In this document: piece after piece, positions 1 to 64,000 of the stretch
Layout of the letters: each line of letters opens with the position of its first letter
How positions within the stretch are numbered: the stretch's first letter is position 1
Assembly (NCBI GenBank): GCA_965198005.1
Contig: CBDAOI010000003.1
Span: 256,001-320,000, forward strand
DNA from: Spirochaetia bacterium
GTDB lineage: Bacteria > Spirochaetota > Spirochaetia > SZUA-6 > Bin103
Length of the DNA: 64,000 nt
Reading direction: 5' to 3'
Notes under the pieces: generated by a model
Databases searched by the model: none
The model's input: the letters and a program-made list of their open reading frames with translations, nothing else
What the model was told of the DNA's origin: nothing
Made by a program: the position numbers and the translations under genes

Positions 1-730
1 GATTCCATGGGTGTCGCAACTTGGCCCATTCCTCCGGGCACAGCGGCCGCCTTCCGTCGAGAGAGAAGTATGGGCGTCCGGCGGGATCACCATGTCGGTT
101 GGCGTACGCGACCATTCGAGCCATCATTTCCGGGGGCGGCAAGTACCACAGCCAATCCTGTGTGAGGTACTTGCGCGTGGCCGCGTTCTTGACTCCACAC
201 GCCTCGTTTGCCTGGTGTAGCGGCATTCCGGTGCGCCGCCACTCCGAGCGTAGCCATTGACTACCCGACATGGTCCCCTGGACTGACGAGAAATCCAGCC
301 GCCGCCGGTAGAACACGCACACCTCGGTAACCGTAGGAAGTCGGCGGATCGTAGCCCCGTTCACGTTTCCTGCGATGTGCCTGATACCCTTGTCCCAGAC
401 TATGGTCTGGACATACTCCCAACCGTGGGACACGAGCAGCGAGTGTACCGTCGCCCATCCGATCTCAGTATTCCAGAACCACAGTGTTGTCGCCGGGTGA
501 GCACGTTCCGACCAGGTCGCGACGTGTTGCGCGTACCACTCGTCAAGCCGAGAAGGTGTGCGCGGGTCGCCCGGAAAGCCTCCGACGCCATATGCGCCGT
601 CGGAGATGATGAGATCAGGGGCTTCCCACCTGGAGTACGCTTCCTCGGCCCTTCCCACGTGCAACTTGCAAGATCCTGCCGCTGGCTTCGTCACAGTGGA
701 TGACCCCCAAGGAATCTTACCGCAGACCAT
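1..730 (-). CDS. DNA methyltransferase, N4/N6 family (beta-class-like), 3' end runs off the window
   Basis: Manual translation of an open minus-strand frame missing from the ORF track: ...PDLIISDGAYG...LWFWNTEIGW...IVWDKG...; DGAY sits at the DPPY-type motif IV position. Start could instead be GTG at 694. Confidence 0.75.
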   Translation of the reverse strand, partial: MVCGKIPWGSSTVTKPAAGSCKLHVGRAEEAYSRWEAPDLIISDGAYGVGGFPGDPRTPSRLDEWYAQHVATWSERAHPATTLWFWNTEIGWATVHSLLVSHGWEYVQTIVWDKGIRHIAGNVNGATIRRLPTVTEVCVFYRRRLDFSSVQGTMSGSQWLRSEWRRTGMPLHQANEACGVKNAATRKYLTQDWLWYLPPPEMMARMVAYANRHGDPAGRPYFSLDGRRPLCPEEWAKLRHPWN

Positions 731-785
731 ACTACAGTGAACGCGCGCATGTGGCCCCGTGCTTCAACCGTGCTCGACGACGGGA

Positions 786-1352
786 CTAACTGCCCCCGGG
801 GAGAGCCGCGCCGTCGAACTCGCCGCGTTCGTGGCGACGGGCGAGCGCGGTGTAGTAGCCGACGATGCGGGTGACGTAGGCGCGGTCGGCCGCGGTCACC
901 ATGCGGACCGCCTTGGCCGGCACCCCGGCCAGCAGGGTGCCCGGTTCCGCGCGCGTGCCCGGCCGCACTACCGCGCCGGCCGCCACCAGACAGCCGGCGC
1001 CGAGCACGGTGCCGTCGAGCACCGTGGCCCCGATCCCGATCAGGCAGCTCTCGCCGACTTCCCGGCAATGGACGCAGGCCTGATGTCCGATCACCACCTC
1101 GTCACCGATCTCCAGCGATTCGCCGCTGCGCGTATGCAGCATCGCCTGGTCCTGGATCGAGCAGCGCGCGCCAACCCGGATCGGCGCGACGTCGCCGCGG
1201 ATGCAGGTGAACGGCCACACGTTGGTGTCGACCCCCAGCACGACGTCGCCCACCACGATCGCGCTGCGCGCGATGAACACGTCGCCCACCCGGCGCATGG
1301 CCACCGTGCCGCCGGGGAAATTGAGTGCTTCAGTCGTCGCCATGCGCTTCAT
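786..1352 (-). CDS. gamma carbonic anhydrase family (hexapeptide repeat) protein
   Basis: IRGDVAPIRVG, IQDQAMLH, IGHQACVH, IGIGATVLDG, AGVPAK motifs; start uncertain. Confidence 0.9.
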   Translation of the reverse strand: MKRMATTEALNFPGGTVAMRRVGDVFIARSAIVVGDVVLGVDTNVWPFTCIRGDVAPIRVGARCSIQDQAMLHTRSGESLEIGDEVVIGHQACVHCREVGESCLIGIGATVLDGTVLGAGCLVAAGAVVRPGTRAEPGTLLAGVPAKAVRMVTAADRAYVTRIVGYYTALARRHERGEFDGAALPGGS

Positions 1353-1568
1353 CGTGGCGGCGCCGGGCGCGCTGTCAAGCGCCAAGGCGGATCAGGCAGC
1401 GCGCGTGGCGGCCTGCGGTGGCCGGGCGGCGGTGGTGGCGCGCGGCACCTTCGCCAACTCGTCGGTTCCCGGGGAGACGCCGGTATGGTCCCAACCCAGC
1501 GCCGCGTCATAACTGCCGCGCGAAGTGATGCGCCTCGGGCGCCCGTCGTCGCCGCCGTCCGCCCGGGC

Positions 1569-3344
<1,776 letters not shown>

Positions 3345-3448
3345 CCGCCGCTCCGTGTGCCCTGGCCGGCCCAACCGATCCAAGGTTTCTTGTCAATGCA
3401 CAACATTCCTTATGTACCGCCGGGCCGGCGCGGCTCGCGGAGCGGCCG

Positions 3449-4267
3449 TCAGTGCTGGCACCGGGCACAGTAGTATGTGCTGCGTTGGCCACTGCGCACC
3501 AGCCGGATCGGCGCGCCGCATTCGGCACAGGGCTGCCCACTGCGCCCATATACGGCAAGGTGACCCGTGAAGTAGCCGAGGCGCCCGTCCGCGCCGCGAA
3601 AGTCGCGCAGGGTGGTGCCGCCGGCCGCGATCGCGTCTTCCAGCACCGACCGCACCGCGGCCACGAGCGCCTCGTAGCGCGCCAGCGAGATGCGTCCGGC
3701 GGCGCGCAGCGGGTGGATGGCGGCCCGGTACAGCGCCTCGCTGGCGTAGATGTTGCCGACCCCGCAGACCACGCGGCTGTCCATCAGCACCGCCTTGACC
3801 GCCGCCGTGCGCCGCCGCGTGCGGCGGTGGAGGTACGCGCCGGTAAGCTCCGGTCCCAGCGGCTCGGGGCCCAGTCCGCGCAGGCGCGGGTGCGGCCGGT
3901 CGGCGCCGGGACTCCACAGGCAGGCGCCGAACCGGCGCGGATCGCGGAGCCGCAGTGCCTGGCCGTCGTCGAGCACCAGGTCGAGGTGGTCGTGCCGAGC
4001 CGGCGGCGTGCCCGCCGGCACCATCCGCAGACGGCCGGACATGCCCAGGTGGAGCAGCACCGTACCGGCCGGCGCCGTCTCGAGCAGCAAGTACTTGGCC
4101 CGCCGCCCGACGGCGCAGATCGTACGGCCCGGCAGCGCGCGCTCGAGTTCCGGCGGGACCGGCCAGCGGAGCTGGCGCTGCCGCACCACGACCGCGCGCA
4201 CGCGGCGGCCGACCAGCAGCGGGGCGAGGCCGCGGCGGGTGGTCTCCACCTCCGGCAATTCAGGCAT
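3449..4267 (-). CDS. mutM: formamidopyrimidine-DNA glycosylase/AP lyase
   Basis: N-terminal MPELPEVE, HLGMSG, GVGNIYA, C-terminal zinc finger. Confidence 0.97.
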   Translation of the reverse strand: MPELPEVETTRRGLAPLLVGRRVRAVVVRQRQLRWPVPPELERALPGRTICAVGRRAKYLLLETAPAGTVLLHLGMSGRLRMVPAGTPPARHDHLDLVLDDGQALRLRDPRRFGACLWSPGADRPHPRLRGLGPEPLGPELTGAYLHRRTRRRTAAVKAVLMDSRVVCGVGNIYASEALYRAAIHPLRAAGRISLARYEALVAAVRSVLEDAIAAGGTTLRDFRGADGRLGYFTGHLAVYGRSGQPCAECGAPIRLVRSGQRSTYYCARCQH

Positions 4268-4315
4268 CGGCCCTGGTCCGGGGAGCCCACGGCGGCACCG
4301 TCGAGCGCAGCCGCG

Positions 4316-4705
4316 TCAGCCTACCGACAGCGGCCAGGAGGGCATCGCCAGCAGCATCAGCGTGCTCCCCGCCAGGGCGATGTTCTTCATGAAGTTGGCC
4401 ATCTCCTGCTGCCGCGTCTGATCATCGGCGCCGGCCTGCGGCCGGTGCACCATCAACGCAGCCAGCGCCAGGAACGAGGCGACCACGATCACGCCCACCC
4501 GCGGGAAGTAGCCGAGCCCGATCGACAGCGCGCCGGCAATCAGCGCCAGACCGGTCAGCGGCACCGACACTTCCGGCAGCAGCACGCGCCGGGAGCGCGC
4601 GTAGTCGATCATCGCGGGCATACGAATGAAGTGATTGAGCCCGAAGAAGAGGTACATCAACCCGGCCAGAACCCGACCGACCAGAAAGATCACTTCCACC
4701 TCCAC
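4316..4705 (-). CDS. DoxX family membrane protein
   Basis: GRVL...GLNHF, four TM segments, FMKNIALAG. Confidence 0.85.
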   Translation of the reverse strand: MEVEVIFLVGRVLAGLMYLFFGLNHFIRMPAMIDYARSRRVLLPEVSVPLTGLALIAGALSIGLGYFPRVGVIVVASFLALAALMVHRPQAGADDQTRQQEMANFMKNIALAGSTLMLLAMPSWPLSVG

Positions 4706-4756
4706 CGGTTACCTCCTACGCGCGCCTACGACGGCGCACCCGGCTGCCGCCCACGG

Positions 4757-5257
4757 TCACGGCCGGAGGTCGTGCGCTTGCCGGCGGCCGCGATCGGGCA
4801 ACGGGCAACCGGCGGCGGCACCGAGCCGATGCCGCTGGCCGGCGACCAGCCGGTACAGCGCGTCGCGTACCGGACGCGGCACCAGCCGCAGGACGCCGGC
4901 CAGCGTCGCGTACCATCCGCCGATGGCGACGGCAACCGCGACCACTGCCTCCGACCGTACCGCGAGCCTGCCGTCCGCGCCGCGCCACACGAGCGACCCC
5001 GGCGCCTCGGCACGGCCGGCGCCGCCGCGCAACTCCGGCGGCAACAGGCGCTGCGCGATCTCGCCCTGGAGCGCGGCCAGCGCCACCCGGCCGTACCGGT
5101 CATGGTCCACCACCCATTGCGCGGCGCGCTGGCAGAGCAGACAATGACCGTCCACGAACAGGATCGGCTTGGCCGGGACGATCCGCGGCCCGCGTTTGCG
5201 CTCACCGTCATCCCAAGCGTAGACTGAAGCTGTGACGTCTCCTGATCCGTGCGCCAT
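4757..5257 (-). CDS. DCC1-like thiol-disulfide oxidoreductase (DUF393)
   Basis: LFVDGHCLLC, AALQG, RSEA, PRPVRDALYRLVA..RHRL; C-terminal part of ORF 4757..6397. Confidence 0.85.
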   Translation of the reverse strand: MAHGSGDVTASVYAWDDGERKRGPRIVPAKPILFVDGHCLLCQRAAQWVVDHDRYGRVALAALQGEIAQRLLPPELRGGAGRAEAPGSLVWRGADGRLAVRSEAVVAVAVAIGGWYATLAGVLRLVPRPVRDALYRLVAGQRHRLGAAAGCPLPDRGRRQAHDLRP

Positions 5258-5299
5258 CGGCCCATTATTACCTACACCGGGCGTCGCCACAACGCCGGC

Positions 5300-6556
5300 A
5301 TGAAACCGGTCCGGCTGGCCTACGGCCGCACCGGGCTCACGCTCGCCGTGCCGGACGCGGCGCAGGTGGTGGAACCGCGCGCGGCACCCGCGGTGGCGGA
5401 CGAGACGCGCGCCCTGGAGGCGGCGCTGGCGGCGCCGGTCGACGCCCGGCCGTTGATGGAGCTGGCCGCCGGCAAGCGGCGCGTGGTCGTGACCCACACC
5501 GACGTCACCCGTGCCACCCCCAACGACCGCATCCTGCCGGTCGTGTTGCGCACCCTGGAACGGGCCGGGGTGGAGCGCCGATCGATCACCCTGCTCAACT
5601 CCCTGGGAACGCATCGACCCCAGACCGCGGCCGAGCTGCGGCGGATGCTCGGCCCGGAGCTGGTCGCCTACTACCGCTGCGCGCAGCACGACGCCTGGGA
5701 CGACGCGGGTCTGGTGGTAGCGGGCACCACCCGGCGCGGCAACGTCGTGCGCCTCAACCGCAGCGTGATGCAGGCGGACCTGGTAATCTTCACCGGGTTC
5801 ATCGAACCGCACTTCTTCGCCGGCTTCAGCGGCGGCCCCAAGGGGGCGCTGCCCGCCCTGGCCGGCCACGAAAGCGTGCTCACCAACCACGGCTACGCGA
5901 TGATCGGCGACCCGCGGGCGACCTGGGGGATTACCGCCGGCAACCCGATCTGGGAGGAAATGGCGGAAGTCGCCCGGTTCATCGAGCCGCTGTTCCTGGT
6001 CAACGTCGCGCTCAACACCGCCGGCGCGATAACCGGCGTGTTCGCCGGTGACGTGCTGACCGCCCACCGGCGCGGCTGCGAGTTCGTACGGGACAGCGCC
6101 ATGGTCGGCGTGGAGGAGCCGTTCGACGCGGTGGTGACCACCAACAGCGGGTACCCCCTGGACCAGAATCTGTACCAGACGGTTAAGGGCATGCAGGCCG
6201 CCCGCGGCGTGGTGCGCACCGGCGGCGCCATTCTGATGGCCGCGGCGTGCGAGGACGGCTTGCCGAGTCACGGCCGCTACGCCGAGCTGCTGGCGCAGGC
6301 GGGGTCGCCGGAGGCGGTGCTGGCCATGGTCGGCGCTCCGGGGTTCGCGGCACAGGATCAATGGCAGGTGCAGATTCAAGCCCGGATTCAACGCCACGCC
6401 GACGTCTACGTGTACAGCGACGGTCTCTCCGAGGCTGAAATCCGAAGCGCCTTGCTGACGCCTTGCGGCGACCTCGAGGCGCTGCTGGCCGAGCTGCAGC
6501 CACGGCGGCTGTGCGTGCTGCCGCAGGGACCGCTGACCATCGCCTACCTGAACTGA
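5300..6556 (+). CDS. larA: nickel-pincer-dependent racemase/epimerase, LarA family
   Basis: DVTRATP, LGTHR, IEPHFFAGFSGGPK, YPLDQNLYQTVKGM. Confidence 0.9.
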   Translation: MKPVRLAYGRTGLTLAVPDAAQVVEPRAAPAVADETRALEAALAAPVDARPLMELAAGKRRVVVTHTDVTRATPNDRILPVVLRTLERAGVERRSITLLNSLGTHRPQTAAELRRMLGPELVAYYRCAQHDAWDDAGLVVAGTTRRGNVVRLNRSVMQADLVIFTGFIEPHFFAGFSGGPKGALPALAGHESVLTNHGYAMIGDPRATWGITAGNPIWEEMAEVARFIEPLFLVNVALNTAGAITGVFAGDVLTAHRRGCEFVRDSAMVGVEEPFDAVVTTNSGYPLDQNLYQTVKGMQAARGVVRTGGAILMAAACEDGLPSHGRYAELLAQAGSPEAVLAMVGAPGFAAQDQWQVQIQARIQRHADVYVYSDGLSEAEIRSALLTPCGDLEALLAELQPRRLCVLPQGPLTIAYLN

Positions 6557-6591
6557 ACGCCGCCGCCCGCCCGGCTAGCCGGACTAGCCGG

Positions 6592-7515
6592 CTAGCCGTC
6601 CCAGGGCGGGGCCAGTCCGAGCCGTTGCAGCGTGAGTTCCGCCTCGGCCCGCTCCCGGTTGCGCCGGAGCTGTCCGTCGCGGCGGCGCAACCAGCCGGCG
6701 CGCTCGGCCACCGCCAGCGCCTCCCGCGTGCGTCCCCGGTTGAGGCAGGCGACCAGTTCCAGCTCGAGGCGCGTGAGCTGCAGCGCCTGCACGCGGTAGT
6801 CGTGGAATGCCTCCCACGTGACCGGCACCCAGCGGCGCACGATCTCCTCTCCGATCAGTGCCGCGTAGGCACGGATCTCGGCCTGGGCGTGGAGGTCGGC
6901 GCGCAGGCTCAGGAAGTGCAGCAGGTTGTGCAGGTCGATCTTCCAGTACGCCTCGGTGTAGGTCGACAGCGGCAGATCCTTGCGCGCCTGCTCGCGCGCC
7001 ACTCCCGCCTCGAGCCGCTCCTGATAAACCGCCCGCGCCTGCTGCTGGAGCTCTTGCTCGCGGCGCGAGAGGCGGGCGCCGGTGGCGGGGTCCAAGGTCC
7101 CAGCCGACCCTTGCCGGTTGGCGGTGGCCTGGCGGCGCCACTGGTGTTCCCCGGTCCGGCTGGCGGCGTCGATCGCCACCGAATAGCGGGTGGAGTACTC
7201 GTTCACGTTGGCGGTACGATGGCGGATCCACTGGCGCCAACAGTCCATCGGCACCCGCACGTGGAGCTTGATCTCGCACATCTCGAACGGGGTGGTGTGC
7301 CGGTGCCGCATCAGGTAGCGGATCAGCGCGCGGTCTTCGCTCACCCGTTTGGTGCCGGCACCGTAGGACACGCGCGCCGCCTGGACGATGGCGGCGTCGC
7401 CGCCCAGGTAATCCACCACCCGCACGTAACCGTCGTCGAGCACCGGCAACCGCCGGCCGATGAGCGCGTCCAGCTCCGGCACCGCCGGCCGCCCGCTCCC
7501 CGCGTCACCGTTCAC
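6592..7515 (-). CDS. thyX: FAD-dependent thymidylate synthase
   Basis: AARVSY, HTTPFE, RQWIRHR..VNEYSTRY, NLLHFLSLR...HAQAEIR. Confidence 0.97.
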   Translation of the reverse strand: MNGDAGSGRPAVPELDALIGRRLPVLDDGYVRVVDYLGGDAAIVQAARVSYGAGTKRVSEDRALIRYLMRHRHTTPFEMCEIKLHVRVPMDCWRQWIRHRTANVNEYSTRYSVAIDAASRTGEHQWRRQATANRQGSAGTLDPATGARLSRREQELQQQARAVYQERLEAGVAREQARKDLPLSTYTEAYWKIDLHNLLHFLSLRADLHAQAEIRAYAALIGEEIVRRWVPVTWEAFHDYRVQALQLTRLELELVACLNRGRTREALAVAERAGWLRRRDGQLRRNRERAEAELTLQRLGLAPPWDG

Positions 7516-7530
7516 GCGAACAGTTTCCTC

Positions 7531-9486
7531 TCACACGAACAGTTCCTCGCCGCGCTGCAACCGGCGTGCGATTACCGCGGTCTGGTAGCCCGCACGCCGG
7601 GTCGGACAATGGGCGGCGAGGTTGCGCGCCACGCCCACCATGATCTGTTCCGCGCCGGCGTCGTTGCCGCGCGCGGCGAGCTGGGTGGTCGCCGCCTCCA
7701 GCACCTGCAGGGTGTGGAAGTCCAGGTCTTCGCGCAGCGTGGCGAAGGCCAGCGTGTCGACCAGCCGCGCGAAGTGCGCCGGCCAATCGGCGGCCGGTGA
7801 CCGCAGGTAGCCGCTGACCAGCTCGGCGGCGCGCTCGACCCCGGCCCGGTGGTCGAGCACGTGCAGCAGTTCCTTGAGCAGAGCGCCGCCGCGCGGCTCC
7901 CCGGCTGCCGCAGCGCGCCCGGCGGGGTCGCGTTCCGCAGCGTCGGGTTCGGCGGCGTCGCGTTCGGCGGGGAGCCGGGCCGGGGGCACGTTGAGGTAGC
8001 GGTCCACGTAGACCGCGACCGCGGCCTGGAACAGCGCCCGCACCACGTCCGGCCCGGTGGTTCGTTGCAGCGCCTGCTGCACGGCGTTGCAGAAGATGAA
8101 GGTGTGCTGCGGATTGAACCAGTCGCCGACCTCGTTGGAAGTGGCGAACCGCGCCAGCCGCAGGCCGGCGGCGCGGGTGATGGCGGTGCCGACCGCCGCG
8201 GGCTCCGTCCCCGCGCCGAGCGCCGCCTCCACCGCCGCGATCACCTGCAGCGGATCGCCGCCGAGCACCTCGCGCACGAGCTGCTCCTCGTCCGCCGCGA
8301 CCGGGGCGGTGCCGCTGCCGGTGCTGCCGGTGCTCCCGCTGCCCGTGCCGGTGCCGGTGCCGCTACCGGTGCCGCTGCCGCTACCGGTGCCGCTACCGGT
8401 GGCGCCGGCCAGCGCGGCCGGCAGCCGCTCCTCGGCGGCGCGCACCGCGGCGGCAATCTCCACCGGGTGGTGCCACGGCGTTCCTTCCTCCTCGCCGCGC
8501 GCCGCGGCCAGGGTCGGCGCCAGCAGCGCCAGCAGGTCGGACCGGCTGCCGGCGGTGGCGCCGTTGCCGTTGCCGCCGCCGGCGCGCAGCAGGTCGGACA
8601 GTTCCAGTGCCTTGTTGCAGGCGTCGAACAGGTGGCCGGTGTTGGCGTACAGGCGGTCGGCGGCGGCGCCGTACACCAGGTCGGCCAGAGCGGCGGGCGG
8701 CAACCGCTCGGCCGCGGTGAGCAGGGTGCGCTCCACGGCATCGCGGTGGCGGGTGCGCACCCACTGCCGCAGCCAGCGCCCCAGGGCGGCGGCCGACGCC
8801 GGGGCCGCCAGCGGATCGCGCGGGCGCCGCGGCGGGCCGGCGTTGGCCTCGGCCGCGAGCTGGCGGACCGCATAGCTCATGCCCAGGTAGAGCGTATCGC
8901 GGCTCAGCCGGGGCGCCAGGCGGGCGACGCAGGTCAGACGCACCAGCCCCTCGCCGAAGCTGGTGACGTTGGCCGTGGCATACGCGGCCACGTCCGCCAG
9001 GATCGGCGCCAGCCCGGCCCCGGCGCCGAGCAGGCTGATCAGGCTCTTGGCCTGCACCAGCCCCACGCCCAGCTCCAGGCCGCGCCGCAGGCGCCGCCGG
9101 TGGTAGGCGGCGTCACGCGGGTGGCGCGGCCGGGTGGCCACCCACACGTCGTCGCCACGCAGCTCGGTGGCGTAGGCAACGGCGTCGTCGGCCCACAGGT
9201 CGAAGGTGCAGCCGCTGGCCAGTTCGAACCGCGCCTCGTGCCAGTGGCAGGTCAGGATGCCGTCCTTCACCGAGCCGCGGTCGAGCGGGAACCCCAGGTG
9301 CGGGCAGCGGTTGTCCACCGCGTGGAGCTCCCCGTCGGCGGCGAACACCGCCACCGCGCGCTGCCCGGCCCGGGTCACCACCACGCCGCGCTGGCGCACC
9401 TCGGCCAGCGAGGCCACCCGCACCATGCCGTCGCCGCTTGCCAACTCCCGCATCCTGACCTCCCGCTCCCAGTCTCCCGCGGTCAA
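7531..9486 (-). CDS. Rieske [2Fe-2S] domain protein with long helical C-terminal region
   Basis: CPHLG...CHWH Rieske motif; C-terminal His-containing motifs (TGHLFD, QHTFIF, DFHTLQ); start uncertain. Confidence 0.85.
   Translation of the reverse strand: MTAGDWEREVRMRELASGDGMVRVASLAEVRQRGVVVTRAGQRAVAVFAADGELHAVDNRCPHLGFPLDRGSVKDGILTCHWHEARFELASGCTFDLWADDAVAYATELRGDDVWVATRPRHPRDAAYHRRRLRRGLELGVGLVQAKSLISLLGAGAGLAPILADVAAYATANVTSFGEGLVRLTCVARLAPRLSRDTLYLGMSYAVRQLAAEANAGPPRRPRDPLAAPASAAALGRWLRQWVRTRHRDAVERTLLTAAERLPPAALADLVYGAAADRLYANTGHLFDACNKALELSDLLRAGGGNGNGATAGSRSDLLALLAPTLAAARGEEEGTPWHHPVEIAAAVRAAEERLPAALAGATGSGTGSGSGTGSGTGTGTGSGSTGSTGSGTAPVAADEEQLVREVLGGDPLQVIAAVEAALGAGTEPAAVGTAITRAAGLRLARFATSNEVGDWFNPQHTFIFCNAVQQALQRTTGPDVVRALFQAAVAVYVDRYLNVPPARLPAERDAAEPDAAERDPAGRAAAAGEPRGGALLKELLHVLDHRAGVERAAELVSGYLRSPAADWPAHFARLVDTLAFATLREDLDFHTLQVLEAATTQLAARGNDAGAEQIMVGVARNLAAHCPTRRAGYQTAVIARRLQRGEELFV
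8307..8402. repeat. Gly-Ser/Gly-Thr low-complexity repeat inside the Rieske gene
   Basis: imperfect ggtgcc/gctacc/gctgcc units encoding GSGTGSGSGTGSGTGTGTGSGSTGSTGSGT. Confidence 0.85.
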
Positions 9487-10646
9487 TGGTGAAACAGCCG
9501 CAGCCCGGTCATCACCATTACCATTCCCTGCTCGTCGCAGGCGCGCACCACGTCATCGTCGCGCAGCGAGCCGCCGGGCTGGACCACGTAGCGCACCCCG
9601 ATGCGGCGCGCCACGTCGATGCTGTCACGATGGGGGAAGAACCCGTCCGACGCCAGCACCACGTCCTTGAGCCCCGCCAGCCACGCGCGCCGCGCCGCCG
9701 CTGACAACGGCGCCGGCATCTGCTCCACCTGCGCCCGCAACCAGGAGTCGTCGGTAGCTTCGACGCCGCCCACGAACTGCATGTTCCAGGTATCGCGGTC
9801 GTGGCGCCGCACGCCGGGGCGGAACCGGACCGCGCGCAGCGCCGGGTGGAAACGCAGGGACCAGGCCGCCGCCTTCTGCACCGCGAGCTGGGTGCAGTGA
9901 ATGCGCGACTGCTGGCCGGCGCCGATCCCGATGGTCTGGCCGCGGTACACGGCGCACACCGAGTTGGACTGCGTGTACTTGAGCGTAATCAGGGCGAGCA
10001 GAATGTCCCGTGCCGCCGCCGCCGGCAGGGCGCGCGCCGCGGTGGGCACCGTGCCCAGCAGCTCCGGCCCGATCGTGGCGCGGTTGCGGGGCTGCTCCAG
10101 CGTCAGGCCGAACACCTCGCGCCGCTCCCGCTCCGGGGGCTCGAACGCCGGGTCGATCGCCACCACCCGATAGGCGCCGCCCTGCTTGGCCCGCAGCAGC
10201 TCCAGCGCGGCGGCCGCATAGCCGGGCGCGATGATGCCGTCGGAGGTCTCGCGGCGCAGCAGCCGCGCCGTGGGCAGGTCCACCTCGTCGCTCACCGCCA
10301 CCCAATCGCCGTACGAACTCATCCGGTCGGCCCCGCGCGCCCGCGCGTAGGCCGCGGCGAGGGGGGACAGGTCCCCGGCGCCGGCGGCGAACACCGTCCG
10401 TTCGGTGGTGCTGAGCGGCAGCCCCAGGGCGGCGCCGGCCGGGCTGACGTGCTTGAACGAGGTGGCGGCGGGCAGCCCGGTGGCGGCCCGCGCCTCGCGC
10501 ACGAGCTGCCACGCGTTGAGCGCGTCGAGCAGGTTGACGTAGCCGGGGGCGCCGTTGAGCACCGTGATCGGCAGCGCACCGGACGCGGTCAGCCGGGCCC
10601 CCTGCTGGTGCGGATTGGCGCCGTATCGGAGCGCTAGCTCGCCCAC
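9483..10646 (-). CDS. purH: AICAR formyltransferase (PurH C-terminal domain only)
   Basis: LRYGANPHQ, SFKHVSPAG, KYTQSNSV, GQQSRIHC, SDGFFP, QPGGS, RLFHH; no IMP cyclohydrolase domain. Confidence 0.9.
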   Translation of the reverse strand: MGELALRYGANPHQQGARLTASGALPITVLNGAPGYVNLLDALNAWQLVREARAATGLPAATSFKHVSPAGAALGLPLSTTERTVFAAGAGDLSPLAAAYARARGADRMSSYGDWVAVSDEVDLPTARLLRRETSDGIIAPGYAAAALELLRAKQGGAYRVVAIDPAFEPPERERREVFGLTLEQPRNRATIGPELLGTVPTAARALPAAAARDILLALITLKYTQSNSVCAVYRGQTIGIGAGQQSRIHCTQLAVQKAAAWSLRFHPALRAVRFRPGVRRHDRDTWNMQFVGGVEATDDSWLRAQVEQMPAPLSAAARRAWLAGLKDVVLASDGFFPHRDSIDVARRIGVRYVVQPGGSLRDDDVVRACDEQGMVMVMTGLRLFHH

Positions 10647-11824
10647 GCCGCGCCTCCGTCACGGCCACCGTCCGGGCCGGCCCACAAGCCGGCGCCCCCG
10701 CCGGCCTCCGCCTCGACGCGCTGCAGTTCCGCCACTTGGTGGCGAAACGCCGCCGACTGCATCAGCGGCACGGCGCGCAGCTCGCGCAGCGAACGGGCGC
10801 CGCACAGGGTCATGGCCGCCCGCAACTCATGCTCGACCCGGCCGATCAGGGCCAGGGCGCCGTCGGTGCCGCCGGCCATGGCCGCGCGAATGAACGGCAG
10901 CGCCATCCCGCCAAGCGCGGCCCCCAGCGCCACCGCCTTGGCCAGGTGGACGCCGTGGCGCAGGCCGCCCGAGGCGATCAGGTTGGCGGACAGGTCGCCG
11001 AGCAGGGCCAGCAGCACGCCGGTCGGCAGACCCCAACCGGAGAACGCCCCGGCGCTCGCCGCCTCGCGCTCAGGGAGCCGCTGCCCCTCCACCATCACCC
11101 AGTTGGTGCCGCCGGCACCGGCCAGGTCCACGTACCGGACGCCGCAGCCCAGCAGCCGCCGCACCAGCCGCGGCCGGATACCGAACCCCGTCTCCTTGAC
11201 GATCACCGGCAGCCCGCACTCCGCCACCGCGCGCTCGATGGCGCTCAGCAGTCCGCGGAAATCGCGGTCGCCGGCGGGCTGAAACAGCTCCTGGCCGGCA
11301 TTCAGATGGACCACCAGAGCCTGCGCTTCCAGCCGTTCCAGCAAGCGCCGCAGTCGGCCCGAGTCGAGGTCGCGGAGCTGCACGGCACCGAGATTGGCCA
11401 GCACCGGCACGTCCGGCGCCAGCGGCTTCACGTGGAAGTCGGGGAAGGTCGCGTCGTCCTCCAGCAACGGCCGGATCGACCCCACCCCGAGCGCGATCCC
11501 GGCCCGCTGCGCCGCCGCCGCCAGCGCGTGGTTGGCGTTGCGGCCGCGTCCCGAGCCGCCGGTCATGCAGGAGATCAGCAGCGGCAGGCGCAGGGTTGCA
11601 CGCAGAAACGGCTGGCTGGTATCGACGCCGCGGCTGTCCAGCTCCGGCAGGGCCTGATGCACCAACTGCACCTGGTCCAGGCTGGTCCCCGCACCGGCCG
11701 GATCGGCGTAGCGCTGCTCGTCGAGCACGATCTCGAGATGGTGCTCCTTGCGTTGGACGATCGCGGCTTGGGCGGCGCTGGGGCTCGGCGGGGCGATTGG
11801 AGAGTCAGGGTCCGACGGGCTCAT
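10634..11824 (-). CDS. fni: type 2 (FMN-dependent) isopentenyl-diphosphate isomerase
   Basis: RKEHH, HQALPE, MTGGS, ANLGAVQL, QELFQP, VKETGFG, GAGGTNW, ASGGLR. Confidence 0.95.
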   Translation of the reverse strand: MSPSDPDSPIAPPSPSAAQAAIVQRKEHHLEIVLDEQRYADPAGAGTSLDQVQLVHQALPELDSRGVDTSQPFLRATLRLPLLISCMTGGSGRGRNANHALAAAAQRAGIALGVGSIRPLLEDDATFPDFHVKPLAPDVPVLANLGAVQLRDLDSGRLRRLLERLEAQALVVHLNAGQELFQPAGDRDFRGLLSAIERAVAECGLPVIVKETGFGIRPRLVRRLLGCGVRYVDLAGAGGTNWVMVEGQRLPEREAASAGAFSGWGLPTGVLLALLGDLSANLIASGGLRHGVHLAKAVALGAALGGMALPFIRAAMAGGTDGALALIGRVEHELRAAMTLCGARSLRELRAVPLMQSAAFRHQVAELQRVEAEAGGGAGLWAGPDGGRDGGAAWAS

Positions 11825-11964
11825 CGGGCGCGTACCGCTACCGTACCGCCAGCGTGTCCGCTCTGTCCAGAAGCCGCACCGGCGGCACCGGCGGCCCGTA
11901 CCAGCGGCCCGGAAGCAGGGGTGGGATGGCGCGTTCCGCTCACTGCGGCTGACCTGCGCTCGGT

Positions 11965-13236
11965 CTATCCGGTTTGTCCCGCGCGCTCGTGCACGGCTGC
12001 AAGCCACCGCCAGACCGGCTGGAGCCGGATCCGGCCCCGTTTGCCGTACCACTCGACGGTCTCCTCGGTGTCCGTGTCGGCGGTCAGGACCAGCAACCGG
12101 TCGCACGCCAGCTCGCTACCGGCCTGGAGCAGGGCGCGCAACTCGCGCTGTCTCGTGCGCACGGCGGTCATGTCCCAGCAAACCTGGATGAGCTGGGTCA
12201 CGCGACGATCTTCCTGCACGACAAAGTCCACTTCCCGTTGCTGGACGTCCCTCCAGAAGAACAGGTTGCACTCGCCGTCCAGCGCGCGTTTGTGGAGCGC
12301 GACTGCGACCAGATTCTCCACCAGTCTGCCCGTGTCGCGGCTGAACTGCACGGCGCGGGCGGTGATCAGCCCATTGTCGATGCAGTAGATCTTGCGGTTG
12401 GCCACGACCTGCTCGCGCACCTTGAATGAGAAACGTGGGACCGAGAAGAACAGGAATGCCTCCTCCAGGTACCCGATGTACTTGGCCACGGTATGCACGC
12501 TCTTGCTGCCGGTCACCGTGGCAAGCCGGTTCAGCGAGTACTCGCGGGCGACGTTGGCCAGCAGGTACCGCGCCAGATCGTCGATCCCCGCCGCCGACCG
12601 GACGCGACGGCGACGCACGATGTCCTTGTAGAGGATCGAGTCCCACAGCGTGCGGAGATAGAAGCCGCGATCCAGGTCGCGCAGCAACGGCTCCGGGTAA
12701 CCGCCATCGCTGACGTACCGGCGGAACAACTCGGCCAGCTCCGGATCGGTGTGCCGCCCGGAGACCGCTTGCAGCGATTCCGCGAACGAAAACGGGAACA
12801 GGACGATGGGAAGGTGGCGTCCCGTGAGATGCGTGGCCAGCTCCCCGCTCAACAAGTGCGCGTTGCTGCCGGTCAAGATCAGGCGCAATCCCTGACGCTG
12901 GAGCCGATTCACGAACAGCTCCCACCTCGGCAGATTCTGAATCTCGTCGAGCAGCAGATGGCGCGGGCTACCGTACACGGCGTTCACGGCGGCGATCAGC
13001 CGGTCGTAGTCGGCCACGTCCACCAGCCGTTCATCATCGAAGTTGAGGTACCCGTGGGCGGTCCCCTGCGCCAGCAGGTGCATCGCCAGAAACGACTTGC
13101 CGCACCGGCGGGGGCCGATTACGACCTTGATCAGACCGTCGTCACGCACCGGCACCGAGACTTGTCGCCGCACATACCGCTCAGCCAATCGCGACTCCAA
13201 CTCCCGTCGCTGCAGCTCGACTACATCGTGGAGCAT
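11965..13236 (-). CDS. AAA_14 ATPase with DUF4143 / C-terminal nuclease-like fold
   Basis: GPRRCGKS, LLDEIQ, LTGSN, LTGRH, GGYPE, KIYCIDNG, ENLV, EVDFV. Confidence 0.9.
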   Translation of the reverse strand: MLHDVVELQRRELESRLAERYVRRQVSVPVRDDGLIKVVIGPRRCGKSFLAMHLLAQGTAHGYLNFDDERLVDVADYDRLIAAVNAVYGSPRHLLLDEIQNLPRWELFVNRLQRQGLRLILTGSNAHLLSGELATHLTGRHLPIVLFPFSFAESLQAVSGRHTDPELAELFRRYVSDGGYPEPLLRDLDRGFYLRTLWDSILYKDIVRRRRVRSAAGIDDLARYLLANVAREYSLNRLATVTGSKSVHTVAKYIGYLEEAFLFFSVPRFSFKVREQVVANRKIYCIDNGLITARAVQFSRDTGRLVENLVAVALHKRALDGECNLFFWRDVQQREVDFVVQEDRRVTQLIQVCWDMTAVRTRQRELRALLQAGSELACDRLLVLTADTDTEETVEWYGKRGRIRLQPVWRWLAAVHERAGQTG

Positions 13237-13272
13237 GGCCCAGTCCGGGACGATCTATGCTCTAGTGCCATC

Positions 13273-13306
13273 CTGTTACACAAAACTTGGAACTATTGTG
13301 TAACAG
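13273..13306. promoter_or_regulatory. palindromic operator candidate upstream of the AAA_14 gene
   Basis: CTGTTACACAA-12 nt-TTGTGTAACAG perfect inverted repeat, adjacent to TTGACT on the minus strand. Confidence 0.65.
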
Positions 13307-13357
13307 AAGTCAAATACAACGCAACACCGAAGCCGCGCCGGCGATCCCCACGCCAAC

Positions 13358-13592
13358 TCAGGCGGCGACGCCGTAACTGCCGGTGCCGCCCTTGAGGCGG
13401 GGGTCGAGCAGGTCGCGGACCGCGTCGCCGGGAAAACATGTTGAGGCTGTAGACCACGATGGTCAGGCACACGCCGGGCCAGATCGCCAAGATCGCCAGC
13501 CGCGTGGCGCCATCTCCATGTACACGCGGCCTTCGCGGCTGAGCATGCCGCCCCAGCTCGGGATGTGGACCGGCAGGCCGAATCCCAGGCAG
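13358..13592 (-). pseudogene. C-terminal fragment of a DppC/OppC-type permease
   Basis: LGFGLP..SWGGMLS, AIWPGVCLTIVVYSLNMF, DAVRDLLDPRLKGG across frameshifts; similar to intact 22050..22940. Confidence 0.85.
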
Positions 13593-13678
13593 CACCGGCA
13601 GTGGCTGCGGCTCCTACTGGTGGGCGGCTTTGTTCGCGGACGATAGGATCGTCCCGTGCGTGTGCTAAGATCGCGCTC

Positions 13679-14728
13679 GTGGACACCCTGCGCACGACCA
13701 ACGTCTGCCTGCTGACGATTGCCCTGCTGGCGCTCGGTGCGATTCTCAAGGTCGCCCAGCCGGTATTCATTCCGCTGCTGCTCGCCTTTCTGCTGACCTA
13801 CGTCATGGACCCGCTCATGCTCCTGCTGCGGCGCGCACTGCCGGTGTGGCTGGCCACCCTGATCACCGCGCTCGTGTTTCTCGGCGTGCTGACCGGGTTC
13901 GGCATACTGGCCTGGGTCAACCTCGCGGCCCTCGGGCGTGGTCTGCCCGCCTATCAGGATGCTCTGATGGAGATGGTGCGTGCCGTCAACGACTGGCTGC
14001 AGGCGCTGGCCGGGATGCAGTTGTTCGAGATCGACGTCGATCTGTTCGAGGAGCTGCGCACGGTCTCCATTCCCAGCGTGGTGTTCAGCACCGCCCGCTC
14101 GACCGTGTCGGTAGTCCTGCTGTTCCTGCTGATCTACCTGTTCGCGGTGCTGTTTCTCGCCGGGAAGCACTACTTTCCGCGCAAGCTGCTGCGCGCGTTT
14201 CCCCGCACCCAGGACGGGAATCCGAACAAGGTGCCGGTTATTCTGCGCCACATCGACACCAGTCTGCGCCGCTTCATCGCCGTGAAGACGCTGATCAGTC
14301 TGGTCATCGGCACCGCCACCGGGATCGTGGCGGCGCTGTTCGGGGTGGCGTTCCCCGTGGTGTGGGGTCTGCTGACGTTCGTGCTCAACTTCATTCCCAC
14401 GGTCGGCTCCACGGTCGCGGTGGTCGCCATCTTCCTGTTCGCGCTGGCGCAGTTCGGCAGTCTGGGGCCGGCGGCCGCGGTGCTGGCGTGCACCGCCGCG
14501 CTGCAGGCGTTCAGCGGCACCTACGTCGAGCCGAAGCTGATCGGCGACGCGCTCAACCTGTCGCTGCTGGTGGTGTTCATCTCCCTGCTGTTCTGGGGCT
14601 GGCTGTGGGGACCCGCCGGGGTTCTGCTCGCCGTGCCGATGACCTCCGCGGTGAAGGTCATTCTCGAGAACATCCCGCTCACGGCGCACCTGGTCACCCT
14701 CCTCGAGCACCCGCGCAGCCGCTACTAG
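13679..14728 (+). CDS. AI-2E family transporter
   Basis: multiple TM segments, LNFIPTVG, VEPKLIG, FWGWLWGPAG..LAVP; GTG start 7 nt after TGnTAAGAT. Confidence 0.92.
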   Translation: MDTLRTTNVCLLTIALLALGAILKVAQPVFIPLLLAFLLTYVMDPLMLLLRRALPVWLATLITALVFLGVLTGFGILAWVNLAALGRGLPAYQDALMEMVRAVNDWLQALAGMQLFEIDVDLFEELRTVSIPSVVFSTARSTVSVVLLFLLIYLFAVLFLAGKHYFPRKLLRAFPRTQDGNPNKVPVILRHIDTSLRRFIAVKTLISLVIGTATGIVAALFGVAFPVVWGLLTFVLNFIPTVGSTVAVVAIFLFALAQFGSLGPAAAVLACTAALQAFSGTYVEPKLIGDALNLSLLVVFISLLFWGWLWGPAGVLLAVPMTSAVKVILENIPLTAHLVTLLEHPRSRY

Positions 14729-14806
14729 CGCCCGGGCGGCGGTCTTGGGGACGTGCCGGCAGGCGGCCGGCGCGCAGCCGATGCGCCTGCCGCCAGTCGG
14801 TTCCGG

Positions 14807-17686
14807 CTACTCGGCGTCGCCGGCGCCGGCGCCGGCGTCTTCGGCCGCCTCGGGCAGCAGCACCACGCGCACGTAGCGGTCACGGTTGAGGTAGCGGCGC
14901 GCCGCGTCGACCACCTGCTCCAGGGTCAGCGCCTCGAGCCGCTGGTCGAAGGCGGGAATCACGCCGAACTCCTCGGCGCGTTCGACCACCGCCTCGATCT
15001 GGCCCAGCCAGAAGCCGTTCTCGCGTTGCTGCTCCTCGCGCGCCGCGCTCAGCAACTCCTTGGCGGTGTCCAGATAGCTCTGCTCGCCGCCGCCGAGCAG
15101 CCAGTCCACGGCCCCGAACACCTCCTCCAGCAGTTCGTCGGCGCGGGCCGGGTCGCTGCCGAAGTCGACGAACACCCGATACTCCGGGTCGGGCAGCAGC
15201 GACGCCGAGGCGCCGACGTAGATCGAGTAGGTGCTGCCCAACTCCTGCTCGACGCGCTCCCGCACCTTGGCTTGCAGCATCTCCTTGAGCGCCGCCAGCG
15301 CCATCGCCTCCGGCCGGCTCCACTGCATCTCGCCGGCGAACACCAGCCGCGAGCGGCTACGCGGTTCTATCCCCTTGTACACGGTGAGGTCCACCACGCC
15401 CGGCGGCGGGTCGATCTCCAGATCCTGCCACTGCTCGCTGCGGCCGGCCGCCGGCAGCGAGGCGAGGTAGGTGCCGGCCAGGGTGCGGAGCTGGTCCCAG
15501 TCGAATGCGCCGACGATGACGAAGGTGAAGTCGCCGAGGTCGGCGAACCGATCGGCGTAGACCGCGGTCGAGCGCTCCAGGCTCATCTCGTCCAGCACTT
15601 CCACCGTGAATGGCCGCGAGCGGAAGTGGTCCTGGCTCAGCGCGCTGCGGATCGTGTCCGCGAACACCGCGTCGGGCTGGGCGCGCCGGTTCTCGATATT
15701 GCTGCGCAGGCGCGAGGAGTAGGAGGCGTAGAAGGTCGGATCCAGCCGCGGCTCGGTGGCGTACAGGGTGATGAGCTGGAACATGGTCTCCAGATCCTCC
15801 GGCGAGGCGCTACCGGAGAATCCCTCGAACAGAGAGCCGACGTAGGGCTCGGCGGTGGCGGTATTCCCGGCCAGCAGCTTCTCCAGCGCGACCCGGTCGT
15901 GCACCCCGGCGCCGCTGCCCTCGACGATGTTGTCGGCGGTGATGGCGGCGATGTAGTCGCTGTCCGCCACCAGCGACGTGCCGCCGGGGCTGGTCGCGGT
16001 CAGCAGCACCTCGTCGTTGCGGAAGTCGGTCTGCTTGGCGATCACCGTCACGCCGTTGGACAGCCTCCAGCGTACCGCGTCGACCGCCGCGATCGGCTCC
16101 TCCGCGGTGATGCTGCCCGGCTCCGGCAGCTCCGCCATCAGCGGCACGTCGCTGGCCACGTCCTCGTACGGGGCGACCTCCAGGCCGGCGGCCCCGTGCA
16201 GCGTGGCCAGCAGCGCCTGCTCCACCTCCGGGCCGGAGGCGACCGCGTCCGATCCGCTGACCATGGCCACCGTGCTCTCCAGCGTGACCCACGGCTCCGC
16301 CAGCCGGTTGACGTCCTCCAGCGTGATCTCCGGCAGGAGCTCCTGGTGCAGCCGGTACTCCGCCTCGATCCCGGGCACCGGCTCATTCTCCACGAAGTGG
16401 CGGACGTACTCCTGGGCGAAGATCACCGACGGCCGTTGATCGCGCTCCAGGTACGCGCTTTCCATGCCGCGCAGCAGGTTGGCCTTCTCGCGCTCCAGCT
16501 CGGTCGCCGTGAACCCGTAGCGCAGGATGCGCTGCATCTCCTCCAGCATCGTGGCCAGCCCGCGCTCGACGCCGTCCTCGTCCACCTGCGCGATGGCGTA
16601 CAGGACCGCGGTGTTCGCCAGCAGCAGCCCCTGCCCGAACCACGCCCCGACGAACGGCGGGTCGGCCACCTGGGTGCGTTCGAACAGCCGCGCGTTGGCC
16701 ATCATCGAGAACAGCGACTTGGTCAGCAGCAGCCGGTACGCGGCCAGGTTCTGGCCCGTCTGCGGCGGCAGCTTGGCGTAGATCCGCACGGTGGTGGAGC
16801 TCATCTCCGGATCGGTATTCACCGTCACGCGCGGCGCGGCATGCGGCGGCAGCGGGTAGTCGGGGCGCACGGTGGGCGTCTGCGGCCGCGCCGCGCGCTC
16901 CTGGTAGGCCTCACCCTCCGGCGGCGGCGCGAAGTGGCGGCGGATGTCGGCCACGATCTGCTCCGCGTCGAAGTCGCCCACGGCGATCACCGCCATCAGC
17001 TCGGGCCGGTACCAACGCTCGTAGAAGGTGCGCAGGTCGTCCGCGGTAGCCGCCTCGATCACCTCGGGCAGGCCGATCGGCAGCCGCTCCGAGTAGCGCG
17101 ACTCCCCGAACAGCACCGGGTACTCCAGATCCCGGATCCGCGCCCCCGCGCCGCGGCGCGTGCGCCACTCCTCCAGCACCACGCCGCGTTCCCGCTCCAC
17201 CTCATCCGGATCGAAGGCGATCGCGTAGGCCCAGTCGCTGAGAATCTCGAACGCGGTCTCGGTGATCTCCGGGTCGTCGGTGGGAATCTCGATCTTGTAG
17301 ACGGTCTCGTCGAACGAGGTGTAGGCGTTGAGGTCGGGGCCGAACTTGGAGCCGATCGACTCCAGGTAGTCGATGATCTCCTGACCCGAGAAGCGCTCGG
17401 TGCCGTCGAACGCCATATGCTCGGCGTAGTGCGCCAGCCCGCGCTCGCGCTCCTCCTCGAGCACCGAGCCGGCGCGCACCGCCAGCCGGAGCTGGGCGCG
17501 GTTGCGCGGCTCGGCGTTGTGCTTGACGTAGTAGGTCAGACCGTTGCTGAGCGTGCCGCGCAGCACCTCGGGATCGAACGGCAGGTCGCTTTCGGGAGCC
17601 TGGCTCCAGGCGAACGGGACGATGACGACCAGCGCCGCGAGGACCGCGGCGAACCGGGTGACGAACCGAAAAATGTTGGACTGCAT
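14807..17686 (-). CDS. M16 family zinc peptidase (PqqL-like), secreted
   Basis: signal peptide, GLAHYAEHMAFDG (HxxEH), NAYTSFDET, ERGVVLEE. Confidence 0.95.
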   Translation of the reverse strand: MQSNIFRFVTRFAAVLAALVVIVPFAWSQAPESDLPFDPEVLRGTLSNGLTYYVKHNAEPRNRAQLRLAVRAGSVLEEERERGLAHYAEHMAFDGTERFSGQEIIDYLESIGSKFGPDLNAYTSFDETVYKIEIPTDDPEITETAFEILSDWAYAIAFDPDEVERERGVVLEEWRTRRGAGARIRDLEYPVLFGESRYSERLPIGLPEVIEAATADDLRTFYERWYRPELMAVIAVGDFDAEQIVADIRRHFAPPPEGEAYQERAARPQTPTVRPDYPLPPHAAPRVTVNTDPEMSSTTVRIYAKLPPQTGQNLAAYRLLLTKSLFSMMANARLFERTQVADPPFVGAWFGQGLLLANTAVLYAIAQVDEDGVERGLATMLEEMQRILRYGFTATELEREKANLLRGMESAYLERDQRPSVIFAQEYVRHFVENEPVPGIEAEYRLHQELLPEITLEDVNRLAEPWVTLESTVAMVSGSDAVASGPEVEQALLATLHGAAGLEVAPYEDVASDVPLMAELPEPGSITAEEPIAAVDAVRWRLSNGVTVIAKQTDFRNDEVLLTATSPGGTSLVADSDYIAAITADNIVEGSGAGVHDRVALEKLLAGNTATAEPYVGSLFEGFSGSASPEDLETMFQLITLYATEPRLDPTFYASYSSRLRSNIENRRAQPDAVFADTIRSALSQDHFRSRPFTVEVLDEMSLERSTAVYADRFADLGDFTFVIVGAFDWDQLRTLAGTYLASLPAAGRSEQWQDLEIDPPPGVVDLTVYKGIEPRSRSRLVFAGEMQWSRPEAMALAALKEMLQAKVRERVEQELGSTYSIYVGASASLLPDPEYRVFVDFGSDPARADELLEEVFGAVDWLLGGGEQSYLDTAKELLSAAREEQQRENGFWLGQIEAVVERAEEFGVIPAFDQRLEALTLEQVVDAARRYLNRDRYVRVVLLPEAAEDAGAGAGDAE

Positions 17687-17727
17687 GATGAACAAGATAC
17701 CGGCCCGTTCATGGTAAGGTCAGCGGG

Positions 17728-18657
17728 GTGGCCGATTTCGTTGAGAAAATCGGCGGCGGCGGCGAGTTGCCGGTGGTCGCGATCACGATGGGCGATCCGG
17801 CCGGGGTGGGGCCGGAAGTCGCGGTCAAGGCGCTGCAGCACGCCGCGGTGCGGCGCGTCTGCCGGCCGGTGGTGGTGGGCGATCCGGCCGTGCTGGCGGC
17901 GGCGGCCCGGATCTGCGGCAGCCGCGCGGCAGTGGTGCCGGTGGCGGCGCCGCCGGCCGCGGCCGCGGCCGGCGCGTGGGTGGGCGGGCGCATCAACGTG
18001 GTGGCGAGCGGCGGCCTGGAGCCGGCGGAGCTGCGCCGCGGCGTGGTGTCGGCGGCCGCGGGGGACGCCGGCTATCGGGCGATCGCGCGCGCCGTCGAGC
18101 TGGCGCAGGCGGGCGCCGCGGCGGCCACGGTGACGGCGCCGATCCACAAGGAGGCGCTCAACCGCGCCGGTCACCGGTTCGCCGGCCAGACCGAGATCTA
18201 TGCCCAGCTCACCGGCACCCGCGACTACGCGATGCTGCTGATGGCCGGGGCGCTGCGCGTGGTGCACGTCTCCACCCACGTGTCGCTGCGCGAGGCGTGC
18301 GCGCGCGTCACCCGGCGACGGGTGGAGACCGTGATCCGGCTGGCGCACGCCGCCGGCCGCATGCTCGGCATCGCGCGGCCGCGCATCGGGGTGGCGGGGC
18401 TCAATCCCCACGCCGGCGACGGTGGTCTGTTCGGCAACGAGGAGGCGGCCGAGATCGTGCCGGCGATCCGCGCGGCGCGGGCGGACGGCGTCAACGTCAC
18501 GCTCGGCATTCCGGTGATCCGGGTGTCGGTGGACCACGGCACGGCGTTCGACGTGGCCGGCACCGGCCGCGCCTCGGAGGCGAGCATGGTGCAGGCGATC
18601 CTGTGCGCGGCGCAGATGGCCTGCGCGGCGCAGATGGCCGCGCACCGCGCGCGATGA
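17728..18657 (+). CDS. pdxA: PdxA/PdxA2 family dehydrogenase, apparently with an internal in-frame deletion
   Basis: TMGDPAGVGPE, TAPIHKEAL, GLNPHAG, SVDHGTAFD; the usual GP..DT..YHDQG segment is missing. Confidence 0.85.
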   Translation: MADFVEKIGGGGELPVVAITMGDPAGVGPEVAVKALQHAAVRRVCRPVVVGDPAVLAAAARICGSRAAVVPVAAPPAAAAAGAWVGGRINVVASGGLEPAELRRGVVSAAAGDAGYRAIARAVELAQAGAAAATVTAPIHKEALNRAGHRFAGQTEIYAQLTGTRDYAMLLMAGALRVVHVSTHVSLREACARVTRRRVETVIRLAHAAGRMLGIARPRIGVAGLNPHAGDGGLFGNEEAAEIVPAIRAARADGVNVTLGIPVIRVSVDHGTAFDVAGTGRASEASMVQAILCAAQMACAAQMAAHRAR

Positions 18658-18974
18658 TCATCGCCACCGCGGCCACCATCGCCGGCCACCGCATCGTCCG
18701 TACCATCGGCCTGGTGCGCGGCACCACGGTCCGCAGCCGCCACGTCGGCCGCGACCTCATGGCCGGCCTCAAGACGATCGTCGGCGGCGAGATCGCCTCC
18801 TACACGACAATGATGGAAGAGGCGCGCGCGGAAGCGCTGCAGCGCCTGGTCGCGGACGCCGAGGCGCGCGGCGCCAACGCCATCACCGACCTGCGCTTCA
18901 GCACCGCCGCCGTCATGAGCGGCGCCGCCGAGGTCCTGGCCTACGGCACCGCCGTGACCGTTGCGCCGGAGTAG
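18654..18974 (+). CDS. YbjQ/UPF0145 family protein
   Basis: GRDLMAGLKTIVGGEI..Y, GANAI, EVLAYGTAV. Confidence 0.92.
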   Translation: MIIATAATIAGHRIVRTIGLVRGTTVRSRHVGRDLMAGLKTIVGGEIASYTTMMEEARAEALQRLVADAEARGANAITDLRFSTAAVMSGAAEVLAYGTAVTVAPE

Positions 18975-19224
18975 CGCCGCCGGCCGGTACGGGTAGGGTC
19001 AGGAAGGGGTCCCCGCATCAGGTTCGAGACGGTTGGCGCGTGACTCGATTTCCGCGCACCGCAGCATAATCACCTCGGACGACGCTGCGCGCCCCACAAT
19101 ATCGACAACACGGGCCGTCAGCTCGTGACCGTTTGCGTCGGTGAGACGCAGAGGCTCGCCGAGCATGAAGTGCAACGGTTGCGGCTGTCCCTGGTTGACG
19201 GCGATGTTGGAGGTGTAGAGGAAG

Positions 19225-19659
19225 GTGCGGTCGATGGTGTTGCTCGTGGCAGGGCGCACGGATCGAAGCTTGGTGACCAAGCACCGGCGCCTGAGGGAAT
19301 TCACGACTGAGGACTACGATCGCCTGGTCGACCTGATCATCCGGTTCGGCACGGTATTCGTCACGCCGAACACACTGACGGAAGCCTCCAATCTACTGGC
19401 TCAGCATGGAGATCCTGAGCGGACACTCTGTTTCGGTACGCTGAAGCTACTTATCGAGGAAAGCGAAGAGATCGTCATCGCCAGTGTCGACGCATCGCGC
19501 AACAGTGCGTTCGAGCGGCTCGGACTCACGGATGCCGTATTACTGGAGGCCGTCTCCGCTACGAGACCGCTGGTCACCGTGGATCTCGATCTCTGGTTGG
19601 CAGCTTCCCGGAAGCTCCCGAACGCGGCTCTCAACTTCAGGCATCTGACGCCGCGGTGA
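19225..19659 (+). pseudogene. PIN-domain protein, probably 5'-truncated
   Basis: TPNTLTEASNL, LGLTDA, VTVDLDL; the first PIN Asp strand is missing. Confidence 0.6.
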
Positions 19660-19694
19660 TCGGTTGCCAATCGAGGAGTTGTGCCCCGGAGCCC

Positions 19695-20894
19695 TCAGGT
19701 GAGCGCGCGCAGGCCGGTCACGAAGCGGTCGAGGCCGGTGCCGGCGGCGCGCGGGGTGAGGGCGCCGTAGCCGAGGCGCAGGGCACAGCCGGCCACGCCG
19801 AAGGCGCTGCCCGGCAGCACCGCGACCCGGTGCTCGGCGATCAGCCGGCGGGTCAGGTCCATCGGGTCCAGCTCGCGCCGCACGCGCAGCAGCACGTAGA
19901 ACGCCCCCTCCGCGCGCACCGGCGCGCAGCGGTCGGCCAGCGCCGCCAGCGCCGCCAGCACGGTCGCCCGGACCTGCTCGATCCGCGCCCGCTGCTGCAG
20001 GCACCAGGCGCGTCCCGCCTGCAGCGCGCCCACCGCGGCCGCCTGACTGGCCAGCGGCGGGCAGATCACCACGGTGTCCTGGATCTTGGCCACCGCGTCG
20101 TACAACCCGGCGGGAATGGTCATGTAGCCGATGCGCCAGCCGGCGAAGCCGTAGCTCTTGGACAGCGAGAACAGCGAGATCGTGTGCCCGCGCGCGTCGC
20201 TCAGCGAGCCGGGCGAGAAGTGCGGCCGGTCGCCGTAGGTGAAGTACTCGTAGGCCTCGTCGTGGACGTGATAGATGCCGCGCTCGGCGCACAGCCGGTT
20301 CAGCGCCTTCAGGGCGGCGGCCGAATACACGGCGCCGGTGGGGTTGTTGGGCGAGATCGACACCACGGCGCGGGTGCGCGGACCGACCGCGCGCGCGATG
20401 GCAGCGACGTCCAGGTGCCAGGCAGCGTCGGCGGGCACGATCACCGGCCGGCAGTTGGCGATCGCCACCGCCATCTCGTGGTTGAAGTAATAGGGACTGA
20501 TCAGAATGATCTCGTCGCCGGGGTCGGCGATCGCCAACAGGGCGTTGACGAACGCCATGTTGCCGCCGGCGGTCACCACCAGCTCCCGTTCGTCGCGGAG
20601 CTCGATGCCGTTCTCGGCGGCGAGCTTGGCCCGTAGCGCCGCGCGCAGCGGCGGGATGCCCCACACCGCGCCGTAGCGGTGGTCCGCCGCATCCGTGCCG
20701 AATCGGCGCAGCGCCTCGTGCGCCTGCGGCGGCGGTCCGTACCAGACCACGCCCTGGCCCAGCGAGATGGTGTCGGGGTAGTCGCGGATCAGTCCGTGGA
20801 TGATCGGGATCACCGGCGGCTGCACCGCCTCCAGCCGGAGCGACTGGCCGGGGCGGGCGTGGCTCGGGTGCCCGCCGCTGCCTCCCCCGGACAT
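19695..20894 (-). CDS. PLP-dependent aminotransferase class I/II
   Basis: ISLGQG, SPNNPTG, HDEAYE, SLSKSYGFAGWRIG. Confidence 0.95.
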   Translation of the reverse strand: MSGGGSGGHPSHARPGQSLRLEAVQPPVIPIIHGLIRDYPDTISLGQGVVWYGPPPQAHEALRRFGTDAADHRYGAVWGIPPLRAALRAKLAAENGIELRDERELVVTAGGNMAFVNALLAIADPGDEIILISPYYFNHEMAVAIANCRPVIVPADAAWHLDVAAIARAVGPRTRAVVSISPNNPTGAVYSAAALKALNRLCAERGIYHVHDEAYEYFTYGDRPHFSPGSLSDARGHTISLFSLSKSYGFAGWRIGYMTIPAGLYDAVAKIQDTVVICPPLASQAAAVGALQAGRAWCLQQRARIEQVRATVLAALAALADRCAPVRAEGAFYVLLRVRRELDPMDLTRRLIAEHRVAVLPGSAFGVAGCALRLGYGALTPRAAGTGLDRFVTGLRALT

Positions 20895-21557
20895 CAGGGC
20901 ACCAGCACCGCCGAGCCGCTCAGCCGGCCGCGGCGTACGGCATCCAGCGCGGCGTTGGCGGCGCCCAGGGCGAAGGTCTCGTAGTCGGCGCGCAGCCCGC
21001 AGGCGGCCGCGCGCGCCAGGAACTCGGCGCCGTCGCGGCGCGTCAGATTGGCCACCGAGCACAGCTCGCGCTCGTGCCACAGGGCGGCGTAGGGAAAGCC
21101 GGGAAGGTCGCTCATGTGGATGCCGGCGCATACTACCACGCCGCCGCGCTCGACCGCCGCCAGGGCCGCCGGCACCAGCCCGCCGACCGGGGCGAAGATG
21201 ATGGCCGCGGCGGGCGGCTCGGGGGGCGCCGCGGCGGAGCCGCCCGCCCAGGCCGCGCCGGCCGCGCGCGCCTGCCGCTGCTTGCGCACGTCGCCCGGGC
21301 GGGTGTGGACGAACACGGTGCGGCCGTCGGCGCGCGCCACCGCCAGCAGCAGTCGCGCCGCGGAGCCGAAGCCGTACAGCGCCAGCGCGCCGGCGGCGTC
21401 GTCGAGGGCCGGCCGGGCGCGGCGGTAGGCGCGGTAGCCGATCATGCCGGCGCACATCAGGGGGGCCACGGCGGCTGCCGCGGCGGGGTCGCTGCCGCCG
21501 GCCGCGTCCAGTGGAAACACGTAGTCGGCGCGCGCGGTCAGCAGTTCGGCGTAGCCG
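20894..21557 (-). pseudogene. zinc-dependent alcohol dehydrogenase, N-terminal part lost
   Basis: GYAEL..ADYVF, APLMCAGMIGYRAY, YGFGSAA, SVANLTRRDG; frame begins abruptly at a junction near 21560. Confidence 0.85.
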
Positions 21558-21560
21558 TAG

Positions 21561-21975
21561 CTAAGCTAAGCTAACATATCCAGGAGGCGGATGGTTGTCG
21601 GTCTGGTCATCTTCCTGCACCTCCTGCAACGCCACCAACGCGGCGGCTAAGACGTCACGGGCATATCGTCCGGCTACCGCCAACGTCTCGAGGGCTCTCC
21701 GAGCCCTGGACAGGCGGATCACCTCATCCCGATAAAAGTCAACCACAACCCGTGGCGAGGTCGTAAACGGCAGCCCCATGATACGACACGTGCGGATGGC
21801 GCGACCGTCATCGGACAACAAGAGGTCGGCGTCAGCGTCGAACCAAAGTTGGATAGCCGCCGCTTCGCCGCGACCAAGTGCAAGCGGCAGGCTCCGGCCC
21901 GAGACCACCCTGACCACCCGCACCGTGCCCTCCTTGACAACTTCCGCAACGATGGCCGCATCAGTGTGCCGGCGG
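21561..21975 (-). pseudogene. PIN-like (DUF3368-type) toxin fragment, followed by the start of a partner gene (MTRPTTIRL, from 21610)
   Basis: LGRGEAAAI, LLSDDGRA; 5' end missing. Confidence 0.7.
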
Positions 21976-22049
21976 GTGCGTGGCGGGCCCCGTATCAGCC
22001 GTCCCAGCGCTACTACCTGCGCTGCCGCCGGTGCGGACGCTGGAGGAGG

Positions 22050-22940
22050 TCAGGATGACGTTCGTGGAACGGGTAGCCGAGTATCGGCACCCAGACGACC
22101 CACACCGCCCTTCAGCCGGGGATCGAGCAGGTCTCTGAGCGCATCACCGAGCATATTCAGACTGTACACCACCACCGTCAGGCAGAGGCCCGGCCAGATG
22201 GCCAGCCAGGGCGCCAACTCCATGAACCGGCGCCCGTCGTTGCTGAGCATCCCTCCCCAGGTGGCGACATTCGGGGGGAGACCGAAACCGAGGAAGCTCA
22301 GCGAAGCCTCGGCCATGATGACGCCGCCAATGGTCACGGTGAAGGTGATGATCATGGGCGCCATGATGTTGGGCAGCACGTGACGGAAGATGGTCCTGGT
22401 CGCGCTCGCGCCAAACGCCTCGGCCGCCTGCAGATACATGTTCTCCCTGATGCCGATGACGGCGCTGCGCGCGATGCGCGAGCCGCCAATGCCGCCGCTA
22501 ATGCCCAGCACCAGTACGGTCTGCAGCAGACCCTGGCCGACCAGCGACATCACCGTGATCAAGATGAGCAGCCCCGGGAACGCCATCCAGGCGTCGACGA
22601 ACCGCTGCACCACCATATCGAGCTTGCCGCCGAAGAACCCGGTCGTGGTGCCGATCAGCATCGCTACCACCATGTTGATACTGGTTGCTGCCAGGCCGAC
22701 GACGAGCGACACGCGCGCCCCGTAGATGATTCGGCTGAGCACGTCTCGCCCCAGCTGGTCGGTACCCAGCAGGTATTTCCCTGACGGGCCGGTTAGCCGG
22801 TCTAACATGTGGGGCTCACTCATCGGGAAGGGCGCCAGTACGTCGGCGAAGATACCGGTGAACAGCAGCAGCAGCACGATGATGCCGCCGAACGTGCCCA
22901 GCGGCTTCTCCCGGACCAGCCTCGAGAGGAAGTCACTCAT
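22050..22940 (-). CDS. peptide/nickel ABC transporter permease (DppC/OppC)
   Basis: LGTDQLGRD, EASLSFLG, DALRDLLDPR. Confidence 0.95.
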   Translation of the reverse strand: MSDFLSRLVREKPLGTFGGIIVLLLLFTGIFADVLAPFPMSEPHMLDRLTGPSGKYLLGTDQLGRDVLSRIIYGARVSLVVGLAATSINMVVAMLIGTTTGFFGGKLDMVVQRFVDAWMAFPGLLILITVMSLVGQGLLQTVLVLGISGGIGGSRIARSAVIGIRENMYLQAAEAFGASATRTIFRHVLPNIMAPMIITFTVTIGGVIMAEASLSFLGFGLPPNVATWGGMLSNDGRRFMELAPWLAIWPGLCLTVVVYSLNMLGDALRDLLDPRLKGGVGRLGADTRLPVPRTSS

Positions 22941-23898
22941 AGCGCACCCTGGGATCCAGGTAGGCGTAGGTGAGGTCGATGCCGAGATTGATCACCATCA
23001 CGGCAGTTGCCAGCATCAGGTTGATGGCAGAGACCAGGTGATACTCCCGCAGGCTGAGGGCCTTCAGCAGCAGACGGCCTATGCCGGGGAGGACAAAGAT
23101 CTGCTCGATGATGACCGACCCCCCGATGAGGATGGGCAGCTGAAAGCCGACGAGGGTGACCACCGGGATGAGGGCATTCTTCAAGGCATGCCGCATAACG
23201 ACTACCCTCTCCCTCAGCCCCTTCGACCAGGCGGTTCTGATGTAGTCTTGGCGCAGGACCTCCAACGCCATGGTGCGCGTCATGCGCATGGTGGTTCCCG
23301 AAAGGGCCATCCCCAGGACCGCGGCCGGGAGGAGAAACATCCGCAGATTGCCCAGCGGGTCGTCCGCGAAGGTGATCAGTTCCAACGGCGGTGACCATCC
23401 CCACCAGATCGCGGGGTAGACCATGATGATAGTCGCCGTCCAGAAGCTGGGGACTGAAATGAAGATGATGGCGAGGCTGCGCCCGCCGTAGTCGCCGGCG
23501 CTATCCTGCCGAATCGCCGAGTAGATGCCTATCGGCAACGATATCAGCAGTCCGATGAGAACGGCAAACACCCCAAGCTCGAAGGTCACCGGAAGCCTGG
23601 GAAGTATCTCCTCGACAACAGGCTGGTCTCCCCTGAGCATCGTGCCCAAGTTCCCCTGAAGTATTTGGCCAATCCAGCGACCATACTGTACGTGTATTGG
23701 CACATCCAGACCGAGGCGGCGCTCAATGGCCTCACGGTCCAGGGAACCGCCAGAATAGCCTGACTCAGGCCCCATTTCAATGGCCATCACGTCGATGATG
23801 TCACCGGGGATCAGGCGAATGAACAGAAAGACCAGGCTGGACACAATGAAGAGGGTCGGGATCAGCAGCAGCAGCCTTCTGATTATGTAGGTGCGCAC
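22933..23898 (-). CDS. peptide/nickel ABC transporter permease (DppB/OppB)
   Basis: YIIRRLL, RQDYIRTAWSKGL, HALKNALIP, YAYLDPR. Confidence 0.95.
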   Translation of the reverse strand: MRTYIIRRLLLLIPTLFIVSSLVFLFIRLIPGDIIDVMAIEMGPESGYSGGSLDREAIERRLGLDVPIHVQYGRWIGQILQGNLGTMLRGDQPVVEEILPRLPVTFELGVFAVLIGLLISLPIGIYSAIRQDSAGDYGGRSLAIIFISVPSFWTATIIMVYPAIWWGWSPPLELITFADDPLGNLRMFLLPAAVLGMALSGTTMRMTRTMALEVLRQDYIRTAWSKGLRERVVVMRHALKNALIPVVTLVGFQLPILIGGSVIIEQIFVLPGIGRLLLKALSLREYHLVSAINLMLATAVMVINLGIDLTYAYLDPRVRYE

Positions 23899-23938
23899 GG
23901 CTCCTCAGTGGTTGGCGGAATCCTGGTCATAGACTCGA

Positions 23939-23975
23939 GGCAAGCGGCGGGGGGTCCAAGCCCCCACCACCTGCC
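23939..23975 (-). terminator. intercistronic stem-loop after the substrate-binding gene
   Basis: GGCAGGUGGUGGGGG pairs with CCCCCGCCGCUUGCC (G-U pairs allowed); no U-tract. Confidence 0.55.
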
Positions 23976-24024
23976 CCTCATGAGCAATGGTTGTCCCCAG
24001 CTCCCTTTTCCCTAAGGTCAGCCA

Positions 24025-25809
24025 CTAATGACCCATCGCTTCCTTGAGGTCTGAGTCGAGCCAGACTCGGGAGAGGTAGAGCCAGTGGCTTCCGCCTCCC
24101 ATGGTCCTTTCCCCGTTGTAACCCGCCATCCACGGCTGCCAGAAGATGAAATTTGGCCGCATTGGGCCCCATGTCGTCCACTGCTGCTCGGTGAAGTACG
24201 TATCCGCCTCCTTCACCAGCTCCATCATCTCCTCGGTGCTGCCGGCGTTTTCGGCAGCTTCAACCATGGCATCATAGACCGGGTCCTGGACTCCGGGTGT
24301 ATTCGTCCACACATCGACCGAAGAATGAGCTACGGTCCTGATGGCCCCAAGTGGCCACCAGGGGACGCCTCTTATCCCAATGGTCATACCTCCTTCGTAA
24401 GTATGGGTGCTCAAGCGTGGCGCCAGGACGGCCCACTCCATGATGTCAATCTCGACATCAACGCCAATCTGGGCCCAGTAGTCCACGGACAATTGTGTAT
24501 AGTCTAGGTTATTGTAAAACGTGAGGGTGGGGGCGAGCCCGATTTTGGTCTTGAAGCCATTGGGATAGCCGGCTTCCGCCAGAAGCTGCTTCGCCCTTTC
24601 CGGGTCGTAGGCGTGGTTGTCTTTGATCTGCTGCGGCCACTCCTCAAATGGGGTGTAGAACCCGGGGTGAGCCGGGTTAACAATCCCGTAAGGTGTCGTG
24701 TCGCCATGCCCCTCAAACAAGGTGTCGTTGATTGTCTCGAGGTCCAGCGCCAGCTGCATCGCCGTGCGCACCCGGATGTCATCGAAGGGCGGCTTGCGCA
24801 CATCCATGGCGAATGTCCACGGCGTGTTCAGCGTGGTTGTCCATAAGAGTTCGGGGTTGGTCATCTGGAGGGCCTTCGCCTGATCCACAGTAACCGACCA
24901 CATCCGAGCGATCTTGCCCGTGCGCAGCGCCGCCAACAGTGTGGATGAGTCCGGTATTATGAGCGACTTGACCTCGTCGAGGTAGGGCAGGCGGTTCTCC
25001 GGGAACTTCTCGTCGTAGCCCCAGTAGTTGGGGTTCTTGGTGTAGGTTACGGAGCTGTCCTTCACCCAGTCCGTCAGCATGTACGGCCCGGTACCGACCA
25101 GGTTCCTCCAGTCCTGAGCGTCTCCGTGTTCCTCGATTACCTCTGGCGGATATATAAAGGCGCCATCGTGGCTATTGATGATTGCCATAAAAGCACTGAA
25201 GTCCCGCTTGGTCAGCTTGAAGACAACCGTGTACTTGTCGGTCGCGTCTATCGATTCAATTGGCGCGCCGGTGAGAACGTGGGCGTACGGGCTCTTCTCG
25301 GTGAAGCCGCTGCCCAGACCAAACATGCGGTGGAAGTGGAACACGATGTCCTCGGCAACCAGCTCACGCCCGTTCAGCGGGGGCTTGTCCTGCCAGTGAA
25401 CGCCCTTGCGAATGTGGAAGATATAGGTTGTATCGTCGGGCGTTTCCCAGCTTTCAGCAAGCAGTCCTCTGTGGACAGATAGAGGAGGGTCCAAACTTTT
25501 AAAATCCCATTTGTCTCTGGGCGTTGCCCAGTCTGCTATGCCCAGCTTCTCCAGGACTAGGGTAACGAGCTCTCTCGCCCCGGCACCCCACCAGAGGTCT
25601 GCGTGCGGACCGAGCGGAGAATTCCAGCCTTGAGCGATCCTACCACCGTACTGTGGCGCCACCACCACCTTACCGGTGGTGGGGTCGGTCACATACTTCT
25701 TGTCGGCGGCGGCTGCCGGCTCCTCTTCTGAGCCAGCGGCCCACAGGCCGGTAGCGGTCAGAATCAGGACCAACGCAATCGCGAAGGTCCTTGCAAAAAA
25801 TATCTTCAT
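24025..25809 (-). CDS. ABC transporter substrate-binding protein, family 5
   Basis: signal peptide, LAESWE, VGTGPY, KNPNYW, PFDDIRVR, YDPERAKQLLAEAGYPNG. Confidence 0.95.
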   Translation of the reverse strand: MKIFFARTFAIALVLILTATGLWAAGSEEEPAAAADKKYVTDPTTGKVVVAPQYGGRIAQGWNSPLGPHADLWWGAGARELVTLVLEKLGIADWATPRDKWDFKSLDPPLSVHRGLLAESWETPDDTTYIFHIRKGVHWQDKPPLNGRELVAEDIVFHFHRMFGLGSGFTEKSPYAHVLTGAPIESIDATDKYTVVFKLTKRDFSAFMAIINSHDGAFIYPPEVIEEHGDAQDWRNLVGTGPYMLTDWVKDSSVTYTKNPNYWGYDEKFPENRLPYLDEVKSLIIPDSSTLLAALRTGKIARMWSVTVDQAKALQMTNPELLWTTTLNTPWTFAMDVRKPPFDDIRVRTAMQLALDLETINDTLFEGHGDTTPYGIVNPAHPGFYTPFEEWPQQIKDNHAYDPERAKQLLAEAGYPNGFKTKIGLAPTLTFYNNLDYTQLSVDYWAQIGVDVEIDIMEWAVLAPRLSTHTYEGGMTIGIRGVPWWPLGAIRTVAHSSVDVWTNTPGVQDPVYDAMVEAAENAGSTEEMMELVKEADTYFTEQQWTTWGPMRPNFIFWQPWMAGYNGERTMGGGSHWLYLSRVWLDSDLKEAMGH

Positions 25810-25952
25810 CGTTTCTTCCTTGAATGTTATTTCGAGAGTATTGCGAAGCGGATTGCCGCTCCCTGGCTACTCTCGCGCCCGACAACGCGGACGGCCAGTC
25901 TGAGTCAGATTGGTGACGCGCGCGGCGTGTGACTCACCGGGTTCGCCCGGGC

Positions 25953-25988
25953 TCACGCCGCGCGCGCGTGCGGTTCTTTCAGTATCAT
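25953..25988 (-). other. 11-codon small ORF (MILKEPHARAA) with a perfect Shine-Dalgarno, overlapping a long hairpin
   Basis: AAGGAGGTGA at 26000-25991, ATG at 25988; hairpin 25917-25966. Confidence 0.4.
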
Positions 25989-26354
25989 CTTCACCTCCTT
26001 CTTGGGGCACAGGGTGCCCTGCCAGATGGCTGACGTAAGATGGGATCCGCGTGCGCGCCCCATCATGCAAACGCCCACCGCTCGGCGGACGTCGGGACCT
26101 GCGTCACGACGCCACGCGGGGCGGTGGTCGGCCGAGCAACGAATGTGGTTGACCGGCGACGTCGGTCGGTTCTGTGACGGTGAGTTGGGGGGCGGCGATC
26201 CAGGACCGGTGCGGTCGTAGCCGGCCGCTACCCCGGTGCTGAAGGCGACGGCGTGCGCGGGGTCGCGTACGGGGCGATCAGCCGGAGCGGTTAGTTGTTT
26301 CTCGGTTTGAAAAAGTGGGGGGGGGGGGGGGGGGGGCACCGGCTGCGTCACTGC

Positions 26355-26697
26355 CAACCGGTCACTGCGCTGACTGTCGTCGCGGCGCTTCATCATCGAT
26401 CCGTCGGACCCCAAGCGAGGGAAGCTTGCTATGGACGCGAGCACCCTGTCAACGACTCGGACGTCACCGAACGTCACCGGCCACTGCGCTGGCTGTCGTC
26501 ATGGCGCGTCATCATCGATCCGTCGAACCCCAAGCGAGGCAAGCTTGCTATGGGCGCGGCCACCCTGTCAACGACTCGGAGGTGACCGACCCTGACCGCC
26601 AACCGGTCACTGCGCTGACTGTCGTCATGGTGCGTCATCATCGATCCGTCGAACCCCAAGCGAGGCATGCTAGCGTGGGCGCGCCCACCCTGTCAAC
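26355..26697 (-). repeat. three tandem ~120-bp repeats, each with a sigma70-like promoter
   Basis: periods 119 and 125 bp; TTGACA at 26452, 26571 and 26696, each followed by 18 nt and CAAGCT, CAAGCT or TAGCAT. Confidence 0.85.
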
Positions 26698-26751
26698 AGC
26701 GCCGCCCCGTGCGCCCCCTGCGTGCGCGGCCGACCGGCAGCCGGGGCGGTG

Positions 26752-26979
26752 TCACGCCCGATGGCCCGTGACCTCCACCCGTGGCGCCCTCCCTGGCGCC
26801 CCAGGTGGCATGTAGCTCCCGGCCCGCGACAGGGACGTCGTGGGCTGGGAGCCCGGTGGCAACTCCGGAGGCGCGCCCGCAACGCGCTCGACCAGATCAA
26901 CCAGCGCCGGGCTGGGGATGGGCGTGACCTGGCCGGTCAGCTCGAAGCGGCGCCTGGCATCGTAGTGTCTGCGCATCAT
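26752..26979 (-). CDS. small Pro-rich hypothetical protein, paralogous to 27606..~27810
   Basis: FELTGQVTPIPSPALVDL...MPPGAPGRAPRVEVT matches FPLTGKATPMHSPALADL...MPPVAPGRAPRVQVT. Confidence 0.5.
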   Translation of the reverse strand: MMRRHYDARRRFELTGQVTPIPSPALVDLVERVAGAPPELPPGSQPTTSLSRAGSYMPPGAPGRAPRVEVTGHRA

Positions 26980-27834
26980 AGGGCACCGCAGACCCAGTCG
27001 GCGAAGTGCACGGGTAACTCATCACACGACTGACGCGTCGTCCGTTCGTCGGCCCCGTCCATGGGGCCCAGCATAGGCGTTCCCGCGCCATGGAGGGCGC
27101 GGGCGATTGCGCGCGTCTGGAGTCAACACCCATCACGCTCACCAGCGACGGGTCATGGAACCCGCTGACCGACCCGGTCAGTCTGAAAGCAGCGACTGGC
27201 ATCGCAGGGTCTGTGCATCATCGTAGCGAAGGTCGGAGGCCACCACCCGGCAGTAGCCGGCGGTTGGGAGGCCACGCCACACGAGCCGTGAACCCGCTCC
27301 CCACCGACCGTCGGCAGGCCGCTCGGGGAACAACACCACCGACCTCGGGGTGAGTCCGGCGGGGAAGCCGGGCACCGGTAAACTCTTCACACGGCTGACG
27401 CGTCGTCCGTTCGTGGGCAGACACGGTCACTCGCAACAAAGGGGCCTTCGGACACGTTCTGAATCGGCCAATGGGCCCTTTTGCCGGATCACAGGTATCG
27501 CCATTGTGCTGATGCCGCGGGCGCACCGCTAGTGACGGTTGGCCGGTGGTGCCCGCGCGGATCGTGGCGGCGTGAGAGGTAGCGCTGCCACGTCATGCCG
27601 CCGCCTCATCGGCCGCGGCAGAGCTCGTAATCGGTGACCTGCACCCGTGGCGCCCTCCCTGGCGCCACGGGTGGCATACGGCCCACAGACCACGACACGA
27701 GGTCGGGGGCTGTGGGCTGCTTCGCTGGTCCGGAGGGGGGGGCCGGAAGGCGACCGAGCAGGTCGGCGAGCGCCGGGCTGTGCATGGGCGTTGCCTTGCC
27801 GGTCAGCGGGAAGCCGATGCTCCGATCTCGACCC

Positions 27835-28415
27835 TCAGTACTCGTCGTCACAGAGGCCGTCGCGGAAGGTGTGCGGCACCACCCAGTAGCCGTCGACCGT
27901 GGCGAACAGGTCGGAGGCCACCACCTGACAGAACGCCGGAGCGACAGGCGACCGTGAGGCCACCACGAAAGTCGGCTTGAGGTGGTAGAGCGCCGAGCGA
28001 TAGGCAAGCCGCGAGCCCGACCCCCACTGGCGGTCGGCGGGCCGCTCGGGGAACAGCACCACCAGCGAGCTGCGCTTGACCAGCCACAGGGTGCGCCGCG
28101 CCAGCGCCGCCCGGGGCGGGATGCCCTCGGGCACCACCGCCGAGGCGAACAGTCCCTCGGCCCGGCAGCGCCGTGCGCGCTGGCCGAACGCGTAGCCGAC
28201 GAACACCTCGTCGGGGCCGCACGCTGAGTGGGCCAGCGCCGCCCGGAACGCCGCATCGACGCGTCGCGCAACCCACGAAGAACCCGAACCCGTGCCGGCG
28301 GAACCGGTCGATCAGCGCGCGGCAGACCAGCTGCTCCACCTGCCCGCGGCGGCTGCCGGCAAACAGCACCGAGCGCGCCGCCACCTTGAACCGCAGCGCC
28401 GGCTGATGGGGTAAT
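27835..28415 (-). pseudogene. SLOG/DprA-like Rossmann-fold protein, frameshifted near 28262
   Basis: VLFAGSR, FVGCAT/VDAAF, LARRT.WLV, GSGSRL; a deleted copy lies at ~27230-27390. Confidence 0.6.
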
Positions 28416-28465
28416 CACGATGACCTCTGATCGCCTGAGGTACTGCTGGCGCGAACCCGACCGCG

Positions 28466-29122
28466 CTACGCGGCCGGAGCAGAGCGGTAGCTGGCACAGC
28501 GCGGGTCGCGCCGTCGGTTATGGACGGTGCAGCGCAAACGCAAATTGACCATGTCGTTACTGCCGCCCTGCGCCACCGGCACGATGTGGTCGATCTGCAC
28601 CAGGTGGGTCGACCCGCAGGTCACGCCGGTGAGCGGGTCCTGGTAGCAGCAAGCCCCACCGTCCCTCCGCCACACCGCACGTCGCACCGCCGCCGGAATG
28701 TGCCGCCTCCCCCGGCGCGCGCGGGCGGATTCGGGTGCTGGCGGCTGCGACGCCGTGCGATCTCCGGACAGCCGCGCTCGCACCCCGCAGTGCAACTCGG
28801 CGTCCGTCCGGGAAGGCCCCTTCCCTGCCCGCGGCGCCTGCTGGTTCTGCGCCGAACTCGGAGTGCCGCGGCGAACCTGCTCGCTTCCCGGGGTCGCTAC
28901 TGTCTGCGCTTGCCGGTTCGGCGCCGAACCGCGGGCAGGTGCGACGCTGGAGTCGGCCGCAGCAGGACCGGGCGCAGGAGAGCTGGCAGCGACCGAGCCG
29001 GCGTAGCGCGGAGTCCGAGCACCACTCCGATCCGCTGCCCGCGGCGCTTGTTGGTTCTGCGCAGAACTGCCACCGCGTGCGCCCGCGGTGCCGGCGGCGA
29101 CCGGACCGCGGAAAGCCGCCAT
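28466..29122 (-). CDS. HNH endonuclease, C-terminal half of a split gene
   Basis: RHIPAAVRRAVWRRDGGAC...C...QIDHIVPVAQGG...NLRLRCTVHN. Confidence 0.85.
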   Translation of the reverse strand: MAAFRGPVAAGTAGARGGSSAQNQQAPRAADRSGARTPRYAGSVAASSPAPGPAAADSSVAPARGSAPNRQAQTVATPGSEQVRRGTPSSAQNQQAPRAGKGPSRTDAELHCGVRARLSGDRTASQPPAPESARARRGRRHIPAAVRRAVWRRDGGACCYQDPLTGVTCGSTHLVQIDHIVPVAQGGSNDMVNLRLRCTVHNRRRDPRCASYRSAPAA

Positions 29123-29169
29123 CAACCGAGCCGGCGTGGCGGAAAGCCGCCATCAACCGAGCCGGCGTG
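29108..29169. repeat. perfect 31-bp tandem duplication
   Basis: GCGGAAAGCCGCCATCAACCGAGCCGGCGTG x2. Confidence 0.95.
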
Positions 29170-30564
29170 GCGCGAACTGTCCGATCGCCACGTCCGAGTC
29201 CGATCGCCACTCCGATCCGCTGCCCGCGGCGCCTGTTGGTTCTGCGCCGAACCGCCGGCAAGTGCGACGCCGAGGCCGGCGGCCGCCGGAGCGGCAGTGA
29301 AACAGCTCGCATCGACCGAGCCGGCGGCGACCGGAGCGGGTGCGGGGCTGCCAGCAACCGGACCCGCGGCAACCGAACTGCGGGCAGCCGCGGTCGCGGG
29401 CACCCCCTCGTCAGGCGCTCCGGCGGCGCAAGTCGACGAGCCGGCCTTGGATGCAACCGCGGCCACCACATCACCGGTAGCCCGGTGTTCGTCGGTGACG
29501 GCGAGATGCTGCTCGCACGTCTCGGCGGGCCGCGCCGGCACCGCCGCCCCCCGCTTGGCGCGACTCCGCTCCCGCATCGGGTCGTACTTCCGCTCCGCCT
29601 GCTGCAGCAGGTAGGCGAGCAGTTGCCCGGTGGTGAAGCCCGGGTTCACGTGCGACAGCCAGCCCTTCAGCTTGGCGATGGTCCCTATACTGCTCTGGTC
29701 CAGGATCACCCGCACCGCGTAGCGGCCGCCGCCGAGGGCGCGCTGCTGCTCTCGCGGCAGGTCCAGCTCGGGCTCCAGTTCCGCCAGCAGCTTCTCGGTC
29801 TCACGGGCCGACTTGTTGGCGACCAGATCGACCAGTTCGACCTTCTGGTCCCGGGTCCATGCCGGTGGTGGTTCCGTCGCGGGCGGCGACGGCGCAGACT
29901 CGCGGGCCGCACCCGGGGGCGGCGACGCAGCGGCTGACGCCAACGCCGCCGGGGATGCGGCCGCGGCCTTCCCGGCTGCGGCGGCGGTTTCCGCAGCCGG
30001 CGACGTCGCCGGCCCTGGCGCCAGCGTTGCGGCAGGCGCGGCTTCCTGGGTTCCCGCGACTTTCGTCTGCGCCGGGTGCACCCCACCAGCCGACGACTCC
30101 TCGGCGCCCACCCTTACAGCGCCCGCCGCCGACACGCTCGCCGACACGCTCGCCCGCTCACGGACGGCTTTACGGGAAGCCTTACGAGCCGCTTTCCGCG
30201 CACGCTTTTCAATCGCGTTCTGCAACTGACTCGCGGTCGTGAGATTCAACTCGCCGCTGCGCAGCTTGTCTGCTATCCCTGGCATTTCACGACACAACTT
30301 CATCACCATGATTCTCCGCCAAGCGCATCCATTACTGTAGTTCAGCTCCCGTACCGCGTACGCGAACAGACTCGGATAGCCACGTTCTTCGTACAGCTCA
30401 CGGCGCTCTATTTCGTCCAAGTGCTGGATCGTAACGATGGTGAGTTCAGTCTCGTGGCGCGCCAGTTCTCTGGTCCTGAACAGTAGATCAGCGTCGCTTA
30501 CCAAGTGGAAAGTGTTGGGTACATCGAGAGACTGGCAAGAGGCATCAGATACGACATTATTCAT
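29122..30564 (-). CDS. DUF222-like N-terminal half of the HNH-associated protein, with Ala/Pro-rich linkers
   Basis: HLDEIERRELY..RGYPSLFAY..RELNYS...AWRRI, GELNLT; start set from the promoter position. Confidence 0.75.
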   Translation of the reverse strand: MNNVVSDASCQSLDVPNTFHLVSDADLLFRTRELARHETELTIVTIQHLDEIERRELYEERGYPSLFAYAVRELNYSNGCAWRRIMVMKLCREMPGIADKLRSGELNLTTASQLQNAIEKRARKAARKASRKAVRERASVSASVSAAGAVRVGAEESSAGGVHPAQTKVAGTQEAAPAATLAPGPATSPAAETAAAAGKAAAASPAALASAAASPPPGAARESAPSPPATEPPPAWTRDQKVELVDLVANKSARETEKLLAELEPELDLPREQQRALGGGRYAVRVILDQSSIGTIAKLKGWLSHVNPGFTTGQLLAYLLQQAERKYDPMRERSRAKRGAAVPARPAETCEQHLAVTDEHRATGDVVAAVASKAGSSTCAAGAPDEGVPATAAARSSVAAGPVAGSPAPAPVAAGSVDASCFTAAPAAAGLGVALAGGSAQNQQAPRAADRSGDRTRTWRSDSSRHAGSVDGGFPPRRLG

Positions 30565-30570
30565 GTCGAT

Positions 30571-30599
30571 AGTATACCACGAAGCGAAAGAATATGCAA
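30571..30599 (-). promoter_or_regulatory. sigma70-type promoter, probably leaderless transcript
   Basis: TTGCAT-17 nt-TATACT with extended TG; ATG 6 nt downstream. Confidence 0.7.
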
Positions 30600-30639
30600 C
30601 CTTACAGCGGCGCAATTCTAGAATGATCCATGATTCGAT

Positions 30640-31977
30640 GTAACCATTTAGCCGGGGGTGGCTGACGTGAGGCAGGGAGGGGTTGTCGGGTGGCCGGCAA
30701 AGACGCTCCGCAGGGCTTCAATTACGTTGCCGCCGTTCTTCCGGACATGAACGCCAGCACCCCGCGCCAGCGGCTGGCCAGCCGTAGCACCAGGTTACGT
30801 GGTTTGCTCTGCTTCTTGCGTCCACGCTTCTTGCGGCTGCCGGGTGGCTCTGGCGGCGGCGGATTGGCGCGCAGCCCGGCGTTCATGATCCTGCGGTACT
30901 CGGCGGCAAACCGTTTGCGCAGTGGCCCGTACAGCCGCGTACGCCCCTCCTCGACCGCGCTTGCTACCGCTCCCTTGATCTCCAGCAGCAACTCGATCAG
31001 CTCTTGGGTCCACTCCTGCCCGTACTGCTCGTGTATGAAGATCAAATCGCGCAGATGATGCGCGTTGCACAGCCCATGGCGGCAGTCGTAGCGGAAGTAG
31101 CTTTGCCAGTGATCGTGCACCGCAGTCCCTGCAAACTCCGGCAAGATGCCGATCTCGGCAAATGCTTGCTGACCCCGCTTCGCGTGCGCCGCGTAGTAGG
31201 TCAGCAATTCCGTGCTCGCCACGTGTAGCCACTGCAGCTTGCCGTTGATACTCATCCCGGTCTCATCGAAGCCGACCACCGGCTGACCACTGATAGCAGC
31301 ACGGATGGTTTCGTTGATCCCCGCCACGCGCTGCCCGCAGAGGTCGTTGATGTTCACCAACGTCCCCACACTAATCGGAATCGAGAACAGATCCTCGAAC
31401 AGCTCCGCCGTTCTCTGATACGGCAGCGGGCCGTAATTCTTCAGATACGTCGCTATCGCTTGCAGCCGGCAGCCGTACTGCACCGGCTGCTCCCAGTCCA
31501 CTACCGGCTCGTCGGCCAGCGCTGCGCCACACCGACAGCGCTCCACACGGCGCACCGTGACCGCGTCCGCTTGCTCCACTTGACGTAGCGTCGCCCCAGG
31601 ATGCTCGGGCTGCCCTCCCGGACGCCTGTCCGTGCGCTCCCGGCGCTTCGATTTGCGCTTTTGCTGCTTACGTTCGAAGGTGTCCCGCGACGGTGGCTTG
31701 CCGCTGTCGTGACTGTCCTTCTTCAGCTCTTGGAGCTCCTGCTCCAGTGCCGCGATCCGTTGCGCCTGCCGCTCACCGGTTACCGTGAATTCTTGGATGA
31801 TCTTCCCGATCAACTCGACCACCGCTTCCCGGCCTCGAGCGTAGACCTCAAGTATCTGCTCACGCGTGAGCTTGAAGCCCGCGTCCATTCCCCCCCAGCC
31901 CTGCCGCCAATCTAGCATCCTGTTCCAAGCAAGTCTATCCTATTCCTCAAATTCCTTTCAGCGGGCTGAATAGTTAA
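30640..31977 (-). mobile_element. IS66-family insertion sequence remnant
   Basis: imperfect terminal IRs GTAACCATTTAGCC (30640) and GGGCTGAATAGTTAA (31963-31977) around a TnpC-like ORF; no target duplication seen. Confidence 0.75.
30722..31888 (-). pseudogene. IS66 transposase (TnpC), internal deletion and C-terminal truncation
   Basis: DSHDSGKPPSRD, GGQPEHPG, FDETG, WLHV, VHDHWQSY, LCNAHHLRDL; lacks the RQVFD zinc-finger segment and the C-terminal NN.AE motif. Confidence 0.85.
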
Positions 31978-32062
31978 GTAGTTTTTCTGATGACGGTGCC
32001 TATTGTGCTTTACAAATTCGGAGTGACCGGGTTCGCCGGGGTACCAAACGAGGAGGTTCATT

Positions 32063-32144
32063 CGACGCGGTGCGGGACCTGCTCGACCCGCGGCTGCGGG
32101 GTGGCAGCGGCCGCCTCGGTGCCGATGCCGCCAGGTCGGTTTGA
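32063..32144 (+). pseudogene. DppC-type permease C-terminal scrap
   Basis: DAVRDLLDPRLRGGSGRLGA. Confidence 0.7.
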
Positions 32145-32359
32145 AAGAGCGGCTCAAGGAACAAACAACAAGCCAGCCGGACATGCCTCATCCGGCTCCC
32201 AACCGTGATGCCGCGCAGGTGGACACGCCCCTGCGCAGGGCCGCCGCGCACCCCTCCCACCAAGTCAACGAGTCTGCGGTGCCCGATGATGCGCAGACAC
32301 TACGGGCTGGGTATGGGCGTGAGCTCACCGGTCAGCTCGAAGCGGCGCCTGGCATTAGA

Positions 32360-32702
32360 TCCGAGTCGCAATCTCGACGACGAGGTGAAGACCAGGTTGC
32401 GCGTGCGGGCGGCGAACAACGGCCGTTCCATGGAAGAGGAAGTGCGGTTGATTCTGCGCGAGGCCTCGGACAGGAAGCCTTCCCCGCAAAGGGCTTGGGC
32501 ACGGCCATCCACGAACTGTTCAAGCCCTTCGGTGGGGTTGAGTTGGAGTTGCCGCACCGCGAGGCGATGCGCGAGCTGCCCCGCTTCGATTGAGATGGCT
32601 CGTGATGGTGGTACTCGATACGAATGTGGTGTCCGAAATGATGCTCGATTCCCCACATCCGGAACAGGGATAGAAGTAATCGACCCGTGGGCGGAAGCAT
32701 GA
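32360..32702 (+). pseudogene. FitAB/VapBC toxin-antitoxin relic
   Basis: RNLDDEVKTRLRVRAANNGRSMEEEVR (frameshifted), then MVVLDTNVVSEM joined almost directly to TGIEVIDPW. Confidence 0.85.
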
Positions 32703-32859
32703 GGATCAGATGCTGGGATTGGACGTTCCCGTCTACGTGCAGTATGGACGCTGGATGGGAGATATTCTCCTGCGCGGCAGCTTTGGTGAATCACTGTTCG
32801 GTGGTTGGTCGATAGGGGAGAGGATAGCGGGGAGATTGCCCGTATCCATTCAGCTTGGC

Positions 32860-33220
32860 TGGGAATGATGGTCATGCTGTTCCCGGCAATCTGGTGGGGC
32901 TGGTCGCCGCCGGTGGAGCTGATCACGTTCAAGCAAGACCCGTTGGGGAATCTCGGGATGTTCTTCATCCCGGCGTTGATTCTGGGCACGGCCATGTCTG
33001 CCGCCACCATGCGGATGACGCGCACCAGACACGCCACCAAGAACGCGTTCATCCCGGTGCTTACCCTGATCGGTATGCCGCTCCCGCTCCTGATCGGTGG
33101 CTCGGTCATCCTGGAGGAAATATTCGTGCTGCCGGGGATAGGCCGTCTGTTTCTCGAGGCCCTCGATTTCAGAGACTACCCGGTAGTCTCTGCCATAAAC
33201 CTGATTCTCGCTACCGCGGC
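32860..33220 (+). pseudogene. DppB-type permease fragment with internal deletion
   Basis: AIWWGWSPP.ELI.F..DPLGNL matches 22933..23898; 26 codons missing between RMTRT and RHA. Confidence 0.85.
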
Positions 33221-35582
33221 AGTCAATATCCTGGTAGCGGGGGCAGCATTCGGCTTAAGCAGGTTTTCGCCCCTGCAACATCAGGACCTGCAGCATCAGG
33301 ATAACGGGCGAAGCAACAGGGGCCCCGATAGTCGAGACCCGGACCGACAACGGTATCCCGCATATGTTTATCACGTCATCTTGGTCGTGTACGGGTTGTC
33401 GGGATTCTGTGCGCTGGCTTACGAAGTGCTGTGGACGAGGGTGCTGGTGTTCTACGTGCACTCCACAACCTACGCCTTCACGATAATGTTATCCAGCTTC
33501 TTGTTGGGGATAGCTCTCGGCAGCCTTGTTTTCGGCAGACTTATAGACAAAGCGAAACAGCATCTGAGCTTCCTCGCGGTTATCGAAGTGCTGATCGGGG
33601 TGTTTGCCATCTTGTCGATTGGGAGTTCAGCAAGTTGAACGACCTGATGGTGAATTTCACCGACCGGCTACCGAGCTGGCAGATGTTCGTGCTGGCGAGG
33701 TATGTCGGTGCCTTTCTCATAATGTTCATCCCGACCTTGCTCATGGGCATTGCATTTCCCTTGGCCAGCAAGATATATAGCCAAAATCAAGAGAGCTTGG
33801 GCAGATACGTAGGGAACATCTACTCGGTAAACACCGTGGGCAGTGTCCTGGGGTCGAATCACCAATGGCATCATCCTCGTCGCGTCGCTCAACCTGATGC
33901 TGGGCATCGTGATACTGCTTTCCAACCCGTTCATGAGACGCACGGGAAAATTTGCCGCGCTCGCGAGTATCGCGGTCATTATCCCGGTTGCCGGCGTAGG
34001 GATTCCCGCAGATAGACCTTTGGGCCTTTACAGTCGTCCATTTCCGGATCTCCAAGAGGGTGGCAAGGTTCTTTTCTATGACGAAGGCATTGGAGCCACG
34101 GTCACGGTACATCAACTGCCGCCCGACCCGGTTGACAAGCAGGTCTACAAGCTGTTGGAGGTGGATGGAGTGAATGTGGCGGGCACGCTGCCGATGCTCC
34201 GTCTTACCCAGAAGCTCCAGGGACACTTGCCCGTGCTTCTGTACAAGGCCTCCACCGGGAAGGATCCCAGCAACGTTTTCCTGCTGGGGATGGGCACCGG
34301 AGCATCATCCTGCGCGGCCACGCGCCACAGAATCGACCGGCTGGATATCCTGGAGATCGTCTCTGCCGAAGTTGATGCACTCCCCTATTTCCGGGAGATA
34401 AATGGAGATCTGCTCAACGAGCCAAAGGTTCGCGTAAGAATAGATGATGCCAGGAATTATCTGCTGGCTACGCGGGCGGAATATGACGTCATCGAGAGCG
34501 ATACTATCCATCCGGAGCAAAACGCCAATCTGTTCTCCCGAGAATACTTCGAGCTCGCGAGAGATCGGCTGTCCGTGGATGGTGTGTTTTCCGTTTGGCT
34601 TCCCATGTATGGAATGTCGGAGGAAACCTTCAAGATTCTGATCAAGACGTTCTACTCGGCCTTCCCGCACGTGACAGTGTGGTACGCGAGTAGCCAGCCG
34701 ACTCGACATGCCCTGCTGGTAGGCTCAAAAAAGAAACTGAAGATCGATTTTGCGCTGCTACAGGAGGAGCTGGCTTACCCGCCAGTGAGGGAAAGCCTGG
34801 CAGAAGTGGGTCTGGATGGGGTATTCGCGGTTCTGGGCAGCTTCATCACCGATGAGAGTGGAATAGGCGGATACGTTGCCGATTCCCTGGTGAGTACGGA
34901 CAACCGCCCCTACCTGGCTTACTACAACCCGATCCAGAAGGGGCGATCTCCCCTGGCGGTCCCCCGAGTCTTGGAAATCTTCGCTGAGTTGAGCGTGCCT
35001 GTCTTGTCTTACGTGGTGAATATGGGAGAGGCGGAGACCGAGATCAGGACGACCCTGGAGAATCGTTCACGGGCGCGCGCGCACGTCATTCGGGCAATTG
35101 CCTATGATTACCAGCGTGACTTCACCAACTCGATCTCCGAGCTGGAGCAGGCCTGGGCGATAACCCCCGAAGACAACAATATCAAGAACTCACTCGAGCT
35201 TGCGCAAGCAAAGCAGCTTGCCGACGCTGAGAAACTTGCCCAGCCGTACGTGACTGACGGGGCAAGACTGCTCAAGGCCCGCAGGTTGGAAGAAGCCGGG
35301 GCTGTGTTCAGGTTCGTGCTGGAGTTCCACCCCGCGTCTGCGGTAGCACGCTATAGCCTGGCGACTATCCATTACGCCAGAGGGGAGCATGTTCAAGCAA
35401 CCGAGCAGTTGCTGAAGGTGCTTGAGCTGGACCCCGGCAATGCGGATGCACGCTATTCTCTGGCCCTGGTCCATGTCAAGCTGGGAGACTGTGCCACGTC
35501 GTGCTCATCGTGCTCGTCGCCAGCCGGTTCCGGTTGGGCGGCGGCCGGGTTCGGCTGCGCGGCCGGCACTGGGCGCCGCTAG
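33221..35582 (+). pseudogene. membrane-bound spermidine-synthase-like methyltransferase with C-terminal TPRs, 5'-truncated, two frameshifts
   Basis: SGFCALAYEVLWTR, PTLLMGIAFP, YSVNTVG, LGMGTG, IDDARNYL, YDVI, LFSREYF, TPR helices; frame changes near 33620 and 33855. Confidence 0.85.
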
Positions 35583-35773
35583 CTCTTGCCCTGTCTCTGG
35601 GTCGACGTCAGGCACGGTGCGACGACCCCGCCGGTGCTCGGCGATTCGTTGCGCACCAACCCGCGGCACACCGGGCTGCCGCAAGCTCGAAACCCAGCCG
35701 TTTTGGCGCATTCGGGTTCAGGACTAGCGGACCTGACAGGTCCGTTCAACCGCGAAGCGATACCATGGACGCC

Positions 35774-35826
35774 ATGAGCACCATTCTCCCGATCAACCTC
35801 GCCCACCTGCTCCAGGGCCGCGGCAT
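35774..35826 (+). pseudogene. N-terminal scrap resembling Schlafen/AlbA_2 ATP-binding proteins
   Basis: MSTILPINLAHLLQGRG after TACCAT-7 nt-ATG; recognised from memory only. Confidence 0.35.
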
Positions 35827-36177
35827 CTACGGAAGCACTGCCTCCATCACGCGCTGGATGACGGGAATGAGCACGGCGGCCGCTACGAGCACGGCCAGAA
35901 TCCACCGAGTTTGGACCGTGATCTCCTTGCCGAGCTCAGCGCAGACATCGCCGATCTGCTTCTGCAGATCCATGAACCCCACGTGCATTTTCTCGCGCAG
36001 CTCGTTGCGCAGCCGGTTCTCCGACTCGACCACGCGACGGATAAACCGCTCCTCAACCATCTCGATGAGATGGTCCTTCTGCTCCGCCTCGAACTGCAGC
36101 AGCAGATCGACGAGGGAGTCGCTGGCGTCATCGCCCAACTTCTCCCGGAGCGCCCGTGGTACGGATACCACTGCCAT
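35827..36177 (-). CDS. LA_3696/DUF1640-like coiled-coil protein with C-terminal TM anchor
   Basis: VPRALREKLGDDASDSL...EERF...QTRWILAVLV. Confidence 0.75.
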   Translation of the reverse strand: MAVVSVPRALREKLGDDASDSLVDLLLQFEAEQKDHLIEMVEERFIRRVVESENRLRNELREKMHVGFMDLQKQIGDVCAELGKEITVQTRWILAVLVAAAVLIPVIQRVMEAVLP

Positions 36178-36453
36178 CGTGTGCTGACCCTAATTCGCGC
36201 GGGAGGTGTGCGTCAAGGCGCCGACGGTGCAGACGGTGCAGAAGTTCTGCCCCTCGTGTATCACATGTATAACCATTGTTTCCCGCAAGTATCAAACGGC
36301 GTACTGGGTTCTCCTTGGCGGCGATCACCGCGCCCCTGACCCGACCCCTTGACCGCGCTCCCCGGCGGCGGAATACTCGCGGCAACGATTTCGTGCGCGC
36401 CTGCACCGGCACCCCCGGACGGGCGCCACTCCACGGTCGGGGGGAAGTACGGC

Positions 36454-37341
36454 ATGGCGGATCGCAGGATCGGATGGGTCGGAACCGGAGTGATGGGGCG
36501 TTCGATGTGCATGCACGTCCTGCGGGCCGGCTACGAGGTGGCCGTCTACACCCGCTCGCGTGACAAGGCGGCCGACCTGCTCGCGGCCGGCGCCACCTGG
36601 TGCGACGACGCCGGTGCGGTCGCCGCACGCTCCGACGTGGTGTTCGCGATCGTGGGCTACCCGAACGACGTGCAGCAGGTGTTCCTGGCGCCCGACGGCA
36701 TCGTGGCGCGGGCGGCGCCCGGCACGCTGCTGGTCGATATGACCACGTCCGAGCCGTCGCTGGCGCAGCGGATCGCGGCGGCCGCGGCCGCGCGCGACTG
36801 CGCGGCGCTGGACGCACCGGTCTCGGGCGGCGACGTGGGCGCCCGCGAGGGTACGCTCGCGGTCATGGTGGGCGGCGCGGAGCAGGCGTTCGCGCGCGCC
36901 AAACCGCTGTTCGACCTCATGGGGGGCAACATCGCCCACATGGGGCCGGCGGGGGCGGGCCAGCACACCAAGATGAGCAACCAGATCCTGATCGCCTCGA
37001 CCATGATCGGGGTGGTCGAATCGCTGCTCTACGGCCAGCGCGCGGGGTTGGACCAGGACGCGATCATCGACGTGATCGGCCAGGGCGCGGCGGCCTCCTG
37101 GTCGATCAACAACCTCGGGCGGCGCATCGTCAAGGGCAACTTCGACCCCGGATTCTTCATCAAGCACTTCATCAAGGACATGGGGATTGCGCTGGCCGAG
37201 GCGCGCGCGATGAACCTCGCCCTGCCCGGGCTCGCGCTCGCCAATCAGTTCTACATCGCGGCCGCCGCCGAGGGGCTGGAAAACCTGGGCACGCACGGGT
37301 TGTACAAGGTGTGCGCGCGCATGAACGGCCTCACCGTCTGA
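36454..37341 (+). CDS. NAD(P)-dependent beta-hydroxyacid dehydrogenase family oxidoreductase
   Basis: GWVGTGVMG, LDAPVSGG, GQHTKMSNQ, FIKDMGIAL. Confidence 0.93.
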   Translation: MADRRIGWVGTGVMGRSMCMHVLRAGYEVAVYTRSRDKAADLLAAGATWCDDAGAVAARSDVVFAIVGYPNDVQQVFLAPDGIVARAAPGTLLVDMTTSEPSLAQRIAAAAAARDCAALDAPVSGGDVGAREGTLAVMVGGAEQAFARAKPLFDLMGGNIAHMGPAGAGQHTKMSNQILIASTMIGVVESLLYGQRAGLDQDAIIDVIGQGAAASWSINNLGRRIVKGNFDPGFFIKHFIKDMGIALAEARAMNLALPGLALANQFYIAAAAEGLENLGTHGLYKVCARMNGLTV

Positions 37342-37359
37342 GCCGAGGTCCGGCGGCCC

Positions 37360-38460
37360 GTGGGCGACCCTGTGCGCGACGCTGAAGCTGACGGGCGGGT
37401 CGCCGAGAACGTATCGCTGGCCGCGCGCAACACGTTGCGGGTGGCGGCGACGGCGCGCTACCTGGTCGGTCTGGCCGGGGCCGAACCGGCCGCGGCCGCC
37501 GCACGACTGGCCGGGTTGCTGGAGCAGCCGCGCTTCCGCGATCTGCCGCGGGTGGTGCTGGGAGGCGGCAGCAACGTGCTGTTCGCCGGCAACTACCCGG
37601 GCCTGGTGATCGTGCCGGCGGCCACCGGGATCGAGGTGGAGGAGGAGAGCCGGGACCACGTCACCCTGGCGGTGGCGGCCGGGCACGACTGGCACGCGCT
37701 GGTGCGGTTCGCCGTGCAGCGCGGCTGGGGCGGCATCGAAAACCTCAGCCTGATTCCCGGCTCGGTGGGCGCCGCGCCGATTCAGAACATCGGCGCCTAC
37801 GGCGCGCAGCTCTCGGACGTGTTCGTGTCCCTGGACGCGGTTGCGCTGCCCCCCGGCGCGAGCCTCGGCGCGGGTCGCGGGTGGAGCACGCTGGATGCCG
37901 CCGCGTGCGAGTTCGGCTACCGGGACAGCGTGTTCAAACGCCGCCTGCGGGACCGCGCGCTGATCACGCGGGTGCGGCTGCGGTTGGACAAACGGCCGCG
38001 GCTGCGGCTCGAGTATCCCGGCGTGACCGACGAGCTGGCGGCGGCCGGCGCCGGCGACCGGCCGTCCGTGGCCGCGGTGAGCGCGGCGGTGATCCGCCTG
38101 CGGCGGCGCAAGCTGCCGGACCCGGAGCGGCTGCCGAACGCCGGTTCGTTCTTCAAGAACCCGGTGCTCTCGGCCGCGCAGCTCGCCGCCGTGCGGAGGC
38201 GGTGTCCGGAGGTGCGGGGGCGGCCGGCCGGCGGCGGCTACAAGGTGGCGGCCGCCCAGTTGATCGAGCGCTGCGGGCTGCGCGGGCGGCGCTTCGGCCG
38301 GGCCGGGGTGGCGGACCGGCACGCGCTGGTGCTGGTCAACCACGGCGGCGCCACCGGCGCCGAGCTGCTCGCCGCCGCACGGGCGGTGGCGGACGCCGTG
38401 GCCGACCGCTTCGGCGTACGGCTGGAACCGGAGGTGCGCGTGATCGACGGCGAGGCCTGA
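37360..38460 (+). CDS. murB: UDP-N-acetylmuramate dehydrogenase
   Basis: GGGSNVL, IPGSVGAAPIQNIGAYG, FGYRDS, NAGSFFKNP, HALVLVN, LEPEV. Confidence 0.97.
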   Translation: MGDPVRDAEADGRVAENVSLAARNTLRVAATARYLVGLAGAEPAAAAARLAGLLEQPRFRDLPRVVLGGGSNVLFAGNYPGLVIVPAATGIEVEEESRDHVTLAVAAGHDWHALVRFAVQRGWGGIENLSLIPGSVGAAPIQNIGAYGAQLSDVFVSLDAVALPPGASLGAGRGWSTLDAAACEFGYRDSVFKRRLRDRALITRVRLRLDKRPRLRLEYPGVTDELAAAGAGDRPSVAAVSAAVIRLRRRKLPDPERLPNAGSFFKNPVLSAAQLAAVRRRCPEVRGRPAGGGYKVAAAQLIERCGLRGRRFGRAGVADRHALVLVNHGGATGAELLAAARAVADAVADRFGVRLEPEVRVIDGEA

Positions 38461-38599
38461 TGGAGTTGCCGCCACTGGCGCGGTTTGGCCGCCACTTGCC
38501 GGCGGGCGCGGCGGTCGGCGACGTACCGGCCGCGGTCGAGCAGGCACTGCGCGCAACCTTCACGGACGCCGACAGAACCTCGACGCCGTTGAACCAAGT

Positions 38600-38890
38600 C
38601 GTCATAGCCATAGCCGATCGTGAGCGAGTCGGTCGGATCCTCGGTGTCCTGGAGGTGCCCCACCGTCACGGGGCCGGACCAGACCCGCGTCCGGCCGAAG
38701 GGAACCTCGAACGCGGGGCAGGTCGCGGGCAGGTTCATCGCGCGCACAAAAACGACTGGGAGGGCACCGTCTCGGGGTAGCCGTCATCGTCGATGAAGCT
38801 CACCTCCACCTTGACCCGCTTGCCCAGATCGGCCGCCGTCAGCCTGTAGGCGGGCAAGGTCGCGCGCGGGATGTCCGTCTCCGGTTCTGC
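38600..38890 (-). pseudogene. fragment of an Ig-like-repeat surface protein
   Basis: manual translation ETDIPRATLPAYRLTAADLGKRVKVEVSFIDDDGYPE, then a frameshift. Confidence 0.55.
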
Positions 38891-38952
38891 GGGATCTGCC
38901 GTGCCGGCGGTTCCAGGTCGACGAGCTCAGGTCATTCGTCTACGCGAAGGAC

Positions 38953-39543
38953 TTACGAAGGCAAGAGCGCGCCCATCACCCGCTGAAGCACCGGAATCAG
39001 CACCGCCGCGCCGACCAGCACCGTCAGTAGCCAACGAGTCTGGACGGCGATCTGCTGGTGAACGTCACTGATCCGCTTGTGAACGTCCCGAAGCTCCTTG
39101 CCGAACTCGGTGCTCATCACGCCGATCTGCGCGCTGAACTCCGTTCGCACCTTTTCGATTTCCTTGCCGAGATCGGCGATCTGCTCCTGCTGCCGGGAAA
39201 GCTGCTCCTGTTGCCGGGCAAACCCGGCGTTCATCTCCGTGCGCAGTCGGCCCTCGGAATCGCCTATCTCCTTGCGCAGTCGGCCCTCGGAATCGCCTAT
39301 CTCCTTGCGCAGCAGGCTCTCGGACTGGCCTATCTCCTTGCGCAGCAGGCTCTCGGACTCGGCCACGTGACGCAGGAATCGTTCCTCCAGGACGACGAAG
39401 AGATGCTCCTGTTGATCCTTTCGCTGTTGCTCCTGATCGTGTGTCTGATTCGCCTCGGCCTCCCGGAACATCTCTATCAGGGAATCGGTCGCGGCATCGC
39501 CCAGCCGCTCTTGCAGCGGACGCGGCACCAACAGCACTGCCAT
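38953..39543 (-). CDS. LA_3696/DUF1640-like coiled-coil protein with 11-aa tandem repeats
   Basis: paralog of 35827..36177; SE(SL/GR)LRKEIG repeats; QTRWLL followed by a TM tail. Confidence 0.8.
   Translation of the reverse strand: MAVLLVPRPLQERLGDAATDSLIEMFREAEANQTHDQEQQRKDQQEHLFVVLEERFLRHVAESESLLRKEIGQSESLLRKEIGDSEGRLRKEIGDSEGRLRTEMNAGFARQQEQLSRQQEQIADLGKEIEKVRTEFSAQIGVMSTEFGKELRDVHKRISDVHQQIAVQTRWLLTVLVGAAVLIPVLQRVMGALLPS
39241..39359. repeat. 33-bp coding tandem repeat, about 3.6 copies
   Basis: gcgcag...ctcgga...gcctatctcctt units starting at 39241, 39274, 39307 and 39340. Confidence 0.9.
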
Positions 39544-39848
39544 GCCGGCAACCTTCAGGCGATCACCCCCAGGTGTCAAGCTACTCCCACCGGGCGGTAG
39601 TGTCTCAGTTTGAAGTGCGCCGTGACGCCTGGGGCGATTCAGCGAGCACGCAGGCCGCAACGCGAGTGAACAATCGCTGTCTGCACACACGAGCTCCGGA
39701 TTGCTTCGGCGTCCCGTGTCTTCATACGAGACTCACGATTATCCTGTACGTAGCGTCGCAGTCATCTCACGTCACGCGGCGTGAGCGCACGGCTACTCGA
39801 CAGCCGCCCGGAAGGTGACGTAACGTGCTATCTGACCAGACCAACGGC

Positions 39849-41456
39849 ATGACCTCCTCCGTCGAACAGCTCCACCCGCTTGAAGTGCGCGTGCTGCGCG
39901 CCGCCGCTTCCGATGCGGCCTTTACCGCCGCCGATCTGATGGCCGCCGCCGAACTGAACCTGGGGCAGTGCAACCAGGCGTTCAGTTGGCTGCGGGCCAA
40001 GGGGCTGATCGCGGAGCGGGAGCGGGTGCAGGCGCTGCGCTACGAGTTGACCGCCCTGGGCGAGCAGTACCGGCGCGACGGACTGCCGGAGGAGCGGCTG
40101 GTCGCCCTGGTGCGGGCCGAGGGAGCGCTGCCGATGCCGGAGATCGCCGCCCGGCTGGGGCTGGAGCAGCGCGACGTGGGCTCCGCGTTCGGCGCCCTGG
40201 CGCGCGAGGGAGTGCTGGCGATGGACGGTGCCAAGCAGGTGCGCGCGGCCGGCGCCGAGAGCGCGCGCGTGGCGACGGTGCGCGGGCTGCTGGAGCGGCT
40301 GGCCGGCGGCGCGGCCGTGGCGGAGGCGTTGAGCGAAGCGGAGCGCGCGCAGGCGGCGGCGCTCAGCCGCAAACGCGGTGTGTCTCGGGGCGTGTTTCGC
40401 GCCACCGAGTTGCAGACGGTCAGCTACGTGCTGACGGCGGCAGGGCGGAAAATGCGGCAGGCGGCGGCACGGCGGGCCATTCCCGGCACCAGGAAGGGCA
40501 GTGGCACGCCCGTATCCCTCGGAGTGGCGCTTGGCGAAGCGACCGGCCGGGCGGCGGAGGTGGGCGCCCTGACCCCGGCGATGCTGGCCGACGGGTCCTG
40601 GCGGCAGGTGAGCTTCCGCCGCTACAACCTCAACTCGCCGCCGGGGCGGGTGCTGGTGGGGCGCCGCAACCCCTACACCGCCTACCTGGACCGGGTGCGC
40701 GACCAGCTCACCGGCCTCGGCTTCGAGGAGTTCGACGGGCCGCTGGTGGAGACCAACTTCTGGTGCTGCGACGCGCTGTTCATGCCGCAGTTCCACGCCG
40801 CCCGCGACGAGCACGACGTCTACTTCATCAAGGAACCGCAGTACGCCAGCCACCTGCCGGAGCCCTACTTCGAACGGGTCGCGGCCACCCACACCGACGG
40901 CTGGCGCACCGGCAGCCGCGGCTGGGGCTACCGGTTCGACCGCGACTTCGCCCGCCGCACCATCCTGCGCAGCCAGGGCACCGTGGTCTCCGCCAAGACC
41001 CTGACCCGCGCCCGGGTGCCGGGAAAATACTTCGGCATCATGCGTTGCTTCCGGCCGGACGAGGTGGACGCGTCGCACTTGGCCGACTTCTACCAGACCG
41101 AGGGCATCGTGCTCGGCGAGCAGGTCAACCTCAAGACCCTGCTGGGGCTGCTGAAGCTGTTCGCCGAGGAGGTGGCGGGCGTGGCCAGCGCCGACGTGCG
41201 CTACGAGCCGGCCTACTTTCCGTTCACCGAGCCGTCAGTGGAGGTGTTCGTGCGCCATCCCACGGTGGGCTGGACCGAGCTGGGCGGCTCCGGCATCTTC
41301 CGTCCCGAGGTGACCCGGCCGCTGGGGATCGAGGTGCCGGTGCTGGCCTGGGGACTGGGAATCGACCGGATGGCGATGATGTCGCTGGGGATCGACGACA
41401 TTCGCGACCTGTTCTCGCCCGACCTGGACCAGATCCGGCGCCGGGTGGCGCACTGA
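39849..41456 (+). CDS. pheS: phenylalanyl-tRNA synthetase alpha, long archaeal/spirochaete type
   Basis: N-terminal winged-helix-like extension, DALFMPQFHAARD, FYQTEG, YFPFTEPS, WGLGIDR. Confidence 0.96.
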   Translation: MTSSVEQLHPLEVRVLRAAASDAAFTAADLMAAAELNLGQCNQAFSWLRAKGLIAERERVQALRYELTALGEQYRRDGLPEERLVALVRAEGALPMPEIAARLGLEQRDVGSAFGALAREGVLAMDGAKQVRAAGAESARVATVRGLLERLAGGAAVAEALSEAERAQAAALSRKRGVSRGVFRATELQTVSYVLTAAGRKMRQAAARRAIPGTRKGSGTPVSLGVALGEATGRAAEVGALTPAMLADGSWRQVSFRRYNLNSPPGRVLVGRRNPYTAYLDRVRDQLTGLGFEEFDGPLVETNFWCCDALFMPQFHAARDEHDVYFIKEPQYASHLPEPYFERVAATHTDGWRTGSRGWGYRFDRDFARRTILRSQGTVVSAKTLTRARVPGKYFGIMRCFRPDEVDASHLADFYQTEGIVLGEQVNLKTLLGLLKLFAEEVAGVASADVRYEPAYFPFTEPSVEVFVRHPTVGWTELGGSGIFRPEVTRPLGIEVPVLAWGLGIDRMAMMSLGIDDIRDLFSPDLDQIRRRVAH

Positions 41457-41475
41457 GCGGAGCCCGAGCGAACCA

Positions 41476-43218
41476 ATGCCTACGATTGACGTACACGATG
41501 AGTTGCTGGCCGGCCTGCTGGGCGAAATCCCCCCGGCCGCCGAGCTGGAGCGGCTGCTCTCCACCGCCAAGGCGGAGGTGGAGGGCTACGACCCCGCCAC
41601 CGGTGTGCGCCGGGTGGAGTTGAAGGACACCAGCCGGCCCGACCTGTGGTCCACGCCCGGCCTGGCCCGCCACCTGCGCTGCTACCGCGGCGCCCCGCTG
41701 CCGTTCTACCCGTTCATGGCGCGCGCCGAGGCGCCGCCCGCGACCGGCGAGCGCGCGGTACACGTGGATCCGGGCCTGGAGAATATCCGGCCCTGCATCG
41801 CCGCGTTTGCCGCCGCCGGTCCACCGTTGAGCGAGCCGTTGCTGCTGGAGCTGATTCAGTCCCAGGAAAAGCTGTGCGACAGCTACGGCCAGCGCCGCCG
41901 CGCCATCGCCATGGGCATCTACCGCGGCGCCGACATCGTCTGGCCGGTGCGCTACCGCGCCGCGCCGCCGGACACCCGCTTCGTGCCGCTCGGCTTCGAG
42001 CACGAGCTGTCGCTGACCGAGATCCTCGACCAGCATCCCAAGGGCCGGGACTACGGCCACATCGTGCGCGGCCTGCCGGCGTTCCCGTACCTGGAGGACG
42101 CCACCGGCCGCACGCTGTCGTTCCCGCCCATCATCAACAGCGCCGACCTCGGCAACGTGGGGGTGGGCGACAGCCGCTTCCTGGTCGAGCTCACCGGCCC
42201 CCACCTGGAGACCCTGCTGCTGGTGTGCGCCATCGCCGCCTGCGACCTGGCCGACGCCGGCTACGAGATCTTTCCCGTCACGGTCCGCTACCCCTACGCC
42301 ACCAGTCACGGCCGCGACCTGGTGACGCCGCTCTACTTCCAGCGCGAGACGACCCTGGAGCTGGCCACCGCCGAGCGCCTGCTGGGCGAGACCATCACTC
42401 CCGCCGAGGGGCGGCGCCTGGTAGAGCGAATGGGCAGCCGCGCACGCGTCGAGGGCGCCTCCCTGGTGGTGACCCCGCCCCCCTACCGCAACGACTTCCT
42501 GCACGCGGTGGACGTGGTCGAGGAGATCGCCATCGGCCGCGGTCTCGACACCTTCGAGCCGGAGTTGCCGGAGGAGTTCACCGCCGGCCATCTGACGCCG
42601 GAGACGCAGTTCGCCCGCGCGGTGCGCGAGCTGCTGGTGGGGCTCGGGTACCAGGAGATGATCTTCAATTACCTGGGCGCGCGGCGCGACTACACCGAGC
42701 GCATGAACGCGCCGGAGCGGCTGCTGGTGGAGGTGGCCAATCCGATGACCGAGAGTTATGCGGTGGTGCGCGACTCGATCATCCCCAACCTGCTGGCCGC
42801 CGAAACGAGCTCCCAGAACGCAGCCTATCCGCACCACATGTTCGAGGTGGGCAAGGTGGCGTTGCGCGACGCCGCCGATCCGTCCGGCTCGCGCACGGTC
42901 GATGTCTGCACGCTGCTGGTGGCGGACGGCACGGCCGGCTTCAACGACGCCGGCGCCCACCTCGCGGCGCTGCTGTTCTACCTTGGCGTCGAGCACCGGC
43001 TGGCGGAGTTGGACGACCCGCGCTTCATCCCCGGCCGCGCCGCGCAGGTCGAGGCGGCGCCGCCGGCCGCGGCCGGCGAACCGCGCGCCTGGTCGAGCAT
43101 CGGCGTGCTCGGCGAGCTGCACCCTGCCGTCCTGGAGCAGTGGTCGATCGGCATGCCGTGCGCGGCGGTGGAGTTGCACCTGGACGCGGTGCGCGCCGCG
43201 TTGCCGAGCGCCGGGTGA
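41476..43218 (+). CDS. pheT: phenylalanyl-tRNA synthetase beta, short archaeal type
   Basis: DTSRPDLWS, LSFPPIINS, YRNDFLHAVDVVEE, ANPMTE, GELHP. Confidence 0.96.
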   Translation: MPTIDVHDELLAGLLGEIPPAAELERLLSTAKAEVEGYDPATGVRRVELKDTSRPDLWSTPGLARHLRCYRGAPLPFYPFMARAEAPPATGERAVHVDPGLENIRPCIAAFAAAGPPLSEPLLLELIQSQEKLCDSYGQRRRAIAMGIYRGADIVWPVRYRAAPPDTRFVPLGFEHELSLTEILDQHPKGRDYGHIVRGLPAFPYLEDATGRTLSFPPIINSADLGNVGVGDSRFLVELTGPHLETLLLVCAIAACDLADAGYEIFPVTVRYPYATSHGRDLVTPLYFQRETTLELATAERLLGETITPAEGRRLVERMGSRARVEGASLVVTPPPYRNDFLHAVDVVEEIAIGRGLDTFEPELPEEFTAGHLTPETQFARAVRELLVGLGYQEMIFNYLGARRDYTERMNAPERLLVEVANPMTESYAVVRDSIIPNLLAAETSSQNAAYPHHMFEVGKVALRDAADPSGSRTVDVCTLLVADGTAGFNDAGAHLAALLFYLGVEHRLAELDDPRFIPGRAAQVEAAPPAAAGEPRAWSSIGVLGELHPAVLEQWSIGMPCAAVELHLDAVRAALPSAG

Positions 43219-43261
43219 GGCGCGGACGGGGCGCCGGTTATCGCTGCCGCGGGAGGGCGTC

Positions 43262-44722
43262 ATGCTGACCCGTATCGAACTGGACGGCTTCAAGAATCTG
43301 GTCGAGTTCGCGCTGGATCTCGGGCCCTATACCTGTATTGCCGGCGTCAATGGCGCCGGCAAGTCCAACCTGTTCGACGCCATCCGGTTTCTCTCGCTGC
43401 TCACCGACCACACGATCAATCAGGCGGCGCGGCAGATTCGCAGTGCCGATCCGGACGCCGGGGAGATCGGCGACCTGTTGTTTACGGCAGGCGGCGAGAT
43501 CCGGGGCGGCATGACGCTGGCGGCGGAGATGATCGTGGACCGGCAGGTGGTGGATGACTTCGGCCGGCCGGGGGCTGCCTCGTCCACCTTCCTGCGGTAT
43601 GAGCTTGCCTTCCGCCACCAACCGCCATCCGGGCCGGCCGGGCCATTCGAGCCGGCCGGCGGCCTGGTTCTGGAGCGCGAGGTGCTGCGCCACGTCCCGT
43701 CGCATCAGGCCGCCAGGAAGCTGCGGTTCTCGCACTCCAGACCCGACTTTCGGCGCAGCGTGATCTACAACAAGCGACGGGGTCCGGGTTACGTCTCCAC
43801 CGCCGGGGACGGGGCGTCGGAGCCGGCTCAGATCGTCATCCACCGGGACGGCGGCGCCGGACACGCCCGCCCGCCGGCGCCGGCGGCTCGCGCGCCACGC
43901 ACCGCGGTCGGCACCGAGCATACCGCCGCCACCCCCACCATGCTGGCGGCGCGGCGCGAGATGCAGGCTTGGCGCGTGCTGGCGCTGGACCCCGCGGCCA
44001 TGCGCCGGCCCGACACGTTCACCGACGAACCGGGCATCGCGGCCGACGGCCGGCACCTCCCGGTCACCCTGCACCATCTGGCCCGGCAGGCCGCCACCAC
44101 CGGGAGCGGGGAAGCCGTGCCCGGCGAGCCCGGCGGCGACGTCCTGCACCGGATTGCCCGCCGCTTGTCCGGCCTGATGCCGGTCGAAGCCGTGCGCGCG
44201 GTGAGCGACGACCTGCGCCGGCTCCATACCCTGGAGCTAAGACAGCGCTCCGGCGTACGCCTGCGAGCCGGTTCCATTGCCGACGGCACGCTGCGATTCC
44301 TGGCCCTGGCCACCATCGCCGAAACCACCGGCGGGGGCGTGTATTGCGTTGAGGAGCCGGAGAACGGCATCCACCCGGCCAAGCTGCCGGCCTTGAATCG
44401 GCTGCTGCACGACATCGCGGTCGACCTCGACCGGCCGGTCGGCGCAGCCAATCCGCTACGCCAGGTGCTGGTCGCCACCCACTCCCCCTACTTCGTGCAA
44501 CTCCAGCGCGACGATGAATTGCTGCTGGCCGCCAACCCGGCCGCCGCGCCGCTGCAACTGCTTCCCGTCCAAGGCTCGTGGCGCGCGCGCCCCGGCCGGT
44601 CGGCAGGCGTTGCCCGCACCCGTCCCCGTACCGCCACCCGGCACGACCTGGAGCCCTATCTGATGCCGCCGGTCGACATCCAGCTCCGGTTCCCGGCCGA
44701 GTTCTGGCCCGAAACCCCGTAG
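43262..44722 (+). CDS. AAA_21/ABC-type ATPase (defence-associated type)
   Basis: GFKNL, GVNGAGKSN, DGTLRFLAL, EEPENGIHP, ATHSP. Confidence 0.9.
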   Translation: MLTRIELDGFKNLVEFALDLGPYTCIAGVNGAGKSNLFDAIRFLSLLTDHTINQAARQIRSADPDAGEIGDLLFTAGGEIRGGMTLAAEMIVDRQVVDDFGRPGAASSTFLRYELAFRHQPPSGPAGPFEPAGGLVLEREVLRHVPSHQAARKLRFSHSRPDFRRSVIYNKRRGPGYVSTAGDGASEPAQIVIHRDGGAGHARPPAPAARAPRTAVGTEHTAATPTMLAARREMQAWRVLALDPAAMRRPDTFTDEPGIAADGRHLPVTLHHLARQAATTGSGEAVPGEPGGDVLHRIARRLSGLMPVEAVRAVSDDLRRLHTLELRQRSGVRLRAGSIADGTLRFLALATIAETTGGGVYCVEEPENGIHPAKLPALNRLLHDIAVDLDRPVGAANPLRQVLVATHSPYFVQLQRDDELLLAANPAAAPLQLLPVQGSWRARPGRSAGVARTRPRTATRHDLEPYLMPPVDIQLRFPAEFWPETP

Positions 44723-44737
44723 CGGCAGCACCCCTAC

Positions 44738-45364
44738 CTACGCGACCGGCTGGCGCAGGATAGTCTTGAGCTTCTCGGGCGCGGTGCGATTCGGGTCGTT
44801 CAGATAGGTGTCGTGGTGACGACCGGCCGGCGTCAGTCCCTCGGCGGCGATGAACTGGTGCAGGCGGCGGATGGCGGCTCTCAGATCGGTATAGGGGCCG
44901 ACGTATAGGAGTTGCGCCGCGCGGCCGCCGGCGATGGCGGCCCGGCGCAGCCGCGGCAGCATCGGGTTGGCGGGAGATTCCTTCCTGGCCAGCGCGGTTG
45001 CCGCCGCGACGCCGGCCGCCACGTCGGCGGCGGTCACGAAGTCGGGCAGCATGATCATCGCTCGCCAGCGCGTCGTGTCCGGGCGCGCCAGCGGATCGCA
45101 CGAGGCGCCCGCCTCGTCCCACCACTCGGTCTCCAGCGGCGCCACGACGAAGTCGGGCGCAAGCGCCTGCTTCCTGCGCGCGAACTTGATCTTGTAGGCG
45201 ACCGCGTAGAGCGCCCCAACCGCGTCCTGGAAATGCTCGTCCGCCGGCGCCCCCGTGCCCTCCACCGCCAGGCAGGTACGCTCCGGCAGCGCGATCAGCG
45301 CGGGCGATGCCTTCGCCGTGAACAACTCGCGGTGCTGCTTCTTCAGGTCAATCTTGTCGGGCAA
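44738..45364 (-). CDS. GyrI-like small-molecule-binding protein
   Basis: KIDLKK..RELF, ALYAVAYKIKF, PLETEWW, WRAMIMLP, YVGPY, YLNDP.RTAPEKLKTILRQP. Confidence 0.88.
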   Translation of the reverse strand: MPDKIDLKKQHRELFTAKASPALIALPERTCLAVEGTGAPADEHFQDAVGALYAVAYKIKFARRKQALAPDFVVAPLETEWWDEAGASCDPLARPDTTRWRAMIMLPDFVTAADVAAGVAAATALARKESPANPMLPRLRRAAIAGGRAAQLLYVGPYTDLRAAIRRLHQFIAAEGLTPAGRHHDTYLNDPNRTAPEKLKTILRQPVA

Positions 45365-45557
45365 ACCTTCGTCTCCGTCACACCATGCCTGCCCGGACGA
45401 TCGCTCAGACGGCACGTCAAGACAGGCTGCGGCACGCAATATAGCGTCAATCCCGCGCCCCCGCCTACCGGACGCCGCCACCACGCTCCGGCGGAGTGGA
45501 CGGAGCGGACGGGCCGGCTTCGCCGAGAGAAGCGGCGACTGGCTCAACGCCAATGCG

Positions 45558-45590
45558 GCTCTTGAGTAAAATAACTCAAGAGCGTACATT
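45558..45590 (+). promoter_or_regulatory. promoter overlapped by a palindromic operator
   Basis: GCTCTTGAGT-6 nt-ACTCAAGAGC covering TTGAGT-17 nt-TACATT. Confidence 0.75.
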
Positions 45591-45599
45591 GTCCGGGTA

Positions 45600-46856
45600 G
45601 TGGTCTACCATCGTGCACAGCTCTCGACCCTGAAAGCCCGCCTCCGCGAGCCTCCCGACCGGATCATTGCTCTGTTCGGGCCGCGGCAGACCGGCAAGAG
45701 CACCATCGCGCGTGCGGTGCTGCGTCCGACCGACCACTACCTTCCGGTAGATAAACCCGACCCGACGGGAGTCGGCTTCACGGACGCGGACGCGGACAAC
45801 GTCACGGTCGCCGATCAGCAAAAGCGAGACACCCGCTGGCTGGTGCGCAATTGGGAGAGGGCGCGGCTCGATGCGGAACGGCTACCGCAGGGCTGCATTC
45901 TGGTGGTCGACGAGATTCACAAGATTCCGGAGTGGTCGGAGACCGTCAAGGGACTGTGGGATGCCGACCGCGCCAGGGGGTGCCCGCTGCAGGTGGTGAT
46001 CCTCGGTTCCGCGCCGCTGCTGATCCAGTCGGGGTTGAGTGAGAGCCTCACCGGGCGGTTCGAGCCGATCCACGTTCCCCATTGGTCGTTCGGGGAGATG
46101 GCGGCGGCCTTCGGCTTCGACCTGCCGGCCTATCTCTACTTCGGCGGCTATCCGGGCGCCGCGAGCCTGGCGCGCGACGAGGAGCGGTGGCGCAACTACG
46201 TGCTCGGCGGAATCGTCGAGCCGACTGTCGAGCGCGACCTCCTGGCGCTCACCCGGGTCGACAAGCCGGCGCTGCTGAAACGGCTGGTTGAATTGGCCGC
46301 CGCCCATTCGGGGCAGGTACTCTCCTATACCAAGATGCTGGGCCAGCTTTGGGACGCCGGCAATACGACCACCCTAGCGCGCTACCTCGACCTGTTGGGG
46401 AGCGCCGGTCTGATCGCCGGACTGCAGAAGTACGCGGGGAGCGCCGTGAGACGCCGCGGATCGAGCCCGAAACTCAACGTCCTCAACAACGCCCTGATGA
46501 CCGCCGCCTCCGGCTACTCCTTCGCCGAGGCGCAGGCCGACCGCACGTTCTGGGGCCGCATCGTGGAGAGTGCCGTTGGCGCCCACCTGTACAACACCGC
46601 GACGCTCGACATTCGAGTGCTGTACTGGAGAGACGGCCTGCGCGAGGTCGATTTCGTCCTGCAACGCGGCCCCAAGCTGGTCGCCATCGAAGTAAAGAGC
46701 GGGCCACCGCGACGAACGGATTCGCGGGCGCTGGATGCCTTTGCCACGCGTTTTCGAGGGTCAACGACCCTGCGCTGTTTGCTGGTGGGACCTGGTGGTA
46801 TCCCCCTCAACGAGTTCCTGACGGCGCCCGCCGCTGCGTGGTTCGAGAAAGCATGA
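45600..46856 (+). CDS. AAA_14 ATPase with DUF4143 and PD-(D/E)XK-like C-terminus
   Basis: GPRQTGKST, VVDEIHK, ESLTGRF, FGGYPG, EVDFV..AIEVKSG. Confidence 0.9.
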   Translation: MVYHRAQLSTLKARLREPPDRIIALFGPRQTGKSTIARAVLRPTDHYLPVDKPDPTGVGFTDADADNVTVADQQKRDTRWLVRNWERARLDAERLPQGCILVVDEIHKIPEWSETVKGLWDADRARGCPLQVVILGSAPLLIQSGLSESLTGRFEPIHVPHWSFGEMAAAFGFDLPAYLYFGGYPGAASLARDEERWRNYVLGGIVEPTVERDLLALTRVDKPALLKRLVELAAAHSGQVLSYTKMLGQLWDAGNTTTLARYLDLLGSAGLIAGLQKYAGSAVRRRGSSPKLNVLNNALMTAASGYSFAEAQADRTFWGRIVESAVGAHLYNTATLDIRVLYWRDGLREVDFVLQRGPKLVAIEVKSGPPRRTDSRALDAFATRFRGSTTLRCLLVGPGGIPLNEFLTAPAAAWFEKA

Positions 46857-49800
46857 TTCCCGTACATCGTACCTGCACCGAAGTCCTCGCTGCCGGCAGC
46901 GATCGACGGCGCTCGCCGGAGTCGCATCCGCTGAAGGACTATCGAGACGTTCCCGCGTACGTGCTGCTTGGCGACCCTGGAGCCGGCAAGACCACCGCGT
47001 TCAAGATGGAGTACGAGGCGCTCGCCGACAGCGCGTGCCTCATTGATGCGCGCGACTTCGTAACATTCGATCCGGAGGCGCACCACGAGTGGCGTGGCAA
47101 GACGCTCTTCATAGACGCGTTGGATGAGGTGCGCGCCGGTTCGCACGACGCAAGGACACCGTTCGACGCAATCCGCAGTCGCCTCGACAAGCTGGGCAGG
47201 CCGCGTTTCCGCCTCTCGTGCCGGGAAGCTGACTGGCTCCGTGAGAACGACCGCAAGCGTCTGGCCTCCGTGGCGCCGCACGACTCCCGCGTCACGGTCC
47301 TCCGTCTTGATCCGCTGCAACGCGCGGATGTTAAGAGCATCCTTGACGCCCGCACGGAGATCACGGACGCCCGTGGGTTCATCGACCAAGCCTCGGCGCG
47401 AGGGGTGGATGCTCTGCTGGGGAATCCGCTGACCCTGCGCCTTCTGGCGGATGTCGTGAGCCGCGAGCGACGTTGGCCGCGAAGTCGCCTAGAGCTGTTT
47501 GAGCTGGCCGGCATGCTCCTGACCACGGAGCGCGACAAAGAGCACATTACGGCAGATCCTCAACCGCCGTCTTCCGAGCTTCTGGACGCCGCCGGGCGTC
47601 TGTGCGCTGTCCTTCTGATCTCCGGTGCGACGGGTTACGCCCTGGGCTACGGTCAGGCAAACGCGGAATTCCTCGACATCAGTCAGTGCGAGTACGAAGC
47701 ACGCCAACTCCTGCGCTCAGCCCTGGCCACGAGGTTGTTCACGGCCAGGGCCGAAGGCTGCTTCGCACCTGTTCACCGTCACATCGCCGAGTTTGTCGGC
47801 GCCAAGCATCTCGCCCGGGTGATCCGTGAAGGTCTGCCGGCTTCCCGTATCATAGCCCTACTGACGGGGTACGACGGCGGCGTGCTTAGCAACCTGCGCG
47901 CCGTTGCCGCGTGGCTCGCGGCCTTGAGTGAAGACGCGCAGGCGGAGGCAACGACGGATCGCCGCACGGCTCGAGACTATCTCAGACACGCTCGAGATCA
48001 TGGCGTACCGCTTGACATTCTGCTGGACCGTACGAGACACAGCGAGATACTTCGCGAAGAGATGAGCGAGTTGCTCGTCTGTCACTTACGGCCTGGAGAC
48101 TTCGATGCCTCTCAAGTAGGGCACAGTTTTCTGAATGAGAGTGAAAAACAGTGTCGAGAGTTCATTGAGCTGGTTCGTTCGAACGTCGATGCTCTGCACG
48201 AGAATCGGTGCCCAGTGGGACTACTCCACGAGCTTGCGGTTGCATACTTTGGACTCTCGTCGGATGTCGAGGGCCCTGATCCAAGAGCGCGGATCAGCGA
48301 TCTGTGTGACAGTGATGAGCTCTTGATCGACGCTACACTTGCCGGCCTCCGCGGCGCCCCGTTCCGAAAAGACACTCCCGATACTCGCAAGATCATCGGC
48401 CTGTTGAAATTCGAAAAGGAGTATCTTGTTGCGCTTCCTTGGCTTGCGGGTATAGATGAGCTCGACGATCTGCGCGTGCTGAGCGAGCGGCAGTTGCGCC
48501 AGGGTCTTGCATTCCACTTTTGCTCGTCGGTTGAGGACAGGCTGAACCGACAGCGGCGCCTGCTGGAGCTGGACCACGAAGCCGGTGCCGAGATGCTTGT
48601 GAGGTGCACTAGCGCCAAGATGCGCAGCGGTGTGTACGACGCTGAGGTTGCTCGCCACCTTGCCACAGATGAACACGCATCGGTGGCAAGGCGTGCCGTG
48701 TTGCCCCTCCTGCGTGCGTTCCCGGTGCGCTGCTCGCAGCCAGTGCCCTTGATCATGCTCGATGATCTACTCGTTGCTGCTCTCTGGAGAGTGGATAGAA
48801 CAGCGTTGGTGGAGTTGATCACCAAGAAACGGTCACGGACCAGCATGAGCGTTTCCCAGCGGGTGCACTGGTTGGCGGCCGAAGTCGTTGCGACGGGCGA
48901 CATTAGCACCGACCGGTTGCGAGAATTCGTTCAGCGTCGGGAACGGCGTATTGCTCAGTTGGCGGAATTCCTGTTCGCGGCGGATTCTCTGCTCGCCGAC
49001 TTGCCTGCACCGGCCCTGGCATGCTTCATCCGGCTGCTCGCGCCATCGACTCGGCCGCTCGGAGGAACGGCGTCGCACCTGATTGGCGCGGAATACAAGG
49101 CATACCGGTCCGTTGAGCGCATGATCAAGGCGCTTGCCGTCCACGACGGCACCGACGGACAGACGGTGGAGAATCTGGAACTACTCGCCGCAGACCCGAC
49201 CCAAGGCGAATGGCGATATTCGCTGGCCGCAGCACGGGACCGCCAGCGCGTGATCCGCCGCGACGCTGCCTACCGTCATCCTACGGTTGTGGACGTGTGC
49301 CAGACGCTGAGCGGTGGAGCACCTGCCAGCGCCTGTGACTTGGCAGCGCTGTTGGTAGACCGTTTTGCCAGCCTGGGTCAACGGATCCGCAGTGGCGATA
49401 CGGATGACTGGCGCCAGTACTGGAACGTCGACGAGTATGGGCGACCGCTCGAACCAAGACCTGAGAACGTGGGACGTGACGCGCTGTTGTCCGACCTAGA
49501 GCCGCACCTTCCCCCGGGCGTTAGAGCGCGCCGCGAAGGATCATATTCTCACGACAAGCGAGCGGATATTTTCGTCACTTGTCGACACTTCGAAGTGCCG
49601 GTGGAGATCAAGAGGAGTAGGCACAAGGATCTTTGGAGTGCCATGCGCAATCAACTGATCGCCCAATACACGAATCACCCTGCCACGGACGGATACGGGA
49701 TATTCTTAGCGTTCTGGTTCGGGAGAGACTACATACAGCCGCCGCCCGAGGGCTCCAAACCTGCAGACCCAGACGAGTTGCGGGCGCGCCTTGGGGGTAC

Positions 49801-49861
49801 CCTCACGGAGGCCGAGCGGCGCAAGATTTCGGTGGTGGTAATCGACGTTAGCCGAGAGTAG
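46853..49861 (+). CDS. STAND/NACHT-like NTPase with helical region and C-terminal PD-(D/E)XK-like nuclease
   Basis: LLGDPGAGKTT, LFIDALDE, RLSCR, GNPLTL; C-terminal KRADI...VPVEIK...QLIAQY...GYGIFLAFWFG. Confidence 0.8.
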   Translation: MIPVHRTCTEVLAAGSDRRRSPESHPLKDYRDVPAYVLLGDPGAGKTTAFKMEYEALADSACLIDARDFVTFDPEAHHEWRGKTLFIDALDEVRAGSHDARTPFDAIRSRLDKLGRPRFRLSCREADWLRENDRKRLASVAPHDSRVTVLRLDPLQRADVKSILDARTEITDARGFIDQASARGVDALLGNPLTLRLLADVVSRERRWPRSRLELFELAGMLLTTERDKEHITADPQPPSSELLDAAGRLCAVLLISGATGYALGYGQANAEFLDISQCEYEARQLLRSALATRLFTARAEGCFAPVHRHIAEFVGAKHLARVIREGLPASRIIALLTGYDGGVLSNLRAVAAWLAALSEDAQAEATTDRRTARDYLRHARDHGVPLDILLDRTRHSEILREEMSELLVCHLRPGDFDASQVGHSFLNESEKQCREFIELVRSNVDALHENRCPVGLLHELAVAYFGLSSDVEGPDPRARISDLCDSDELLIDATLAGLRGAPFRKDTPDTRKIIGLLKFEKEYLVALPWLAGIDELDDLRVLSERQLRQGLAFHFCSSVEDRLNRQRRLLELDHEAGAEMLVRCTSAKMRSGVYDAEVARHLATDEHASVARRAVLPLLRAFPVRCSQPVPLIMLDDLLVAALWRVDRTALVELITKKRSRTSMSVSQRVHWLAAEVVATGDISTDRLREFVQRRERRIAQLAEFLFAADSLLADLPAPALACFIRLLAPSTRPLGGTASHLIGAEYKAYRSVERMIKALAVHDGTDGQTVENLELLAADPTQGEWRYSLAAARDRQRVIRRDAAYRHPTVVDVCQTLSGGAPASACDLAALLVDRFASLGQRIRSGDTDDWRQYWNVDEYGRPLEPRPENVGRDALLSDLEPHLPPGVRARREGSYSHDKRADIFVTCRHFEVPVEIKRSRHKDLWSAMRNQLIAQYTNHPATDGYGIFLAFWFGRDYIQPPPEGSKPADPDELRARLGGTLTEAERRKISVVVIDVSRE

Positions 49862-49899
49862 CAACTCGACCGGCCTTGTGTGCCGGGCAATCGGTCTCG

Positions 49900-50773
49900 T
49901 CAGTCCGCGGCAGGCCGCGGCTCGTGATGGCCAGTGCGGGTTGCGACGAGGCTGGCGAGAATGATGACTGCGGTTCCGGCAACCATGAACCAGTCGATGC
50001 GTTCGTCCCATAGAATCCAAGCGATCCCGGCGGCGAAGAAGACGGACGTATAGTTGAGGGTGCTGACGCGGTCTGCCGGGGCGATGAGGCACCCGCGTGC
50101 GAAGAGCACATGCGCGGCTGTGGAGAAGACGCCAAGCATGACGAGCGCGGGCCACGTCTCGACCGGCGGCAAGCGAGGGGTGAGGAAGAGTGCCGGGCCA
50201 GCGGTAATGAGGATGCCGATCAGCGCGAAGTAGACGGCGATACGGGTGGCGTCCTCATGTCTCGGCATGCGCCATAACGCCACGATCGCGAGTCCGCCGA
50301 GCACACCTGCGGCGAGCCCGATCAAGGCGGCGGGTTGGAAGAAGGCCGTGCCAGGCTTGAGGATGAGAGCTGCTCCTGCGAAGCCGGAAGCGGAACAGCA
50401 GCAATCCGAGAATCGGCACGAAGATCGGCGCGCTGAAGTTGAGAAGGACGGCTTCGGCCAAGGGAATCAGGGTGACCGCATAGTAATAGAACAACAGCGA
50501 CACCACGACAGTCACGCCGCGCATCACGATGAGGCCCGCATGCGCCGGGCGCGAAGACTCCGGCCAGCGCATCACAACCCACGGAGTCAGAATGACCAAG
50601 CTGAGAGTATTGCGCCAGAAGAGAACCTCGACGCTCGAGAGGGTCGTTGCGGCCATCCCAATCGCCATGCCCGCCAGGGCGAACATGAGCCCCGCTGCAG
50701 CCACCAAGCAGGCACCTGCAAGCAGCTGCCTGCGATCCGGGCCGGTCTCTGGAACAGCTGCCTGATTATCCAT
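49900..50773 (-). pseudogene. DMT/EamA transporter with internal deletion and frameshift
   Basis: EVLFWR, IPLAEAVLLNFSAPIF, then a frame change near 50375 to ILKPG...LNYTSVFF. Confidence 0.8.
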
Positions 50774-50889
50774 CTGCCTTGCTTCGCACGGTACACGAAC
50801 GCTCCCGCAACGGCAGCAGCTCCTCCGAGACACCCGCGTGGTGGCACACACAGTGCTTGTTGGCGATGCTTCTGGTGGTTCGTCTCCAG

Positions 50890-51132
50890 GCCCGTCGAAG
50901 CGATGCGGCAGGTGTCCGGTGAGCAGGCTGTAGCGCGACGGCACGCACACCGGGTTGGCCGCGTAGGTCAGATCGAAGCAGGTGCCCTCGCGCGCCAGCC
51001 GGTGCAGCGCCGGCGTGCGCACGTACCGGTCTCCGGCATATCCCGCCAGCCGTGGTACTGCTCATCGGTGGTGATCAGCAGAATGTTGGGCTGCCTCACA
51101 CGGGTGCGCGCAACATCCGCGTCATCAATCAT
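50890..51132 (-). pseudogene. sulfatase N-terminal fragment
   Basis: QPNILLITTDEQ, (frameshift) TPALHRLAREG, NPVCVPSRYSLLTG (CxPxR motif). Confidence 0.85.
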
Positions 51133-51138
51133 GCGGCC

Positions 51139-51673
51139 TCAGGTGCGGGCGAACAGGTAGGCGCGACTGCGCCGCCCCACCAGCTCAATGGCTGTCGACG
51201 ACGCTGATGCCGCGCCGCCGCCAACTGCCGTGGCCGGCGGCGCAGCGCAGTTCCTCTACCTCGACCAGCAGCACCTCAAAGCTGAAGTTGGGGTTGCCGA
51301 TCAGGTGCAGGATCCGCACCAGCTCCGCGAACAGGTCGCGGTAGGCACCCCGTTTCGGCGAAGCCCGCCGGCGCAGCACACGGCCGTCCGGGCCGATGGT
51401 CACGATCCACTTGCGCCGCGCGACGGGATGCACCAGCCGTACGCGGTGGCCGCGCACCAGCCGGGTCAACTTGCGCGCCAGCTTCCCGAAGCTGGCGGTC
51501 TGAATCTCGATCAGGGTGTCGCTCCGCACCAGGTCGATGACGTAGCCCTCCACCGGCACCTCGGTGCGGTCGCCCGGTAGCCTGTACCAGCGCTTCAGAG
51601 CCGCGTGCAGCGACCGCTCCGGCAACTCGCCTATGGCGTTTGCGCCGGCGGCCGCGGCGACCACATCAGACAT
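51139..51673 (-). pseudogene. copy A of the PD-(D/E)XK-like hypothetical gene, 170-bp internal deletion
   Basis: highly similar to 53889..54593, including the 3' end, but 535 vs 705 bp. Confidence 0.9.
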
Positions 51674-51800
51674 GGTTCCTCCCGTTTACCAGTATCCGCT
51701 GCGAGACCGTGCCGGCCCCGAGACCTCGTCCCGGTATTGTTGAGATGAATGACTGGTGTGTGTTGAGGTTGCCGTTTCTGTTACCATGATCGTATCGGCC

Positions 51801-53117
51801 ATGATCGAGTATCTGCGCCTGCGCAACGTCGGTCCGGCACCGGACCTGGAGATGGAGCTCGCCCCGAGGCTCAACCTCATTACCGGCGACAACGGACTGG
51901 GCAAGAGCTTTCTGCTGGATGTGATCTGGTGGGCGCTGACGCGCAAATGGCCGCAGGAAGTGAACCCGCACATGAATGCCGGGTATGCGGCTCGACCCGG
52001 GACGGCCGGCGAGAATGCGACTATCGGGTTTCGCGCACGGGGAAGGAGCAACAGCGCCGAGTACGAGGCTCGGTACGTACCGAGGGATCAAGCATGGGTG
52101 GGGCGTGCCGGAAGACCGTTGCTGCCCGGCTTGGTGATCTACGCTCACACGGACGGGTCGTTCTCGTACTGGGACCCGGCTCGGAACTACTGGCGGCGGC
52201 GCGGCGACGCCGACGTCTCCGAGCGCCGGCCGGCGCAGGTGTTTACTCAGGACGAGGTGTGGAACGGAGCGTACGTGCAGGAGAACGGCCGGCGCGTGCC
52301 GATCTGCAACGGGCTGATCATCGACTGGGCGACCTGGATCAGTGCGCAGAATGACAGCCATACGACGATGAAGGCTGTGATCGAGACGCTCGCGTCGGAT
52401 GGGACCGATGTCCGTGTGGAGCCGGGGACTCTGTCGCGCATCTCCATCGATGACCCCAGGGACATCCCGACCATCCGCACCGGCTACGCCGAAGCGATTC
52501 CCATCCTCCACGCATCTGCCGGGGTCCGCCGCGTTGTCGCGCTGGCCTACATGCTCACGTTGGCTTGGCGCGAACATCGACTGGCCGCCCAACAACTCGG
52601 CGAAGAACCGTGCGACAGCATCGTGTTGCTGATAGATGAGGTAGAGAGCCACCTGCATCCCCGGTGGCAACGGTCCATCCTGAGTTCCCTGAGAGGTGCT
52701 GTACGAGAACTGGGCACGCCAACAGCCGTGCAAATGATCGTCACCACACACTCTCCGTTGGTGCTGGCCTCCGCCGAAGCCTGGTTCGACGACGCACGAG
52801 ACGCTTGGTTAGACCTTGATCTGGAGAACGAGTCGGGGGTCGTGCTCCGGCGCGGGATATATGAACGGCGGGGAGCGGTCGGCCACTGGCTCACGAGCGA
52901 GGCGTTCGACCTGCTCACCGACCGTGGAAGCGTTGAGGCGGAGCAGGTTGTCTTGCGAGCTCGGGAGTTGCTCAGTGCCGAGGGGCCTTCGCTCGAAGAG
53001 GTGGAAGAGGTAAGCCGTGAGCTTGGTCAAGTCCTAGCCGAGTGTGACCCCTTCCTCGCTGGGTGGGGTCACTTTCGGGAGCTGCTGAGGGAAAAACGCG
53101 CCCCCGGGCCGTCGTGA
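51801..53117 (+). CDS. ABC/AAA_21 ATPase, PtuA (Septu)-like
   Basis: ITGDNGLGKS, ASAG, LIDEVESHLHPRWQ, TTHSP. Confidence 0.88.
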   Translation: MIEYLRLRNVGPAPDLEMELAPRLNLITGDNGLGKSFLLDVIWWALTRKWPQEVNPHMNAGYAARPGTAGENATIGFRARGRSNSAEYEARYVPRDQAWVGRAGRPLLPGLVIYAHTDGSFSYWDPARNYWRRRGDADVSERRPAQVFTQDEVWNGAYVQENGRRVPICNGLIIDWATWISAQNDSHTTMKAVIETLASDGTDVRVEPGTLSRISIDDPRDIPTIRTGYAEAIPILHASAGVRRVVALAYMLTLAWREHRLAAQQLGEEPCDSIVLLIDEVESHLHPRWQRSILSSLRGAVRELGTPTAVQMIVTTHSPLVLASAEAWFDDARDAWLDLDLENESGVVLRRGIYERRGAVGHWLTSEAFDLLTDRGSVEAEQVVLRARELLSAEGPSLEEVEEVSRELGQVLAECDPFLAGWGHFRELLREKRAPGPS

Positions 53118-53746
53118 TACGAGTCGCGCCACAGCCAGAACCGGGCCACTTCCACCGGGAGGTTCGGGAGCCGGGATCGTGGGCCATCGCGGAGCTGGTT
53201 GGCGAACAATCGTCACGCTCGCAAGGCCGCCGGCTCCATCAGGTCGCGTCGTCGCGGGAAGACATACCTGGCGACGCGTTCCCACGCTACTGGAGGAATG
53301 TTCGCGGCGATCTGCGAGAGAAGTACAACTGCGTCTGCGCGTTCTCGGGGATGCGTATCGAGCCTACCGCCGATTTCACGGTGGATCACATGGTACCCAA
53401 GTCGAGGAGTTGGCGGCTGGTGTACGAGTGGTGCAACTACCGCCTCTCCTGCTTGCGGATGAACCGGAAGAAGAGGGAATACACAGACGTGCTCGATCCG
53501 TTCTGCATCGACGACGCGTGGTTCGTGATGGATATCGTGGAGTTCCGCGTACACCCGGCCGCCGCCCTCGACGAACACCGGAAGCAGAGCGTGGCGGCTT
53601 CCATCAACCGCTTGGGCCTGAATGACCTCGACTGGTGTGAAACACGCCGCCAGCATGTTGAGCAGTACCGCGAACACCGGCGGTTGCGCATCGTGGAGCA
53701 CCTATTCCCGTTCGTGGCCAAGGAGATCCGCCGCCTCGGTCTATAG
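53114..53746 (+). CDS. HNH endonuclease, PtuB-like
   Basis: PQPEP, CAFSG, TVDHMVPKS, YEWCNYRLSC..MN..K, LDPF, INRLGLN; GTGA overlap with the ATPase. Confidence 0.85.
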   Translation: MIRVAPQPEPGHFHREVREPGSWAIAELVGEQSSRSQGRRLHQVASSREDIPGDAFPRYWRNVRGDLREKYNCVCAFSGMRIEPTADFTVDHMVPKSRSWRLVYEWCNYRLSCLRMNRKKREYTDVLDPFCIDDAWFVMDIVEFRVHPAAALDEHRKQSVAASINRLGLNDLDWCETRRQHVEQYREHRRLRIVEHLFPFVAKEIRRLGL

Positions 53747-53888
53747 TTCGAGCCCGAGAGCGGACAGCCGTTCGACGAGTCGTTTCGACACGTCCGGACG
53801 ATTCCCCATCTTCATGACTGGCACGGCGCGGCCGAAATGAACCTGCTGTTCGCTACCGGTGTAATCGGATGAGCGGTTACGGGGTTCC

Positions 53889-54593
53889 TCAGGTGCGGGC
53901 GAACAGGTAGGCGCGGTTGCGGCGGCCCACCAACTCGAGGGCGCCCATGCGGCGCAGCGCGTAGGTCATCATGCCGGCCAGCGACGCGGGCATGGCGCCG
54001 GCCGCGGCCAGGGAGCGGTTGGTGAACGGCTCCTCCAGGTGCGGCGGCAGCAGGCGAGCGAAGTCGGCCGGGGTGTGGAAGCGGCGCCGCTCGCACACCG
54101 CCAGCAGCCGGGTGTCGACCACGCTGATGCCGCGCCGCCGCCAACTGCCGTGGCCGTCGGCGCAGCGCAGTTCCTCTACCTCGACCAGCAGCACCTCCAG
54201 GCTGAAGTTGGGGTTGCCGATCAGGTGGGGGATCCGCACCAGCTCGACGAACAGGTCGCGGTAGGCACCGCGCTTCGGCGACGCCCGCCGGCGCAGCACG
54301 CGGCCGTCCGGGCCGGTGGTCACGACCCACTTGCGCTGCGCGACGGGATGCACCAGCCGTACGCGGTGGCCGCTGACCAGCCGCGTCAACTTGCGCGCCA
54401 GCTTTCCGAAGCTGCCGGTCTGAATCTCGATCAGGGTGCCGCACCGCACCAGGTCGATGACGCAGCCCTCCAGCGGCACCTCGGCGCGGTCGCCGGGCAG
54501 CGCGTACCAGCGTTTGAGCGCCGCGTGCAGCGACCGCTCCCGCAGCTCACCGATGGCATTTACAACGGGAGTCGCGGCGACCACGTCCGACAT
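53889..54593 (-). CDS. conserved hypothetical protein, predicted PD-(D/E)XK-like nuclease with C-terminal wHTH-like segment (copy B, intact)
   Basis: ERSLHAALK, EVP..G..ID...LIEIQT, LVHP, RRASPK, MTYALRRMG. Confidence 0.7.
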   Translation of the reverse strand: MSDVVAATPVVNAIGELRERSLHAALKRWYALPGDRAEVPLEGCVIDLVRCGTLIEIQTGSFGKLARKLTRLVSGHRVRLVHPVAQRKWVVTTGPDGRVLRRRASPKRGAYRDLFVELVRIPHLIGNPNFSLEVLLVEVEELRCADGHGSWRRRGISVVDTRLLAVCERRRFHTPADFARLLPPHLEEPFTNRSLAAAGAMPASLAGMMTYALRRMGALELVGRRNRAYLFART

Positions 54594-54775
54594 GGTTCCT
54601 CCCGCTTACCATTATCGGCTGCGCGTTGGGCCGGCTGCCGCGAGCCCCGCACCCTCTGATAATCCTCTGATATAGTAGATTGAGGACAGCTCTGGTCTCT
54701 CGGATTGCTATCTGCTCCGTGGCCATTGCAAGAGTTGCGGAGTTGCGAACAATCTTGAGCAAAGGGGCCGAGAAG

Positions 54776-55277
54776 TGAGTGATTTGCCGACCTATGTCCT
54801 GGAGCGGGCATTCGATGCGCCGCGCGACCTGGTATGGAGGGCCTGGACCGAGCCGGATCTGCTGGCGCGCTGGTACGGGCCGAACGTGGAGACGATCAAC
54901 CACCGCCATGAGCTGAAGCCGGGCGGGTGGTGGCTGTGCGAGATGCGGTGGGGCGGCAACTCGCACCATCAGAAGGCCGAGTTCACCGAGGTGGCCGCGC
55001 CGGAGCGGCTGGTGTGGCTGCACTCGAATACGGACGCGGACTGGAACGTCGCGCCCTCTCCCATGATGCCCAACTGGCCGCTGGTCCTGCTGACCACGGT
55101 CACGTTCGCCGAGGATGGCGGCCGGACCCGCGTGCGCCTGACCTGGGTGCCGCACGAGGCGAGCGACGCCGAGACCGCGCGTTCGGCGCCGCCCTGGGCG
55201 GCCTCGACCAGGGCTGGGGCGCCGGCATGGAACTCCTCAAGGAGCTGCTGGCCGAACTGCAAGCGACGCCCGGATAA
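54776..55277 (+). pseudogene. SRPBCC/Aha1 family protein, frameshifted near 55175
   Basis: LERAFDAPRDLVWRAWTEP..LARWYGP, PERLVW, TTVTF.EDGGRT; GW..GMELL tail is in another frame. Confidence 0.85.
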
Positions 55278-55293
55278 GGGCTCGCCGCACGGA

Positions 55294-55640
55294 TCACGCG
55301 CGCCGGATGCGGACACCCGGCGAGCCGCCGCAGGTCGAACTGGGTCCATCAGCCATCGCACTGGAAGCGCGTGCGCGTACAAGCTCCAGCATGGGGTCAA
55401 GGCCGAGGGCGTCGGCCCACGCGCGTACGAATTCCAGTGTCGGGTTGCTGTCGAATCGTTCGGCCCTTGCGACAGCCTGCTGCGAGCAACCGAGTCGAGT
55501 CGCGAGGCTCTGTTGTGTAAACCCTGCGGTTTCCCGCGCCTCGCGCAGCAGGAATCCGGGAGGATCAACCTCCCATGACGGAATCATCTCCCATTGGCGA
55601 AGTACTCTCCATTCCCCGTAGTGTCGAGGCTTTCGCCTAC
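55294..55640 (-). CDS. XRE-family HTH protein
   Basis: LREARETAGFTQQSLATRLGCSQQAVARAE...NPTL; start uncertain. Confidence 0.75.
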
Positions 55641-55861
55641 GCAGACGTGTCGGTGGGAGCGTAGCTCGCTGGGAACATCGAGCCTCGTAGGTTCTCATGG
55701 TGGATTCAAAGCGTTGTAACCGTCGATCTCGGATCGCCAGTATTGCCATGCAGCAAGACTCGTGGCATGGAGCCCGCCCTTCGCAAGAGCTCCGTCTCAC
55801 GTACAGTCATAGTCAGTGCTGTCATTCTTGCGACAGGCACCGGGCCAGCTTTCTTCGCCCA

Positions 55862-56200
55862 TTATCCTTGCAAGTGCGAACGTATGAAATCGCTCACGGC
55901 ATCTTTGACATGTTCCTCTACGGACTTTAGAATCGACTCTCGATTATCCAATCCAAATGAAGCATAATCCTGTGCAAGCCCCCAAATGACGTCTCTGTCT
56001 ATCGTCATGAAACTAACGTCAATTGAGTACAGGTGCGAGTTGCCGACACTCGGCTCTTGTTTTCCACAAGTTACACTAATCTGAAGCCAAAGGTAGTTTT
56101 CTTCTGAGGCTATAGCCTTTCGCTCAGCTATGATACGGCTGAGTGTGATTGTGTCGGTGCTTTTCTCGAATGGACAATCGCGGCCAACACCTACGTTGTA
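55862..56200 (-). CDS. low-GC hypothetical protein, probably 5'-truncated
   Basis: open AT-richer frame LWLQISVTC...YSIDVSF...VSDFIRSHL. Confidence 0.45.
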   Translation of the reverse strand, partial: YNVGVGRDCPFEKSTDTITLSRIIAERKAIASEENYLWLQISVTCGKQEPSVGNSHLYSIDVSFMTIDRDVIWGLAQDYASFGLDNRESILKSVEEHVKDAVSDFIRSHLQG

Positions 56201-56217
56201 TTCTAACGTATCAGGCG

Positions 56218-56418
56218 CTCCAGGTGGGCAGCGGCAGCAGGCGAGCGAAGTCGGCCGGGGTGTGGAAGCGTCGCCGCTCGCACACCGCCAGCAGCCGGGT
56301 GTCGACCACGCTGATGCCGCACCGCCGCCAACTGCCGCGGCCGTCGGCGCAGCGCAGTCCTCCGCCTCGACCAGCAGCACCTCCAGGCTGACGTTGGGGT
56401 TGCCGATCAGGTGCGGCA
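56218..56418 (-). pseudogene. copy C (internal fragment) of the PD-(D/E)XK-like gene
   Basis: PHLIGNPN.SLEVLLVE...; nucleotide match to ~54035-54230. Confidence 0.9.
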
Positions 56419-56499
56419 GACGGCCCTGGTGGTCGGGTGGCGGTTTACGCCATGGCCTGTTGGAAGGGTCGCGAACACGTTGAACAAAGGGGCCGAGAA

Positions 56500-56960
56500 G
56501 TGAGTGATTTGCCGACCCATGTCCTGGAGCGGGCATTCGATGCGCCGCGCGACCTGGTATCGAGGGCCTGGACCGAGCCGGATCTGCTGGCACGCCGGTA
56601 CGGGCCGAACGTAGAGACGATCAACGACCGCCATGAACTGAAGCCGGGCGGGCGGTGGCTGTGCGAGATGCGGTGGGCCGGCAACTCGCACCATCGGAAG
56701 GCCGAGTTCACCGAGCTGCCGCGCCGGAGCGACTGGTGTGGCTGCACTCAAGTACGGATGCGGACTGGAACGTCGCGCCCTCTCCCCTGATGCCCAACTG
56801 GCCGCTGGTCCTGCTGACCACGGTCACGTTCGCCGAGGATGGCGGCCGGACCCGCGTGCGCCTGACCTGGGTGCCGCACGAGGCGAGCGACGCCGAGATC
56901 ACCGCGTTCGGCGCCGTCCTGGGCGGCCTTGACCAGGGCTGCGGCCCCGGCATGAAGTTC
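56500..56960 (+). pseudogene. second SRPBCC/Aha1 copy, frameshifted and truncated
   Basis: near-identical to 54760-55230; frameshift near 56715. Confidence 0.9.
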
Positions 56961-57089
56961 ACGTCGCATGACGCATCATGAGACCCCGGTTGGGGGGCCA
57001 AGCGTGACCGCGACGGCGACGAGAACCTCTGAGTCCTTGCGCGCTCGATTCATCAGTCAGATCATGAGTCCACTCGCACGAGCACGTTG

Positions 57090-57410
57090 CTACGCGTAGA
57101 ATGGTGCTCCCAGGAGGATCGAGTCAGTAACCATCTTGTCACGATAAGCAATCAGATTTTCGCCGAGTTTCTTCGCTTCTATGCCGGCCCACGGCGTTTC
57201 GTCCTCTTGCAGCAAGGCATAATCGATCTTGTTACCAGCAACGTCATACTCTAACCTCACCCGCCGCGGATCCTCCGGATTCCATCCAAGAATGCGTAGC
57301 AACGGGTCGACTAATGACACCCTGGTGCTGGTTTCATTCGTGAAGCTCGTCCCATCATCGCTGATTGAACTGCGGAGTCGCTCTATTTCCTCGATCAGTT
57401 CTTGCAACAT
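57090..57410 (-). pseudogene. HsdR N-terminal-type restriction nuclease domain, truncated
   Basis: NETSTR..LVDPLLRILGW, V.LEY, IDYAL, IEAKK; ends prematurely. Confidence 0.75.
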
Positions 57411-57519
57411 ATGGTTCAATTCTCCTTGTCCGTAAGCTGCATCCACAATACCGACGATGGTACTGTCCGGTGCAGGTGGACACATTGGGTTAATTGATAC
57501 GGATCAATACGTAGATCAC

Positions 57520-57585
57520 TCACCTCGCGCAGCAGGTATCCGGGAGGATTCACCTCCCACGTCCGAATGATCTCCCATTGTATTG
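57520..57585 (-). pseudogene. scrap of a second XRE-HTH gene copy
   Basis: WEIIRTWEVNPPGYLLRE vs WEMIPSWEVDPPGFLLRE at ~55540-55595. Confidence 0.7.
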
Positions 57586-57663
57586 CTCCTTCCCACGGAA
57601 TCAAGTGTCCTTCGTCGGTGCGTTGGTCGGCCCCGGAGATAGAGATGGACCACGCTCCGCGGC

Positions 57664-58554
57664 TCATCCTCTACTAATAGCGGCGAGCGGCGCTCGCAGG
57701 CGGGTCTCGTCCCAGGCTTGGCGGGTGAAGGTGCGGTAGGTCACGGGGGTGCGGCAGGTGCGGCAGACGGCGCGGCGGCGGCGGGTGTTGGCGCGCTCGG
57801 TCCACCCGCACCGGCGGCATGAGACGAGGTAGCGGGACGGGGCGAAGTCGAGGGAGTGGCAGCGGTTGCCGGTGCAGCCGATGGCACGCGCCGCCGCCTT
57901 CCAGAGGCGGTCGTGGCCGTGCTCCGGGCCGACCATGGCGTGTGCGATCTCGTGCAGGACGGTCTCCCGGATCTCCTCGGCGGTTGCGCGCAGGCAATAG
58001 AGGCGCGACAGGCCGATCAACCTGAGCGCCGCGTTGCAGCTTCCGGCGCGGCAGGAGGCATCGTCGAGCTGCAGGCTCCAGCCGGCGAGTCCGTGGGCGG
58101 CGATCAACTGCTCGGCGCGCCGGGCGACGGCGGCCAGGCGCCGCTCATCGTCCCGTTCGGCGGCGCCCGGCGCTTTCCGCAGCTTTCCGTACGGCACCTG
58201 AAACTCCAGGCCGTCGGCGCACACGACGTGCGCCCGGCTGGGCCCGAGCCGGGCGATCACGCCCGCCCGTACCGCCGACCCGTGTTCGAACCGGATCTCG
58301 TCCTCCACCCGGAAGCGGGCCTTGAGCCGGTCGTTGCGGGTGGCGACCCGGCGCCGGCCGCCGGCCGGCCACGGCGCCAGCAGGGCCCACGGGACGCGGT
58401 ATTCGCCGCCCTCCGGGGTCACCACGACGGCAACCCGGCGCTGTTTCCTGGCCACGTGTCCGGTTATCGGCGCGCCGCCCGCACCGGCGGCGCCGGCGCG
58501 CGCAAACTGCACCGGATCGAACACTGCAAACGTGACGGACGTGGCGCCGGTCAC
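57664..58554 (-). CDS. SprT-like zinc metalloprotease with N-terminal small beta-barrel-like modules
   Basis: RAGSC, TVLHEIAHA..HGHD..WK, two CxxC pairs; GTGA overlap with nadE. Confidence 0.85.
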   Translation of the reverse strand: MTGATSVTFAVFDPVQFARAGAAGAGGAPITGHVARKQRRVAVVVTPEGGEYRVPWALLAPWPAGGRRRVATRNDRLKARFRVEDEIRFEHGSAVRAGVIARLGPSRAHVVCADGLEFQVPYGKLRKAPGAAERDDERRLAAVARRAEQLIAAHGLAGWSLQLDDASCRAGSCNAALRLIGLSRLYCLRATAEEIRETVLHEIAHAMVGPEHGHDRLWKAAARAIGCTGNRCHSLDFAPSRYLVSCRRCGWTERANTRRRRAVCRTCRTPVTYRTFTRQAWDETRLRAPLAAISRG

Positions 58555-60194
58555 GAGACCTCGTGGATCTCGCGCGCGATGGGGAAGCGGCGGCCGGTAC
58601 CGAAGGCGCGCGCGGAGACCTTGAGGATGACGGGCGCTTGGCGGCGCTTGTACTCCGCGCGGCCCACGCGGCGCAGGACGTCGACCACGGTGGCGTCGTC
58701 GAAGCCGCGGGCGACGATCTCGCCGCGGGTGAGGTTGTCGATCACGTAGAGCTGCAGGATGCGGTCGAGCAGCTCGTAGTCGGGCAGGGAGTCCTGGTCG
58801 GTCTGGCCCGGGCGCAGCTCGGCCGAGGGCGGTTTGCTCAGCGTGGCCGCGGGGATGATCTCGCAGTCCCGGTTGATGGCGCGGGCGAGCGCGTACACCT
58901 CGGTCTTGAGCAGGTCGCCGATCGGCGCCAGCCCGCCGCACAGATCGCCGTACAGGGTGGAGTAGCCGGTGGCCAGTTCCGACTTGTTGCCGGTGGCGAG
59001 CAGGATGGAGCCGGTCTTGTTGGAGAACGCCATCATCAGCATGCCGCGGATGCGCGCCTGCAGGTTTTCTTCGGTAACGTCCGGCGCGGCGCCGGCGAAC
59101 ACCGGGGCCAGGGCGCGTTCGTAGCCGGCGTAGAGCTCCTCGATGGAGATGGTATGCAGCGGCACACCGAGCCGTTCGCACAGCCGCGCCGCGTCGGTCG
59201 TGCTCCCGGTCGACGAGTACATCGAGGGCAGCGAGAACGCGGTTACCCGGTCGGGGCCGAGGGCGCGCGCCGCCAGCGCGGCGACCAGCGCCGAATCGAT
59301 GCCGCCGGAGACCGCCAGGTGCACGCGTTCGTGGCGGGTCTTGCGCAGGTAGTCGGCGATCCCCATCCCCAGGGCGCGCTCCAGCTCGGCCCAGCCGTCC
59401 GCGTTGGCCGCCACCGCCGCACCCGGCGCGGCGCTGTCCCACACCGTCAGCTCCTCCCGGTAGCCGGCGCACTGCAGCACCAGCTCGCCGCCGGCACCGG
59501 TGACGAACGACTGGCCGTCGAACAGCAGGCCGTCGTTGCCGCCCACCATGTTGACGTAGACCACCGGCACGCCGGCGGTGGCGCCGACGTGCTCCAGCAG
59601 CCGGCGCCGCACCCGCGGCTTGCCGCGGTGGTAGGGGGAGGCGGACGGCGCCAGCAGCAGCGTGGCGCCGGCGTCCAGGCAGTCGCGCACCGGGTCGACC
59701 GCGTAGCGCCCGCCGGGGTCGGGATCGGTTTCCCACCAGAGGTCCTCGCAGATGGTCAGTCCGATGCGTTCGCCCCCGAATTCTACCGTGCGCCGCTCCG
59801 CCGCGGGCTGGAAGTAACGCGCCTCGTCGAACACGTCGTAGGTGGGCAGCAGGGTCTTGGCCTGGGTATGCAGCAGGCGCCCCTCGGCGAGCAGGCTGGC
59901 GGCGTTGACCAGGCGCTTGCCGGTGCCGCTGCGGTTGCGGTCGACGTAGCCGATCACCGCCCCCAGGCCGGCCGGCATGGCGCGCTGGATGCGGCGCAGC
60001 GCCTTGAGGTTCTCCTCCACGAAGGAGGCGTGGTCGAGCAGGTCCATGGGCGGGTAGCCGCACAGGCACAGCTCCGGGAACACCACCAGCTCGGCGCCCA
60101 GCGCGCGCGCCTCCGCCAGCCGCGCGAGGATCAGCGCGCTGTTGCCGGCAAAGTCGCCGACGGTAGGGTTGATCTGGGCTAACGCGATTCGCAT
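58551..60194 (-). CDS. nadE: glutamine-dependent NAD+ synthetase
   Basis: nitrilase domain (FPEL, K.LLPTYDVFDE, ICEDLW) plus SGGIDS, ENLQARIR, GNKSE, PSAEL. Confidence 0.97.
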   Translation of the reverse strand: MRIALAQINPTVGDFAGNSALILARLAEARALGAELVVFPELCLCGYPPMDLLDHASFVEENLKALRRIQRAMPAGLGAVIGYVDRNRSGTGKRLVNAASLLAEGRLLHTQAKTLLPTYDVFDEARYFQPAAERRTVEFGGERIGLTICEDLWWETDPDPGGRYAVDPVRDCLDAGATLLLAPSASPYHRGKPRVRRRLLEHVGATAGVPVVYVNMVGGNDGLLFDGQSFVTGAGGELVLQCAGYREELTVWDSAAPGAAVAANADGWAELERALGMGIADYLRKTRHERVHLAVSGGIDSALVAALAARALGPDRVTAFSLPSMYSSTGSTTDAARLCERLGVPLHTISIEELYAGYERALAPVFAGAAPDVTEENLQARIRGMLMMAFSNKTGSILLATGNKSELATGYSTLYGDLCGGLAPIGDLLKTEVYALARAINRDCEIIPAATLSKPPSAELRPGQTDQDSLPDYELLDRILQLYVIDNLTRGEIVARGFDDATVVDVLRRVGRAEYKRRQAPVILKVSARAFGTGRRFPIAREIHEVS

Positions 60195-60217
60195 CGCCGG
60201 CGCCGCTGCCGCGCGAT

Positions 60218-60291
<74 letters not shown>

Positions 60292-60398
60292 GTGGTGCGT
60301 GCAGACCCTATACCCATAGCAGGAGTTGCGGGGGTGGCTCAAGCGCCCCGCGTGCGCCGGGGCACCGGCGTGCCGGGGCGCCCACTGGCCGCGCGGCT

Positions 60399-61049
60399 CT
60401 ACCGCTCGACCTGGCGCTGGCCCGCCGGCAACCCCAACTGCCTCAGCCGTTGCTGGGTCGCCGCCACGCTGCGTTCGTCCAGGCCGGGAATGACCACCCG
60501 CGTCACCGTCCCCGCCTGCTCCTCGACCACCGTGAACCCGGCGCCGCGCAGGCGTCCGGCCAGCCGCCGCGCGTTGTCGGCGTGCGCGAACGCGCCCACC
60601 TGGATCCGGTAGGTCGCGGGCGGATCGCCGCCGCGCACCACCTCCAGCCGCACCGGCGCGGTGCCGGTGCGCACCAGGTCCAGGTCGCGCGCCGCCCCCA
60701 TCGACAAGTCGATGATGCGGTCCTTCACGAACGGGCCGCGGTCGTTGATCCGCACTACCGTCGAGGCGCCGGTGCGGAGGTGGATCACGCGCACCACGGT
60801 GTTGAACGGCAACGTCCGATGCGCCGCGGTGTGGCCGTGCATGTCGTAGGTCTCGCCGTTGGCGGTGGCGCGACCGTGAAACTCCGCCCCGTACCAGGAG
60901 GCGACCCCCTCGGCGCGGCCGGCACCCGCACCGGCACCGGGCGCGTTCCCGGCCTGCCCCGACGCACCGCTCCCGTCCCAGGTCGCGCAGCTCACCGCGC
61001 CGCACAGCAGGTAGACCGCCAGCCCCAGCCCCGACAGGACGCACTTCAT
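60399..61049 (-). CDS. rlpA: RlpA-family lytic transglycosylase with SPOR domain
   Basis: GVASWYG..FHG..TANGE, AAHRTLP, INDRGPF, IIDLS, IQVGAF. Confidence 0.95.
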   Translation of the reverse strand: MKCVLSGLGLAVYLLCGAVSCATWDGSGASGQAGNAPGAGAGAGRAEGVASWYGAEFHGRATANGETYDMHGHTAAHRTLPFNTVVRVIHLRTGASTVVRINDRGPFVKDRIIDLSMGAARDLDLVRTGTAPVRLEVVRGGDPPATYRIQVGAFAHADNARRLAGRLRGAGFTVVEEQAGTVTRVVIPGLDERSVAATQQRLRQLGLPAGQRQVER

Positions 61050-61138
61050 CCTTTAGAGTATCGGAAGAGTATCGGAACCAGCGGAACCACCGGCCGGCAC
61101 ATTGGCGTATACTGAGCGCAACCCGACCGGAGGGCCTG

Positions 61139-61630
61139 ATGCTGCAACATCTCATTTTCGCCTACCGTTTCAATCTCGACCGTGCGCGCGTGCTGGTCAG
61201 TGACCTGTCGGACGAGCAGATGGTCCTGCAGCCGCACGGCGTCATCAACCATCCCGCCTGGACGCTGGGCCACTTGGCGGCGACGTCGAACAGCCTGGCG
61301 GGGCTGCTCGGGCTGGAATCCACGTTCCCTGACGCGTGGCGGGACGCGTGCCGGACCGGCGGCACACCCGACGGCGACGCCGCCGCGTTCCCGTCGAAAG
61401 GGCAGCTCCTGGAACAGCTCGCGCACCAGCACGAACGGGTCGGCGGCGCGATCGAGACCGCCGATCCCGCGCTGTTCGCCCGCGAACACCCGCATCCCGG
61501 CGCGCGTGCCCGGTTTCCCACGATCGGCGACACCGCCGCGTTCCTGATGTCGGTGCACGAGGCCAACCACCTCGGGCAGATCACCGCTTGGCGGCGCGCC
61601 GTGGGCCTGGGACCGGCGACCGGTCATTAG
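61139..61630 (+). CDS. DinB family protein
   Basis: NHPAWTLGHLA, HEANHLGQI. Confidence 0.88.
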   Translation: MLQHLIFAYRFNLDRARVLVSDLSDEQMVLQPHGVINHPAWTLGHLAATSNSLAGLLGLESTFPDAWRDACRTGGTPDGDAAAFPSKGQLLEQLAHQHERVGGAIETADPALFAREHPHPGARARFPTIGDTAAFLMSVHEANHLGQITAWRRAVGLGPATGH

Positions 61631-61711
61631 GAGGCGGTCGGAATGCGACAGATGGGCCGACGGATAGGCCGACGGCAACGCCGCGCGACGGCCGGTTCGA
61701 GGCGCTAGTGC

Positions 61712-63304
61712 ATGGCTGCGCTGCACTGGGCGGACGCGGCCGCGGAACGCATCATCCGCCAACGCGGCGACCGCGCGCACTACGTGGTGGCCTCGGGCGT
61801 GTCGCCGTCGGGCTCGGTGCACTTCGGCCATCTGCGCGAGGTGATGTCCACCGAGTTGGTGGCGCGCGCGCTGCGCGACCGCGGCAAGCAGGTCCGCTTC
61901 ATCTACTCCTGGGACGACTACGACGCATTCCGGCAGGTGCCCGCCAACCTGCCGCGCCGGGAGGAGCTTGCCCGCCACCTGCGCAAACCGGTGGTGGACG
62001 TGCCGGACCCGTTCGGTGCGGCACCCAACTATGCGGCGGGCTTCGAGCGGGGGCTGGAACGGGTGCTGCCGCGGCTGGGGATCCAGCCCGATTACCGGTA
62101 CCAGGCGGCCCGCTACCGCGCCGGCACCTACGCCGCCGCCATCCGCACCGCACTCGGGGCGCGGGCCGCCATCCGCGCCATCCTCGACCAGCACCGCACC
62201 ACGCCGTTGCCGGACTCCTACTGGCCGATCACGGTCTACTCGGAGTTGGACGGCACCGACAACACCACCGTGCTCGACTGGGACGGGGCCGATACCGTGA
62301 CCTACCGCGACGTGGACGGCGCCGAGCGCCAACTCGACCTGAGCCGCGCGGGCGCCGCCGCCAAGCTGCTCTGGCGGGTCGACTGGCCGATGCGCTGGGC
62401 GCACGAAGGGGTGGACTTCGAGCCCGCCGGCAAGGATCACCTGGTCGCCGGCGGCTCGTTCGACACCGCCACCGAAATCGTGCGCGAGGTGTTCGGCGGG
62501 GAACCGCCTGCCACCTTCCTGTATGGCGACGTGGGGGTCAAGGGCGGCGCCGGCCGCATCTCGTCCTCCGCCGGCAACGCGGTCACCATCGAGCAGGTGC
62601 TCGCCGTCTACCAGCCGGAGGTGGTGCGGTTTCACTATGCCGGCACCCGCCCCAACGCCGAGTTCGTGGTGTCGTTCGACCTTGACGTGCTCAAGATCTA
62701 CGAGGACTACGACCGCACCGAGCGGGTCTACTTCGGGGTCGAGGAGGCGAGCGCCAAGCGCCGCGACCGCGACCGGCGGGTGTACGAACTGTCGCAGCTC
62801 GCGGCGGTGCCGGAGCGCATGCCTCCGCAGGTAACCTTGCGTCACCTGTGCAACCTGCTCCAGATCCGCGACGGCGACGTGGCGGCGACGGTGGCGGCGC
62901 TGGTGCCGGAGCAGGGGCTGACGGCGCCGGAGCAGGAGGATGCGCGCCGTCGCCTGGAAGCGCGCGCCCGCTGCGCCGCCGCCTGGCTGGAGAGCTACGC
63001 GCCCGCCGCCATGCGCTTCCGGCTGCGCCGGCCGCACCAGCCGGCGCAGCCCATGCCGGCTCGGGAGGCGGCTGCGCTCGGCGCGCTGTACCGCGAGCTG
63101 GACTGCCTGGACCGGCATGACGGCGCCTCCCTTTCCAACCGCCTCTATGTCATCGCCGCGGAGCACGACCTGAAGCCGGTGGCACTGTTCCAGGCCGCGT
63201 ACCGGGCCCTGCTCGGCGCCGAGCGGGGGCCGCGGCTGGCGGACTTCATCCTGCTGAGCGGCCGGGAACGGATCGCGCCGCTGCTGGCGGCCTACGGCGC
63301 GTGA
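61712..63304 (+). CDS. lysS: lysyl-tRNA synthetase, class I
   Basis: HWAD, SGVSPSG.VHFGH, WRVDWPMRW, GKDH, RISSSAGN (KMSKS-like), GPRLA. Confidence 0.96.
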   Translation: MAALHWADAAAERIIRQRGDRAHYVVASGVSPSGSVHFGHLREVMSTELVARALRDRGKQVRFIYSWDDYDAFRQVPANLPRREELARHLRKPVVDVPDPFGAAPNYAAGFERGLERVLPRLGIQPDYRYQAARYRAGTYAAAIRTALGARAAIRAILDQHRTTPLPDSYWPITVYSELDGTDNTTVLDWDGADTVTYRDVDGAERQLDLSRAGAAAKLLWRVDWPMRWAHEGVDFEPAGKDHLVAGGSFDTATEIVREVFGGEPPATFLYGDVGVKGGAGRISSSAGNAVTIEQVLAVYQPEVVRFHYAGTRPNAEFVVSFDLDVLKIYEDYDRTERVYFGVEEASAKRRDRDRRVYELSQLAAVPERMPPQVTLRHLCNLLQIRDGDVAATVAALVPEQGLTAPEQEDARRRLEARARCAAAWLESYAPAAMRFRLRRPHQPAQPMPAREAAALGALYRELDCLDRHDGASLSNRLYVIAAEHDLKPVALFQAAYRALLGAERGPRLADFILLSGRERIAPLLAAYGA

Positions 63305-64000
63305 GCGGCACCCCGGCAGGCACGGCGGGCGCGGCGGGCATGGCAGACCCGGCAGGCACCGAAAACCCGGAGCGCACGGCGCCCGCGGACGCCGTCAAGG
63401 CCGCCGTGGGTGAAGCCGCCGCGGCGCTGGTGGAGTCCGGCATGCGGGTGGGCCTCGGCACCGGCTCCACTGCCGTGCACGCGGTGGGCGTCATCGCCGC
63501 GCGGGTGCGCCGGGGAACGCTGCGCGAGCTGGCGCTGGTGCCGACCAGCTCGCAGGTCCGGGCCGTGTGCTGGGTGCTGGGTCTGAACCTGCTGTCTCTG
63601 AACGATCCCGCCGTGGCGGGGGCGCTCGACCTCACCATCGACGGCGCCGACGAGGTGGATGCGCAGTGGCGCCTGATCAAGGGCGGCGGCGGCGCCCTGC
63701 TCAGTGAGAAGATTGCGGCCCATGCCAGTGCCCGCTACGCGATCGTGGTGGACGAGTCGAAGCTGGTGGACGTGCTCGGGGCGCGGTTCCCGGTGCCGAT
63801 CGAGGTGGTCCCGGAAGCGCTGGCGCCGGTGCGTGCCGGGCTCGAGCGGCGCGGTTACCAGCCGGCGCTGCGCCTGGCGGTGCGCAAGCAGGGGCCGGTG
63901 GTGACCGACAACGGCAACTTCATTCTGGACGCGCGGCCGCCGGTGGAATTCGACCCCGTGGCCGCCGAGCGCGAGCTGGCGGCAATTCCCGGCATCGTCG
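63301..64000 (+). CDS. rpiA: ribose-5-phosphate isomerase A, 3' end off the window
   Basis: manual translation: VGLGTGST, DGADEVD, IKGGGGALLSEK, TDNGN. Confidence 0.95.
   Translation, partial: MSGTPAGTAGAAGMADPAGTENPERTAPADAVKAAVGEAAAALVESGMRVGLGTGSTAVHAVGVIAARVRRGTLRELALVPTSSQVRAVCWVLGLNLLSLNDPAVAGALDLTIDGADEVDAQWRLIKGGGGALLSEKIAAHASARYAIVVDESKLVDVLGARFPVPIEVVPEALAPVRAGLERRGYQPALRLAVRKQGPVVTDNGNFILDARPPVEFDPVAAERELAAIPGIV

Follow-up and report, generated by a model that had tools for sequence, protein, structure and literature searches.

NACHT-type STAND NTPases of the EruA family (Erebus, NCBIfam NF058535) were grouped with Hypnos and bNACHT64 as Avs10 in a study published in Nature in 2026 (PMC13581612), whose reference 17 is the primary paper on Erebus (van den Berg et al. 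2024, Cell Host Microbe 32:1427). According to the parts of PMC13581612 that deal with Avs10, these proteins recognise the major capsid protein of phages by means of a TPR-like sensor, cell death is lost when the effector is mutated, and phage protection is known for EruA/Avs10 members other than the clade treated here. A further described relative concerns the other gene of the locus, gene 1. PDC-S01 is presented in the pertinent part of PMC12988326 as an ATPase fused to a PD-(D/E)xK domain; it is a single-gene candidate awaiting validation there and is reported to rank fourth in frequency among the candidate defence genes of prokaryotes. DUF4143 has been counted among the PD-(D/E)XK families (PMC3424549).

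The locus lies in a window of 64 kb, which is the whole stretch of DNA that was analysed, and consists of two genes preceded by a perfect 10+10-nt palindrome. The ATGA overlap of both genes, already pointed out in the initial annotation, was confirmed. The features of the locus and its neighbour are as follows:

45558-45583, no strand: perfect palindrome GCTCTTGAGT-aaaata-ACTCAAGAGC, candidate operator overlapping the promoter
45562-45590, + strand: putative sigma-70-type promoter (-35-like TTGAGT at 45562-45567, 17-nt spacer, -10-like TACATT at 45585-45590)
45600-46856, + strand: gene 1, 418-aa AAA_14 + DUF4143 ATPase with predicted nuclease domain (PADLOC PDC-S01), apparently intact
46853-46856, + strand: ATGA start/stop overlap (ATG of gene 2, TGA of gene 1), suggesting translational coupling
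46853-49861, + strand: gene 2, 1002-aa NACHT protein of the EruA family (Erebus/Avs10 type, NF058535) with an internal deletion
46853-47938, + strand: NACHT NTPase and helical/winged-helix module, residues 1-362
47938/47939, + strand: in-frame deletion junction, about 320 residues missing (homolog residues 363-682)
47939-49402, + strand: remaining sensor region, residues 363-850, helical throughout in the model
49403-49858, + strand: C-terminal PD-(D/E)xK nuclease-fold domain, residues 851-1002, with D905, E918 and K920
51756-53746, + strand: Septu system, a neighbour outside the module

We consider it fairly probable that the two genes form an auto-regulated anti-phage module of the Erebus (EruA)/Avs10 type, of which the copy in the window is degenerate and an intact paralog is active. 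The locus is located on a low-GC island together with Septu (PADLOC: PtuA, 51756-53117, 6.5e-151; PtuB, 53063-53746, 2.2e-55) and another defence-type ATPase, which is HEC-01A/MAD3-like and ends at 44722. The defence-like surroundings proposed earlier were confirmed.

Gene 2 matched the EruA model with an E-value of 6.7e-199 and 663.9 bits in two stretches (positions 11-348, corresponding to the NTPase module, and 688-1318 of 1318 positions), which is below the curated equivalog cut-off of 1000 bits and leaves positions 349-687 without a counterpart. No match was obtained in Pfam or PADLOC. Homologs of gene 2 have a length of about 1320 aa, and full-length relatives cover the model end to end (from position 8 or 15 to 1318). 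Six full-length relatives showed scores of 789-1021 bits, one of them above the cut-off; the nearest relatives of gene 2 remained below it (789-855 bits), and more distant, partner-bearing relatives exceeded it (P0050, 1021.5 bits; L089, 1051 bits). Capsid sensing in this clade would therefore be extrapolated, as gene 2 and its nearest full-length relatives lie below the cut-off and a literature search found no experiment on the clade.

The Walker A (GDPGAGKTT), Walker B (LFIDALDE) and C-terminal (DKRAD...VEIK) motifs of gene 2 are located on invariant family columns (G43, G45, K46, D88, D91, E92, D905, E918 and K920), and the protein thus possesses the NACHT-type STAND NTPase of EruA/Avs10. 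Foldseek searches with the full model gave NOD2, NLRP9, NLRC4 and NLRP3 as best matches (E 7e-8 to 1e-5), and Avs4 was found at E 7e-5. Apart from residues 361-430 (pLDDT 38-73), so that about the first 65 residues of the remaining sensor are of low confidence, the model had a mean pLDDT of 88. For the nuclease-fold domain (pLDDT 88.7), VIA-align placed Can2 (Z 7.8), BstYI (7.3) and BamHI (7.3) on top, nearly all rows with Z of at least 5 being restriction-endonuclease-fold proteins, and Foldseek gave Can1, Can2 and McrC as best matches (E about 2e-3, probability 0.97-0.99); as no Z value reaches 8 and no Foldseek E falls to 1e-3, these matches are middling. The fold and the invariant D, E and K correspond to the C-terminal effector of Avs10, and catalysis is predicted. 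The complete helical TPR-like sensor of Avs10 is not present, as about 320 sensor residues are gone. These results support a STAND NTPase that resembles NLRs and ends in a nuclease-fold domain, and agree with what the initial annotation had read from the Walker motifs, the helical middle region and the terminal D...EIK.

The partner, gene 1, showed both Pfam domains above the gathering score (AAA_14, 1.1e-19, 71.2 bits, cut-off 27; DUF4143, 4.8e-27, 95.1 bits, cut-off 28.1) and matched the PADLOC model PDLC04791 of PDC-S01 over positions 1-394 of 395 (3.5e-151). Among 71 sequences, six positions (G32, K33, D104, E105, D351, E364) are invariant, and conservation of a seventh, K366, is at least 90%; the putative ATPase and nuclease motifs are therefore invariant or nearly so. 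A predicted ATPase with a PD-(D/E)xK-type domain is supported, as had been suggested before. The genome contains 38 DUF4143 matches and 28 DUF4143 ORFs, of which only two belong to the partner subfamily (about 680 bits each; remainder at most 104 bits).

Of 80 related loci, which belong to many phyla, 78 have the partner directly upstream. These loci are the best 80 of 211 relatives, were found with patterns from the alignment of the window clade itself and over-represent partner-bearing forms. The expected co-occurrence of the homologs was thereby observed. The 4-nt overlap is present in 66 of these 78 loci, and in three of the 80 (L038, L040 and L055) both genes are fused in frame with the partner at the N-terminus. 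An independent class-level sample yielded eleven strong hits, eight with the partner, two without and one cut by the contig end. The EruA locus with the highest score (L087, 1318 bits) has no partner; L087 and L088 (1055 bits) are the two highest-scoring partner-less loci, and both are also devoid of the operator. In the literature searched, no description of a NACHT-DUF4143 pairing was found, and the papers there mentioning DUF4143 made no link to NACHT. The pairing thus appears to be new in print, and the partner and the shared promoter palindrome look undescribed.

The initial annotation had placed both genes behind one promoter with a perfect palindrome. The palindrome was verified: its arms (45558-45567, GCTCTTGAGT; 45574-45583, ACTCAAGAGC) are 100% complementary and separated by 6 nt. 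A simple sigma-70 scan of 45300-45700 returned 0 sites, so that we infer the promoter from conservation only. The consensus of 55 aligned sites is TTGAGT or TTGACT, 17 nt, TAnnnT, about 6 nt and ATG. Since the GTG start of gene 1 follows the -10 element after 9 nt, the transcript would have little or no leader.

The core TTGAGT-N6-ACTCAA occurs once in the window and, with at most one mismatch, at two places in the 4.89-Mb genome, each before one of the two copies of the operon. A reversed control pattern also occurred at two places; hence, the position of the dyad is informative and its count is not. With at most two mismatches, the dyad was detected in 58 of 67 related loci, no more than 130 nt upstream of the partner gene (background 17 hits in 1.15 Mb), at a fixed distance to the start and with 78.1% of cells paired in comparison to 34-42% in slid controls. 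It was present in the partner-bearing and fused loci checked and absent from the four partner-less loci checked (L070, L079, L087 and L088). A dimeric repressor would explain its covariation, but so would a hairpin in DNA or RNA. In a few loci the same dyad precedes unrelated genes, for example a NYN-domain gene in L064, and a regulator from outside the operon is therefore possible.

An abrupt change near position 47940 had been suspected to mark a deletion, and the alignment of homologs put the junction at this place. In a 1321-aa homolog, the counterparts of residues 1-362 have the same numbers, and those of residues 363-1002 are residues 683-1321. The deletion is real: contigs of two public runs from two studies (X1, 913 nt; X2, 758 nt) bridge the junction with 0 differences. 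The same genome harbours an intact paralogous operon (G000 C3:58067-61996; 865.5 bits in comparison to the EruA model) without stops and with its own DUF4143 gene. The window copy is most likely degenerate and has lost trigger sensing. Alternatively, the 1002-aa form might be a working short variant, in which the remaining two thirds of the sensor see the trigger, possibly a different one, or in which activation depends on the partner. The frame is open over 1002 codons and the Walker A/B and D/E/K motifs are intact, which would be expected of a short form that still functions and equally of a recent loss. The form is stable enough to recur without differences in contigs of both studies, and the remainder of the protein is modelled with confidence. 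In addition, the nearest relatives of the N-terminal part are not those of the C-terminal part (P0007 with 84.5% and 52.5%, P0005 with 76.8% and 81.6%, respectively), which indicates module shuffling in the family. However, the lost segment is no less conserved than the remaining sensor (mean majority frequency 0.51 vs 0.49) and includes 31 family columns with at least 90% conservation; in each of the 75 aligned homologs, 304-373 residues (median 333) separate the counterparts of window residues 362 and 363, and the stretch just behind the junction is the poorly modelled one. Further shortened copies in the set of loci appear to be damaged genes. We regard a working short variant as unlikely.

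The undescribed defence system with an "inverted" NLR architecture that the initial annotation proposed is improbable. The missing Pfam and PADLOC matches of gene 2 and the lack of a published description of the pair would be in line with it, but EruA is already curated by NCBIfam as an antiphage protein, Avs10 is named and its trigger given in the sections concerned of PMC13581612, and gene 1 is PDC-S01 in PADLOC. For the components this interpretation is already refuted; of the possibility that the pair is a named system, only half came true, as each gene has a name and a description of the pairing was not found. It is very improbable that the primary role of the pair is other than antiviral, for example as an addiction or selfish module with its own regulation, or in DNA transactions, where the NACHT protein would regulate the DUF4143 nuclease. 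The high number of DUF4143 matches, which is unusual for a defence gene, the own promoter and operator carried across phyla as in mobile cassettes, and the status of PDC-S01, which is still a candidate in the respective part of PMC12988326, would agree with such a role. It is at odds with the end-to-end homology of the family with tested antiphage proteins, the island shared with Septu and the defence-type ATPase, and the small partner subfamily.

In the anti-phage module that we favour, the intact large protein would be an NLR-like switch in which a long helical sensor lies between the NACHT NTPase at the N-terminus and the PD-(D/E)xK nuclease at the C-terminus. As in Avs10 proteins that have been tested, this sensor might bind the phage major capsid protein; the NTPase module would then oligomerise and switch on the nuclease, and the infected cell would be killed, as deduced from the family. 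In a large clade, the NACHT protein and the DUF4143 ATPase-nuclease are probably made from one leaderless or near-leaderless transcript. The dyad-symmetric operator, which seems to cover the promoter and to travel with the partner gene, may be bound by an operon product, most likely the partner, that represses the promoter. As the partner, when fused, occupies the N-terminal effector position of classical Avs proteins, it may join the NACHT protein in a complex, as a licensing ATPase or a second effector. In the window copy, the first third of the sensor, directly behind the NACHT module, is missing and the trigger is most likely not sensed, so that the second, intact operon presumably does the work. 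A bolder version, which we put forward as doubtful, is that the DUF4143 partner is an obligate subunit of an Avs10-type NLR that represses its leaderless promoter via the 26-30-bp dyad and joins the capsid-activated oligomer as a second, ATP-driven nuclease.

The large protein adds little, since its family is named and tested and the trigger is known. The part that could matter is the partner, because PDC-S01/DUF4143 is, as stated in PMC12988326, among the most abundant unvalidated candidate defence genes of bacteria and archaea. The strictly conserved, translationally coupled and sometimes fused pairing with an Avs10-type protein and the operator-promoter found across phyla offer a testable case for a self-regulating partner subfamily in an NLR-type complex. 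If the partner were an obligate subunit, the mechanism of the whole PDC-S01/COG1373 family would become accessible for the first time. Furthermore, the deletion allele beside an intact paralog in one genome provides a natural sensor-truncation control.

In comparison to known systems, the locus is closest to Erebus. It shares the order of NACHT NTPase, helical sensor and C-terminal nuclease-fold domain, and the full-length relatives of gene 2 match the EruA model throughout; in contrast, the window copy scores below the cut-off with part of the model missing, and the module also comprises a DUF4143 partner translated together with the NACHT protein and a conserved operator, both of which are missing in L087 and L088. 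Hypnos (HyoA, NF058534) is a sister NACHT antiphage family. Gene 2 matched it weakly (1.8e-20) and with 72 bits stayed far from the cut-off, which is 1200 bits; EruA is clearly the closer model. With PDC-S01, gene 1 shares nearly the whole model and the combination of an ATPase and a PD-(D/E)xK domain (COG1373). However, PDC-S01 is by definition a single-gene candidate, whereas gene 1 is translated together with the NACHT gene, forms a conserved and sometimes fused pair with it and belongs to a distinct subfamily. Classical Avs1-4 and other STAND receptors likewise combine a STAND NTPase with a repeat-like sensor for a phage protein, in agreement with Avs4 among the fold matches. Their typical order, as outlined in the relevant part of PMC13581612, is an N-terminal effector, the NTPase and a C-terminal sensor, whereas the protein in the window carries its nuclease at the C-terminus and is accompanied by a second ATPase-nuclease, predicted from its motifs, which is supplied in trans or, in three loci, fused N-terminally.

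GC content is about 0.70 across the window, with a lower-GC stretch (0.60–0.66) at about 46 to 58 kb. The operon under study comprises the following features, among which the initial annotation had correctly seen the overlap and the perfect palindrome:

45558–45583: perfect palindrome GCTCTTGAGT-aaaata-ACTCAAGAGC, its core starting 38 nt 5' of the GTG of gene 1
45600–46856 (+): gene 1, AAA_14/DUF4143 protein ("partner"), 418 aa, GTG start
46853–46856 (+): ATGA overlap of gene 1 and gene 2
46853–49861 (+): gene 2, NACHT protein, 1002 aa

Several further genes were noted around the pair. A complete Septu system (PtuA 6.5e-151, PtuB 2.2e-55) is located 1.9 kb 3' of gene 2 at 51756–53746 (+). An AAA_21/AAA_15 ATPase at about 43256–44722 (+), directly 3' of pheT, matched PADLOC HEC-01A (8e-84) and, below cut-off, NCBIfam MAD3 (2.6e-32); a search for an adjoining partner gene of this ATPase detected none. 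The EamA-type transporter at 49900–51022 (-), at the margin of the defence island, is split between overlapping ORFs of 141 and 255 aa, the latter opening with a short sulfatase-like stretch, and looks frameshifted or rearranged. The phenylalanyl-tRNA synthetase at 39825–43218 (+) has an unusual make-up (a 543-aa alpha subunit and a 580-aa beta subunit with B5 and Fbeta CLM domain) and is presumably the archaeal-type enzyme known in spirochaetes. An IS66-family transposase (30722–31918, -) is situated within a second low-GC stretch (30–36 kb), and a tRNA-Arg (CCT; 60218–60291, -) just past the low-GC island of defence genes. ARAGORN also made a probably false call, an unusual 84-nt tRNA-Asp with anticodon ATC at 10126–10209 within a high-GC3 ORF. 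The GyrI-like ORF at 44738–45589 (-), whose likely start lies well within the ORF, was rejected as a regulator, as it possesses only a GyrI-like ligand-binding domain without a DNA-binding match.

For gene 2, a local Pfam copy without PF28130 gave zero matches; PF28130 is precomputed on homologs of gene 2. The NCBIfam model NF058535, 'NACHT domain-containing antiphage protein EruA', matched in two stretches (6.7e-199, 663.9 bits), below its cut-off of 1000 bits. Each of the six full-length relatives tested aligned with this model from end to end; one of them, P0050, exceeded the cut-off (1021.5 bits), and the nearest full-length relatives of the window protein, at 789–855 bits, stayed below it. 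From these matches, gene 2 is assigned by sequence to a broadly defined EruA family, within a sister clade that scores below the equivalog threshold.

In the AlphaFold2 model of the whole gene 2 protein (mean pLDDT 88.0, pTM 0.73), an NTPase module at the N-terminus is followed by an all-helical region and, at the C-terminus, by an alpha/beta domain. The top Foldseek matches of this model were the eukaryotic NACHT receptors NOD2 (7.2e-8), NLRP9, NLRC4 and NLRP3, and Avs4 (7.1e-5) was also found, which agrees with the earlier reading as an NLR-like STAND NTPase. Comparison of the family profile with solved structures gave two chance-level ribosome-recycling-factor rows only. The last 213 residues were folded separately with 76 sequences (pLDDT 88.7, pTM 0.85). 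Foldseek returned zero matches at E ≤1e-3 for this domain, and its top rows were Can1, Can2, McrC, SfsA and Bax1 (E 1.8e-3 to 6e-3, probability 0.85–0.99). An independent fold search found Can2 (Z 7.8, rmsd 2.8, 113 aligned), BstYI (7.3), BamHI (7.3) and PaqCI (7.1), values that are middling by the search tool's own note; among the matches listed, nearly all 43 chains at Z ≥5 have the restriction-endonuclease fold. Because of these fold matches and the residues D905, E918 and K920, which are invariant in the family alignment, a PD-(D/E)xK fold is supported for the modelled domain, and the C-terminal nuclease-like motif recognized initially lies in this putative nuclease domain.

Gene 1 matched the Pfam families AAA_14 (1.1e-19) and DUF4143 (4.8e-27) and, over its full length, the PADLOC profile PDLC04791 of PDC-S01 (3.5e-151); PADLOC thus recognized gene 1, and gave zero matches for gene 2. 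The initial proposal of an undescribed system had to be abandoned, since gene 2 belongs to the EruA (Erebus/Avs10) family and gene 1 corresponds to PDC-S01. Across 71 aligned subfamily sequences, Walker A (G32/K33), Walker B (D104/E105) and D351...E364-x-K366 show no or almost no variation, and the window gene carries every one of these motifs. A sequence search of solved structures gave P-loop-level rows only (E ≥0.1). DUF4143 (COG1373) appears among the PD-(D/E)XK families in a table of PMC3424549. According to PMC12988326, PDC-S01 is a single-gene candidate still untested, in which an ATPase is fused to a PD-(D/E)xK domain, and it ranks fourth in abundance among the defence candidates of prokaryotes. 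Neither DUF4143 nor NACHT is mentioned in PMC13069673, and in the ParA preprint DUF4143 appears only as a 'DUF4143-related' REase. The 4.9-Mb genome of the window has 38 Pfam DUF4143 matches, 37 of them over cut-off, which represents a large DUF4143 ATPase expansion; with the subfamily HMM, 28 DUF4143 ORFs were found, only two of them in the EruA-partner subfamily. A further DUF4143 ATPase gene is present in the window at about 11965–13236 (-).

To follow the pair through other genomes, one genome per species was scanned and the best 80 of 211 relatives were taken; they were found by peptide patterns from the alignment of the window's clade and are therefore biased to this clade. A gene 1 homolog (tblastn, 50–91% identity) is located immediately 5' on the same strand in 78 of these best 80 loci, so that the gene pairing proposed initially is conserved; in the same tblastn search it was absent upstream in loci L070 and L079. 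Among the 78 partner-bearing loci, 66 have the 4-nt overlap, three a 2-nt gap and six another spacing (433, 19, -1, -10, -17 and -19 nt). In the remaining three (L038, L040, L055) both genes are fused in one frame: ...PASAWFRSE-FVQRSCTEI...PAYVLLGDPGMGK reads through without a stop, and in one of these genomes the frame stays open over 1852 aa. As an independent sample, 400 genomes of a single proteobacterial class were searched, and matches at E ≤1e-50 occurred in 15 of them. The partner was found in 8 of the 11 strong loci (≥350 bits), including L089, which is over the cut-off; two lacked it (L087, 1318 bits; L088, 1055 bits), one was cut by a contig end, and none of the four weak loci (174–246 bits) had it. 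As strong loci occur with and without the partner, it is a mark of a large clade within the EruA family and not of the whole, neither sample being suited to estimating how frequent it is. In the window's own phylum the family was found in 4 of 401 genomes, the window's included, and this rarity fits a horizontal acquisition.

The genome of the window possesses a second, intact operon of this kind (contig C3, 56567–63496), in which a NACHT ORF of 1342 aa (865.5 bits) follows a DUF4143 gene with about 81% identity to gene 1. Compared with this paralog (L081) and with the related locus L001, conservation of the partner far exceeds that of the receptor: gene 1 shares 91% identity with L001 and 81–82% with L081, and gene 2 shows 78% and 65%, respectively, in the NACHT part, 50% and 52% in the helical part and 61% and 58% in the nuclease. 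The partner might act in one complex with the NACHT protein; a complex prediction of gene 1 with NACHT residues 1–362 (score 0.00, without controls) weighs neither for nor against this.

Homologs of gene 2 have about 1320 aa. Residues 1–362 of the window protein are 76.8% identical to residues 1–362 of P0005, a homolog of 1321 aa, and residues 363–1002 are 81.6% identical to its residues 683–1321; in the whole-genome model search, gene 2 matched positions 11–348 and 688–1318 of the EruA model. Between window residues 362 and 363, all 75 homologs in the 76-sequence alignment keep 304–373 residues (median 333). Conservation of the lost block matches that of the remaining sensor (mean majority frequency 0.51 vs 0.49), and the block holds 31 columns that are ≥90% conserved, including an RDPxGV..YGD motif. 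The junction 47938/47939 is crossed with 0 differences by a 913-nt contig of the public sequencing run X1 (47818–48730) and a 758-nt contig of run X2 (47818–48575), which come from two studies; one of the two runs may be the source sample. The in-frame deletion suspected initially is thereby confirmed; an assembly artefact confined to this record does not account for it. With one third of its sensor gone, this copy would be inactive.

The nearest relative differs by part: P0007 is 84.5% identical to the N-terminal and 52.5% to the C-terminal part of gene 2, and P0005 is nearest for the C-terminal part. These mosaic identities suggest recombination among alleles, and the deletion may have arisen by recombination between diverged ones. 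A near-identical full-length allele, sought for junction microhomology, was not found in a metagenome scan (relatives at 37–52% identity only) or among the genomes of the own phylum with any match, none of which was close. Shortened NACHT genes occur in five of the best 80 of 211 relatives (codons to first stop: L008 1185, L020 800, L025 1000, L028 1159, L052 553). Damaged copies thus seem common among related loci, and some of these may be sequencing frameshifts in MAGs.

Gene 1 is preceded within 160 nt by the exact core TTGAGT-N6-ACTCAA in 18 of 69 loci, with only three other exact matches in 1.16 Mb. With ≤2 mismatches, the dyad was found in 58 of the 67 loci with ≥140 nt upstream (two were dropped for lack of sequence), against a background of 17 matches in 1.15 Mb (0.0019 per 130 nt). 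It starts mostly 41–45 nt 5' of the aligned start codon. Alignment of 55 sites (four were dropped, >70 nt from the start) gave the consensus aTTAc.cTaTTGAGTAatTTTACTCAaTAg.gTAa.tT, with the start codon about 6 nt further on. This consensus reads as a putative promoter with a -35 (TTGAGT or TTGACT), a 17-nt spacer and a -10 (TAnnnT), the T and A of which are ≥90% conserved. As the start codon lies 6–9 nt 3' of the -10, the transcript would have little or no leader. A simple promoter scan called nothing, and the window version (TTGAGT/TACATT) was just under threshold; no RNA runs covering the window stretch are listed. The right half-site lies within the promoter spacer and C26 and T27 are invariant; a promoter spacer does not require a specific sequence.

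The dyad is present in partner-bearing and fused loci and absent from all four partner-less loci examined (L070, L079, L087, L088). In the window's genome, the core with ≤1 mismatch occurs at only two places, both 5' of operon copies. A palindrome 5' of all DUF4143 genes was considered and rejected: perfect inverted repeats (arms ≥8 nt) were found at 2 of 26 other DUF4143 ORFs of this genome, both unlike the dyad; such a search misses the imperfect dyad of the paralog, which pattern searches find. The same dyad was also observed 5' of unrelated neighbour genes (L064:12247 and 16544; L054:11198; L091:6696), in L064 for example of an NYN-domain gene and a 187-aa ORF of unknown family, so that the operator may serve a small regulon or belong to a shared promoter cassette.

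Across 17 dyad pairs, 78.1% of the cells are complementary vs 34–42% with the partner slid, and the covariation score of 0.212 (vs 0.058–0.105) was reached in 0 of 500 shuffles. Selection of the sites relied on the inner 6+6 positions and made no use of the outer pairs, in which double changes are seen, e.g. CG to TA at pairs 8/35 and 9/34. Formation of a hairpin would explain this covariation equally well as binding of a dimeric repressor. The palindrome is regarded as a putative conserved operator-promoter, at which a dimeric repressor encoded by the operon might bind; the partner, most likely, or else the NACHT protein would then repress the operon via the dyad.

Literature searches with EruA, HyoA, Eru or Hyo and phage terms did not find an antiphage paper, and PMC13581612 (Nature 2026) was the sole match for Erebus/Hypnos. 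In its passages on 'Avs10 (Erebus/Hypnos/bNACHT64)', where Kibby et al. 2023 and van den Berg et al. 2024 are cited, this family senses major capsid proteins; the TPR-like sensors bind one target copy, and effector mutations abolish cell death. By analogy with these relatives, an intact operon might sense capsids and cause nuclease-dependent cell death. Newly described here are the putative operator-promoter and its conservation, the naturally fused pairs and the verified deletion. Compared with Erebus/Avs10, the pair of the window is a partner-bearing variant, present in a damaged copy.
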